From: Raillietiella orientalis
Taxonomy: Eukaryota
Reading direction: 5' to 3'
Assembly: GCA_036172245.1 (NCBI GenBank)
Contig: JAYWIR010000014.1
Span: forward strand, 2,108,001-2,172,000
Length of the DNA stretch: 64,000 bases
Positions 1-64,000 of this stretch are shown one piece after another; within the stretch, counting starts at the first letter, position 1; every line of letters starts with the position of its first letter. The translations under genes were made by a program, and so were the position numbers. The notes under the pieces are model-generated. The model was given only the letters and a program-made list of their open reading frames with translations. It was not told the DNA's origin and did no database searches.

Positions 1-59
1 AATTGTAATGAACGATGAGTGTGATTGCAACTGTGATGGAGGTGAGCAATAAAACGGGA

Positions 60-1010
60 TTATGTTTTTTTTTGGCGAATATTGCCTTACTGAGACATGC
101 GTGTTTTTGTTCAAAACGTGTACACTACAGCTGTCGAAGCAAACAGTGCCCATCTATGATAAGGGAATCCTGTGTTAATTTTTAGATTAAGTTAATATTT
201 CATACATGCGTTCCGTGTAAACCTTGGAGCTTGACTTTGCCGGAAGAGCGTTTATTAGAAATCAGCTGTCCAGATATTCCTTCCCGATAGAAGCACTGAT
301 TTGATTCCCTTCTGCTAATTTCGGCAATCAATCTCATAGTATCTTCGGAAATATTTTCTTTTCCCGTTCTGTTTTCAGCTCTCCGACAGAAGTGAAAATG
401 TCGTCGCGTTACCGATAATTATCAAGATTACCATGGCCATCTAAATCAATGCTGCAAACATGCCCTGCGCTAATAATACTGTTAATTTGCTCATTCTCAG
501 AGCGGATATTTTTTTCTGTCAGATGGGACGAAATGAAGGCACGAGTGGAAGCTTTCACAGCATCTTTCATAAGCTCCGAGGGACGGAAGAGAGTTTCATT
601 TCACTGTGCACTCTTTTCTGCTTTTCCATTAGCCAGGGAGATGCATTCCGTTCATCACTTGGTTCATTAAATAAATATCAGTAACTCTATTTCTGCATAA
701 GACAGTTAAATACTTCCCTGATGGTATACGAGATTAATAAGTTGAATCCAGATTCCAAACGAGTATCGATTTGAAGAGAAAAAGGGTACCTCTTTGTTTT
801 TCAGCTCAAGAGTTTGCCTCCTCGATACACATCCTTGATAGTGAGCGCCGTGCAGGAGTTTGTTTTAGGCGTTGGTTCCAGCCGAGTGCCTGCAATGCCT
901 TTTCGAGTTCACTTCGGACTTTGGTGCAGCCGCACGTACGGCAGCTCACGTTTTTAGGGAACTCGCAACCGAGAAGCAGAAGAAACTGCTCGCATGCGTC
1001 TTCCTGCATC
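60..1010 (-). pseudogene. Degenerate Nipped-B/NIPBL-like fragment (first half of HEAT region); probably continues left of the window
   Basis: Collinear minus-strand peptides with stops and frameshifts: RLKQTPARRSLSRM (~NIPBL LARLPTSKRSLRNF), CTV..NETLFRPSELM (~STVNKPEWPAAELL), DSLIIDGHCLLRQL*CTRFEQ at ~170-108 (~DTVDYDDACLIVRYLASMRPFAQ). Reference recalled from memory. Confidence 0.6.
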
Positions 1011-1330
1011 GCCAGGCTCGACGCCGTGCAACATGGCGCCGAGCTTGCATTTGTTGGTGCGAATCTTGGCCTGGCACGGAGGGTCCTTTCGCTGCTGCTC
1101 ATACTGCCGAGGGGTTCCGGCCCGGGAAGCATCTCCGTTGTTGGGCCCACGACCGGGAAGAGGGAGAGCGTGACCGGAGAACAAACTCCGTCGAAAGAAT
1201 CCGTCCCGCGGTGCGCAAAGGAAAAGAACGTGGTGGTCCTGCGGTCGGCATCGAAGAAAGAGAACCTCCTCCAGGTGAACTACCTACCAGAAGGCAGCGG
1301 CGCGAGTCTTTCCGCTGCGACACCTTGCTC
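520..1330 (+). pseudogene. Degenerate CAP (adenylyl cyclase-associated protein)-like fragment
   Basis: Plus-strand peptides in CAP order: MKARVEAFTASF (~RLE motif), FEEKKGTSLFF (~FREKHRSSPFF), AARTAAHVFRE (~AGQFYTNRVLKE), WCESWPGT...LRCW (~EWARAWVQT...GLVW), SFRCD (~VFRCE). Confidence 0.5.
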
Positions 1331-2616
1331 TCCTCTCTCTCCCTCCAGCGGATCTGCCAGACGCGAAGGAGCTCGGAGGCTGCAGGACGGAAAAATCGGT
1401 CTTGCTGCGCACACTTCCGTGACGAAGAGCACCGCAGCCTCCTCCATCCCCCTTCTCCCCCGCGCTCAGTGCCCTCCATAGACGCGACGAAAAGTTCATG
1501 GGAGCGGGAAAGACAACGTCGCTCCCATCGTCCCAGGAGTCCAGCGAAGAGACCTCAGCCGACCGCCCAAACGAGTACGCGAATACAGAGATGCGGGAGA
1601 CGGTGGTCCAGCTCTGCCTGAGGGCCGCCGTCTTCGAAATCCGAAGCCCTCTTTCTCTAGCATCGGCCCCTGCCCTTCTCCCCCGACGGGAAGATTGGAC
1701 GCTTCCGGAACGAACGCAGAAGCAACCAACAGCAGCTGTTCCGTATCCGGGGGACGAAGCCGCTCCATCCGAAACCACAGTCGTTGCCGTGGTGGTGCGT
1801 GCACGATGCCGTGCTTCTCCGCGCCACCAGGCATGACTTTTCTCGAGTTCCCTGTCCAGCAGGGAAGCCCGCCTTTGAAATCGGGAGGAGAACCGGCGTG
1901 AGGCGCGAAGCTAGACGGGACTCGCAAGTCCCCGAGGCTCAGGGACCGAGCCAGAGAGGATCCGGCCGCCCTCGGAGACTGTAGGATTTTTCCGGAGGCA
2001 GCCGGAGTCCCGAGTCCCGAAGTCCCCCACTGAGGAGCGGCAGAGTCCTACTTTCCTCTAGTCGGGAAGGCTTCCAGGAGGCCTGAGCAAAACACTTCCC
2101 TCTTCCAGGGGAAGCTTCAGCAGGAGGGCGGGCCACGGCCACGCCCCCAATCTGCGGCCCCGGAATCGGCCGGGCCGACAGGAGCTCCCTTCCCCAGCGC
2201 CGCCGTGAGAGCCGTTCCCGTCCCCTGTGTCCCGGGAGCGAGAAAAGGGAATAACTGCCTCCCGTGCCTCGATATTCCTCTTCCTCCTCCCGACCTCCCT
2301 CTTCAAGAGCCCTCGAACGGACTCCAACCGGGTGACGGCCGGCCTGACAACGGACGGCTGCGCCTTTTCCCCGCGGGACGCGAACTAGCGAGGCGGAGGC
2401 TTCGTCTTCCTCTTCCCTCCTTCCACATCTCGGGATCACGGACATCCTTCCCCAGTGTGCATACGCCACGGTGGACTTCCAGTGGTGCGGGGACTGTCCT
2501 GTCTCTACGAGGGAAAGGGAGGGGAGAAGACAGTCCTTCCCCCGTCGAGGCCGTCTCCGGGGGAGCTCCTTCGCTTCCCTAGAAGCAGCGGAGCGCCCTC
2601 CTTCCTGGATGACCAC

Positions 2617-2932
2617 TTTCGCTCGCTGAGCGGCTCATGCGGCCGTAGGGTCGCGAGCGCATCAGTTGGTCACCCTGGAAACTTCCTCTTGCCGGCAAGA
2701 TCGAGCGAACTCCTCTCTCGCCCCCCCCCCCCCCCAGCATTCCCTTTCTCCTCCTCTTCCTCCTCCATTCCGAAGAGAGACACAGGGGAGGGGGCCGCGC
2801 GATTGCTTCCTGCTTCCCTCGAGCGTGAGCCAGCTCCCGGGAGGTGGCGGCTCGTCCCTCTCCTTGTCCGAACCTGTGCTTCCTGGAGTCCCTCCTCCCC
2901 CGTTTTGATACCTACTGCTGTTGCAGGCCGTC
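2617..2932 (-). repeat. ~300 bp diverged inverted copy of 7375-7661
   Basis: Reverse complement aligns by eye with 7375-7661; translations of both copies share FGMEEEEEE and RSxLDLAGKRxFPG. Confidence 0.85.
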
Positions 2933-5453
2933 TCCCTAGCTCATTCACTCCCGACAGGACGGACAGACTCTCGCCGCGAGGGTCCTCCCCCGACCTCGTG
3001 GTCGTCTCGGAAACGGACTGCCTTCTGCTAAAAGGGCGCGGCGCCGCTTCTACTTGGAAACCCGTCTTTGCGCCTTTTCCCTTCCCCTTTATTTCCACCT
3101 GCGCGGGACTTCTTCCTTGTCGCCTCCAATCTTTCGATTGCCTGGTCCGGGAAGCGCCAAAGATCGCACCGAGGCGCCCGCTTCGCGCGCGGACAGCCTC
3201 TGCTGATGGATGCCGTTCCTGACGGGAAGCCGGGGTGTGAGGGGTCCTCCCACCTCCCCCGTGGGGAAGAAGGGGGCGGGTAGGAAAAGCCATAACATCT
3301 TCCCGAATTCCCGAGCGGGGGTCGCGCACTGCCTCCCCGGGGAAGCATCCCTGCGATGGGCTCCTCTGGGACGGGAACCCGCTCGTCCCAGTCCTGCCTC
3401 GCAGGCCCTCCTACTCTCCTCTTCTCATCCCCCCGCTTCCCACACGGGACCGATCCGAGCGCTCCAGGATCGGCCTCGGAGTTGTCCCCTGGGCCCTGAG
3501 GCGTCCCCTTTCCTCTGCCCCTTCCTTCTGCGCTCCCGGCATCCTCGCCTCTCCTTCTCGTGGGATGTGCCCTTCTCCCGCTATCGCCGCTTCATGAGAA
3601 GGGACGGAAAGCGGCTCGGGAGACCCGAGAAAGGGTCAACTCCGCTCGCCTTCCTCCCCTCCGAGGTGCGCGTCCTTTCTCGGAGCTTCCCTGCGGACCT
3701 TCCTTGTTCCTTTTCCCGGTGCGCGGTTAAGCGACATACTCCTCCACTCCGCCTCTTCCGTGGCTCCCAGAAAGCCCAGGGGGGAGGACGAGGAGCGGTC
3801 ACGGGATGAGCCTCCCGGAGCCATAAGGCGGAGGTGATCGGGGACTCCCGGCTTCCCGATAGGGAGTCCCTTCCTCCCGAAGGAGGGGGAGAGAGGGGGA
3901 CCAAGCCCGTGAGGGGATGCTGCGGCACCAGAGCGGAAAGGAAAAGGAATGGGGAGCGGTGGAGAGGGAGGAGTGACCGAGAGAGCCAGGCGCAAGCACA
4001 CACCCTGGCGCGGAAGCACGCAGCTTCCTGGAGACCGGCGCCCTCCCTCGACCCTTTCCGCTTCCCGCTATGAGAGAACCTCGGGGTGACCTCCGTGAGG
4101 CCCCGGGGTCGCCAGGCAACCGTACGAGCCAAGACATCTCCCCATGCTGCAGCGGCGCTGATTCCAAGCACCCCCCTCCCCTTCCTCCCGAAGGGGGAGA
4201 GGGCACCACTGGACACGCACGGAGGAGCGGCAAGTCGTCCCTCCAGGGACGAGGGAGGTGGCCTCCCTCCCTCCCCTCCCCCTTCGCGCGAATCCCGAAG
4301 CGCGGGAGCAGGAAGCACGGGTGAGCCAGGAAACTGTCTCGTCTCCCGGTTGCTCCTCGGCCAGGAGCTGAGCGGATCGACGCGCAGACCGGGAGCGCCA
4401 CGAGGGCACCGAGATCACTTGCCGCCTCCAAGTCCTCGGGCTTTCTGGAGGCGCACACCCGCACGTGTTCGCGCGCACTACTCGAGCTGCTCTTCGTGAC
4501 CAGCGGCTCCTCTCCGGTTCGTGTCAGGTCGGTGACGCACGCGAACGCAGGGTCCTCTCGGTCGACCCCCCTGAGGGAACCCCCCTCTGCAGGCCCGCGC
4601 TCCCGTCGGCCCCGGGAGGAGCGAGTAAGACACTGGACGCTCCCGTCAGATCCCCGAGGGACTTCCCCTGAGAGGAGGGTGTTCCCGTGCGCGCGCACAC
4701 CCCAAAAGAGGGGGGAAAGCCCGAGACGGTCAGGAACTCCTCGGGTCGACCGAGCGCGGGTGATGACGCCCGAGGGAGCTGCCTGATCCTTTGGGAGTCG
4801 CCGCTGAGCGGGCGCGCGCGCCAGGAAGAGGCGATCGTGACACGGACTCGCGCCCCTTCTCAGAGAGCGCGCTGCTCCGGGGTCCCGACCCCCTGTTCCC
4901 GATCTTTGCCTCTCAGTTCTCCTGAGTCTCCCGTGATGAGAGGGGTGAGTGGTGTCTCTGACGATCGCCCCCTTCGGAACGAGGGGGTTGTTTCGGTAGT
5001 CTCAAGGGGAAAGGGGGCCGTTGGGGTGCGTGAGGGGACGAAACCGGAGGAGTGTCCCTCCCTGCTCCCCTACCTGCTGGAATTCCCCCTTTGCGCGCGG
5101 GACCTCCCTCCTTTCTCGAAAGGAGGAAGGCGGCGAGGAAGGGAGTGCCTAACTTCCCTCCCCATGCCCCTGGCGTTTCAAGCAGCCATGAGCGAGCGCG
5201 GCGCCTTCTCCCAGAGCCGCGCGCAGATGTGAAGCGCCGCTCCCGTCGCCAGATGAGCGGGCGGGCGGCGGCGTGGCGCGACTCGGAATGACTCAGCCCC
5301 ACGCAACGCCCTGCCGCTCCCGGAGAGGATCGCGAGCAGAGGCGCAGAGACCTCTCCCTCCGTTCGGGGGGTGGGGGTGCCAGGGGACCAATGCCTCACT
5401 GCTCGGGACGAGATGGCTAGGGGAGAGGAGCGCCAAGGGTGGTGCCGTCTGGC

Positions 5454-5525
5454 ACGGTCTGCAGCGGCAGGCGTCAAAGGGAGGAGGAGGGACTCCAGGA
5501 AGCGCAGGTTCGGAGAAGGGGAGGG
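5454..5525 (+). repeat. 72 bp exact direct repeat of 7375-7446
   Basis: acggtctgcagcggcaggcgtcaaagggaggaggagggactccaggaagcgcaggttcggagaaggggaggg occurs identically at both positions. Confidence 0.95.
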
Positions 5526-7374
5526 TCTCTTCCCCAAGCGTCCACCCAGAAGCGCAAAGGAAAGGTCGGGGGAACAGGGAGAGGGGATAGGCTTCCTCCT
5601 CCCCTCTTCCTCCCTCCTTCCATCGCGTAGCCTCCCCAAGGCTCCCGAGCTTCCCGGGGGAGTCGCGCGACCAGTCGGCCGGCCGGGGAGATGGCGACTG
5701 TCGTCCGAAAGGGAAGGATGAAGGGGGGAAAGGAATTTCCAGGGTGCGCGCAGCCCCGAGGGGGACACGTGGCTCTCGAGCGGGCGGCCGCGTAGTCCCC
5801 GAGGTCGGTCGGCCACGTGGACCATGGCCGCGCTGCGCGACACGCGAGAGAGAGCTTCCTGAGACCTCCTTCCCGTCCCCTCCCTGCCTCCCCTTACCGC
5901 ATCGTCACCTGCACCGCTTGCCGCTGCGTCCGCGGTGGCGGTCGGCATGCTATTCCTCGGCCGCTGCCGTCGCCGCCCCCGCTCCGCATGGAGGAGCTGC
6001 GCACGCAAACTCGCGCGGAGGCACGCACGCACGCACTCACGCATTCCAATCTCACACTAACGAGCACGCGCACGCGCGCGGGGCCCGCTTCCCCTTCCCA
6101 CCTCCCTCTGTTTTTTTTTTCTTATTGGGTACACGAGCACGGGGGGGGTCCCGCCCGCGGGGATGTTCGGCAGCTCCCGTAGCGTGCAGAGGAGAGGAAA
6201 GGGAAAAGCGCGAGCGCTCCCCTCCCCTCTTTCCCTTCCAGCACTGCAATGCACGCGCAGTCGCCTCCAGGGTGGAGGCGCGGAACGCGGACCCTGCCCC
6301 TTCTGGGGTGAGGAATGGGGGGGGGGGTCGCATTGTAGGTGTTTCCTCCGTGAGCGCAGATCGGGTGCTCCTTGGCGGCCTCCTCGCAGCGCCAGCCCCT
6401 CCAGGTCACACCGTGAGGACCATCACCCTTTCCCCGCTCCTTGCGCGCTCGCTCCTGCCCCTTCGGAAATGCGCGGTAGTCACGACGATTCCACCCTCTC
6501 CGCCCCCTTCCGCAAGTGTCCTTGCCTCGCCTCTTCGGCCTTCTTAGCCCTCTCGTAGTCCACCGCCCCGAAGGAAAAGCACAGGCGAATCCCGAGGGTT
6601 CTTCCGGGATTCCTGGGAATTTCCGGCACAGGGGAAAGGATGGAATTATCCCTGGGCGGGGGATGAGGTGAGGGAAAGAGGCGCACCATTGCGCTGGGGT
6701 TACCTTGCCACTCACTGGTTCCCGAATGGGGAGCAGAATGTCCCGAGGCGAGCAGGACTGGTCGGGAGGTGACCCGGCGCTCGCTCGAGGAAGGCAGCAG
6801 CACCGTCAGCCACCGGTTGGTTTGGAGGAGGAGTCGAGTGACGGGCGCCCCGCCATCCCGGGAGGGGTGAAAAGGGGGAGACGAGGGAAACGTCCCGCTC
6901 TCCCTGGAGAGAGGCTGCCCAGAAGGAACCAAGAAGACGGCGTCCGGATTCGGTGGGTTGGGGAGAACGCAGAGGAACCCTTCCCTTCCCAGGACCGAGC
7001 TCTGCCCGCAAGGCCATTCCAGAGTCAACAGGGGTGTGGTCAAGGGGTTGGTAGGTTCACGGACGACTCCGAGGCAGGGTCACTGACAACAAGTGGCGGC
7101 GGTCGCTCGAGGCCACGGTGCGCGGGCGGTTTCGGTCGTCTGTTCGACCCCCCCCCGGCTGCTCCTTCGCTTTGTCCCTTCTCCTCTTCCCGTTCGTTTT
7201 GCTGCTCCCCTTCCAGCCTTCCCTTCTTTCTTGCTTTCTCGCCTGTTGGTTGTTGTCACCCCCTTGCCGTTACATCGTCCTGCTCGACTGCTCCTCCAGG
7301 GTCACGCCTCCAGCGGGTGAGTGTCCCTTTCTCATCCTCCACATCCGTCCGGTAGGAGCGAATGAGCCGGAGGG

Positions 7375-7661
7375 ACGGTCTGCAGCGGCAGGCGTCAAAG
7401 GGAGGAGGAGGGACTCCAGGAAGCGCAGGTTCGGAGAAGGGGAGGGACGAGCCGCCATCTCCCGGGAGCTGGCGCACGCGCGAGGGATCCCCTGCCCTAT
7501 GTCTCCCTTTGGAATGGAGGAGGAGGAGGAAGAGGAAGGGAAATGCTGAGGGGGGTCGAGAGGGAAGGTCGCTCGACCTTGCCGGCAAGAGGAACTTTCC
7601 AGGGCGACCAGCTGATGCGCTCGCGACCCTACGTCCCGCATGAGCCAGTCAGCGAGCGAAG
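7375..7661 (+). repeat. Repeat unit shared with 2617-2932 (inverted) and 5454-5525 (direct, partial)
   Basis: Direct sequence comparison. Confidence 0.85.
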
Positions 7662-9049
7662 GCGTATCCCGAGCCCGCCCTCGGCCCCCCCGCTGGACGG
7701 ATCTCCTTTTGCTGGCCAGGTCGCCGCACCACGCAGCCTCGGTACTGCGCCCCTCCAGCCCGGTCTCCGTAGCGGCGGCGCCGCCATCGTCGCGAACTCG
7801 GGAGGCGATGGCGGAGCACCTTCAGCCGCGCGCGCTCCCGATCAGGAACGCCGTCGCTTCCCGCTCCCGAACGGCCCCCGTGGGCGGCGGTTCGGCGCCG
7901 ACAGTCGCGGCCGTCCTGCCCGCGAATCACCGGCACCTGAAGCGCGAGTTCCGCGATCGGCGCCAGCGACGCATGCGCGACACCTCCCTCGCCCTCCCTC
8001 TCCTCCGGCGTGAAGGCTGCGCGCGCAACGCGCGTCTGGGCGACCCTGTGGGTTCAGGGTCCGCGAGCGGGCAGGCGAGCTTGGGTTCCCGAGAGCCACT
8101 CGTTTGGCGACCCCGCGGAGCTGCTCGAGGCCGGCGGCCCCAACCGAAGGGGCGACGGGTCCGACGACTCGCGAGAAGAGACCGGCGAACGGTGCTCGTT
8201 ACTCCCTGCCCTGCGGACATCCAGGCACCCGCGAGCGGGTTGGCCAAAGAGCCAAACAACCAAGGAGGCATCTGTGCGGGGCAGCAGCAGCGGGCGGCTT
8301 CTGGAATTTTCGCGGAGGGACGGGGAACCGAGGCGAGAGGGATCTGAACGACCTCCAGCTCGCCCTTCCCCTCCCCCCTTGGGGGTTGTCGGCACGAGTC
8401 TTCGCGCACACACCCTCGCGCGCTCCTCCGGCAGCGATTCCGGCAACCTTTTCCTTCCGGAAAGAGGACGGTCGGCGTGACCGGGAAGATGACCCGAGAG
8501 CCAGTACGGGAGGGAAACGAGCCCCTCGCCGAAAGGGGGAAGAGCGAAACGACGTTCCGGAGCGACGGAACTGCCCCCGCGCTCTCGGGAGGGAAAATGG
8601 CGGCCGCGAGCAGCAGCGTCGGGTGGTGTTTCCCGGAGTGTTTCCTGATGCGTGTGGAGCGCGCGCATCTCTTCCGCGGTCTCTTGAGTGCGCGGGGGGA
8701 AGGGAGGAGGGGAAGAGGGGATGGCCCGGAAAACCCGCGGCGCAACAACACAGCGCGCGCAAGACTTCTGGTTCTTCGCTGGTGATGCGGCCGATCCCCA
8801 GACGGCGCCGCGCGTCCCTGCCTGAGGACGCCGATGGACCTGCCCGCTTGGGCAGAAGAGAAAGGTCAGCCAGAGCGAGTGGCCAGGTCTCCTCCCCCGC
8901 ACCCTCCTACCGGACGGGCGGCGGAGGTGTGGACTAGGAACGCGACTCGCCGAGATGGAGCCGAATAGGTAACAACCGTTCGACGAACACGTCATTGTGC
9001 ATCCGGCAGGGTAAGGAGGGGTCCAAAGCGGAACAGAGAGGATGATGGG

Positions 9050-9700
9050 GTGAATCCCCAGGAAGTGCCTCTCGCGTTCCCTCCAAAGGAAACCCTCAGG
9101 GCACGCGTGAGGCGGTGTCGCGCACTCGCCGCAGCCAGAATCACGGAGGAGGAGCTTCGATCCAGAATCTTCCCCTTTTCCTCCCTTCCCCGGAATGCGG
9201 ACGGGAACGCACATCCAGACGCGCTGATGAGATCGCCAAGTCGGGAAAAAAGCCTAGGGGCGTTTCCCACTTTCGTTTCGATTCCATCCCGAGATCCCAC
9301 CTCACTGCACCCGGGAAAGGGGAGGGGAGGTTTTCCTTCGTTCGCTTGCTCACCGGGACCTTCTTCACGAAGCCGAGATGGTTCGGCACAGGAGGAAGGG
9401 AACTCATCTCGGAAGACCTTGGCAGGTAAGAATCCCCGGAAATGAATGGCCGCCTTGGAGGCGGCCTCTCACCGAATGAGCGGGGCTTGCGCGAGTGGCC
9501 CTCGTGCGGTTCTGTTCCACTTCTGGAAGCGAGAGCAAACCACCATCAGCGGATCTGCCTATTCACAGACTCGTCTTCCGGGTATTCTCCGTTCGCTTGT
9601 CCCTGTATTGGAACTCCGCGCACTTCTCTACGCGGATGGCGTCCGAGCCAGCGCTTCGGACGGCGTTGGAAGGGGAACGAACTGGCTCCGGGCTTCGAAA
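9050..9700 (+). mobile_element. Degenerate L1/Tx1-like reverse transcriptase fragment within the GC-rich block
   Basis: LAAARITEEELRSRIFPFSSLPRNADG (~L1 'IT.EEL..AI....PG.DG') followed by LLYADGV (~YADDV). Confidence 0.5.
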
Positions 9701-10269
9701 ACCACGCGCCGCTCGTCGCCAGCGCGTCCTGAGGCAGAAAGGGAAAGTTCCGTGACGGGAGCGAGAGGGGGCCTGCCGAGCAGTGGATGCAGATGCAATC
9801 CCTTTGGCTCGTCGGTGCTCCCTGCTATTTCAGTTCTGCTTGATCCGAAAGCTCCGCTCGAGCATCACCACAGAGGACATTCATCCGCACGCGCGAATCT
9901 ATATTTAAAAACTTTCGGAGATTTCTTCTCCGCCCGTAAAAAGGCTGCACGTTATTTCGGTCTGCTTTTTCTCCTCGTTTCACGTTCACTCTCAAAAGAG
10001 TTTCGCTGTCTGGGAGTGGCAGGGTTGCCTCGGCAGAGCCGAAACCGCGCGGCAGCCCTTCTCGGAAGGCGTGGCCGTCGGTGGGCCCTGCACTGCTCTC
10101 GAAGTGCCTACGGCCGGAGCGTGTGTCTCGGGAGACTCAAATCTTTATTTTGATCATCGAGGAAGATATCAACCCCCCCCCCCCTCCCTCCTCTTCCCCG
10201 CGCGCGCACACACACACTCGCATCCCAACGCAGCCTGCTGCTCGGCGACGTTCCTTGGCCTACCGCTAG

Positions 10270-12200
10270 ACTGTCTGTCGACAAACGTTCTTTGAAATGC
10301 TTCATCTGAATTTGTCTTTTATCCAGAAGCAGCCTGAACCATCCAAGAGAGTTACCTTCGCTTCCCACGACTTCCTCACTTTTTAACTCTCTCCTACGAA
10401 CCCTTTTACTTTTTGAAAACAAACCAGAAACATTCGTTCCTACAGGTTTCACTCCTGGATCTGCACCAAATAGAAAGAAGATGGGAGGCACCTTGTAGCC
10501 ATTACGGTTTCCCTGACAGCAAAAACTGATAAACAGCACATCAGTAATCAAGAGCACATGTTACAGTTTACGACCCCGATAAAAACCCTAGTTCACATAT
10601 GCTATTTGTATACTGTACAACTCGTCGTTGTGATCCCTTCTAACAAGCTACATGCAGTTCATTAGACATTCATTAAACATTCATCATAATTTCAGATCTT
10701 CATAAGAGAGAAGACATCTTTCACATCAAGCGTAAAACTGAATATAAAGTTCAAGTACTCCATGAGATAAACAAAATAGAACACTTACGAAGGAACACAT
10801 GCCTGAAAGCGTGCAGTTAACCGAAAGTTGTGAAAGGATGTTCCCAATTTTCACGTGGCGCTGCCGCGTTTTGGATGGATTGCACGGAAAGAGCTATAGC
10901 AGTTCCCTGGATTCAAGAGCACCAAAGAGTCTGTGAAGCAGCGTCTGGCAAGATGACTCAAATCTTGAGCGAAAAAACGCATCTCTCGGCCTTCCCTGTA
11001 CAGTATTTTTCAATATGCTTTTTTCGCGTCTTATTGGTTTCCTTTAAGTACCCGTTTTTAATAACGATTTATGAGACCTCTGTGCTGTAAACACACAGGA
11101 TCGACTGCTACTCCATACTCTGCCTGAGGACCTGTGCAGCTCACAAACGTTTCCGTGCGTCATTCGTGTGCATCCGCATCACCAAAGAGTTCACACCGAC
11201 GTGTACTTCGTATCCATGGCACTCCGAGGAGTGACGTCACTCCCGACAAATCCCCGCGAACTTTATAAGCTGCTGCGTGCGAAACTCTCCAGGAGCCCTC
11301 CTGACCGCGTCCGCCGGGCGGCATCGTGAGGAAACACACTGGAGGTGGTCCAGAGGTCCTCCTCTCGTTCATCCACGCCTTTCCGGCCCTTCACTTCCTA
11401 AACATCAGGAAATACGCATTTGAGATCTCGAGTTCCGTCGTACCCCCTCTCTGCGTTCTTCAATTCATCGTTATCTCATGAAATGTGTTGCTTTTACTCC
11501 TCCCTCCTCGCCATCAGCTTCTCCATCCCTACTGTCCTTATTTCGAATTTCTTCCTGTTTTTTTTCAAAAAAAAAACCTACGCAGACCCTGAAAAGACTC
11601 GATTCGTTCGCTCTGCAATGTTGATAACCTCACGAAAACTTGTGCGGTCTCCCTGCCACACCGATTCCTGGAGCGTTCCAAGCTCGCGAAAAAGGGTACA
11701 GCAAGCACGTGGTCGCTTTGAGGGGATGCTCCGAGGTAACCTCACGTCTTGGACTGGCTTCCACCCTGTCTTTTTCGGACGCGAAAACTCGGAAATCAAG
11801 ACGGGAAGGAGGGAGCTGGGAAAAATGGCTCACTGGGTCGAAAGTTTTATTTTACCGATGGGATGATTAGCAAATTCACCGTGATATCTGCTCGCACTGA
11901 GCACTTGGGTTACGAGGTGACGGTGATCTACCAGTGCATGGCAGCTACCAATCGCCAGGTAGGGGCGACGCACGGACGTGTGAGGTGAAACTTTGTAAAC
12001 AGAAAAGCACAAGCCCGTGATAATTAACCGAATTCCTTTCAACAGCTTGGCCAACGAACCTGTAAACACCTCGAATCGGTAAGGAAAACTGAAATGAAAC
12101 ACGGAAGGTAGGCTTCCAAAGGTTCGTCCATGCCCTTGACCTACTAAAGGGATAATGGGGGCGAGAAACACAGGAAAAGTGACGATTACTTGAGCAAGTG
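10270..12200 (-). pseudogene. Degenerate Nipped-B/NIPBL-like fragment (C-terminal HEAT region) with relic introns
   Basis: Collinear: QGDRTSFREV..VFSGSA (~QADRDWKKV..VSSGMS), IKFAGI..GYEVHVGVN (~KKYAGF..SYQVQQAIN), GRPRDAFFRS (~RQHRRAFLIS), LSVNCTLSGMCSF (~LSVSGSNLLQSF), FRLLLD (~FKLLME). In-frame stops present. Confidence 0.65.
11640..11900 (+). pseudogene. Degenerate CAP-like fragment (helical N-CAP domain)
   Basis: REKGYSKHVVALRGCSEVTSRLG (~[24 protein letters not shown]), then HWVESFI (~DWVKAYL). Confidence 0.55.
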
Positions 12201-12543
12201 CAAAAGACACGTCAGTTTTCTATCGGGTCTGGTCAGTGGATCTACAACCCGGACTTTACATGGAGTGACTCAATCAGCATCTGCCTGGACATACATGCTG
12301 ACTGAATCTCTAGAGGCTAAATGAGGACTGTAATGCAAAATAGATTCTCAATTTACAGCTGTGACCTAATCTAAGTCTAAGTCCATAATACAAAAATCTG
12401 TATCTGCAGATCCGAAGGATTTTATCAGAACCCAATTTCCAAACTAATAAAATATTCCAAAATTTATTAGGCATCTCAGTTATCTTTGCAATAATATTTT
12501 TGCAGTTCCTGCAATACAAATGGCAAACTGGAGGTATAACAAG

Positions 12544-15500
12544 TTACTTTCCCATTATTTTATTCCACAGCTGTTCTTCTTCACTATCTTCACTATCAAT
12601 TTCTCCTTCACTTAATTCTTTCTCTTTACTTTTGTCTCTATCAGTTCCTGCATACTGACCTGAGTAAGACAGCTCTTCTGGATGACCATAGGACTCATAA
12701 TTAGGATGCACTAAGGAAAGATTTCTGCTCTCTGGATGACTTGGGTGCATTAAACTCGGGGCTGTTCCCTGATACAAGTGGTTTCCTTGTGAAGAATGAT
12801 AGCATGAGGTCTGTGCCAGAGAAATTTGATAGTTTTCATTACAACTGGCAACAGGGAATGGCAAAGGAGAAGTTACTAGGTCTATTTTTGGCACTTGTTT
12901 TCCGAATATTTTTTCGTACTCTTCAATACTGCCTATTACTTTTGTACTACTCAGATCGGGGGTCTCGTCATCTTCAAGCTTCTGAATTTCATTTTCCCCT
13001 TTATTTTGCTTTTTTAAAGATTTTATCTTGTTTCTTACTTTGTTAAACATCTTACTGGTGCTATACACTTTTTGAACCTTTTCACTTTTTAACCACCTCA
13101 TACCCCACGTCAGGCCTTCCATATCTTTCATACTAGGTTCATTATCTGAATTTTTCCCATTTATCTTATCCATCTCAACTTGATTCATTTCAGCAAGTGA
13201 TCCATCTGCCGTCTCTACTGCTTCTACTTCCTTGTTAGAGGCTCCACCATCTGATGCCTTTTCACATGATTCCAATGCAGCGTCCTCATTTACAAGATTA
13301 TTGCTTGTGGAAGAATCAAATTCTTCTCGTTTCTCTGCACTTTCCGCCTTACCATCCGAGGAATCTTTTTGTTCTTTTTCTGAATCAATTTCTAATTTCT
13401 CAGCTACATAAAATCTTTTCAAAAGCATCATGGAACTGTTGATTTTTTTGAGCTTTTTCAAGGTAAGATCTAACATTTCCATTTGCTCTAATAAAAACTG
13501 ATCTTCAATTCCTGTCTGCTGTACTTCAGATTCGATCTCGGCGGATAATTCTTCTTTCATCTCAAACAACTTTGTTTTAAACTCGGATGCAGAGCTGTTA
13601 CATTTTTCGATCTTCTCATCCATGCTATCTTCAGCACGAGACATCTTATTGAAAACATTTACCTGCATGCTTTCAATAGTTCGTTCTAATTCAAATACCT
13701 TAGAGTCTAATTCATGAACTTCTCTCTGGAGACGTTCCTCTTTGGTTTCATTTCGGAACTCCTTCAGAGTATCCTCCTCAAAATTATTGCTACTCAAATT
13801 TTGCAAAGCTGAATCTATATCCGTACTCTGTGCAAATTCTGTTGCAGAATCACTGTTTTTATTCAAATCAGAAGATTCCATGGCATCAGGAACAGCATGC
13901 GATTCTGAATCTGTAGCGCTGGTGGTCTTGAAATCCTTCACAAATTTGGTTTCATTGAGATCATGGCTGATCTGAAGTTTTTTATCTTCTTCTGCGATGT
14001 GTTTATCCGATTTTTTCTTATCATTTACTTTCACTGGTTTTTCTTTCAATTGCTTCTGTTCTAACTGCTTTTTTTTCAGAACTTCAAGATCTTCTTCATT
14101 CAGTTCTTCATCTAGTTCTCCTTCTTCATAGTCATCTGGATTAGCAGAACGGTTTGCTCGAGCTTTTTCTAGCAACTCCATTATATCTAAATCTACATCC
14201 TTGTTTTCCATATTTCCAGATTCTGATAATCCTCTTGATATTTTGGAACTCTCCGAATCAGTACCCGAACTTTCGGATGAAGAAGAGCACTGTGAAGAAA
14301 ATGAAGAAGAAGATCCATTTACTTTTGGTGACCTTTCCATATTAGATTTTCGGTATGGTCGTTTGCGTTTACACTTTCGAAACTCTTCACCACGATCATA
14401 ACGATTCTCGGCTTCTTCGTCTTCAAGTTCCTCCTCTTGTTCACAATTCACATCATACATTCTTTGGTGAAAAATATTCTCCTCCTCACTATCACTTTCA
14501 TGTAGAATATGTTGTGTCTCTTTTGTATGACATTTTTCCGTTGTTGACAATGACATCTGATTATTGGTGGAGTCCCTGATTTCCATATGGGCATCTGCCA
14601 TGTAGGAAACATCATCAGATAATGTTTTCTCTTCTTCACTATGTTGTTCACCACTACTGTCTGATGAGTGAACTTCACACAGGTTTTCAACATCAGAAAG
14701 CAATGCTGCCACTTCAAACTCATCTAAACTTGGATCACTTTCTCCTGTTTGGCGTTTCTGAATCATTGCACGGATGGCACGGGCCCTCATTTCTAATTCA
14801 AGCAAATCCATCATAGATGGGTCATTGCTTTTGTTTTCCTTTTCTTTGTCAACAGTTGGTATTTTCTCTGACTAAATGAACCTGAAGGTTGCACAAAATT
14901 TAGATTTTGGTTTGTTTACCTCCATCTTTGTTGAGTCTGAACTTTCTGTTTCTGTGACTTCAAGTTTAGTCTTTTTTGGAGGGGGTTGTAGACTTTCATC
15001 ATTAAGAGTATTGACTGCACCTGGGATAGTGTATTGCATCAATTACCATATCAAAGAATAATATTTAGGACAAATTCAATTAATTCACGACATTCAATTC
15101 ACAAAATGTGAACACTTACTTGATTTATCTTCCAATGCTGCATCTGAATGGTATTCAGTTCCTAAAAGAATATGGAATATGTGTGTAATATACATATACA
15201 TGCATTTTATGCTCTATCTACCTTCCAAAATACTTTTTACTTCATTCTGGGACATTTTATTAAGTTCAACTAAACAGAAAACCTTAATATTCTCTAAGGA
15301 AACATGCTGAAAAATCAAAAGAAAAAGTAATTAAAAATTCACTTCCAGTACCTTGAGAGAATTTGGCAAAAAAGTTCTAAGCTCCTTTTCTTCAATAGCC
15401 ATGAACACCTGATTTATCATAGCTTCGTAATCTGATAAATAATGGCTCAGAGAATGTACTTCTGTTTGTCTGTCAGCTTCTTCTTTCTCAGTCTTCGCTG

Positions 15501-16629
15501 TTTCCAAAGGCTAAACAGATACATAAATTAAATGGAATCTGAATAAAAGAGATTTGAGTGCACAGGAACAAAAAACCTTACTACTTTATATGTCATTATG
15601 ATTTACAGCTTATTATTAGTTTGTCATAACTTTTGATGGAATTTCTCAGTATCACTGACATAAAACTGTAACAATAAATTATTTACAGAAGTACATTCTC
15701 TGAGAAGCAAAAAAACAACACACTTAAAACATAAGGAAATAAACGATATAAGAATACAATAAAAACTCATGAACAATTTTCTATTGAATACAACATAGAT
15801 AGATCTCAGGGTTCTAATGCTGTTCTATTGACACAGAATAGAAGGAACACACACTCCATATTTTATCTATGCAATCAAAAGCTCTGAGCCCATTTTAACT
15901 TTTCTTCAGGATACATACATCTACTGACTTCATCATATGAACATCTTTTCACACATGCTCTGGATTCCAAGCATAATGAACAATTTTATCCTCAATCTGA
16001 CAAGTTCTACAAACTTTAAATTCAACAATGTATCTCATTTGTTAATTGGAAGAAAATTGGCATTTTCGTTTCTAGAGAATAGCACAAGGCTAGCTTCAAC
16101 AAGTTCTAATATCAATCAACTTCAAATTGAAAAAAAAAACACTTACCCTAAAATATGTTATTACAGAAAAATAATGAGTGGCCTTTCAGAATGAGTATTG
16201 GAAATGAAGAAAAAAAAAAATGAGGCACCTAGCTATGTTTTCAACAAAAAGGCTCAGATATGTAAACCTGATCACCACATTAGCACACTTACTTGAGTTC
16301 ATGACGAGGTTTATTGGGAAACTCGTAATCTGTGAAACGAAAAACGGTAAAAAATAAAAAAAAAAACAAGTCTTTATGAAATTCATTTCTTTTTCCTTCC
16401 AACAGAAGCCTATGGCATGGTTCTGATAATACAAAGGCGAATAAAAAATATTGCATAAATTGGCAGCACACGTTTTCTTACGTTTAGTATCCGCATTCAT
16501 AAGAAAACTCTACCATTCACAATTTACCAAAGTTATGGTTGAAAGGTTAATTTTAAATTTCCCCTTCTTCTTCAAGGGCTTTTTCAGATTATCCTCAACG
16601 GCTGTCGCTGCAAAATTTGTCATCACCAT
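12544..16629 (-). CDS. CAAP1: CAAP1-domain protein (caspase activity and apoptosis inhibitor 1-like), ~938 aa, 6 exons: 16629-16528, 15510-15352, 15306-15222, 15161-15120, 15020-14920, 14871-12544
   Basis: Exons join in frame through GT-AG introns. CAAP1 core HSLSHYLSDYEAMINQVFMAIEEKELRTFLPNSLKHVSLENIKVFCLVELNKMSQNEVKSILEG and signature LLELEMRARAIRAM. The first exon is inferred from ATG, donor and phase. Confidence 0.85.
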
Positions 16630-17449
16630 TTTAACAGACCACGACAACTAACAGATGCCTTTATTACGTAATTACAAATCTGAAATTGAAAATTATTTTC
16701 TAAAGCAATGTACTTCTCCAGAATGACTCAAGATTCTCAAGTAATGCAATCTTACCTTGACTTTCGGATGCTATAATGCATCGAATGCATGTAAACACAA
16801 TTTCACGTGATTCACGCATTCACTCACTGTATCCACTTTGCAAACGAAAATTTGAAAATTGTTCTTTAAAATTGTTTTCCATGGAAATCTCAAAATATTT
16901 TTTCATAAAGGATAGATCCATTTTATTTTACTGAAATAAATCCATTAAAAGCTACATTTTTCATGTAGTACAATTTTAAACTAGAATATTAATTACATTG
17001 CCTTAGAAAATAGTCTTGAATACTTGACCACATTTCCTGAAATCAATTATACCGGTGAATATAATAAATATTATCAAACTCATATTATTTGATATTGATA
17101 TCATTACTGTCATTATTACTGTGTCTAATATAGACATTTTTTGTTACATCCTTAAAAATAAAATCATTGAATCATTGTAACATGCGTTCTCCACTACGTG
17201 TGTTTCAATGTTAGTGATCAGCCCTCAAGTATATTAATTTTTAAAAAGTCCTTTAATTAAAAAAGTTGGATTTATTAGTAATACAAAATATTACCTAGAT
17301 ATGCTTCTTAAGGTCAACACTTAACGTGTGATTTTTCAAATAGATTTCTAGTAGAGAGCAACAATTCCTTTTTCATATAAATTGCAATGGATACATTTCA
17401 TTGCATTCTAAATTATTACGTCCTTATGTTATTCTTACAGTTTTAATAT

Positions 17450-18420
17450 TTTTCAGGAGTATTCTGATAAAGAATGAGTTCGAAAAAATTTACTTTGTTA
17501 AAGCTTAGAAGGGATTTAAAGCCACGAATCCAACGCCTCCTACAAGATGCTATGAAGACGGATGCTGAAGATCGAAATTCATCGATTACACCCTGAGACC
17601 TCTCAAGACATCAGCTTCTCTTTCAAGGGGAAATTAGCACGAACAATGGTGAAGAACGTGAACGAGATTCGAGAGGAGACTCCGAAGAAAGTCAACTGAA
17701 CAGCCGCGCACGAAATGGAAAATACAAAGACAGGAGCATTAAAAAAAGACATTGAGAAGACGCAAGACACAGTACGCTGTTGTTCTGCAGGACTTTCTGT
17801 GGATCAGCGGCGGCTACTTTAGAGAGAACCTTTTCAAGAAGCTTCGTAATGGCTGATAGGAAAAGAGCAGAGCATAAATGTGAAGTCGACCTGGACTTGG
17901 ACAGAAACCGTCCACAGGAAAAGAAGGAATTTTAGGATTCATAGAACATTAAGATGGCCATTACGCCTGAGATAACAAAGTTCGATCTTCGGAAAGGGTG
18001 TTGAGAGAGCCATATGGGACAGTAAGATTTTAAAAGACACGTAATGCCATCAGAGCAATCAATGCAACCATTAGGAAGCATCCTTTGAGCGTTGTAGAGA
18101 CACCCTAAAATGACTGCAGTGTGGGTTTCATTGGCAACCACATAAGGGATTTTGAAAAACATTCTTAGTTGGAAGGACGGCTGTGCAGAGTGGTCAAGAA
18201 GACTGAAGAAAATGCAGATCCTGAGCGTGAGAACATTGGAATAGAAGGAAGGAATAGACTGGAATAGAACAGATGGAAGCAGCATGACGAATTGCTTCCA
18301 TCGTATGCAAACAAAAATAGAATGAATTTATCGAGTCAGTTTAAAACCAAAGACCAAAGGACTTATACCTCTGGGAACATTCAAAAAGGGATTGAAAAGT
18401 AGAAAAGAAAATGAATAGAA
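17450..18420 (+). mobile_element. Highly decayed LINE (CR1/L2-like) RT remnant
   Basis: Purine-rich coding-like texture with weak resemblance to CR1 C-terminal RT motifs (LVETP*NDCSV...LEGRLCRVVK); many stops. Confidence 0.3.
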
Positions 18421-18899
18421 CATGACCAGAAACATATCAGCAATCTATACTTCGAATTTGTAAATGTTCAAGTAGACAGACTTTCTACGTCGAACTGTAA
18501 ATCAGGAAAGAGGCCTTCAAAGGTAAACTCAAATCATATGTCGATCTATAATGAAGATATTTTGTGTGCAAAAATATATAATTATGTCTTAAATGAAAAT
18601 TCTTTATTCTTGTACATTATGCATAGGATATAAGGGTAGGTTCATAATCACCAGAAACTAAAAAATTATTTAGCAAATGAAGTCATCATGTGGACCACCT
18701 TTCTAAATGTATTATTTGAAGAAAAGAAATCACTGTTTCATTGATGTAGAAAAAGTGAATGATCACTGTACAGATGATAACTACAAAAAATGTTCCTGAA
18801 AATAAAATGCACGCACACGCTTTGATATCGTTCGGAGATATGATTCTGAAATCCTTTATCTGGTAGCTCACTTTCATTTCAAAAGCTTACTATTACCTT

Positions 18900-19840
18900 A
18901 TCTCAATACTGGTTATAACACGATTGCATACGTAACCTTTAAGTTTTGCGAAACGAAAAAGGAACTGCTGGATTCCTTGTTCACCACATTGAAAACTTCC
19001 AATGTCTAAAAATGCGTTTTGCTGTACTACATTACTTTTTAACGAAAATGCAAAGTCAGTGGTTTTTTTTTCCTTTAGTATCGTATGCAGTTGAAAGCAA
19101 CAACATGACACGTATGTCTTAATGAGAATTCTCTACTCCAAGAGCTTAATCAGTCTGCATACGCTGTTGACAGACAGTGCTTTGCCACAAGCTGTCTTCT
19201 CATAGCCTTATTATTAGTAAGGAGCAGCAGAAGGCACAACCTTATGAGAATTCATCCCAACGGACCACAGCAGTGGAGCTAACAGTTAGAAATATTCAGT
19301 TTGACGAACTGAAGAGTAACATCAATAATGTCCTGTCGAAAAGAAGGGAAAAAGACACGAATTTTTGACATGTTGAAAATTTTCAGACACCACTAAATAC
19401 AACAGCTGCTAATCAGCCATACATCAGAACACCGATGAATGAGTAAGACATCGGCTACCGAAGGAACTACTTCAGAATTTTTATGCACTAAAAGAGTTGT
19501 TTCATGTGAAAGTTAATTTGCGACTGCAGTTCTAGGCATTTCCTAACCAGAAGAACATTCATCCTCGAATCGAACATTTGTATCTCTTCGTATTCTTGTT
19601 GCTGTTGCTGTTAGCCATCCACTTTCAAATTAACAAGACCGACTCTCAGATGGTGAAACCGGAGTTGTTCAAAAATCCATTCCTTACATTTTTCAAGAAT
19701 GCTTACGATATCTTTGCTTCTCAGCCGGGTGTTGTGGAGTGCAATTCCAATTTTGGCTGGAGCAGGGAGGTGGGAAGTGCAGCGATCTGCAAGGGCGCGA
19801 TTTTTTGTGATTGTTTTGCGGGCAGACGGAATAGGCAATA
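18900..19840 (-). pseudogene. Degenerate Nipped-B/NIPBL-like fragment (N-terminus joined to start of HEAT region)
   Basis: IPSARKTITKNRALAD..HLPAP (~IPSVPITTLAGIASLTDLL..LPLP) and QDIIDVTLQFVKLNISN (~EDVIERVIQYTKFHLQN); stops present. Confidence 0.5.
19180..19440 (+). pseudogene. Degenerate CAP-like fragment
   Basis: NNVLSKRREKDTNF*HVE...QPYIR (~NRVLKEWKEKDVTHVEW...QAYIR). Confidence 0.55.
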
Positions 19841-20161
19841 GGCCTTGGAACGATAAGAGGCGAATGCGATAACTCAAGATGTGAACAAACCTTGCATTAT
19901 CCGTTCATTTATCTTGAGCACAGTTCACTTTTAAAATGTAAAAGGTGAGTGTATAGACGTAATATAGCATTAAGTCGGTACGGTGAATATGCTTGAATGC
20001 ACAGAATATGTTTCGCTTTTCCGAAGTATTACACGGTTTTCAAAATTACATTTCTTATTGAATTTATGGCCAGTATTTATTTATTCTATAATGTGACGAC
20101 ACAGTTTTAGCAAAGCAATGATAAGAAGACAGTGGAGACTTATGTCAGTTTTGGGTGGAGA

Positions 20162-23100
20162 ATGTGTACTTTTCAATTTATGGTTTTCCTTGTATCCTGT
20201 ATTGCTACCGAGCTACTGTTGTTGATACAATGTACTTTTGGTAAGGAAACTTATTCTACTAAATTTATGAATTCAGCCATTTTTGTGGAGGATCTGTAGA
20301 TCCTTTTTGTTCACGGTAGCACACGATAATCATAGCAGAATTAAAAACAGCGAATATAAAAGTTTAAATATTCATGACAAGTTGTTACCTGGTTTTCATA
20401 AATAGCTTGTGAGATTTGTTTTCCAAAACCAGAATATTAAAAGTTAAAAGCTGTGTGATTCATGATTTTTGTATAGCTGCATGCCTTGAATGTGCTTTAT
20501 TTAACTGGATGCAATCAAGTGGATCACTTATAAAAAGAAAAGGAAATTCTTTTGTGATTATTCCTTATGATTATTTTTCTTTTAAGGCCTTAAGAATCAG
20601 TTGAAATACTATGAAACACTTCAAATGGTCTCTGTTAATCATCATGTGTACAAACGAGAGACCAGTTCAAATCCTGTCACTTTTACTGCTACCAAAGAAG
20701 TTTCATTCTCAGCAATGGGAAGGTAATTTTAATTTTGTTGTAAATTAATTGTATCAGAAGTTTGGAAATTTTCCAATTTCATCGCAATGTGTACAATTAT
20801 TTTTGTGGTTACTTCCAATCTGTAAAACAAGTAAATTCAATCAAATATATCATCACATTTATTAAACAATGAATGGCTGATTTTTGTGAATTAATCAAAA
20901 TGTCATCTTAACTTGTAAGTTTAGCCTCCTTTTTGTGTAGTTGCCCGTGATATTTTCATGCTTTTCAATAAAGGGATGAAGATTTTCCAGAAATGCTGGT
21001 TCTGCACTGTCTCTTCTTTATTAAGTTTCATTAGAAAAAGAATCCAACCAGTTGTAGCTGCATCATTGCAGTTGTGACTAGTTGAAAATATCTGCAGACT
21101 GGTTCCTCCACAAATGTTTTCACATTAATGAGATCATACTAACATTTCAGTATCACTAAATTATTAGCATAATTTATGCCTTCAGTATTTTGCATTTTAT
21201 TAAATTCTTTTAGTACAATCAAACTTCCTAATCAAACATGTGTTTCATACCTAATCATATGATTCTTTTGTTTCATTTTTGGTGTGATTGCCATCTTTCC
21301 ATTCTTAATATTATTGATAAACTCAGCTAGTAAAACTTTTGGAAAGGAAGTTGCTTGTTTATGTTAACAATTACTTTAGAAATTTTAGTTTGCTTCTTTC
21401 ACCTCGAAAGGGTATTCTTCATTCTCAGTTTGAAGCATACTCGGTAGATAGCTCTGGAAAAGAAACTCCTGAATATATTGGTATGCTTAGTAATTCACAA
21501 ATAAATTTGAAATTTTTTGCTTTTCATATTAGATCAAGAACAGTTTTTTGAAGGGAGAGTTTCAGGTGAATTAGAATCATCTGTTATAGCACATATGGAT
21601 AATGGTGTGCTCACAGCTAACATTCATACTCCTGATGAAATTTTTGTAGTAGAGGTAATATTGCCATTTTGTTAGGTAATAAGACAATGTGAACACAGCC
21701 ATCATGGAGACATTTAGAGAATACCGAAAATCATAGCATGATTGTGTACAAAACTTCAGATTTGAAACAAGATGATGATTTGGAAAACAAAGAAAAATTC
21801 TCAAGAAAATGTGCTTATATTAAAGTGGAATTAAATAGTTCTGGTTTGTAATTGTGAGATTGGAGACAATTATGTAATGCCACCTGTAGATAAGGATGGA
21901 AATGTCAGAAAAAAACGTAGTGAAGGTCCAATGGGGCGATCTTATCAACCAGTGAAAACACGCTGTCCATTACTTTTGGTTGCAGATTATAGATTTTTTC
22001 AAGAGATGGGTGGAGGCATAACAAAAACTACAATCAATTATTTAGTAAGATGAGATAGACGATATTTTTCTTTTTGTCAGTTTTCAAAATCTAGATCAGC
22101 CTTATAGATCGAGTGCATAAAATCTATGCAGAGACTGAATGGAAAGATGCTGCTCTTGGTGAAGGATTTTCGGGAATTGGTTTTGTCATTAAAAAAATCA
22201 TTGTTCATACGGAACCAACAAGAGTATCCAGTGGAGAGCAGCATTACAACATGGAAAGTTCTGGAAATTGGGATGTACGAAGTTTACTGGAGGTAATCTA
22301 GTGGTGTTATGCTTATTTATTGTTTTAACTGATTATTTTTGCATGTGTTTTAATTGCATGGATTGAAATGCTACAACTTTTGCTTTAGGTTTTCAGCCGT
22401 GAATATAGCCATAAGGATTACTGTTTAGCTCATCTTTTTACGGATCTCCGATTTGAAGGTGGAATTTTGGGATTAGCTTATGTTGGATCTCCAAGGAGAA
22501 ATTCGGTAGGGGGCATCTGCACTCCAGGTATGGTGATGGTGCATGCAAACTTTCTAACAAAAACACTTTTACACTGATTAAGGAATGGGATGTGTTCATA
22601 CATCCTTTCTAGTATATGTCCCTAAACTTTTGTTTCTTTTGATGATTTCAGAATATTTCAAGAATGGATACACTCTATATCTCAATTCTGGCTTAAGCTC
22701 ATCCCGTAATCATTATGGACAAAGAGTTATCACAAGAGAAGCTGATCTTGTTACTGCTCATGAATTTGGACATAACTGGGGTTCAGAACATGATCCTGAT
22801 TTACCAGAATGCAGTCCTGGTGCTAGTCAAGGTGGTTCATATTTGATGTACACATATTCTGTTAGTGGATATGACATCAATAATAAGGTATGTACTGTTT
22901 CTAGTTCAATGTTCTGTGTAATCACATCATTGTAGAAGTTCTCACCTTGTAGTCTGAGGTCAATTCGAGCAGTGTTATTAGCTAAGGCAAGTCGATGCTT
23001 CTCAGAACCAGAAGAATCTTTCTGTGGAAACTTAAGAGTTGAAGCTGGAGAAGAGTGTGATGCTGGACTGGTGGGCACTGAGGATGTTGATCCCTGTTGC

Positions 23101-23877
23101 AATCGTAATTGTCGTATAAGGAGAGATCGAGGAGCAGTGTGTAGTGATAAGAACTCACCTTGTTGTAATGCATGCCAGTTTATGGCTGTGGGTCAGAAAT
23201 GTCGTGATGCACAGCCAGCTACTTGTGAACAAGAGTCCCGTTGTACTGGAGCTTTAGCAGAATGCCCAGTATCTCCTCCTATGCCTGATGGAACAGAATG
23301 TATTGAAAAAGGGCAGTGTCTTGGTGGTAAATGCATTGCTTTTTGTGAAACACAGGGCATGCAAAGTTGCATGTGTGATCAAAGTAAGTGAAATCTGCAT
23401 CATTTTGTTTTTTATAAAGAAATTGCAGAAGAACATGCATGTAAGAGATGCTGTCGTTCTCAGCTGAATAGTTCTTGCACACCTGTTATCCCTTATGATA
23501 TTTTATTGGATGGGACTCCTTGTATTCATGGGTTCTGTAATAAGGTAATTTAAGTAGAAGTATGAAAGAATGACCTGTTGCAGGGGCATTGCGAGAGAAC
23601 TGTTCAAGATGTTGTAGAACGCTTCTGGGATATAATAGAAGATATTACCATTAATACTGTCCTCCATTTCCTCAAAGATAACATTGTTGGAACTGTGGTG
23701 CTCATTTCTCTAATTATTTGGGTGCCAATATGTATTGTTGTTTCTTATTTCGATCATAAGAAGAGAGAAGAACATCAAAAGTTTATGGAGTGGTGGAAAG
23801 GAAATGAAACTGTGCACCCTTCTGAATCAGTCCAACTTATTCATTGTGGATCAAAGTTATCTTCTTCAACTGCCTAG
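20162..23877 (+). CDS. ADAM17: ADAM17/TACE metalloprotease-disintegrin, multi-exon (exon 1 20162-20240, exon 2 20587-20722, exon 3 21380-21480 ... last exon 23584-23877)
   Basis: Signal peptide [21 protein letters not shown]; prodomain LKYYETL; cysteine switch CAYIK; furin site [18 protein letters not shown]; zinc site [12 protein letters not shown] with Met-turn YLMY; disintegrin [36 protein letters not shown]; transmembrane helix. Confidence 0.97.
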
Positions 23878-23942
23878 TCAAAAAATTACTGTGATTCTTT
23901 AATATTTCATTCCTTTTGGGACTGAGTATGTGTTTTATTCAC

Positions 23943-26900
23943 TTACAAATAAGCAGCCCATCCAATATACATTTGACAAAGATTATCGATGTTTGTAGCT
24001 TCATTGATGAGATAATTTACTTGTCCTTCAATAGACAAAGGGAGTGATATTGATTTATTTTTTCCCTTTATTATTCCATTGATCCTTTGCTCAATATCAC
24101 GAACATGATTAAGTGCCTGACAAAAAGGCTGCATTTATCTGCCAAAATTTTTTTTTACCTTTTCGTTGTGAATCTCGCCTGTACTTTCCTGCTGACGCCC
24201 CTTTAAAGGCCTTGTCCATTCTACAAGTGGATCATGCACAAATGGTTTCAATACGGACATGAAAGCATCTTTTTGGTGGCGTACAACCTTTAAGGTAACT
24301 TCAGATGCCTTGCGAAACAAGCCTTCATATCCTGAAAAAAAGAGTTCTGCACTTTGTAATTGAGCATATTAACCTGTTGGTCCCATAGCATCCACCATAT
24401 TGTGTGTTAGACGAAAGGGTACACATTCTGGCCATTCAAAAGTTTCTCCCTAAAATAGGATGAGAGCAAGAACTTTCAAAGTACTCTTACTTTGTTGAAT
24501 AAACAATTAAAGTCCACATGCACCACATCTCCAGTAACAGAATCTAATAAAATGTTTTCACCATGTCTATCTCCCAGTCCCAAAATGTAACCAATCATTG
24601 ACATAACTGCACTGCTACGTACATATGACAGTCTTGCCAGGTACCTGCAGTCATCAAATAAGTTTGTAGATAAATTTGTGAAAGTGGCATACCAGGTCTG
24701 AGGATCTGGAAAACTAATGCAGTACCAATGGTGCAAAAGTGGAGGGTGACGTGGTAACAAGTTCTTTAAGAAGTTTTCTTTTTTGGCTTCTAAGCTGGCA
24801 GAAAGTGGCAAGCACATCTGTTTGATGGAACTTGCTGTTGTGTAAATGCCTTTTGATTTGTACAGTTGGATTAAGATCTGCCGTAGTCCAGTTAAATTTG
24901 GAACCCATTCAATGAGACCACATTCTTCATTCAAGGGGATTACAGTCTAAATGCTTGTTACTGTAATCAATTAACATGTCTAGTGCCTTACATAAGTACG
25001 GATGTGCAGTCTTCGTTTACGTGATTCCAGATCTTTTCTTAAGCATCGGTTCACAAGTGTATTGAATTCCATCAAGCGGCTATCTTTTCTCAAATCATCC
25101 TGCATTTGCAATGAATATTTCTGATTCATTATATTTCGATTTACCTTGGGTTTGCACATCATGCTATAAAAATTTCCATCTGATGCACGGATTGTGATTT
25201 TCTTAGGCTTTTGAAGAGATGGCATAACCTCGATAACATTTTCTAGACTTGCGATGTATACTGCAGAACTTCAAAGGTATAGAGTTGAGTATACAGCTTC
25301 ACAGATTCCTTACTTTGGAAATGCATTATGGTTTGAATGTAAACCAGGGCTGCATGGAAATGCAACTGTCATGTATTTTTGCAAAGGGAGTAGAATGGGA
25401 CTGAAAGAAGAGTCAGCCAAGAGACGTGGAAGTGATTTCAAAACTTGATTAAGATTCAGCCGTGTCACTTTCTAAAATTGATTCAGAGATCTCGTCAAAC
25501 TCTACTAGTATACTGACTGGCTCCACTGGCTTATTTGATAACTCCAAAAGTTTTTCTGCAAATTTCAAAGAATGGGAAATGAAAGGCTGCAGCTGACTGT
25601 TGAATTCCCTAGCTTTGGAGAAGACTTCTTGGCAACGACGTACTCGTGTTGCATATGAAGACTTTAATTCAGTTTAAACTATCTCAGATTATCCTTACTT
25701 TAGAGACTGCTATAAGCATCCACATGGCCTGCTGTGGAAATTTGGCCAAGAGTTTGGCAATCATGTATTTCAATAAAATTGCAACTTCAGCATGAGAGTG
25801 ACAGATACGTGAAATTAACTGTGGGAATGCGGTGAAAAACTTGAAAGGAGGTAGCCTCTCAAAATACATTGCTAAACAATCAAATAGAAAATAAAACAAT
25901 GATTCCTTTTTACCTATATGTTTGTTCATATCAGCTAACTGTTGCTGATATACATGCAAACTATTAGCAGGCTGCTTTTGTTTTTCACAATCTGCTACAT
26001 AGGTTCCATAGTCCAACCACAGACTGAGCATTCTTGGTATTGAATGATAAATGTAATTACAACCATACAGTAAAGACTTTCCAAAATAATTGATGATGTG
26101 TAGCTGAATATCTCTAAACATAGAATGAACAATGCTGCATAATTCTGACAGCAGTCTTCTACCCCTTTTTTCCTTCCGTGTTAGATAAAAGACGATCATA
26201 ATACTGAGCTAAGTAGAAGTAACCATCTTCCCAGTTAGATCGTTCCTCAACAACCACATGATAATAATTAAGTAGCATATTGCTTTCCACATTACCAGAC
26301 TGCTCACTATATCTCGCCAACAGCAATTTAGCCTAAAAGTATGCTGAATGAGTAGGAAACTAAAATTGCCTCTTACTTTGGCTAGGAATAAATCATCCTT
26401 TGCATCAGGAATTTTGCCTTTTTTACTATATGTTGCAATTCCTTTCTGCAAAATGGCTAATGATTTATCTTGCTCTCCCATTTTCCAATGTAATTTGGCT
26501 GTTTCCAAAAATTCTTCTTTCAAATTAAAAGCTTTGGCATTTAATAAATAGTTGTGAGACTCCTGAAGATGCCCAAATCTAAATAGAGGAAGTACATAAG
26601 AAAAACCTTGACAATTTAGAAATGTAAGAGCTGCATGTAATTTTGTGATAACTGTACTATGTAGGCATACTGAATGTTTAACTGGAAAAGTTATCAACCC
26701 CAAAATTATGATATATACTTTCGAGCAAGTTTTGCACTATGCAACCATGCAGACCCCACACATTTTCTAAGATATTCAGTCAGATCGGGAGAAAGTGATT
26801 CACAATGCTGCAATGCAAGTCCAATCAAAGTGCGTCTAATCGTCAACAAAGGCTCCAAACATCGAGTAGATGCCTGAATGAGATGGAGACGACTGTTCCA

Positions 26901-29900
26901 TTCTGTCAACATTTGAATCCATTTGGACTGAACTTCATTTTTATTGGAGAAGGATTTACTTTCCTTTATAAGCAAAAGGCATTGCTCTACTTCTGCTATC
27001 ACATGCAATCTACATAAATGCAAAAAAAACAAAATATTATATGATTAAATAACTACCTAATAATGTACTGATATCCACGATTATAAGAACCCATTTCCAT
27101 ACTGGCTGCAGATAAAGGAGCCATTTGTTGATTACGTAATGTGCTGAGCATTTCAGTTAAAGGTTGCCAATTATTTTCAACACAGCACTGGAGTGCTCGA
27201 CCGATATCACATCCCCAGGAGTGTGATTCTGATTGAATTTCGAGAAGCTTACTCATTTCATTCCACTGACCCAGGCGCCAAGTGGCTTCCACTCTGTATT
27301 TATTGATAGACTGCAACCATTCTGATCTAAAAAGGTGGTAAATAACATCTACTGAGAATAACACATTAAACATTATCTTATGAACACAACAAAGTGCCAT
27401 TTGCATCTTTCAAATCTTTGTGAAGATTAAAAGTTGCAGATGAACTCAGTAAAGTAAACTGCAACCAAAGGAACTCGACAATAGTGCAGTTATGTACCCA
27501 ACTACTCGATATCGTTAAATTTATTCAATCTGTTCAATGGAACTGAAACAGTGAAAAAATCGAAAATTCCGTAACCTGTTGCAAATAATTTTGCATTTAA
27601 ACATTTCCGATTCCAAACCGATTGCAATACAAGAATAAATATTTTAAACCATGCATATTTTCCAATTATAATCTTAAATTTTTAAAAACGTCTCAACTTT
27701 TCAGAAATAACACCATTTGCTAAAATAATTGCATTCTGAACTTGGTCCAAGTCCAATAAACACTTCAAATAATCTTCATAATGATGTAAGCAGTCAGGTT
27801 TGAGACGTAAAATCTGTTCATAACAAACAATCGCATCTTGCAATCGACCAGTTGCCTTATAATCAAGAACTGATTCTTCTAATGTTGGGTACACTTGTCG
27901 AATTTTGGCTATTCCCTCGACACTATCTGGTTCATCCAGAGCAGCATACAATTTCTGCAACCATATAGTGAATGATCATGAGATTATCATACCTGCAAAA
28001 ATTCGACATGTTTTGGTAACTGCTGCTTATGCAATATCAAATACTGTTCCATGTGGAACAGAGATCTTGGATAAACATGACAAACGAAAGAAGACTGTGC
28101 TAATATATCCTGAGGAATTTTCTCTAAGAATTCTGAATATAAACATATTGTTTAACATATCAAAGCTCAGATTTAACACAAGTACAACCTCTTATGCAAT
28201 TAATCTTGTGATCATGCACTTCAGATTTCATCTCGACGTTAGTCTTTTTATGACACCAAAATTTCAGATGATCTAGCAATCCAAATACAACTTGAGTACT
28301 CAAATAACATGAATCCTCAACTCTAAGAACTGCCAAAAATTCTTGGAAGATCAAGTTGACGTCAGCTTCTGATCCTTCTGTTACCAACTGAACTAAAACA
28401 CAAAATCCCTTCATATTTGAATAAAGCATTAAGCGTACCAATAATGTGGGGAAGCAAGAAACGTGCAATGGTGACATCAGCTTTAAGTGCAAAGCGACAG
28501 GCTTCAAATAAGCATCGCGCTTTGCCTTTGGATAGTTTTGAGATGAGAAAGATACACCAGTGACTAATCCAATCTGCATAATTCTTGGCATATGAACTTC
28601 TGGAAGTTCCGATTCAGAAATTCTGAATCCAAAACTTTTCCTTACCTAAAAATAGGGCTGGTGTAATCAAGGACTTTTAATGAATCCACAGCTTTATAAC
28701 GAGAAAGTAGAAAAGGGAAGAGCATTTCCTGTATTTGATCTGAAAAACGATTCCAAATGCGACTTCCAAAATTATCCATGTTTTTAGATGGGTGTACATG
28801 ATAAGTCTTCAAAATTTCCTGGGAAGGGAAAACCATTTTCCAAGATTCAATAATTACTCAAATCTACTTGGAGTGCAAATGAACAACAATCCTGTGAACG
28901 TGTATCTTTAGCAGCCAAAAAAGCTTTTGCCACGACCATGATTAGATTGTATGCAAAGATTTCGTCTTCGACTGATGATATAGCCTCATTGGTAATGGAA
29001 CCTAAATTGTTTGCACATTATATCATTAGAATTACATGAAATGTTTTACCAGGGAAACTTTTGGGAAAATCGATTCGAGATGGATCAACTGCTCCAATTT
29101 CTCCTAAACATTCTCCAACAAGGAGATTAATTGGAATAATGGAACTCTGGCAAAGTGAAGTAAGGACATGAAACATCTTAAAAAAAAAAAAACTTAATTT
29201 TGCAATAAAACCGTCACTGCGTTTACTTCAATGAGACATGAATGCATCCTCTCCTCTGTTTGGAGTAGTTGAGAAACATAAAGGCGATTAGATTTCAGTA
29301 TTTCTTTGATTTTTCTTAATGTTTGTATTTTCACATCTGAATTTTCATGGTATAGTCCGTGCAACAACAACATCATGCGATCTATAACTTCTTGATCACT
29401 GAATTGAAATGAAGAAGCGAAAAGTATTACATTGTGTTTTGGGGGATCCAATTGGAAAATGAATGATAACTCATGAAATTTTTTTATCTCACCCATTGAT
29501 GACTTTGGTATGCTGCATCATCAAATTGTGAAGGTTTCTAAATTCTGGTGAATCCGGAAGTAGATTTAATACCAAAAGGGTATTTTTGGAATCTTTTGTC
29601 TGGGCAGATAGTAGAGTTTCCAACAGCCTAATAACTTTGTCAGAACAATCATCCAATAAAACGAGTAAGTTGACCACAAATTCGGGCAAAATTGTTTCCA
29701 AAACTGGGTCCGGTAAACTGAAATATAAATACAAAGAAATAACTTGTGTTTGAACAATTATTCATCTGCAAAATTTAATATTCCTTTGCATTAAATGCTC
29801 ATGAAAAATAGGAAGCTTGGTAAAAAGTTTAGTTTCTTCTCTACATCAAACAAAACCAGATGCATTTTGGAAGTTCCCAGAAAAAGCTGATATAGAAAAA

Positions 29901-32900
29901 CAGAAATTAAACATATATCTTCGTAAATCTGCATTCTTTGAGAAGACATCCGAAAAAAATTGACACTGAAATCCTACAAACTTAATTTTAAAAACAAAGA
30001 AAAAGCAAAAGAAACTTTTTCCTTTGTCAAATGTGTCACACGAGAAAACTAGATTTTGACTTGGGTCCTCTTTCTTTACAGCTTCCAATGTAGTTGCAGT
30101 TCCACAAAGATGAACTACCATACTGCAGATCTTGGCACTGTTGCTCATGCAAATTTTGGATATATATCAGAGTAATCGAGTTCATCATAAATTTATCATG
30201 AAAAATGTGAGTCTGACATGCTAAAATTTTTGAAATCAACATACGACCTTATAAATAATGATTTTTCATGAAAAAATGCCAAGTTTTGCATTTTACATTC
30301 AGATAAATTTGCAGCATCGATAGATGATAGATAATCTTCTAAAGTCATGTACACACTATCCAAATGAAGATACATAACTAACCTACAACAAGAGGATTCT
30401 TGCATAAAATACCTCACATTCACATCCGTGTCTCAAATTATCCTTTAAACATTAAAATTAAGCTTTACATCTGAATGTGTTGAAACATGCATGAAACAGA
30501 CATGAAATGAACTTCTGCATATATGAAAATGAGAAAACAAGAATAAGAAACAATGAAACACTATGTGAAATAAATATTGAAAAGACTAGAATGAAATGGG
30601 ATTAATTTTCTTATTCATATGAACAAATTAATAAATGTAACCAAAGCTTTTTATCCTATGCAAGCTTTCTATCCTATGGGAAAATTGCCTATCATATATG
30701 CGATGTTGTCAATGTAAACAGCAAATGCATATTCATATAATCATGTTAAATTCGTTACACTATTTCGTTTATGCTGTTTCTCTGGGTCTAATTAAGTCAT
30801 TACTATGAACTTATTCCAATGTTCCGTATTGCAATTTGTTTTCAGGGAAATTATCTCAGAAAATTATGGTTTTCTCATTTGTAATTTTTCAAAACACTTC
30901 TATTTGCATCAAAATGTTTTAAATTGTTTTGCGAAAGCATTTTTTTGGTTTATGAATCGAATTTCCAAAAAATTTTCGACAAATAACATACTTATTTGCA
31001 AAGATATCCCAAGCTTCACAATTGATTTGAGGAAAATCCCATGCTTTCAACTCAAGGGGTAATTTTAAAGTTGCCATGATTTTGTGCTTTATTGCAGATA
31101 CATGGTGCGATCCTAATAATTTAATAAACAAAATTAAAGCCTTAAGTGCTTGACGCTTTTCATTCAATGGTGTAACATGGCTGAGAATTATGCTATCGAT
31201 GTAGCCTAAAATACCCAAACACCTAGGTCTTAAGAATTCCGCCTGAAATAAATCGGACAACGGTAAGTCCTTTTTATCTCAGCACCTTTCATTTTAACTT
31301 ACAATTTCTTCTTCTGTCATGTTTTCGGAGGCTTTAAAAGTATCATCATTCTGAGCCAGACATGCCAAAGCAGCCAAAATGCCCATTTTAGAAATGGGAA
31401 GGTGAAGAATCAGTTCATTGTGGACATCCTGGTAATTGAGCCTCCATATGCTGGCAACATGTAATCCTGCTTTTTGGCTAACGAAGTTGAGCACTCGAGA
31501 AATTATTTCAGGAACAGAACACATTAAATGTGCAAAAATACTCTATGAATAAACTCAGAAATGCTTCCAGAAAGATAATTTATGGTCTTACCTTGAAATG
31601 ATTGATCAGCAAGTCTTTCAAATCAACATTTAGCCAAACAGTAATAGATTCCAAAAAGGAATCACACTCAGTTATAGAAAGATGCACAAAGTATGGTATT
31701 AGTATTCCAATGTTTGTTAAAATAAATTTTCGTACATTTGCAAAGCCAAGAGCTTTCACAGAATGAATCATGGAATTCCCTAACTGCACCAAAGTTTCTG
31801 CTGTAGGAGACCTTTTAAAAGTTTTACACAGATAATAAGCTGCTATCTGAAATATTTAGATTTTATGACTTAAGCCTTGTTCTACTTATGTTTCAAATAT
31901 TACCTTAGCAATCTCTTTACGACAGATACTGAATAAAAATTTGGGATATGTATTGTGCGCCTTACTTATTTCGAGTAACTGCTGAGATGCTGCATGGACA
32001 ACTACAGAAGATATAGTGAAAAGTCCCTGTTGCAAGCCAATTATAGATGCTGTCAGCAACTTAAAATGAGGTAATCTACTAAATGTAAAACATGAATCGT
32101 TATTCATCACCTTCCTAAGACTCCAAGAACATAAAGACAGGAAATTTTAATCTCCACGACACTGCTGGTTTTTAGATGATAAATAACTTTATGGATGATA
32201 CATTCCTGCCAATCACACATATCTTTATATTCTAAATATTTTAAAAAATCATTTGCTTCCCCATCATATTGAATATGCTTAGTTCTATTAATAGCAAAAC
32301 TACGTATGGCCTCTACTAGTTTACTTCGGATAAAGGGACTGTTGTCACTTAATGATTCCATAATTAGTTCAAGCATTTCTAAACTAGCTAGTCCATGATT
32401 TTCAAGTCCTTTGAAAAGTTTTAACATCATAATTCGGATCTGCCAATCTGATGATGCACTTAGAGATTTGAGCAATACAATGAGATCTGCTGAGTTGAGC
32501 AGAGTGGAGATCAACAAAGTACTCTCTTTATGATGCATCCTTTCAGCCAAATTGTCAGGGATCAAAAATGACCTTTCATCATAATCGTTACAATAATAAT
32601 AAATCAACTTGATTCTGAAATCCAAATGACTAACATTTTTACATTCACGACATACTTATTTATTTCAGATTCTCCATGATGTAGATCAACTAACGAGCAT
32701 ACAAATTCACCGAACAAATGGAGATTTGCATCTACATTCTCTGTATTCTGGATAGCTAATTTAATTTTATCTGATATAATTTGTAAAATTCTATCAGGTG
32801 AGTGTGGAGCTATTCGTAATAACCATGGTAAATCCACAGGATCCACTTGTGGAAGAATTTGAGAAAAAATATGCATCTTCCAATACAAACAATGTGATTC

Positions 32901-35900
32901 AGGGAGAAGACTCATCATCTCAAAGCATTTTTTTGATATCTTCTTTTCTGAAATAGAATTACAAATTACAGATAATACATATGATTAATGTGTACAAAAT
33001 ATGCATTATTTAAGTACATCGTTATTTCAGTAAACGTGCAGTTTTCCATAAATATACCTTCAACATGTAACAATTGGTAATTACCTGAAACAACACAATA
33101 AATTTCTGATAAATCTTGAAAAATATCTGTTTCGACTTCTAGATCCATAAAATCACTACTACTTTTAATCCAAGGTAATGATAAAACCCAAGCCACTTTG
33201 TGTAAAACAGCTTTAGAAACATTAAAAGATGTAAGGAATACTGCAAGAATGCAAATGCAACAAAGAGTGCTATATGCAGATAAAAGATCTGCTAACTGAT
33301 CCTTTGCATATTTCAGTTGATCGAATGATGATTCCAGTATCATTTCACATATGTCTGATTGCAAAAGAGATATGGAATTTCCCTTTGCTTGCAAAATGGT
33401 TTCATAAAAATGAAGAAGTGCTAACAATAAGAGTTTAAAATTGTTCAATTTATGCAATCCACCATTTCCAAAATTTGCCAAAAGTTTGAATTTTTCCATT
33501 ATCTGCTGATATTTTTGGGAAAGGAAATTTCCAAGGCAAGATCTATGGGAAAATGTATGACGTTAAGTAAATCAAGCAGCAATAATAATAAAGCAGAATT
33601 ACTTGCTATGAGAATCTGAAGATAAATTATTTGAAAGATTATTAAGTACATCAAGTTGCTGCAATTCTTGGCAATTCTTCCAATCCCTGGATAAAATAGA
33701 TCCTATCATAGCTGGTATCACCTGAAACGATACATATCATTAGCATTACAAAACAATTAATTTTCAAAAGTTTCTTATTCAATATCCTTATTCACTTTGG
33801 AAACTGGAATTTAGAACTGGCAAGTGGGAAACTTTTGTGGTCAACAATATTACCTACTCCATGCTTTCAGTCAGGCATACTCAAGACACTAGATTCGTAA
33901 ATTTTATTTCTGCATCCATTAGTTTCTTATAATTACACTTACCATACTAAATAAAACAACATACTGGTATAACTCATCTACATAAAGAACTTAATTTTCT
34001 CATCTTGCGTCTTCAATTGATTGAACATCCAGAAAAACATAAGTCGACATAATCTATCTAAGCTTCCCCATAGCATGGATGACAAGAAATCCTAGTATTT
34101 GTAAAAAATGGTTGATGTATTGTAATCACATCATCAAAAATCTGCTTTTGTGAAATAAATGTGCTTCTCCTCAGATTTTATTTTCATTGCTTTTTCCAAG
34201 TTGCAATCAGTATTGCACTTATAACTGATTCAATTGCAAAATTTAATATTACTTTGTTTTGGACGAAACTACAATTTGTCAAATCAAAACAATTACATTA
34301 ATTAGTCAATTACAATAACATCAAATTAGTTATAATATTACCAGTATTTAAATTATTAGTTACTTATCCCATTATATCAAAGACTAGGTTTAACCTTTCT
34401 CTACTTCCCTACATAGTAAGTAATCTTGGCTTGGCATTTTTCCCGTTTTTCCATAAGCTTTAATTCATCAGCTTGCTTGAGTTTAAAAAAAAAAAAAGTT
34501 TTTTTTTTTTTGAATATTTCATACTTAAAGGATATTTGTAAGATCTTTAGGGTTTACAAATCCTTCTCTACTATCTCGAGTCAAGGAATCCCTATTTTCT
34601 TCTATTTTTCTGATAGAAACTCGGAAACATCCAAATGTTTCTATGACGTTAAATTATTTACTTAATTTACTGGACTAGGATAATGGAAACATCATTCTAG
34701 TCCAGTAAACTGGATAAATAATTCTTTTGGGTTCTTCTGTTCTCGCTGCTTTCCTTCCAGTTTTTCTTCGGGTTTTCTTTTTTTGGTTCACTAAGTACTG
34801 AAGAACCATCTGCCTCAATTGGAAGGGGTTCCAAAACTCTAACACTGTCCATGACACCTGAGGGTGTCTTAACTCTTCAAGTTAGGGGTAACCCCGGAGG
34901 GATCACCCTATGATTCCAGGAAGGCTCCAGAGAACGGAGTCCATTCCTCTTACGGTCATCCTGGTTGTCTCCAATGGGAATCCCCTCTCTCTTGTGGGAA
35001 CCCCACAAGGGGCCACTCCTCATTTCTTATCCAAAGGAAACATGGAAAGGATCCACTCTTGAATTTCTTCTCTGGAGGGAACCGCCCCTTGTTTACTCCT
35101 TTGAAGAGAACCTCGAAGGGATGCTTCCAAACTTCTCTGGAGGGCATTCTCCAAAGGGAGCAGTGTGCTTCTTACACTCTGGAGAGATACCCCCCCCCCC
35201 CCCAAAAAGGATATCAACCAACTCTATGGTATGCAATGGAGACCCCCCCCCAGGGGGGACAGCTCCATTTTCACAACAGGAGGGGAACCCCAAAGAGAAC
35301 CGACTCTGATTCCTGGAAAGATCCTGGAAGGTCAATTTTCAATCTTGGCCAGTCAATGAAAACATTAGATTTCTGACTCCCACCAGTGCCACATCTGAAG
35401 CCTGTAGGCCAACCAACATCATCCTATCAAGAGGGACTTGAAACCCACAGTTCACCCATTTCTCGGCACTAATCCTTTACGGGTATTCGAACCATGCTTG
35501 GTACCATGTGTAGAGACCATAGTCACAAGACCGCCAGCACGGACATACACAATGAATACTTCATGTTTTCAATATTTTTGTCACTCTATGGTCAACGAAT
35601 GTGCAGTCCACATCAACTCCATCTAAGTAATTTAGAAACAAATTCTCAAGAAAGTTTTACTGTTCTCTATTCAACCAAAAGTCTAATCCTGATTCTTAGT
35701 CAATGCTTTTTTTCTATTATGATCACCAAGTTCTCCTAAGAAGTTACAACATAACTTTTTCAATATCTTCATAGTTTATTATACTGCAGTGCAGCAAATT
35801 TAGAAGACCTGTTTTCAAATATTCAAAAGGGTTTTATTCAGGATCCTAATTCAAGACTGCAGTGATTTCAAAAGCATACGTTACATATATCTGCTTGTAC

Positions 35901-38282
35901 TATAATAACCTTTGACTTACAAAAATGAATTTAAATGCTCATATAAAAATTTCCAATTTTCATTTTCTTTTAGAGAAACTCTAGAAAAGTTTCCCTTTTC
36001 AAACCTATTAGTTTTCACTTTACAAATCATTCTTATCTTGACTATTAAGGATTATGCCTCTGTCTAGATATCCTTACACAAAGAACCCAAGATGAAAAGA
36101 TGAAATGGAATGAAGTAGAGACAGAGACAGAGAGCGAGAGACAGAAAACAAGCGTAATCCTCTTACTGGATTGATGGTTATAGAATCCAACATGTTTGGA
36201 AAGATTTCATTGATGTCATCATTAAGTAATTCAAGGTGAATAGGAGTATGCACAATTACAGCCATAATCTCAAATAGGATAGGCAGTGAACCTAAAAATA
36301 AACAGCTAAACATATTTTACAAAATAGATTAAGTTTTTTTTCTTCAAATGCTATAATCTTATCCACTTGTTTAAATGTGCCCTTGATTAAATTCAAAACC
36401 TGTACCTTTCAAAAACAAAAACTGCTTAAGATATTTAAATATGTTTCTAAATAAATAATCACAAATGTTATGATTCACATGTGAGTATGACGAGGAAATT
36501 GATTTCAAAATATTCAGGCTTGCTTCACATGTATTCACATCATATAATGAATGATGAGCTTCAAAATAATTTGAAAACGTTGCTTTGAGAAACAACAGAA
36601 TAGCATCTTGTAATTTCCAAAACACCTAAAACACATACAAAGCATATATAGAAATAAAAATAACAGCTCTTTTCCAAAAAACCACTTAAAACGTTATATA
36701 CCATTGGATTCTGCAAGATATCTGGATTCTGAATCAGTTCATTAAATATAGAAAGCGAAAGAGCTTTGTTGGATATGCTGCTAAAAATCAGGGTATGAAA
36801 TATTCTTTCCAAAAACATGTATTGTTCCATTTCCAGAGAGTGTGAGAGTTTAAAAATTATGTGATGACTCATCTAAAATATTAAATTAAAGATTACATGA
36901 TTTGCATCTGAAGACAGAAACACTGACATCCCATATGTAAATACATGCAAAACAATTAATGGTCATCAAGATTACTACTACAACTAAATACTTCAGTACT
37001 GCCCTGAAGAATCACAATAAAAAATACGAAATGCAGAAATTTTGAAAATCCCAATCTTCAATTGCTTTCAAATCAAGGAAGCATCACTCTGAGATGCATC
37101 CATAAATTATACTTTGACATAACAAAAACATAAACTTCAATAACTCTTACCAAAAAACAAAGCATTGCATGAAATTATCCACATTTATCACTTTTTTAAA
37201 AAAAAAATAAAGTTTCACATAATTCCATGAACTATGCTGAACATAAGTAATATCAAAGCTCATTTCCTTAATTAAACACAATACATATAAAGATATTACT
37301 TCAACCAATTATTCCATACAACAAAGAAATATATTCACTAGTTTAATACTTTTATCCTGACTCATGAGAAAACAATAAAAAGGAGAAATCAAGACACCAC
37401 TTCTGAAGACTCACTTTGTTCAATTTCATTTATTTCACTTTTATCTTTCCAGTAACTAGCTAGTTCATGCACAGTTCAGAGAAATTCCTTATAGCAAGTG
37501 ATTTACAAACATAAACCATTCGAAAGAATTAATATCATGAGCCAAAGAAACCAAATATATTAAATTTCAAATATGAAAATTTCATTCTGTAAGAAAATAC
37601 TAACCTTTAATAATGATGCTTCAAAACAATGTGCCATGGAGATATCTTGAATTACTAATGGTACTATTTTAAAAGCACACAATGATTCTCTGTTCCAACA
37701 GAAAGTCTCTAATACAAATGGTTCACTATTGTCTTGTAATAATTTCAAATATGATTTCTGTAGATTTGCTAGGATTTTCCATATTTGAACACAAAGTTGC
37801 TTTGAATAATCAAAATTTCGGGGTGAAAATACGATTTCCATTATAACATTTATGCATTCTACATGGAAATTTATTTTGCTTTTCTCTTTAAGAATCAGAA
37901 AGAGATGGTGAAGTATCCAATCTACAAAAGCTTTAGCAAAACTTAGAAATAATGCATATGAACCCAAAACATTACACACAATTATTGAATAAATGATTGC
38001 AAGACACACATGAATGAGATTACAAATTCCTGGGTGGGATCGAATGCCAGATAAATTACATTATAATACCTTGAACTTACCTTTATTAAAACCATGCCCT
38101 TCATATGCAAAGATCAATTCAATGGTGGATAACTTCAAGCATCTTAATAATGTATCTAGATCATTGTCTGATGCACCATTCAAGTCAGAAAATAAACGAC
38201 TTATAACTTCCTTTAAAGATGCTTGCAATTCATGCAACCGTTGAATGGTTGGAAATAATTCTGTGGAGTCCATCGATTCCAT
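23943..38282 (-). CDS. ATR: Serine/threonine-protein kinase ATR (mei-41), many short-intron exons; start codon and N-terminal exons approximate
   Basis: UME-like AEFLRPRCLGILGYID..KIMATL; FAT region (LYAALDEPDSVEG, SIPRMLSLWLDYG, FTAFPQLISRICH); kinase SLQKPKKI, CKPK/DDLRKDSRLMEFN, GLGDRHGENILLD, VHVDFNCLF; FATC NLCQMYIGWAAYL-stop. Confidence 0.96.
34380..35430 (-). mobile_element. GC-richer insertion in a large ATR intron; possible decayed LINE 5' end/ORF1
   Basis: Abrupt compositional shift with poly-C tracts and broken ORF-like text; no ATR similarity. Confidence 0.3.
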
Positions 38283-39569
38283 TTTAAGACGGCACATTTA
38301 AAAAAAGTTTACAACCTAGAATAACTTGACATCAATCATGCTAACTGGTTGAATGAGATGCTGAATTTTTAAAATGAGCTTTAATTATAGGAAGCAAATA
38401 ACAACCTAGTCTTTGTATGCCAATGACATACACAACAAAATACCTGAGTGAAGGATTTTTTTGCAGGGATCACAAACATTCTATAACTTCCAAAATTATC
38501 GCGCACCTCTTCATGAATGAAATCTGTACCATAGGATTGGTGCTTTAGATTCACATCCTCATGATTCTTCACCATATTATGAAAACAAATAGCTTTCTAC
38601 GTAAACTGAAAACGAAATCTTTGACTTCCTACAATTTCATTCGGTGTGCCCTTGATCGATTCTTTCTTCATACTTCGAGAGTACCATTCTAAAGATGCAG
38701 TGGATTTGTTAGAACAATCTCATCAATCCACCCAATTCACACGAGTGAACATTCACGGGAACAACAAACCCATCTGGACGACACCGACTTGATTTAACCG
38801 CTTGCAAACGAAGTAATGCCAGTAATTTCCGAGTGTTAATATTATTTCGACAATAGTTCACTTTAATTCATATGAAAAAAAAAATGAGTCGTGTAAACCA
38901 AATCCACCCACGAGAAGATCAATCTTTGTAATAAAACTGATGAATTACGTGTAAATGAATCAAAAGGCTATATGAAGGTTTGCCACAGCAAACGAGAATC
39001 CCAATTTATAGAGACACTCTTTTCATTAAATTTATGTCATTATTTGCACGTGTCATATCCAGCTAGTTTTATATGTACTTAAGTTATTCATATTCAAGAA
39101 TTATAAAATGAGCTTAAGCTGGCTTATTTTGTCTTAAAGCAATATCTACTTACAACTGAGTCGTCAAACAAGACTATCATATAATGGGAGCTTGCTTGGA
39201 CAGAAATCTTCATTGGTCTGCTCTCACATTTGTCAAAAGTTCCTCTTTCTATTTACAATTCTATTTTCCTATCAACAGATGCATCTTAGTTTTAAGATCA
39301 TTCGCAAACGCACTCGAACTGCTGGTGAATATGATATGCAGCACTACATGGATTACAAGATGTTTTGTTTCGATCAAGTGGTCTGAAAATCATATACAGT
39401 GAAATCATATCTGAAAACTATATACAGCTTTTGCGCCCATGTTCATTACAATGTAATCTAAAAAAAAAAAAAAAACAGTCTAGTTAAACTGAGTCGTGCA
39501 AACCAATGAGACACCATTTGCTGCTATTTTTGCATGGAAACGTTTATAATGTAAGCTATATAATGAACT

Positions 39570-40380
39570 TTATTGGAAACCTAATTCTGATTGACTAAGC
39601 TCAAGTTTGTCCCCTGATTTCTTTGAGGAGTTTATTCCAGAAGTAAACATTGGAATCAAAGGCTGAACAGGTAAAGGTAGGGGACCGTCAGGAATACAGG
39701 AATACACCCCAGGTAACCGTCCAATGGGTTGCAGTTTGAGGGAGGGAGGGACAAAATAAATACGAAAAAAAGGGGATCTGGAAAACGAGAGAGAGGGGGG
39801 GGGGATTAGCATTGCAATAGCCTAATTTTATCTCTATTTTAGCAATGTCTACTTTCGGCTCTTGAGTCAAGCGAGTCCATCAAACAGACTAGGAAGTTGA
39901 GGGAGTGCTAATGGCTTCCTATCTGAACTGCTGCTTTTCCACGATCAACCTGGCTAGGATTACGCCGCGAATAAACACTGTGGAAACGGTGACGACCATT
40001 AGGCCGTTGGCCTGGAAGCATCCTTTTAATTCTTTGGATTCATCTTCCGGATATAAGAAGGTTTTCACCAAACGCATTCATCCCTCTGTAGACTTTAACA
40101 CTCACTGATTACATGAGAAACGGTTCCCGTTTGTCTGCAAGGGGCACTTCTCCGAGGGCATCATGGCCCAGAGTCTTGCTCTGAAGACCCAAGTGCCGAG
40201 ACAGTCATATCATTAGGCATCCTTAGGGGAAGCACGAAGTAGACCAAAACACCTGTCATCGCACCCGTCTGTGTGGCACTGCTTCACTCTAGTATCCCGG
40301 CTGTCCAATCTGAACCGTTCAAATATCTCCATATGCCGGGACTTCTAGGGTGGAGGGTTGCCGGGCAGCCTTCGTGGCAA
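39570..40380 (-). mobile_element. Possible decayed LINE ORF1 remnant upstream of ATR
   Basis: Broken reading frame (..GLMVVTVSTVFIRGVILARLIVEKQQF..) with gag-like character; weak. Confidence 0.2.
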
Positions 40381-41049
40381 GTTTTAACCGTCTATTTCCA
40401 AGGTTGTTCTCATCTTTAAGTTATATAAGATAATTTTGTTTTATAAGTTTTCCTAATTTACAGTCACAGTGGAGAATTTCTGACAAGCATTTTCGCGGAG
40501 TCAAACCATTGGTTGCCACGTTGCAAAACGGAACTCAAAGCATGATTTGAGTTCGGTTCGAAATCGTAATTTCCATGTAGCTTTCTACGCAGAGGAACAC
40601 CACTAGTAGGATACCAGGCAACAGACAGTGGACAGATTCAAGAACAAAAGACAGGAGATATCAAAGGCAGTACGAAATTAAGAGCTAGAAAAGAGCTTCC
40701 GTCATCACTCTTTCCAAGTGGAGATTCGAATTTCCAAATGAAGGATGTGTAGAAAGTTTTTTTAAAGAAACAACAAAAAGTTAATAAACTTAAGAAGCAG
40801 TCCATAGTTTTAATTTGTACTTCGAAAGTAGCAAAGAAAAAGTATGCAAAAAATCATAGATTTCATATGAAAGTGGAAATTTTATTAAGTATTGAAATAC
40901 GTTTGCATACTAATTATAAGGTGTAGTGCGCCATTTACTTAACTCATTACTTACTTACAGTGAATCTAGGATGGGGAATCCTGAAAGTTCAGTTAAACTG
41001 TAAGCATCGCGAAACTGGGATGAGTGCAAAACAAAAATCTTCAACATGA

Positions 41050-43530
41050 AATTTCTCTCAGGTAAGACTTTAAAAAAATCTTAATAATAAAATTTCAATG
41101 CCACTAAGAGAAAGATAATGGAATATTAAGAACAGAAAGCAAATTTTTGATTCGAAAGTTATGATGAGAATTCTGGAGAAGCAGAGGTACAGCAACTGCT
41201 CCCGACCAAAACTCAAAACGCTTTGCTCATTTGCAGGCTGCACGGTTTTCACCCTCCTACACCTAAGACTGAGTTCCCAGTAAAGGATGCACTTTGCCTG
41301 GGGCTTGGAAGGATAGTTGTTGTCTTGTCTCTCTCCAAGATCCTACTACTGAAGTCTGCTGCAAGTTGTTTTAGCCGAAAGACACTTCCAATATATCTGG
41401 AGGGCATTGTGGTTTCCTCTTTGTGTCTAAAGGATGCCCGACGCAGAGTGACCTCGCTCAAAATGGCAGGTATCCTTGGAAATGAAGGGGAAAGTTTTTC
41501 ATTTCATATCCTCTTGAATGATTCAGTTTTCATGAAGTTTTCGACGATTCGTTATCGAACGGGTTAAGTGATGATTTGGTGAAAACGAAATTCCATGCAC
41601 ATTGCATGGAATTTAAGAAAATCTATCTCGAGTAACAACCATGCTTATTAGAATACGAACATCACATCCTTTAAAATATTCTTTCTGCTTCTTACATATC
41701 GAAACAAAAAAAGGAGCAGCATAACTTATGACGAGATGGTTCAACCTTCTCCTAAATTAAGTGAGCCATTGATTCGTTTGAGTCTTTTGGAAGATGTTGA
41801 CTAGTTATTGGATTAATACGGAAGTGTGTAGACGAAACTTCTCTTACTCACTACTCTCTATTAGTTGCTTGGGTTGTTTGATGATAAGCATAAAGATAAG
41901 AGTCGTAGGATGAGTAGTGATTCTACATTCAGAACATGGTTTGAACTGGCAACAGTAAATAAATCTTGCGTAGAATCAGCAGCAGTTGTGGCAAAACAGA
42001 TATCAAGTTGGCTTAAGATCTGGGAAAGAACCGGAAGACTGGAAGATATTTCCAACAAGCTGCTCATCTGATTCCGACTTCATGAGAAAAATCGATGCTT
42101 CCGCTTTCCAACATGAAAACACCATAAACTCAGCAGGCGTTGAAAGGCGAGTTTTGTGAAACACAGCCGAAGAACTCACAGCAGTCAATGGAAATAAGTT
42201 GCGAGGTTGCAAACCAAAACTAAGATTACCAATCACCACATTGGTCATCTCCACATGACCTCAGCCTCGTCGATCGAACGCCTTCGCTCGGTGATGGCTC
42301 ACTTGATGGAGAAAATAGTAAGTGAAAACGAAATCTTTCTAGCAGATCAACCTTCGGGGTCCGGAATGCGAACATCTTCCAGTGGACCTTCCAAGAATCG
42401 GAACCAATGTCTTTTTCGTAAATTGACTTCGAAAAAGTACTTGGTACCATATTGCTGCCTACGATGGGAATTTGTTAGAGAATAAACGAAGAGGGGTGCA
42501 CATGTCATTTGCATCGACGGCTGAAGAGCTCCATCTGCATAAGAGCTCAGCTGCATATGCCAACAAATGCCTTTGGAAGCAAAATGGAAAGAACGCTGTC
42601 TTCTTTCTGACACAGAGTTCTTAGTTGTTCATGGAATCCTGCTGCTATGCGTTAAACAAATTCAAATCTTCAAATTCGATGAAGGTTTGAGTCCATGGTA
42701 CTAAAAGGAAACTGCTCTCCGATATTCTCACTTAAAAGAATCACACAAGCTCTGGACTTGTTTTGCGAACAAATTATGATTTCGATGACTAAAGCTGACA
42801 AAATTGCACTGTGAAAGAAAGCATCTCCCAAAATGGAACACTGGAGAGGAATTCTCATGGTGGAGTTCCCTCAGGAAAGTTCCAGAAGCTCGGGTAGTGT
42901 TTGAAATTAAACGTTGCTTTGCGATTTTAGCAGGTAGCTTATATGATAAACAGGATCAAAAGCCCTTGCCGAAACTTGCAGTCACCCGGGAGTTCCACAT
43001 ACTGGAGTTTGCGTGGCCACGCGGTTCCGCCGTCACTCATTCGACCACTTCTTTATTAGGAAGCAAAGCCAAGAGAATCACCAAAGATGAGGATTTGGTC
43101 ATATCCCAAGTCGAAACTTTAAGCCAAAGAAAAATGTTAGTTTTCATCCATGAGTGTCTCATTTCATCCATCCTGAGTGGTTTCCGTTCCTAATTCCTAT
43201 GATGAAATCTCCCTTGACGTTCGTCTTTGTTCCAGAAAGACTTCTAACGTTCGGAACGTTTGGAAATTCTCCTCTGACGACTACTTGCCTGAGAGGAAGA
43301 AAGCCTTCTCCCTCCAACTTGCTATAACAATTTCCAAACGGTGCTTAATGTTGTCGTGAATTTCCAACTGACGACAGAATCCACTTTGCTGTTGAGAATC
43401 CCATTTAAGGTGCAACCGACCGACCACGATGCCTCCGTCAATCGGAAATTGGAACCTTTGCTTGCTTAGCGGTTCGCATTCGAGCAAGAACAAAGTTGGA
43501 TTCCTGGGAAGTTCTCGCTTGGTTGCCATA
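41050..43530 (-). pseudogene. Degenerate Nipped-B/NIPBL-like fragment (C-terminal half)
   Basis: Collinear: QLEIHDNIKHRLEIVIASWREKAFFLSGK (~RLDMQRGVHGRLMDNSTSVREAAVELLGR), LQCSILGD (~TKCSTQND), TNVVIGNLSFGLQ (~TKAIIGLGFAFIQ), LKQ...SPRQSA (~LKQ...SPSESA). Confidence 0.7.
42255..43130 (+). pseudogene. Degenerate CAP-like fragment (N-terminal half)
   Basis: IERLRSVMAHLME (~VERLERAVGRLE), CQQMP (~CQQP), IQIFKFDEGLSPWY (~IQDFREKHRSSPFF), REFHILEFAWPRG (~KEFHTTGLAWSKTG). Confidence 0.65.
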
Positions 43531-43599
43531 TACTGCGTGGATTTCGATTTTCATCAGGGATGGACATGAACTGTTCATTTTGCTCTACGAACTCGAAGT

Positions 43600-45136
43600 A
43601 TGACGAAGGATCTGGCTGCTAGATGGGCACGCAGCGTCGGACAACGGAGCACGCAGGCGCGCCAGCCACGTGCTCGTGCGAGCGAACACGAAAGCTGAGA
43701 CTTCCGCAAGCTGGACGACTGGCTTTCGGCGACGAGCCCCTCCCATTCGTGGACTTGCGGTGGGGACCTGCGGGATCCAGGATCCGCCTCAAAGACTTGG
43801 CGGCTCCACATCGGGATGGCATCCTGACCTTTGACAGAATCGGACTGCAAGTGCAGTTCCGAATGTGTGCCAAGCTGTGACTTCCCCGTCGTGCGCTCCT
43901 GCACGCATTATCCTACGGAGAAGCGCCGGCAGCGAGCTATTATTCTCTCTGGTGCCAGGCACTCAATACAGGATCCGGGGATTCGGCTCCCTACTAAGAC
44001 AACTCGCGTCGCTACCGGAAGTCCACTCGTGGATCTCCTGCCGCCCAGTAAACTACAATTCTTGGCGTCAGGAGGCTGCTGAGTCCTGGACTGCGTTCCA
44101 GAGAATGCTCCCTAAAGATCTTTGCCCCCTGCAACATCTCCTACCTCCACCGCTGGGACAAGTAATGCACGACGCGGTGAAATTTTCAACTCTTGCCGCA
44201 GCGCTGTCTGCCTTCAGGGCAAGAGAGGACAGCAGCTTATCGGCGAGGTGGGAGCTTTCCTGCATCATCGCGGGAAAAACCAACTTTCCTTGGCGGCTGG
44301 AAAATGCGCAAGCTGGCGGATGCTGCCACTCCACGTGCAGAGTCGACGAGACTCCTTCGGTGGGGCGAACTTTTGAGTGTTGCCCCTGAAGAAATTGTGG
44401 TCCCTCCCTATTGTGTGGACTGTTCGTTGTTCCCCCCTCGCTTGGAAGCAGGCCGTGCTACTCTTCATACACCGGCGATTCCAGTATATTGAGCGACGAC
44501 ATCGAGTTTCCGGAAGGGTTGTACGTGCGAACTGTGGCACAGGCTTTGGACTCCGGTGCCCTCCAAGAACTGAAGCAGAAAGTGGCAACAGCTCTTCTGC
44601 AACAGGAGGATACCGCAACAGACGTACTACAGCGTTTCTTTGCTCTTGGAGGCCTCTCCACAGGTGCCATTATTGCAGCCATGGGTTGCATCCGCGCCAT
44701 CGTTTCGGCCCGATAGTTGCAGGATGGGGCTTCAAAGGGAGGCCATCAGGATAGCAGCCACTCACATCGGGCGGCTGCCAGGTGGCTTCGCCTGAGAGAA
44801 GCAAAAGATCATCGACATCCAACTCCGGTTGATGGATGATTTGGAAGGCGAATCCGGTAATCCTTGTCTTCTCCCTCCCTTTACTTCTTTTTTTTCAAAT
44901 CTGCCGTTCCCTTACGCTCCGTAACTTTCTTGGTATTTTTTGTTTTTATCGCGGTGATTGCGGTGCTTCACCCAAGATCCGAACCCCTTCGCTCCCGTTT
45001 TTTTTTGTTATTGTGCCTTTGTACTTCCCCCGTTCCGGACTTTCCGTCTACCTGGTCTGCGTGCTGGTGGGCCCTTTCCTATGTTTCTTTCTTCTCTTGG
45101 TCGCGGACTTTGTTCCCGATTTGTTTATTTAATAAA
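43600..45136 (+). mobile_element. 5'-truncated L1/Tx1-like LINE 3' end (thumb + zf-RVT, pyrimidine-rich 3' UTR, AATAAA at 45131)
   Basis: CHSTCRVDETPSVGRTFECCP zinc-finger-like motif. Shares LRQLA..W.SCRPVNYN with ~59300-59470 and AAALSA..ARWELSC with 56560-56650. Confidence 0.6.
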
Positions 45137-45149
45137 CGCCCGGTGTGAC

Positions 45150-45700
45150 TGCGTGATAAACTTCCGGTCTCCTTCGTCACAAGAACGATGTTGTTGTCAG
45201 GACGACCGCCGGCGCGGTTTCCACGTGGAACGATTTGACAACGGACTGGAATTTTTGGATTCGACGAGGAGCTTCCGTCGCCATGAAGTAGCTGTCCTAG
45301 TTCTATGTTTTCGTTAGAGTGTTTTGATTCTGTCGGTGCAAGCTGTGGAAGCAAGCAGCCCGAACACCCACACAAAGTGAGTCCCGCTTCCTTCCGTTCG
45401 CTCCATTCCCGAGCGCATTCGGGACGCTCGCCCGGATACAGGGAAAGGCGCTTTCACGGAGAGTAGCGCCCGCTCCGGCAACCTACTGCTCCTGGGTACT
45501 ATTTCTACTAACGTGTTTTCTTCCCTCTCATCTTAATTCTTCACCGCTGCTTCTCGGGAGTTTTCTTCTTGGCTTTCTTCCCAAAGTATGGAAGTCCGTG
45601 GGACTTCCACGGACACCATGTTCTGTCCGTTGTCAGGTTGCAGCCTCCCAGCTTGATCATTCTGAACCCCATGGTTTAGCAGGAATTTCCTTGTTAACAA
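45150..45700 (-). pseudogene. Degenerate NIPBL-like fragment (early HEAT region)
   Basis: LLASTACTDRIKTL resembles LLAAACTDYISKFYVEN of the 62.2 kb copy; its position fits between the 47.3 kb and 43.5 kb pieces. Confidence 0.4.
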
Positions 45701-45719
45701 AGCCAACGGGAAAGTTCCA

Positions 45720-47185
45720 AAACGAACAACAGAAACCCACATTGAGATGAAAAAAGGGAACATCCCGTGCAATGTTCTGTCAGAGGCATTCAGTTACCTA
45801 GGCAAACCCTTCGATGTCAAGGTATTTCACCCACGTCCGTCCAAGGAGGACATTTGCCAGAAAGCGAGTGCCATTCCAGATAGTGGGCTTTCGGGATGCC
45901 AGAACATGGATGCAATCCAAACATTTTCCTTTCTTTGGCTAGTTCTCTACAAGAGAACGAAGGAAAGGAAGTGTGGCACTATATGGATGGGGAAATCCGT
46001 CGCAAGGACAAGAAAGCCTTGTACTCTCCCCATCCTGGATAGCCAATCCATACCTCTACGGAGAGGAAAGCAAAGGTTGCGTAGGACTGATGAAGCTAAG
46101 CAACGGGTCAGTTATGTTGAGCTTGGGCAGCTGCTTCCAGTTACCTCATCGGACAATGCGGTCAAAAGATTAGCGCATGAAACTCGAGACGAAGTGGTCA
46201 AAAGAGAATCTGGGAAGCCCGACAGAAGAAAGTCTCCAGAATTCGTGACAAGGATTACGTATAGGAATAAAATACAATGCGAGAAGGACCTAGAGAGCCT
46301 TTGGACTGAAGGAGGAAAGGTCTCGAGAAGAACAAAAGCACGATGGAATTTCAAGGAAGGAGAATTGAGTATAACGGTCGAGAGCCTCATCCTCACCAGC
46401 AGCCCGGGAAGAAGGTTTACCTCCGTCGTGAGTACACTGTAGAGGGAACAAGCATGCCAGTCCTCAATCCAAAATCACATGAATCAAAGGAAAGCCATGC
46501 AGTGAGTGGGCATGCATCACGCTTGCAGCTTTTTCCACATTAGTGGATACCATCGGAGATTCCAGGTTCCGAAATGGTTTCGCGCAGAGAGACTCAACGT
46601 GCTACCAATCCACGACGGACTAAGAGGAAACCAGAAGAACCCATATTTCGATGTTGCGAAACGTTGTGCCACATACTGAATGGATGCCAAAGACTCCTTT
46701 TTCTGTCCATGGCACGCCAGGACACGGCTCATCAGAACGAATGCAGTGGATGAAGCAAACTAGAGCCTAGAGTCAAGAAAGCAGAGGGTACCAAAAACAA
46801 CTTTTACCCAAAAAACCAGTTCTGGTATGAGAAGAGAAAACTGCATATGTGCGCTCGACGTCAGCTGGCACGCGAAAATGAAAAGGGAACTCTCAGGACA
46901 GCCAGGAAGATCATGGAAGGGAAGTACAAGGACGTAGCACCACTGCTAGGAAAAGGCGGAAAGCGAAATAAAAAAACCGCGTCCATCGCTGGCTCTCTGG
47001 GTGCGTGGGACCCTGGTAACGAAAAAGTATTCCAAGATATGGGAATACCAAAGATGAAGCTGATGGAACTGAGACAAGGGATGTTGACTGCGTGTATGCG
47101 GTATTCAAGTGATATCTATGCAGCCCACGTCATAAGGAAAACCGACAGGCAGCCGGAGAATGCCGACAATCTTCTCTCAGCATAG
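45720..47185 (+). mobile_element. Degenerate NeSL/Utopia-type (R2-group) non-LTR retrotransposon: RT end, CCHC and restriction-like endonuclease
   Basis: FSYLGKP (RT end), LWTEGGKVSRR, RLNVLPI, RCCETLCHILNGC (CCHC), ARKIMEGKY, GSLGAWDPGNEKV, YSSDIYAAHV: the motif order typical of NeSL/Utopia ORFs. Stops and frameshifts present. Confidence 0.8.
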
Positions 47186-47309
47186 GAAAGCCAGGGAGTG
47201 GAAGAATCACCCTGAAGAAGAGTGAAGAGTGTCCCAAGTGAAGAGAGAAATAAGTGTGAAAGAAAGTCCAGAGCCCTCCTGCAAAAAGTCTGTGAATGCA
47301 CGCATGAGA

Positions 47310-48010
47310 AGTAAAGTTTACATCTTCGAGGTGATCAAGATGAGATAAGAAGATGCGCTGACCTCACTCGTATTTCAGTCTCAAATGAAATTATAGAAAA
47401 GGCCTTGACTCATCCATAAAGATGATTTTTATCTTTCGTTCGCTTCCCATTTTCGTGATTTCGCAAGTTGCATTGGCACACTTTTTACCAAGAGAACTTC
47501 CCTCGTTGCAATTGCGAACGTCAGCACGCACAGTGATTCGCCTTCTCGATCCGGTCTCGAATTTTCGAGAGGCCGTTTTGCCGCCAGAAATAGGTATTAC
47601 TGCATGCTGCAATTCTGGAATCTTTTTCTTCTTCCTGTTTATGCTTTGCAAAGATTCCAATACCTCTCACCGTGGCGTGCTGCAAACTGCAGTTTCAGTC
47701 TTCATCTTCGGATGAGGAATTCTGGTTTCGCCATTTACCGATTTCCTTTATTTGTATCCATATTGAAGTATTCCAGGCATATCCAATACTGAGATACAGA
47801 AAATCGTTGCGAGGGCTGCATTTGCACGCCATTCACATGGTCCGGAGCGGCGACCTCACGATACATGGCAGCAAGTGGGGTGTTCTCTGGAGGCATGAAT
47901 CAGTCAGGGGCCCATCGCAGAATGAATGGGTTCTGAGCAGTGTAATGAAGGCATGAAGCCTGACAAGAGCTTGCCCTTGTTATCGATAGTGATCGAGGGC
48001 ACTTTCTTTT
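47310..48010 (-). pseudogene. Degenerate NIPBL-like N-terminal fragment
   Basis: VPSITI..LSGFMPSL (~N-terminal VPITTL..LTDLLPEL) and LDHLEDVNFT at ~47340-47310 (~LDNLEDMDFT). Confidence 0.6.
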
Positions 48011-48249
48011 TCCTTTTGTTTTAGACTAGCCTTACGAATATCGTTTCGTGACGTCACATTATCCAGCCCATTTGTTACCGTGCTTCGGAGGCGACTCGAG
48101 AGTCATCGGTCGACCCACTCGAGAGTAGTTAACCTAGCCAAACCTACCTGGTGCCATTTTACCTGAACTGACTTGGAAAGGAAGTGGAAAAGTGCTTTGC
48201 TTGCTGATGCATGACGGTGAAATTCTTTCATGAAACTCGAATCCGTACA

Positions 48250-48980
48250 CCAAGTGGTCTACGCACCAAGTTCACGCTGACCCGCTTCTTTGTCGCAGGC
48301 AGGAAGATGCACACACACCAACTCCCTCAGGGAACTGCGTACTGCCCGAAGTGATGCTACATTTTGACATGCTGTTCAAAGGCGATTCACGCAGAAGTCG
48401 CTTACTCGCGAATTCGGATTCACGGAACTGGCGTTGCCTGCGTCACAGAATGCTCGCACTCATTCGTGCAGTCGCGAAAGCAATGACTCACACACATGCG
48501 CAACGTACATGATGATCCTTGAGGAAACCAGGAACGCGTGCTTTCAATGTAGCGTCCGACCAACTCAGTTCCCAGCGCGTGGCGTACTGACTGACGACCA
48601 AACTACCGAATTACGGAACCAGGAAGAAGGATTTCAAAAAACAACGGGAGAAATAATTTCGGATGACTTGGGGGGACTACAAGAACTGAAAAATCTTGAT
48701 TGGAGAAAAGAATAATGTTTCCGATACTCCGCCTGTTTTTTTGTGTATCAATTAGCAGCTCACAGGCAGGAACTTTCACTTGCCCAATGCACGGCTCGAG
48801 ACTCATCACTGCGCTGCGGAGCTTCAGTGACTTCACGTCCGCAGCAGAGTATCTGCTCCGCAACGATCTCTGTTGCCTAGCAACAGAGATTTGTTCTCAC
48901 GAAAGGCCAGCCAACCTCGACAGGAACATTCGAGAGGAACATACAACCTCGATCACCACTCTCTCCTGGTTCAAACGACG
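48250..48980 (+). pseudogene. Degenerate NIPBL-like fragment in inverted orientation
   Basis: TRFFV (~TPFFV), LPASQNAR (~LPTSKRSL), FQCSV (~IQCVV), AAEYLL at 48841 (~AAELLL), in correct order. Confidence 0.6.
48600..48960 (-). pseudogene. Degenerate CAP C-terminal (CARP) domain-like fragment
   Basis: QVKVP...IILFSNQDFSVLV...FFEILLP (~QVMGKVP...IVSAKSSEMNVLI...FNEFPVP). Confidence 0.4.
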
Positions 48981-49649
48981 ATCTCGCCGGGAGCCACCCT
49001 TCACCCCGAGGGCGCTCCCGGATGCAGAACCGTGTCGCCCTTCCTTCCCCACCCCCGAAATCCAGAGTTGCCTTTGGCGTGCCAAGGGGAGTGGTGTGTG
49101 ACGTCAGTACCCTCGCCTCCCCAACTTTGGAATTTTCCCTTTCCGGAAGCGCCCCTGCATCTCCGGCCGTCCACCTGCCTCTTCGACAGATTGGTGCTCC
49201 CTTTGCCGGTTGATGCGTTGTAGCGCCCGGCAGCCTTCTTCAGGACATCTTCGTGTGTGCAGCGCCCGCTACCGCCGGGCGAGCCTGCCGCAAGCTGGCG
49301 AGCTTTTCCTTCATCTCCTTGGCTCCCGAAAGCGACCAATCTTCCTCGTCCCGGAAGTAAGAACTTCCCGTCTTCCCCCATCGGATTCCTGGTTCTTCTG
49401 AAGCGTGCCACTGCAAGCGTTCCGGTGCGTCGGGCACTAGGTCCAGTAGGTTGAGTTGCCCAGGCGATTCCGCCTGTCTGTAGGTTGCCTCGGCCTGCGG
49501 GCAGTCCTCGCGGGATGGTCCGTTTCGTGTATGCCCACGTTGCCCTTCAACTGGTTCGAAATTTCCAGGCTTTAAATTAACCCACAACTCTTTTGGGGGA
49601 AAATTCGTCGAGGAGGAGAAGCAGTGGTGCTCTCCTTTTTAACAAAATT

Positions 49650-52600
49650 CTCATGCTTTCTTCAGGCTGTCGAATCTCCTAGTGGACTTTTTCTAAGCAT
49701 CTCAAAAATCAGAAGGAATGAAAAAAAAGTATTTGTGTTGATTCTTCAATGGTAATTTGTGAAAGCACCTGAAAAGATTTCTCAACATACAAATGTGGCT
49801 GTGGATTGTAGTATTTTACTACTGAGTTGTTGATTCTTGATTTAATTTAATTTTTTCTTTTTAACTTGGATTATTTGATTAATTTCCGCATGTTGGAATC
49901 CTAGTTATAAATCATGATAGTCTTGCTTGAAAAGAATAATCCATTAGAAGAGTTGTAGGTATGCTGCTTTTAGCAGCCTCGAAAGAACGTAATTCGACTA
50001 ATTTCAAGAGTTGTGACCTCTTCTATGCCAATTCTATATTAGATGTAATGAACCTTATAAAGATTTATTATGCGCATTTTTAATGCTCATCCAACAAGAG
50101 GTTTTTTCATAATACTCAGCTCCGCTGTCTCTCCTGCCTCAAATGCTTCTAAGAAATCAGGGTAGGTCTCTTAACATAGCAGCATCCCCCATACCTTCAG
50201 AGTGAGTGACTTATTATTGATCCAGATCAAATACATTGAAATGAATTCGTTTTTATTTGTCATAAAAATATCGTAAGTCCATTTGCTTGATTCTTCAAGA
50301 TTCTGAATCTGTCTCTAATTTGGAGAATAATATTTAAAAATTGTTACTGCTGTGATAAAGTTACCAATCTTTAACAAAGCAACAGCTAAACTACAGTTCA
50401 ACTCAAACAAAATTAGTTTGAGTTCTTGAAACCGCACATATTTCACGTAAGCATACTAAACATACTCTATGTAGCTTTTGCAAAACTGTTGGTGCTGGAA
50501 GGTTTCTTGATTAATACTGAAAATAGCTAATATAAAGTACTGATCACGAGATAATTCTTTTTGTTATAAATGTGCAAACAATAGAATGATGTGATTATTC
50601 TTTTCCATCTATTTAAAGCTGTATCAGCATTTATAAATACCAAGATTTATTACAGAATATATAAATATCAATATACATAGGCAAGAATCAGTTGTATCTA
50701 TGTGAGCTAACCTTTCATTTTATCATCGTTGTGTTTGTTAGCAGTGCAAATCTATTCCACTGAAAACACAGTTGCATTTGCTGCCATTTATATTGTTCTG
50801 ATTCCTGGATAGGGTCTTGCTGCATGCTTTCTGTTGAAGTAATTGCAATATTCATCTGATGTTCTAGATAATGGTCATGTCAACTGAATGCATCCTAACC
50901 CTCTACCTTAGGATAATAATTAAATAACTGACAGCCCTTGGTAAATAATTACCAAACATATGAATAGCTTCCATGTAATTTTGCTGCCAAATTTTCAAAA
51001 ATAATCTGTCCTTATCAAAATAAAAGTGCATCTTTTATTCACAAATTCACCTGTCTGATTCTTTAGTTCTTTTGTTAGTGATTCCCATGTCATCATGGGT
51101 GGAATCCACTGTTTCAAGTTGTAAGTAATCATCACTTGATCAAGAAACCAGAAATGGTAGAAAAATGAATACTGAAAACGATGCTACCATACATAAATTA
51201 TTGTCAGACTGCCTGTATGGAATAGAATTATGATACTGTATTACACTATCTTTTATCCTAGTGTTTAAAACCACTCCACAACTACATCTTTAGGTGCTGG
51301 TAATGGAGCAAACAGCATCTCATCTCCTTGAATGGACATATAAAGAAAAAGACTCTACGGAGCATGACAACACTAGAAAATAGCATCCAATGCTTCATGT
51401 GAGTAAGGCTGGATGAAAGAGAGCCTTGATTTATCATAGCAGGATGTAGAAACCATCTCTTGATGATAGTATTTTATTTGTTCATCATTGTTGCGTATCA
51501 AGAGTCCATAAAAATCGCAATAATTAATAAAGTGAAATGAGTGACCAAGGAGGTTCAGATTCATTCAAGCATTTTTAAGATCTGAGTTTTATCAGGCTAC
51601 ATTCAAACACATACTGCTTATGCTTAACATGTGCAGACTTCTTAATATGCTCGGAACTTGATTTCCATCTCAAATATCATGGTTTTCACCTTTTTACAGT
51701 ACATACTTCAGGATCAATGAACTTTCACGCAATTCCCTCCCTGCTATTCGAAATCTACTCCCACGTTTACATACAAAATACCATGGCAATAAGCTTGGGG
51801 TACAGGTAACCGCTACATCAGCCAACATCATGAAACAGGTGTTTAGGTGAGAAAACCTGGGTGATAAGTAAGTACAACATAGGAATTGAATCAAGGTGAG
51901 GAGTTTGCGAGAGACAGCACCGCGATGCAGTACTTCCATGGAGAGCACGAGTGGGTGACGAACACGACCAGTGCCGAGGAATCGTTCTTTCAATCAGTTT
52001 TCAAGTTAAGCACAGGAGAGGGACACTGAAAGCGACAGAAGATTGAAGGATCGGGGCTATCCCGTCGAACGGCAAAAAGTGTAGGCGAAGATATGGAACC
52101 AGGGACTGTCAATAGGCACACACTCACGCGAACAGTTATCTGCTTTGTCTAATTAAGATACCACTTCGTCTTACGCTCCTTGATGAATGTCAATTATAGT
52201 ACTTACAAAGAGCCTTTAATATACCACCGTCATCTCATTCCCACCACTAGCTCAATGGACATTCAGGTACTACTAACCAGGGTTGCCACAAGCTTCTATT
52301 TTTTGGTTTCCAGGTCACGATTTGAACAGCCAGCGACTTCCACTCGCACCACTTCAAAAACGATCAACACCAGCAATTCGATTTCGTCCCGAATTTCTCT
52401 ATTCTGAGACTCCGGATGAGTTGCTTTCTCTGTTGGTCTTAAAGAGATTTGAAGCGATCAGTTTTCTCGATTTGTTTTTTTTCTTTCCAATCTGTTTAGC
52501 ATCAACAGCATGTTATCTAGCAAAGACTTGACCGTTATGAAGGCTGAATGCCTTCAATATGGATCCGCTGTCCATGGCAAACTGAAAGACGTTATTTCTA

Positions 52601-53030
52601 TTCCACTGCGCTCGTGAGATTGAATCAAAGTAAACATTCATTCTCAGTCAATGAATGGAATCGTAGTTGTAGAAGATGGAATGATGATTCATCAGAGTAT
52701 CCCTATTCGAGCCAACTTGTTTTGGCGCCTGTAAAAATCAAGAATGACAACAACGAAACTGAGCAAGACAATCGTAACAAGACATTGCAATCTTGTTTCC
52801 AGAAGTTTCGGTCCTAGTGTTCTTAAACGATCACATCAAGGGTGAAGTCCTAAAAAGTTCATCATCAGTAAAAGGAATGCAGAAATGAAAGTAGCAGGAA
52901 ACAAATCAGTATGTGTGCACCGAAGATGATTTCACAAATCAGCAATTTTCCCCAGGCCGACATACGGTGGGGTGAATTTATTTTCTACTCTCATTCATAC
53001 AAGTGTTGGTCAATGTCACTGTTTTTCACT
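49650..53030 (-). pseudogene. Long degenerate NIPBL-like copy (most of the HEAT region)
   Basis: Collinear: LLDNMLLMLNRLERKK (~ILEEIFTSLARLPTSK), Y*RLFVSTIIDI (~YRPLFENFVQDL), LADVAVTCTPSLL..LRESSL (~LSEVVAVDPSIL..VREAAV), LIRNNDEQIK (~MIRRVNDEEGIK), KLHGSYSYVW*LF (~KVTQNFKFVWACF), SQITIE (~SKITEE). Confidence 0.7.
52300..52720 (+). pseudogene. Degenerate CAP-like fragment
   Basis: FYSTALVRLNQSKHSFSVNEWNRS (~FYTNRVLKEWKEKDVTHVEWARA). Confidence 0.4.
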
Positions 53031-53179
53031 TCTAGGGTTGGTCTGCGGACATCCAGTCACTGAATTTGTGTGGGGAAATCACTCACTTGACAATGTTCCT
53101 GAATCTTTCGCAGGATATAACAGTACGTCCAAGTGGGAATACGTCCACAGCTCCTTATCCCAATATTCCTTTTCACTAA

Positions 53180-53760
53180 ACATTTCAGTATTTCCCCAGC
53201 GGGCACACTGTTTATTCCGGTCCGCATTTTTGCCCTTCTCACCACGATGCTCGTGATAAAGAGGGCGATGGTGATGCGGACCATTGGGTTGTATCGAGGA
53301 ACATCGTTGCCGTTCCTTTCAAGCATCCCTGCCAGGATCTCCATCTTGTCCATCCTCTGCGGGCCTCTCATTCCCTCCAGCTTGACCCAGTCCCGGCGTA
53401 GTGTCGGGAAGGTGAATACGTGGAGTTGGGTATCCCTGGCTCTATAGACCTTGCACATCTCGTCCTGCGCGTTGCCTGACCAGTGCCTCCTCCTCATGCC
53501 GCTCAGGATGCCTCCGTGATAAAACATCAGAAGGTTATCCCGAGTGTCGGGTAGTAAATCGGTTCTCCAGACCACGGTTCCAACCGCCAGCGAATTCACC
53601 TGGAGGCATCCGTATCGGCTGGCAGCCGCATACAGAACGTCCCCCAAGTCGAAATTCTTCATGATAGCTTGCTGGAAATTTGCTCTGGGATCCCGGAATA
53701 GGAGGCATCCTCGAATCCAGAAGGAAAGGATCCCTTACAAATGCGTTCTTCATGAGTCGT
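53180..53760 (-). mobile_element. L1/Tx1-like LINE 3' fragment (zf-RVT region)
   Basis: VWRTDLLPDTRDNLLMFYHGGILSG...CKVYRARDTQLHVFTFP..RRDW matches the zf-RVT pattern W......R..L..H.....C..C...T..H.F.C....W. Confidence 0.65.
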
Positions 53761-54059
53761 TGCGCTCAGTGCGCAGCACGACTGTGGAGAATTGTTTCGT
53801 CAGTGAGCAGATGGTTGGTATCGGTTCTGGTTTTCGTTTCTCTGGGGCAATTGGCATGGATCCGGAGATTCGATGTTTCGCGTATATCTTGAAGATCCGT
53901 GTATGCGTCCATCTGAATATACACACTTGCGTGCGAGCATGTGTACACCTACTTTGAGCAGTGAATGCGCGTGTGTGGGCACGGATGCTCGTGCTGCCTG
54001 AGTGCCTAGCGAAAAGGAAGGAAAACAAAGAGAGGAAAACATTGTACTGAACATTGGCT

Positions 54060-55580
54060 ACAAACCGAGACTATAGAATTTGACGAGGATAACCTTTTCG
54101 GAAAACTGCATGCTTGGTTTCACACTTCGTGCATCGCAGCTGCTACTAGCTTCACCAGGGCACTTTGTTCTTAAAGCACTTTCAAGGTAAAGTGGGCCTT
54201 TCTCAAAGTGGAAGTGGCTGCAGTAGGTGTAGCACGATTTGTTTGGAGCCGAACGTGACTGTTTCGACAGATCGGAAATTACACTCGCAAGGCAAAACAA
54301 GGAAAAAGGAGGAAATGTCGTTTGTCCGTGCCAACGTTCTCCGTGCTTGCTGTGTTGCGGTCTCATTGGCTCGTTTCGACGTGACGACGGTTGCGGGAGC
54401 GGTCCATAGGCGAGATGCTAGTGATGCGCGTCGGACTTTGCTGTCGTGTCAATTGCAGCTCAATTGAATGCTGGCTATGAAAGATGTTGAAAACCTGCTT
54501 CCATCCATTGAAGAGACAATGATCACGGTATTCGAATCCATTGCGGCACGATTGGAAAAAGCAACCACGAGCCTGGAAGCTGCGGCAACAACGGTGGCCC
54601 AACCTCGCGTGAAAGAGTCCGACAGCTTCGATAATTCGAGTTTCCCAAGTGTACTTGCCTCAGACCTACAGACAAGTACGAAGGTGTACATCCATGCTGC
54701 CCGAAGTTGCCGGAGCCATACGTGCGAAACGCATCCGCATGGGTGTTTCGAACAATTGGGCTTGGGAAGCAATTCGTTGTTTTGTTCCCCCTAGCATTCC
54801 TTGGCTCCTTTTTGTGAAAACAGCTTGGGTTGCTGGGATGGGAAACAAGGTTTGAAATTCTTGCAATTCCGATTCATTGCCTGTCTTTTGAGAAACGGAC
54901 CCTGAGTGGCTCCTGGACTTCTACGAAATTCGATGGGGATCTTTGGCGGTTTACCACTTTCGATCTCTAGATATTCTTCCCCGAAGAGGTTCGGCAGCAC
55001 GCGAATATGGTGGTGAAAGCATTCTGGTAAAAGCTCCGTATTTTCAAGGCCATCGTTTGCGGTTGCCTTCCTACCGTTTTCAAAGTGTGCGAACCAGTGC
55101 TTGGAAACAACTTTTGCTGCTCGTGCAGAATCCAGAGTGATTTCCTCCATTTGGCATCTTGTTGAGAGCAGTCTAATGACCGTACGGTGCCTCTTTCCGA
55201 ATGTCTTCGACAAATCGAGGCATTCAGAGAGAACAACAGCTCATGCTTAATGCAGCTTCAAACTCCACTCGCGCTCGTCTTTGCGTGATAAGCGAACGAG
55301 TTGCGGACATTGCTTGGCTGACGAGAGTAAGTAGAAGGGCGCGTAAGTCGAAAGTATCCTTTCCCGATAGCCCAGATCGGGCAACAGCTGGGAAGGATAT
55401 AATGGAAGTAGAGCAATTGTTTGCTGGTCGCGTCCTTGAGGAATCGAAAGCAAAGTAAGTCTGGTGCACAGAGGGAAAACCAAAAAGTTGCTTGTTGCTT
55501 TCAGGGATGAGCAGGTGGCGTGCTTCAATTCGTGGATGAGTGTGTTGTCTGACTTGCACACATTTGTGCAAACGCATTAC
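54060..55580 (-). pseudogene. Degenerate NIPBL-like fragment (central/C-terminal HEAT region)
   Basis: Collinear with near-native spacing: AVARSGLSGKD (~AVDPSILARLD), GKRHRTVIRLLSTRC (~GISVRKRVIKILRDIC), KHWF (~KLWF), GWATVV..AFSNR (~GMTVV..AVVNK), SLF..CSHFHF (~SLF..CRHFDF). Confidence 0.65.
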
Positions 55581-56570
55581 CCAACATGTCTGAGCTGGAA
55601 CGCTGGAGGCGGCAGCGTTCGCGAGAGCGTAACGACACCCCCACTTGCACCCATCACGACCTGTCTCTGCCCTGCCCGAGTCCCATCAGCTGACTCGGCC
55701 GCATTCCTTTCCGATTGAAATCCGATCCGAGTAGTAGGAAGAGGTAGAATTCTCGCTGATTTCAGAGTTCTTTTAATGTTGCTCGTCAGGCTTCCGGCAT
55801 GTCACTGATGGCAGCAAAGCAGTGAAGTCTCCAGTCCCACCTGAAGAAGCAGGTTGCAACGTGATTGGGACGATGGGATGGCGTGGATAAACCTTTTCGA
55901 AAATGCTACGTTTGTCTTTTGTGTACTTGTTCTTCGTTCTGTGAGAGAAGTTTTCACCTCGCATGCATGAAGTCTCAGTGCACACCCCGTTGAGTGCGCA
56001 TCCTTGTACAGATGGTGCCGCTTGTCGACAAATTGCATGGACTAGGAATGATCCCTGTGCTTTTCTTTCATGCTGACCCGTTCAAGAAATCTCTCTTGCA
56101 CTCGAGGCTCCAGAGAGAGCGAACGGACACCAAATGTAGACGATGTCCTCGAGAAACGAGTATGGAAATTTCGCTGTTATCTGATCCTCCCTATCTTGTG
56201 GGGAAGTGTTTTTTTTTTTTTTTTTTGCTTTCTCAACAAAAACAAAAAACGAAGGAGTACTCAGGAGGAATCCACAGAGTCGGTGAAAGTGATGCCTCCT
56301 AATTGCAGAGTGCAAGCATTACCGTTCGCGCTTTTGCGAAATGCACTGCAATGTCGGAAATGGAATCCTCCATCATTCCCTCTGAAAGGAATACCGAGTA
56401 AAGTTGGTCCCTGGTCCCTACTACATACTGTTTACCAGATAAAGCAGCGGCAAAAGGCGGATCTTTGCATTCTGAAATCGCCGGTCTCACCGGAAAACAA
56501 ACAAGACAACCAATTATTACTTTCATTTTCTCAGAAGGCTTCTACCTCACTTTCATCCTATGCCATTCCT
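54500..56570 (+). pseudogene. Near full-length intron-containing CAP (Srv2/capulet) pseudogene
   Basis: ARLEKATTSLE; ISERVADIAWL; RVLEESKAK|DEQV; WMSVLSDLHTFVQTHYPTCLSWN; SAAFLSD*N; GFRHVTD; VWKFRC; YAIP. Relic introns GTAAGT..AG at 55327-55370 and 55455-55504; removing the second restores the CAP alignment in frame. Confidence 0.8.
55720..56170 (-). pseudogene. Degenerate NIPBL-like C-terminal fragment
   Basis: FVDKRH (~EIDKKY), ALLPSVTCRKPDEQ (~DNLACFPYQTQEEP); weak. Confidence 0.35.
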
Positions 56571-57340
56571 GCAGTGGTGCAGGACAACTCCCACCTCGCC
56601 GGTAGGCAACTGTCGTCACCTAAGGCAGACAGTGCTGCAGCAAAGAGGTGACTTCCGCGGGAGTGACCGCACATGGAGGAAGAGCTGCCTGGTTCGCATG
56701 CTGGCGGTGGCCGAAATTCGACCTGTCGATAGAGCCGACAGTAATGGTGGACGACCACATGAATCTTCAGAATGCCACTTGGAGGTTCTTCGTTCCGTTC
56801 CGCTGCATTCAAATCCGCAGAAGGAATCGTGTGGCATATGCAGCAGTGTAGGGGATTTGAACGCAAGAAGGGATACACGGGAATGTTGGCCGACGAACTC
56901 GCAAGAAGTCCCAGGAAGACAACTCTCGAGCCAGCCGGGAGAAGCCGAAGAGACGGGAAAGCCCAGATGGGCCGCAAGCGGAAGGTATGATATGCGGAAC
57001 AGTCCACTGCCGAGGTGTCCCTAAGAAGGAAGCGAAGAGGAAAACCCGACGAGCAGATGGGCGATTCTTCCCAGGGACGCCGTCTGCCAGGGCGGAGGAA
57101 CCGGAGCTTGACGCCATCGCGGCGATGCCGGGAAGGCGAACTCAGTTCAGGCATCCGAGGGAGAGAGATCCCCACCCTTTGATCCATCTCGATCCTCAGG
57201 TTGCCAAGATAGTTAAGCCTCGTTCCAGCACAAGGCGGCAGCAGAAAAATTTGGAAATGCTTCGTCACTTGGGAGTATCTGGCAATGACAGGGAGAGACC
57301 AGACTTCCCCCAGCTGCGACCCGAGGGCGGGGCACTGAGC
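56560..57340 (-). mobile_element. L1/Tx1-like fragment related to 43600-45136
   Basis: AAALSALGDDSCLPARWELSCTTAG vs AAALSAFRAREDSSLSARWELSCIIAG; nucleotide similarity visible. Confidence 0.65.
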
Positions 57341-58759
57341 TAGTACGGACTTTCGGGACTTCCCTCATATCAGGCAGGCAGGAGTACTCTTTTTCCGGGC
57401 TCCAAGCACAGGAAGGGTCCTCTTCCTAGATGATTCTCTGGAGCGACGATAAGGGAACTTTCCCTGCAGCTCGACCTGATTCCCCATCTTCCAACCAAAA
57501 ATTGTGCTACGTGTTTGCGTGGGCGGCGCGCGCGGGAAGGAGTCGAAGGGCTTTCCGTGCTTTCCCGACGGCATCTGCTCCTGTTTCCTGAATTCCAGTT
57601 TCTTCTTCGCGGACTTTCCTCTAGTGAAGGGAGGCAGGGAGAAGAAAAACCGCGGCCTCCAAGAGATTTTGAGTCCTCCCGCTTTTGAAACCATAGCGTT
57701 CCTTTCTTTCCAGCCCTGGAATCTGCTCTCTCCTCTCGAGCTCGCAATTTTCGCCTAAGGCATCCTTTGGCAGCAGTGGCATTTCGAAAGACGGACACTG
57801 GCAGTCCAGAAGATTCCTTCCGGCACCTTTCCCCACGGGAAGCAAGAGCCAGCAACCTTTCGGCAAAGTGGGAGGTGACGTGCATCATAGACAACCGGAA
57901 AAAACATCTGGATACGTAGACAACTCGGGAGCTTACAGATGCTGCCACCCGAGTGTCCCTCCAAAAGGACTGCTATGCTGGAGAGAGCTATTACGAATTC
58001 CTCCGGAGGAGGTGCAGCTCTCCCCATAAAGTAGCAGGATTCGGCGATCCTTCTGTTGAATTGAGGCCTCCCTTGCAATGCCCACCCACACTGCTGGACC
58101 TAGGGAAGTGCGAGCCCCGATTGCAGCAGGTGCGGCGAAAGAGAGCCACTCTCTCACCAGCTCGTGGATCGTGTTGTCCTCTCCCTTTGTGAGAACGTTT
58201 TGCCGCGTCCCTGCGGAACCCCGGGGGCAACCCCAGAGACCATCTGAAGCGTCACCTCCAGCGCGACGCCCTCATGCCGGCCGCATCCCTAGCGGCTTGT
58301 GCTGCCTACGCGGGATCGTAGATGCATGGGCAGCGCAAGAGAAGGTCAGGACGGCAGGGGCGTCATCTATTTTGCTGTCCTCTTCATGAAGATAGCGCGT
58401 CAAGATGGTCCCATCTGGGAACCTCAAAACAGGAACTTACCGGCATCCTGCATAGGATGAGGAGGGCACCCTCCAGCACCCGGTGATCCCTTCCAGGACC
58501 CTCCCAATTCTTTGTATATATTTTTTGTTTGTTTGTTTCCCCTCTCCCTCTGCTGCTGAGGAGAACCTCGCCGGTCTGCGTACGTGTTCTCGGCAGGTTC
58601 CTTTTTGTATATATATGTAACGTTGCGGGACCAAGTGTCCTGCCATTGAATTGTGTGTTATGAACAGATGACCTGACACAAGCGGGTTCAATCCAAGGAT
58701 TACAGCAAACTCTAACTGTGCACTAGCTAGATGGGGTCATGTCATTGTCATCCTCAGGA

Positions 58760-61700
58760 AGCTAACGGCAAAGTGGATGGATTCCTATCACCGTCGCCTC
58801 TTTTGGTGGCGCTCCAGGCAGCCACACTTCCGAGGAGACAGCAAACTGCTTGAGACGCTGCTGACAGTAAAGTATCGCGTACAAAGAGGCGCTTAAAAGA
58901 ATCTCTGGGGTTTTCCCACTGGGATCCGCTGCTCCGTTAGCTGTAGCAGCGGCAGCTAACGAAACAGGATTTCGTGACAAATACGATGCGGAGATGCGGG
59001 CGTGAGCAGTCCAATGTTACAAGCTCGCAATCCGCTACACAGTGAGTGGAGCGATGCCGGGAAACGACAGCAGCTAGCTCGGTGATGAGCTGCACTGTGT
59101 AGGAGTGCAGTTGGAAGATCTTCTGACCCTGTCGCCTGATGAACTCCCCATAGAGCTAGAGGAGCAGAGCTGCGGCAAAAGGGGTGCCCTCACGTTGTCA
59201 TAGTGGGGTCCTCGACGATTTTCCTGAGCAAGCAGCAAGGATAATCCAAAAATCACAGGCATTTTCATGACTCTGAGCTCTGCTCATTCACATTCGCCCA
59301 AGTGCCAACTGTTTCTTGTAGTCTGGCATTATAGTTGACGGGTCTGCAGGACATCCATTCATTCTCCTTCAGGGTAGCCAATTGCCTCAGTTGGAGTCCG
59401 CAATCAGATACCGGAGGTACATAAGGAAAGCCGTTTCCGGCTACGCTTTTGACGAGAAGGCGTGCAGGAACGCACCAATGGGTGCTCCGGTTCTTCCCCA
59501 GAAGGGTGAGAATTCTCCATTGAAACTTACTCCATTCGATCCAGCGTCAGGAGGCGGAGACCGCAGTCCCGACAGTAAACAAAGGTAGCCAGAGTACCTT
59601 TGCTTTCCCTCAGTACCAATTCGAATTAGGTGTTGAAGAGCAGGGGAATTACGGTCATCTAGAGCGCAGCTGGGCTAGGAAGACAGACGAGAATCCTATG
59701 AGTCCTAGGAGCTCCAGAAGAACATTAACAAAGGCTCCTGGTGCCTCCGTTTTAAAACGGCTTTCCATTCCTCGGTCAGCTAGGAATCCGGGATTCCTGC
59801 TGTCCGAGGGGCGCCTACCCTTGCAACTGGAGCCATGTACGGGCCAGGAACAGGATGACTTCCACTCCGTCTGGGAACACCGCATGACTGTTCCAGACTG
59901 ATAAACGTTTTTGCCAACCGTCCCAGGCTTTCAGTGCAAACTTCGCAAGCAAAGTACTTGATGATGATGGTGTTCAGACATCCGCTGTTTACATACTCTC
60001 GCTAATCGGAAGGAAGAAAGCATCTCACCCGTGTTGAATCAGAGAGCACAACTGATGCATCAGTGGAGTTAGCTCTGTCGCGAAACACTGATAAAATTCG
60101 GCCGACATGCCGTCCTCTCCTGATACTTACCTCCTATTGATCTTTCCAATAGCGAAGGTGTTCTCTTCCATGGTGAAAAACTAGCTGAATTTATCACGCG
60201 CTTCATTCCCTTTCGGGGAGGAAGCGCCTGATCACCTTCAGGCAGTAGAAGCAGCAACGAATTTGTACCCCGGAGGTGCCTTCGCGTACAGGGAGGAGTG
60301 GAACCTCCGCATGAGGCCTTTTATCTGTGCCGAGGATGAGCATTCCTGGACCTGGTCGTCCATCAAGCTGATTGGCCCCTATTGCCAGACTTGTTGCCCA
60401 GCTCCAACGTTAAAGTCGGCCAATCGTCGAACGGACTTTGCGGTTCACAAGGCTGCAAAAAAACGCGATCACTCCTTATACCTTTTCTAGATCTGGCTGG
60501 AAGCCGGTGCACAGGAAAATTCGTGCAGAACTCTCTGACCTAGATTGTCATCTCGTCCCACTCCTGGACTGCCTGCACATTGACTCCTACAGGAAGTTGC
60601 AGAGGTGCTCTTCCTGTAGGTCGAACCAGTCCCCTGGCAGATGCCACGCATTGAAGGTGGGAGTGGTTCCAGACAGATCCTTCGCGCTTTGAGACAATTG
60701 CTGACACGCGCGCAGGTGGTGGCCAAGGAAAACTTGAGGATGATATTTTCCATCTTGGATACTGTGGCCATTGAGTTGTACACGTGCATGGTTGTGAACA
60801 ACTCTTTGAGCAGATTCTGCTGAATACTTATCTCATCTAACAGCAATGGGATGTTAAAATCAGTAATCAGTCAAGTTCTCCGCACGCTTACGTCAGCCAG
60901 CCGTTCGCGCTTCGGGATATTGAAGACGCGCATGCTGGTACTCATCGAAGCGTAAATGCTTGTCTATGAGCTTCATCCAAAGAGGATAGACGTAGTGAAA
61001 CGATGGTGTAAGCAATGGAAATCAAATATTCTCTATTTTTTCTATTCTTACCCAAACCCTTTAAAATAATGGATCATTTCAACAAAAGTTACCCTACTCG
61101 ACCTTTCTCGTCGAGTAGAACTCTCGCACTGCGCTCTCCACAGCTAAAGTCAAGTAGGAACGCAACTTTGCAAGAGTGCACAGAACACCACAGTAGCTCC
61201 CCGTCCGCGATATTTCCGATCCCCTAAAGCTTCCTTCACAGAGATCCTGTAGATCCCTTGCAGGAGCGCCGGGGTCGAACGAATGCAGAGCAGAGGCCAT
61301 ATTTCCTCGTGGATGCGTAGCGTGTTGACACACCGAACAACCACGCTAGTCGATGGCAGGAGGTGAGTCCCCACATCACTGCTGCAAAAGTGGTAGAAGA
61401 GTTTCTGCTTCCTGTTCAAGCAGGCCGCTGGATAGGGGGAGCGGGAACCTGGGGGACTGAAGCACACCCTTTCCTTGATTCTCAGTTGCTGTTTCGGATT
61501 GCGGAAGTTTATCCAGAGAGTTGGGACAATTGCTGGGTCCGCGGTCCCACCAACATCGTCTCATTTCCGGAGCCTGTGTAGAAGCTTGCTCCCTTCGTGA
61601 ACAGTGATCTCACTGCTGCCAGCCCACTGAATAGCTCCTCGGATTTGGGGAAGGGGCTAGGCTTTGACCACAGTGCGTACATCATTCCGGATGACTACAG

Positions 61701-61900
61701 TTCCTGGAGGACATTGTCCTTGGAAATTCTTACCGTTATTCCGGTGAAGCGAAGGATCACGGATAGGCGCTTTCTCACATAGAGCCTGCACTCCTCTAAT
61801 GTGATTAGGGGTTCGTAGCAGGTGTTGAGCAAGGTCTGCATCTTTGCAACTGAGCTCAATCATTTACGGATCGAGAGCTTTTCTTCTCCGAGACGGAGCT
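58760..61900 (-). mobile_element. Degenerate, internally deleted L1/Tx1-like LINE (possible ORF1 knuckle, APE, RT, thumb)
   Basis: APE-like SIYA and LITDFNI; RT SGEDGMSAEFYQCFATELTPLM, CLNT..KYFA, ISLEQSCGVPRRS; later PARLLVK..LRQLATL..WMSCRPVNYN, shared with the 43.9 kb copy. Confidence 0.75.
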
Positions 61901-62190
61901 TTTGTAGCTCCTGAGCGAAGGAACACGTGATAATACCCAATTTACTCAGTCTACCTTACAGTGCTGCGAGGGATTAGATCCTTGGGCATCGTAGGTAGAG
62001 TCCAGCCTGGACTGCCAGGGAATCTTTCGCAGCCATCTGCATCCACAATCTCCCATTCTAGGAGAGCGATTCTTAAGAGGACGTGCCCTCTTCTGAGTGT
62101 ACAGCTCAAGAGAGAGGGATGTTGGCCTTCCTGGCCATTCATAGTAGTGTCTCCGGGCATGGCAGCCACGAAAATACTGCTATTCTCCAC
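60640..62190 (+). pseudogene. Degenerate NIPBL-like fragment on plus strand, antisense to the L1
   Basis: Collinear: QILRAL (~QILRVL), LSRF..ISQVLRTLTS..ILK (~LGRF..IERILDTGIS..ILR), AAKVVEEFLLPV (~VAKILELVVPL), KGLGF..LSLEILT (~IGLGF..LYNNILS), VGRVQPGL (~MGDVSSGM). Confidence 0.65.
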
Positions 62191-62830
62191 ATAGAACTTT
62201 GAAATATAGTCTGTACATGCAGCCGCCAATAGATGTAGGACACTAATTGCTGATGCATTTGCGATTGCCTGAATATATTTTTGGAAGCAAGATAGTCCGT
62301 AAATCCTTCCATTTTCATATAGTTCTTGTTTTGATGCAGATGTTGAAATATCGATATCTTACACGGGTAAACCAATGCAATCCGCATTTGCATTTTAATC
62401 ATAATTTAAGTGTGTGTATTTCATGCTATTGTTTCCTTACAAATGTGAAATGAAGTGCAAATTTTTTTGATTTGAAATCTTCCTGGAAACATGACTTACA
62501 GCATTCATACCTAAACCCTGATGCAAACATCAGCAAGTGTGGCTACAGTGTACACTTTCGAAAATCACAAACACTTGCTTTTTCATTTTTCCCATCTTCC
62601 ACAAAATCTAGATCATCATATAATGTGCTGACATTCAATAGTGCATTAACACATGGTCACTCATTACAACTATCCATTCTCAAACACATTTCGAGATGCA
62701 TTTTTCTTTAATTGATTCTCTATTTGCATCTTTGCGAGATCACCTGAAGTATTTCAAATTTCACAAAGTTGCAAGATGCATCAGTTTCTAACAACATTGC
62801 ATTTGGTGTAAAGAATGGAATTATCTCGCT
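62160..62830 (-). pseudogene. Degenerate NIPBL-like fragment (start of HEAT region)
   Basis: FTPNAMLLE (~LTPEEMMD), ADVCI (~ADACL), FYVENSS (~FFVENVS). Confidence 0.6.
62600..62710 (+). pseudogene. Short CAP-like WH2-region fragment
   Basis: SALTHGHSLQLSILKHIS (~AQINQGESITHALKHVS); single motif only. Confidence 0.3.
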
Positions 62831-62859
62831 CTTTTTTAATTAAGTCATAGTACTGCTGT

Positions 62860-63950
62860 ATACTACCTGGCTGATTCTTTCTCAAAGTGGGATTCCATTC
62901 TTTGAACATTTCTGCCACTAACATACAACTAATTCCTCTTTATTTGCATAAATGAATAAGGCTGACTTGGTCAAATCATCATGGAGCAGAGCTTGTCATG
63001 TTTGCCTATGCTAAGCGAGTCTAACTCTCACACTATCAAATCAATAAGCATTTTAGTAAAACCTGGAAAGAATTCAAGTTAACAAAACTATCCCTTTGTT
63101 GTAGGTACAGCTAATGCGCAGAATACCCTAAATCAATCACAACAAATGTACAGATTTACATACTCCTACATCAGATACACATAATCAAAAATTATTGCAC
63201 TTCATTGCTTCCAAAGCATATTTTGACTTTGCAATATACTTAGAAAATCTTCATGAACTTTTGGTTGTTTCGCACATGTCCTGTTGGATGCATAATATTA
63301 GGATTGATGCATGCACACAAATCCCTCTACCTAACGAACATAATCCCTGCACTTTTAAATAACTGATTTATTCTTACTAAGGAATGCAAATTTCTTTGCT
63401 TCTTTTTAACAACAAAATCAGTGTACACAATTTTATGAAAGATTTATTTGATGGGTGGTATCTCACTCAAAGGGTCATATACATTAAATTTCATATGTAT
63501 GTGCACAGAATAACTGCCAATACTGCTCACTTCTGACTTATGACACCAATCACATAACGTTTCCAAATTGAAACTCAATCCAGCTTTAATGGAATATTAC
63601 AAACACAAACAAGATCTAAGGGCAGTCTACATTGTACTCAATGACTTTACAGACAAGCAAAAAACAAAACCCATCACTCCTTGAACAGGCTAGGATGAAA
63701 TTAATTAAGCAAAATTAAACGAATCTAATCCTTGAATGGCATAATGACATCATTTAAAGCTTTTCATGAAAGACTGAATCATTATATTCATTCAAATGTC
63801 AAGGGCTTTTCTTTGCTTTCTTTTCTTTGTATGTATGCTCAAGCAAACTAGCACACATAAATGCATTTATGTCTATTTTTGCAGTGGTGTTTGTTTTCCC
63901 AGTGAATTTCCTTAATAAGGATTTAGCATACAAAAAATTTTACCAAGGTA
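62860..63950 (-). pseudogene. Degenerate NIPBL-like fragment (C-terminal HEAT region); enters from the right edge
   Basis: SLLEH (~NLVEH), CSRSDGFCFLLVCKVIEYNV (~CSTQNDFMVICNVAKILELVV), GFTKMLIDL (~GMSSSIMQL). Confidence 0.55.
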
Positions 63951-64000
63951 CTGAACCACTCTTCATTTCTAGTTCATAATTATGCATGGGAACAAATTAT

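Follow-up and report, generated by a model that had tools for sequence, protein, structure and literature searches.

The locus at positions 54060-56570 of the window (the whole 64-kb stretch of DNA that was analysed) raises the question of whether the remains of two unrelated genes can occupy opposite strands of the same bases. The earlier note had proposed that an intron-bearing relic of a CAP/Srv2 gene on the plus strand is physically superimposed on a collinear relic of the gene for the cohesin loader NIPBL on the minus strand. Results of our analysis favour, with a probability of roughly 0.55, a reading in which the plus strand at ~54.5-55.85 kb carries an unprocessed, decayed CAP/Srv2 relic (a pseudogene or gene fragment), and in which the minus-strand ORFs are antisense by-products and no two relics are superposed. 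The positions of the relevant features are collected in Table 1.

Table 1. Features of the locus discussed in the text, with their positions in the window.
Feature	Position	Strand	Remarks
119-aa ORF with CSHFHF	54061..54417	-	frame differs from that of the other anchor-bearing ORFs
113-aa ORF with GWATVV	54452..54790	-	same frame as 54794-55240, one stop (54791-54793) between them
ATG-started 108-aa ORF	54468..54791	+	R-L-E at 54549-54557; CAP N-terminus of the earlier note
149-aa ORF with VIRLLSTRC and KHWF	54794..55240	-	antisense to plus frame 2, codons aligned
Nearly open frame 2	54818..55285	+	stops TAG 54968-54970, TAA 55028-55030, TGA 55163-55165
AGAGAG run	55226..55231	+	the CAP-like reading would have to leave frame 2 for frame 1 here
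153-aa ORF	55227..55685	-	no stop in either GTAAGT..AG stretch; lies antisense to the CAP_N-like frame-0 segment, codons aligned
Frame-1 segment ending LCVISERVADIAWLTR	55228..55326	+	putatively CAP-like
GTAAGT..AG, 44 nt ("intron 1")	55327..55370	+	length not a multiple of 3
Frame-1 segment ending GKDIMEVEQLFAGRVLEESKAK	55372..55454	+	putatively CAP-like
GTAAGT..TTTCAG intron, 50 nt	55455..55504	+	once it is removed, frame 1 continues exactly in frame 0; AA|G forms one Lys codon
Frame-0 exon-like segment	55505..55718	+	ends at TGA 55716-55718
FRHV-TDGSK-AVKS-P, WH2-like, frame 1	55792..55833	+	~60 codons past the end of the helical domain
Frame-2 stretch	56303..56602	+	CAP C-terminal (CARP) domain of the earlier note; in-frame TAA 56399-56401
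Dispersed-repeat fragment	56566..56651	.	3' edge of the locus; 75-79% like 44186-44276, inverted

CAP-like pieces of the plus strand

The CAP half of this reading appears to have weak but real support, which comes from an exon match at the correct domain end, an intron that restores the frame and a WH2-like string. The part of the exon-like frame-0 segment at 55506-55630 resembles the final helices of the helical folded domain (HFD) of CAP. The ORF 55440-55715 matched the Pfam family PF21938 (CAP_N) at E 0.077 and 13.5 bits, over profile positions 121-159 of 159, and this match, the sole CAP signal of the locus, is sub-threshold, as the cut-off of the family is 27 bits. In the PDB search with the exon, the top two matches were 1tjf_A (E 0.014) and 1s0p_A (E 0.017), both of them CAP-N chains of Dictyostelium aligned to the chain ends, and the match list held no animal CAP chain. 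Word-based homologue searches with 55506-55715 among longer proteins yielded none at E ≤ 0.01 or at E ≤ 10, the Atlas query with the same segment gave no usable match, and a search for the CAP_N family in 14 control genomes found none.

The low score of the exon match leaves room for the possible, albeit less likely, alternative that nothing at the locus is gene-derived. The DNA between the repeat fragments would then be non-coding, poor in TpA and moderately rich in GC, and the resemblances to CAP and to NIPBL would have been drawn by chance from a very large number of possible readings. Six Pfam matches at E ≤ 0.1 were obtained, with loose thresholds, among ~101 ORFs, and the E-value of CAP_N is no better than the rest; unrelated weak matches of the same scans include ICAM_N (0.061), DUF429 (0.047), EPO_TPO (0.038) and SPATA19 (0.022). 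Likewise, chance matches at E 0.09-0.2 occurred among ten PDB queries. Against an origin by chance speak three properties of the segment: CAP is ranked first for it by two libraries, with the alignment reaching the very end of the domain; it begins exactly at the acceptor of the frame-restoring intron; and the WH2-like motif follows downstream at the expected spacing.

Both introns assigned to CAP in the earlier note are literally present as strings (GTAAGT at 55327 and 55455, AG at 55370 and 55504). While removal of the second restores the frame exactly, removal of the first, of 44 nt, does not. CAP-like text in frame 1 stands on both flanks of "intron 1", and frame 1 has no stop within it; an alternative intron of 33 nt at 55343-55375 would preserve the frame. 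The size of the second intron fits that of the introns at the ATR exon junctions of the same window (31-47 nt). If the relic is real, the retention of this intron argues against a processed retrocopy, and the weak matches would reflect descent from a CAP gene, either copied at the DNA level or decayed in place. What is left of the gene would then be the terminal part of the HFD, an intact small spliceosomal intron ahead of it and the WH2-like motif downstream. In-frame stops and changes of frame would have broken up the remainder, to the point at which no CAP protein could be made.

Pairs of GTAAGT and AG are easily found, and a dynamic-programming search for open "spliced" paths in the locus gave several alternatives; such a permissive reading is compatible with a chance origin. 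All of the open paths found end at 55716-55718, without WH2 and CARP. One of them, which leads from the ATG at 54468 to that stop through five GT-AG introns of 40-57 nt and comprises 336 codons, may suggest that the locus still is a functional CAP-like gene, fast-evolving or truncated, with several tiny introns, the sizes of which would be normal in this genome. This we consider very improbable. The path is a product of optimisation, in which some of the CAP-like text is lost; CARP is missing from it, as is an in-frame WH2, its exons lack Pfam or PDB support, no homologue was found, and the composition is unlike that of the real genes of the window. No continuous spliced ORF covering all CAP domains was obtained. 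Codon periodicity was not seen at the locus either, though this is a weak test, which true ATR exons fail as well.

Outside the matching exon, the pieces of the proposed CAP relic gave no CAP match. The string R-L-E, which we take to be a mark of the N-terminal coiled-coil oligomerisation domain of CAP, is indeed present in the 108-aa plus-strand ORF. Pfam searches found no CAP match for 54468-54720 at E ≤ 10 and none for the whole ORF at E ≤ 0.5, and the available part of the CAP review PMC7543520 holds no occurrence of the string "RLE". The three stops of the nearly open frame 2 are removable by no intron of plausible size. This stretch could be, on our assumption, the first half of the CAP helical domain; its read-through translation, with X at the stops, gave no CAP match, the matches being TROVE in Pfam (E 0.22) and R-spondin-2 in the PDB (E 0.094). 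The single-sequence AF2 model predicted for 54890-55240 (+) had a pLDDT of 44.8, too poor for a structure search. At 54907-54967, the DNA seems CAP-like to us in each of two frames, which is a warning of over-reading CAP motifs.

Further downstream, 55166-55285 (+) gave no CAP match, and the AGAGAG run may be a putative frameshift lesion, with no GT..AG there. The two frame-1 segments at 55228-55326 and 55372-55454 likewise seem CAP-like to us; the PDB search with 55180-55455 and the Pfam search with 55228-55455 found no CAP match, and 55372-55454 alone gave no Pfam match. In the case of the stretch claimed as the C-terminal domain of CAP, the claim could not be upheld: the read-through of 56303-56602 had no PDB match at E ≤ 10, its sole Pfam match was TMEM106_N (E 0.18), and there was no CAP match in either. 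A model of the CARP beta-helix domain (CAP_C type) matched none of 54 plus-strand ORFs at E ≤ 0.5.

The WH2-like motif can be compared with mouse CAP1, in which the WH2 domain has LKHV at 270-273 followed by THKN at 279-282 (PMC5951797, Table 1). FRHV and AVKS, separated by five residues, share three of the eight motif residues with LKHV and THKN, with like spacing. The PDB search with the WH2-like piece 55777-55887 was empty.

According to PMC7543520, the domain order of CAP/Srv2 is OD-HFD-P1-WH2-P2-CARP. The locus would be like CAP/Srv2 in that a segment recognisable as the end of the HFD is followed, in the expected order and roughly at the expected distance, by a WH2-like xxHV+5+xxKx, and it is unlike CAP/Srv2 in that it stays below the family cut-off, that CARP, the proline-rich motifs and the first HFD helices are undetected, and that the frame is broken. 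Of the plus-strand CAP motif series put forward earlier, then, the weak match at 55506-55630 stood, and the other pieces found no CAP counterpart. Against a CAP relic speaks the fact that no CAP match was obtained for the N-terminus, for the initial two thirds of the HFD in whichever frame, for the WH2 piece or for the claimed CARP, as does the fact that most of the collinear motif series is an assumed resemblance. That the remaining CAP tests were all negative would equally be expected if nothing here were gene-derived.

Antisense frames of the minus strand

The strings from which the NIPBL relic had been read are all found in the minus-strand translations: VIRLLSTRC at 55154-55180, KHWF at 55091-55102, GWATVV at 54587-54604 and CSHFHF at 54205-54222. 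The span from KHWF to TVV is 172 codons in one minus frame, as had been claimed approximately, and this frame has a single stop between 55240 and 54452. The presence of the strings and their spacing in one frame are what speaks for a CAP relic superimposed on a collinear NIPBL relic, a reading to which we can give hardly any credence. Cohesin-loader families, the Pfam models of which (for the HEAT-repeat hook domain) we take to be named Cohesin_HEAT and Nipped-B_C, matched none of 47 minus-strand ORFs of at least 25 aa at 53500-57500 (E ≤ 0.5) and none of the four main ORFs (E ≤ 1). NIPBL/Scc2 chains, which were presumably present in the PDB copy searched, matched none of the three anchor-bearing ORFs at E ≤ 10. 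The anchors are spread over three ORFs, with CSHFHF in another frame, and no NIPBL gene that could be the source of a copy is present in the window. Furthermore, two unrelated genes that share one stretch of bases, each on its own strand, are not to be expected to be collinear. A likeness to the NIPBL/Scc2 cohesin loader was detectable by none of the tools, be it as a family, a structure-sequence or a database match, and the claim of a NIPBL relic is abandoned here. The part of it according to which the minus-strand reading runs through the CAP introns is correct insofar as the 153-aa ORF is open there; this ORF showed no NIPBL likeness in Pfam, where it had no match at all, and it gave no PHROG match.

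The three anchor-bearing ORFs were similarly without detectable relatives. The ORF 54794-55240 had no Pfam match at E ≤ 1, no PDB match at E ≤ 10, nothing in the Atlas and no terminase PHROG. The PDB match at E ≤ 10 of ORF 54452-54790 was LptF alone (E 0.19), and Pfam gave none; ORF 54061-54417 had no PDB match at E ≤ 10, and in Pfam it matched SelP_C alone, at E 0.00098, below the cut-off of that family.

A phmmer search of ORF 54794-55240, the strongest anchor ORF, against 1.84 billion representatives gave one protein, and this was a homologue of SMG9, not of NIPBL. The match concerns a single stretch of 29-31 aa, with 24-27 bits, and its seemingly significant E-value of 1.9e-4 is an artefact, inflated by an internal fivefold repeat of the target, in which one stretch was counted five times. 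The homologue itself matches SMG9 in the PDB at E 4.9e-21; the residues matched by the ORF are specific to the homologue and absent from the human SMG9 chain aligned to it, there is no collinear second match over the G-fold domain, and human SMG9 was not found in the PDB search with the ORF. The same repeat-summing artefact accounts for a designed helical repeat protein at E 9.5e-5. Another seemingly significant value, the two-sequence E of 4e-6 with a phage terminase, is an artefact as well, since the alignment grew from an exact 8-mer, the very pattern with which the search was made; this pattern has 201 matches in the collection, which indicates that such seeds are common. While the phage ORF matches phrog_979 (terminase large subunit) at E 1.1e-68, the ORF of the locus has no such match at E ≤ 0.01.

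It might also be supposed that the minus frame from 55240 to 54452 (263 codons with one stop) is a real or recent gene, either an orphan or one of a mobile element, and that the CAP-like text is accidental antisense of it. No other nearly open frame of the locus is as long, the amino-acid make-up of its 149-aa ORF is protein-like, and repeats as well as a strongly periodic ORF adjoin it. We regard this as very unlikely, in view of the lack of any true relative in the 1.84 billion representatives, Pfam, PHROGs, the PDB and the Atlas, of the low confidence of the single-sequence AF2 model predicted for ORF 54794-55240 (pLDDT 37.0, too poor for a structure search), and of the lack of a second copy in the window and of periodicity.

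If the plus strand holds a decayed CAP relic, the antisense frames would be open since few TA-containing triplets occur on either strand, and in part through codon alignment with former coding frames. Long ORFs are known from the strand opposite DNA that codes, or once coded, for protein, and the 149-aa and 153-aa minus-strand ORFs correspond to them in being codon-aligned with plus frames 2 and 0, respectively. The locus also resembles known cases of long ORFs in TpA-poor DNA: TAA, TAG, TTA and CTA occur in the block at 52.9-62 kb at 0.24-0.60 of expectation, and the ORF excess is block-wide. At the locus itself, ORFs of at least 149 aa number 3 vs. 0.54 after dinucleotide shuffling (a count of 3 was reached in 2 of 100 shuffles), and the same excess in the block is 8 vs. 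1.9, a number reached by 0 of 100 shuffles; the excess is therefore not a property of this locus, which would suit an origin in DNA that was never part of a gene. For ORFs of at least 100 aa in the block, 32 were found (13 plus, 19 minus) vs. 13.8 in shuffles. The poverty in TpA alone is not the full explanation, since the ORF excess survives dinucleotide-preserving shuffles. Each of the six frames of the locus contains 18-30 stops. In place of two superposed relics, we thus see minus-strand ORFs that are codon-aligned antisense frames in TpA-poor DNA, and the apparent overlap arose from short motifs read into such stop-poor frames. Similar "overlap loci" proposed for the same window warrant equal caution.

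Base composition, repeats and possible origin

The CAP-like relic is set in a block of ~50% GC, CpG-undepleted and TpA-poor, with fragments of dispersed repeats, and this block is surrounded by an AT-rich, CpG-depleted animal gene region with ATR, an ADAM and CAAP1. GC-richer, CpG-undepleted islands of the window lie at 2-10 kb, 43-49.5 kb and 53-62 kb. The GC content is 48% at the locus vs. ~35% for the genes of the window, which indicates that the locus did not arise by recent copying of a host-type gene and counts against the CAP reading. Unprocessed pseudogenes resemble the locus in their patchy likeness to the parent family, the retained intron, the in-frame stops, the frame changes and the lack of an intact ORF; the locus differs from them in this GC content and in that its descent would be deduced from one weak domain match and motifs.

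It is conceivable, and in our opinion very improbable, that the GC-richer islands are old foreign or mobile DNA and that the CAP-like relic is a non-host fragment brought in with its intron, or else that the 263-codon minus frame is a recently born or lost orphan gene antisense to the relic. The supposition of foreign DNA comes from the fact that the sole structural matches were to Dictyostelium CAP-N chains, with no animal CAP chain among them.

As regards other content, searches for rRNA, other Rfam families and tRNA were all negative. ORFs of at least 90 aa at 42-62 kb have no Pfam domain, which is compatible with DNA that is not derived from genes. In the 65% GC block, none of 78 ORFs of at least 80 aa had a Pfam match at E ≤ 1e-4, and four more ORFs of 300-400 aa had no match at E ≤ 0.01. 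With the decayed CAP relic as the preferred reading, the locus is ordinary: at most, it is a further case of an unprocessed pseudogene fragment, here from an actin-regulator gene, in a region that bears repeats.

The ORF 53060-53734, which neighbours the locus, is strongly periodic (chi-square p 5e-7) and has no assigned identity; a word-based homologue search found no homologue of it and a viral-contig scan no relative.

No further copies of the locus were found in the window at the DNA or protein level. The repeat fragment at its 3' edge contains a peptide motif, ARWELSC..AG, common to 44225-44275 and 57836-57889. Contigs of one DNA sequencing run (share 0.06) were aligned to the window. Among the 68 run contigs on the window, 3 have at least 99% identity, 9 have 90-95% and 56 have less than 90%. 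They mark repeats at 52946-53645, 56539-56805 (with several diverged contigs), 58141-58674 and 59476-59742, and their cover within the locus is thin. One run contig links 54403 to 54549, leaving out 145 nt, and part of the plus-strand ORF 54468-54791 may belong to a repeat.

The CAP-like segment of the plus strand

The reading that we favour, with a probability of roughly 0.55, is that the plus strand carries a CAP-like pseudogene or gene fragment, unprocessed and decayed, in repeat-bearing, TpA-poor DNA, and that the ORFs antisense to it are meaningless. The earlier note described a series of CAP (cyclase-associated protein) motifs from an R-L-E motif to the C-terminal domain; of this series the CAP_N-like ORF is the only piece with tool support for CAP, and all other claimed parts gave no CAP match (see the table). 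The ORF matches positions 121-159 of the 159 positions of Pfam CAP_N at E 0.077 and 13.5 bits, which falls below the family cut-off of 27 bits, and its top two PDB matches are both to the Dictyostelium CAP N-terminal domain (1tjf, E 0.014; 1s0p, E 0.017), the alignment covering the last 43 residues of these chains.

Coordinates (in the window) and strands of the features discussed
Feature	Coordinates	Strand	Remark
CAAP1-like gene	12544-15510	-	775-aa acidic exon; AT-rich block
ADAM gene	22389-23388	+	Reprolysin and Disintegrin domains; AT-rich block
ATR kinase gene	24479-33562	-	PI3_PI4_kinase, HEAT_ATR, FAT and UME domains; AT-rich block
Repeat family pieces	44216-44408; 57836-58026	+	peptide motifs
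Repeat family piece	56567-56617	-	peptide motifs
Repeat family pieces	44024-44089 vs 59298-59363	+ vs -	peptide motifs
225-aa ORF	53060-53734	-
119-aa anchor ORF	54061-54417	-	CSHFHF at 54205-54222
113-aa anchor ORF	54452-54790	-	GWATVV at 54587-54604
149-aa anchor ORF	54794-55240	-	VIRLLSTRC at 55154-55180, KHWF at 55091-55102
N-terminal ORF	54468-54791	+	no CAP match (Pfam)
R-L-E	54549-54557	+	present in an ATG-started ORF
Frame 2 read-through	54818-55285	+	no CAP match (Pfam, PDB)
Claimed CAP part	55166-55285	+	no CAP match
Claimed CAP part	55180-55455	+	no CAP match
CAP_N-like ORF	55440-55715	+	CAP_N and PDB matches
WH2 piece	55777-55887	+	no CAP match (PDB)
Claimed C-terminal domain	56303-56602	+	read-through; no CAP match (Pfam, PDB)

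Two introns had been proposed, and their GTAAGT (55327, 55455) and AG (55370, 55504) signals are indeed in the sequence. The CAP_N-aligned part starts right behind the acceptor of the second, a 50-nt GTAAGT..TTTCAG stretch (55455-55504) the excision of which fuses frame 1 with frame 0 exactly, and the size of which is in keeping with the introns of this genome. The first, as delimited, does not preserve the reading frame: 55327-55370 is 44 nt long and is flanked on either side by CAP-like text in frame 1, a frame that also runs straight across it uninterrupted. An alternative 33-nt intron (55343-55375) would preserve the frame. Further collinear resemblances to CAP sequences that we see on the plus strand found no confirmation by tools; since two frames of one stretch (54907-54967) both looked CAP-like, we give such resemblances little weight. 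About 60 codons downstream of the CAP_N-like part, frame 1 reads FRHV, five residues and AVKS (55792-55830). In mouse CAP1, LKHV occupies residues 270-273 and THKN residues 279-282, as listed in Table 1 of PMC5951797, and the domain order of the family is given in PMC7543520 as OD-HFD-P1-WH2-P2-CARP.

Taken blind, the evidence for CAP is not strong. With loose thresholds, six unrelated Pfam matches at E <= 0.1 arose among about 101 ORFs, and chance PDB matches at E 0.09-0.2 occurred among ten queries. The main rival, namely that even the CAP likeness is a product of chance, is less likely but quite possible. What lifts the CAP reading above this noise is that both libraries point to the same family, that the alignment stops at the domain end, that the frame-restoring intron junction is exact, and that the WH2-like string has the expected spacing.

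The decayed, pseudogene-like state is consistent with the frames themselves. Between the frame 2 and frame 1 CAP-like texts there is no GT..AG, just an AGAGAG run (55226-55231), where we infer a frameshift lesion. Frame 2 has in-frame stops at 54968, 55028 and 55163, none of which is removed by any plausibly sized intron, and each of the six frames holds 18-30 stops over the whole locus. As to a live gene, a spliced ORF is formally possible: dynamic programming found an open path from the ATG at 54468 to the stop at 55716-55718 through five GT-AG introns of 40-57 nt. However, this path is a product of optimisation, contains neither WH2 nor CARP (the C-terminal domain), and is unsupported by any search.

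The reading frames of the minus strand

The four minus-strand strings taken as anchors of a relic of the cohesin loader NIPBL/Scc2 are all present. KHWF and TVV are separated by 172 codons in one frame, which has one stop between 55240 and 54452; CSHFHF lies in another frame. No NIPBL or Scc2 chain was found in the PDB at E <= 10 for the anchor ORFs, and no Pfam family worth the name in these three or in a 153-aa ORF opposite the CAP-like exon, the sole match being SelP_C in the 119-aa ORF (E 0.00098, below cut-off). The NIPBL gene is absent from the window. With no NIPBL similarity found anywhere, the superposition of CAP and NIPBL relics is not supported, and we regard it as exceedingly improbable.

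The length of these ORFs appears to have another origin. The codons of the 149-aa ORF are in register with those of plus frame 2, and the codons of the 153-aa ORF with those of plus frame 0, in which the CAP_N-like segment is read. Throughout the 53-62 kb block TAA, TAG, TTA and CTA reach 0.24-0.60 of expectation, and 32 ORFs of at least 100 aa (13 plus, 19 minus) occur at 52.9-62 kb vs. 13.8 in dinucleotide shuffles (11 vs. 3.5 within the locus). This block-wide excess, together with the scarcity of stop triplets, indicates that long stop-free frames on either strand are a property of the block and not of the locus.

Two other kinships were rejected. A phmmer search of 1.84 billion representatives with the 149-aa ORF returned one library protein, P0002, an SMG9 homologue (E 1.9e-4), in which a 42-residue segment is present in five tandem copies. 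This fivefold repeat, which is probably an artefact of the assembly or of the gene model, inflates the score of this chance match, which sums one 29-aa, 24-bit match over five copies, and tblastn revealed no second, collinear one. A metagenome scan with the minus ORF yielded two copies (L002, L003) of one phage terminase gene, found because it holds the exact 8-mer used as search pattern; a total of 201 stretches matched a pattern, and the flanks contribute just ~8 bits. L002 matches a terminase PHROG at E 1e-68, and the window ORF none. An Atlas search and a single-sequence AF2 model of the 149-aa ORF (pLDDT 37) added nothing.

Composition and repeats of the surrounding DNA

The GC content is ~65% at 2-10 kb, ~33-35% at 12-42 kb and ~50% in two blocks (43-49.5 kb and 53-62 kb) with AT-rich stretches between them. 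CpG is depleted in the AT-rich blocks (o/e 0.32-0.61) but not in the GC-richer ones (0.82-0.94), which are strongly TpA-poor. Taken as islands, 2000-10000, 43400-49500 and 52900-62000 have 51-65% GC and CpG o/e of 0.82-0.91, and are surrounded by gene DNA of 33-37% GC. The genes of the AT-rich block are of ordinary animal type with very small introns (31, 47 and 37 nt in ATR, read by eye at exon junctions). No Pfam domains were found in ORFs of at least 90 aa at 42-62 kb, nor in those of 80 aa or more within the first 10.5 kb.

Dispersed-repeat fragments are present in the 53-62 kb block. The stretch 56566-56651 is an inverted copy of 44186-44276 (75-79% alike), and the peptide motif ARWELSC..AG occurs three times in the window. 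With WxSCRPVNYN, this motif makes an old dispersed repeat family visible at the peptide level, pieces of which are spread in both orientations across the two ~50% GC blocks. Contigs of X1, the one DNA sequencing run sharing words with the locus, are mostly less than 90% alike to the block and comprise several variants; three are identical (>=99%).

The 225-aa ORF shows strong three-base periodicity (chi-square p 5e-7) and is covered by several diverged X1 contigs, hence multi-copy; it has no relatives in Pfam, PHROG, a word-based search or viral contigs, and may encode an uncharacterised mobile-element protein. Within the locus, an 18-T run (56207-56224) followed by an A-rich stretch, treated as repeat during X1 contig placement, might be the tail of a retroposed minus-strand element. 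One X1 contig (depth 11.6) connects 54403 with 54549 and leaves out 145 nt, among them the ATG of the R-L-E ORF, a hint of a shorter copy at another place in the genome of X1.
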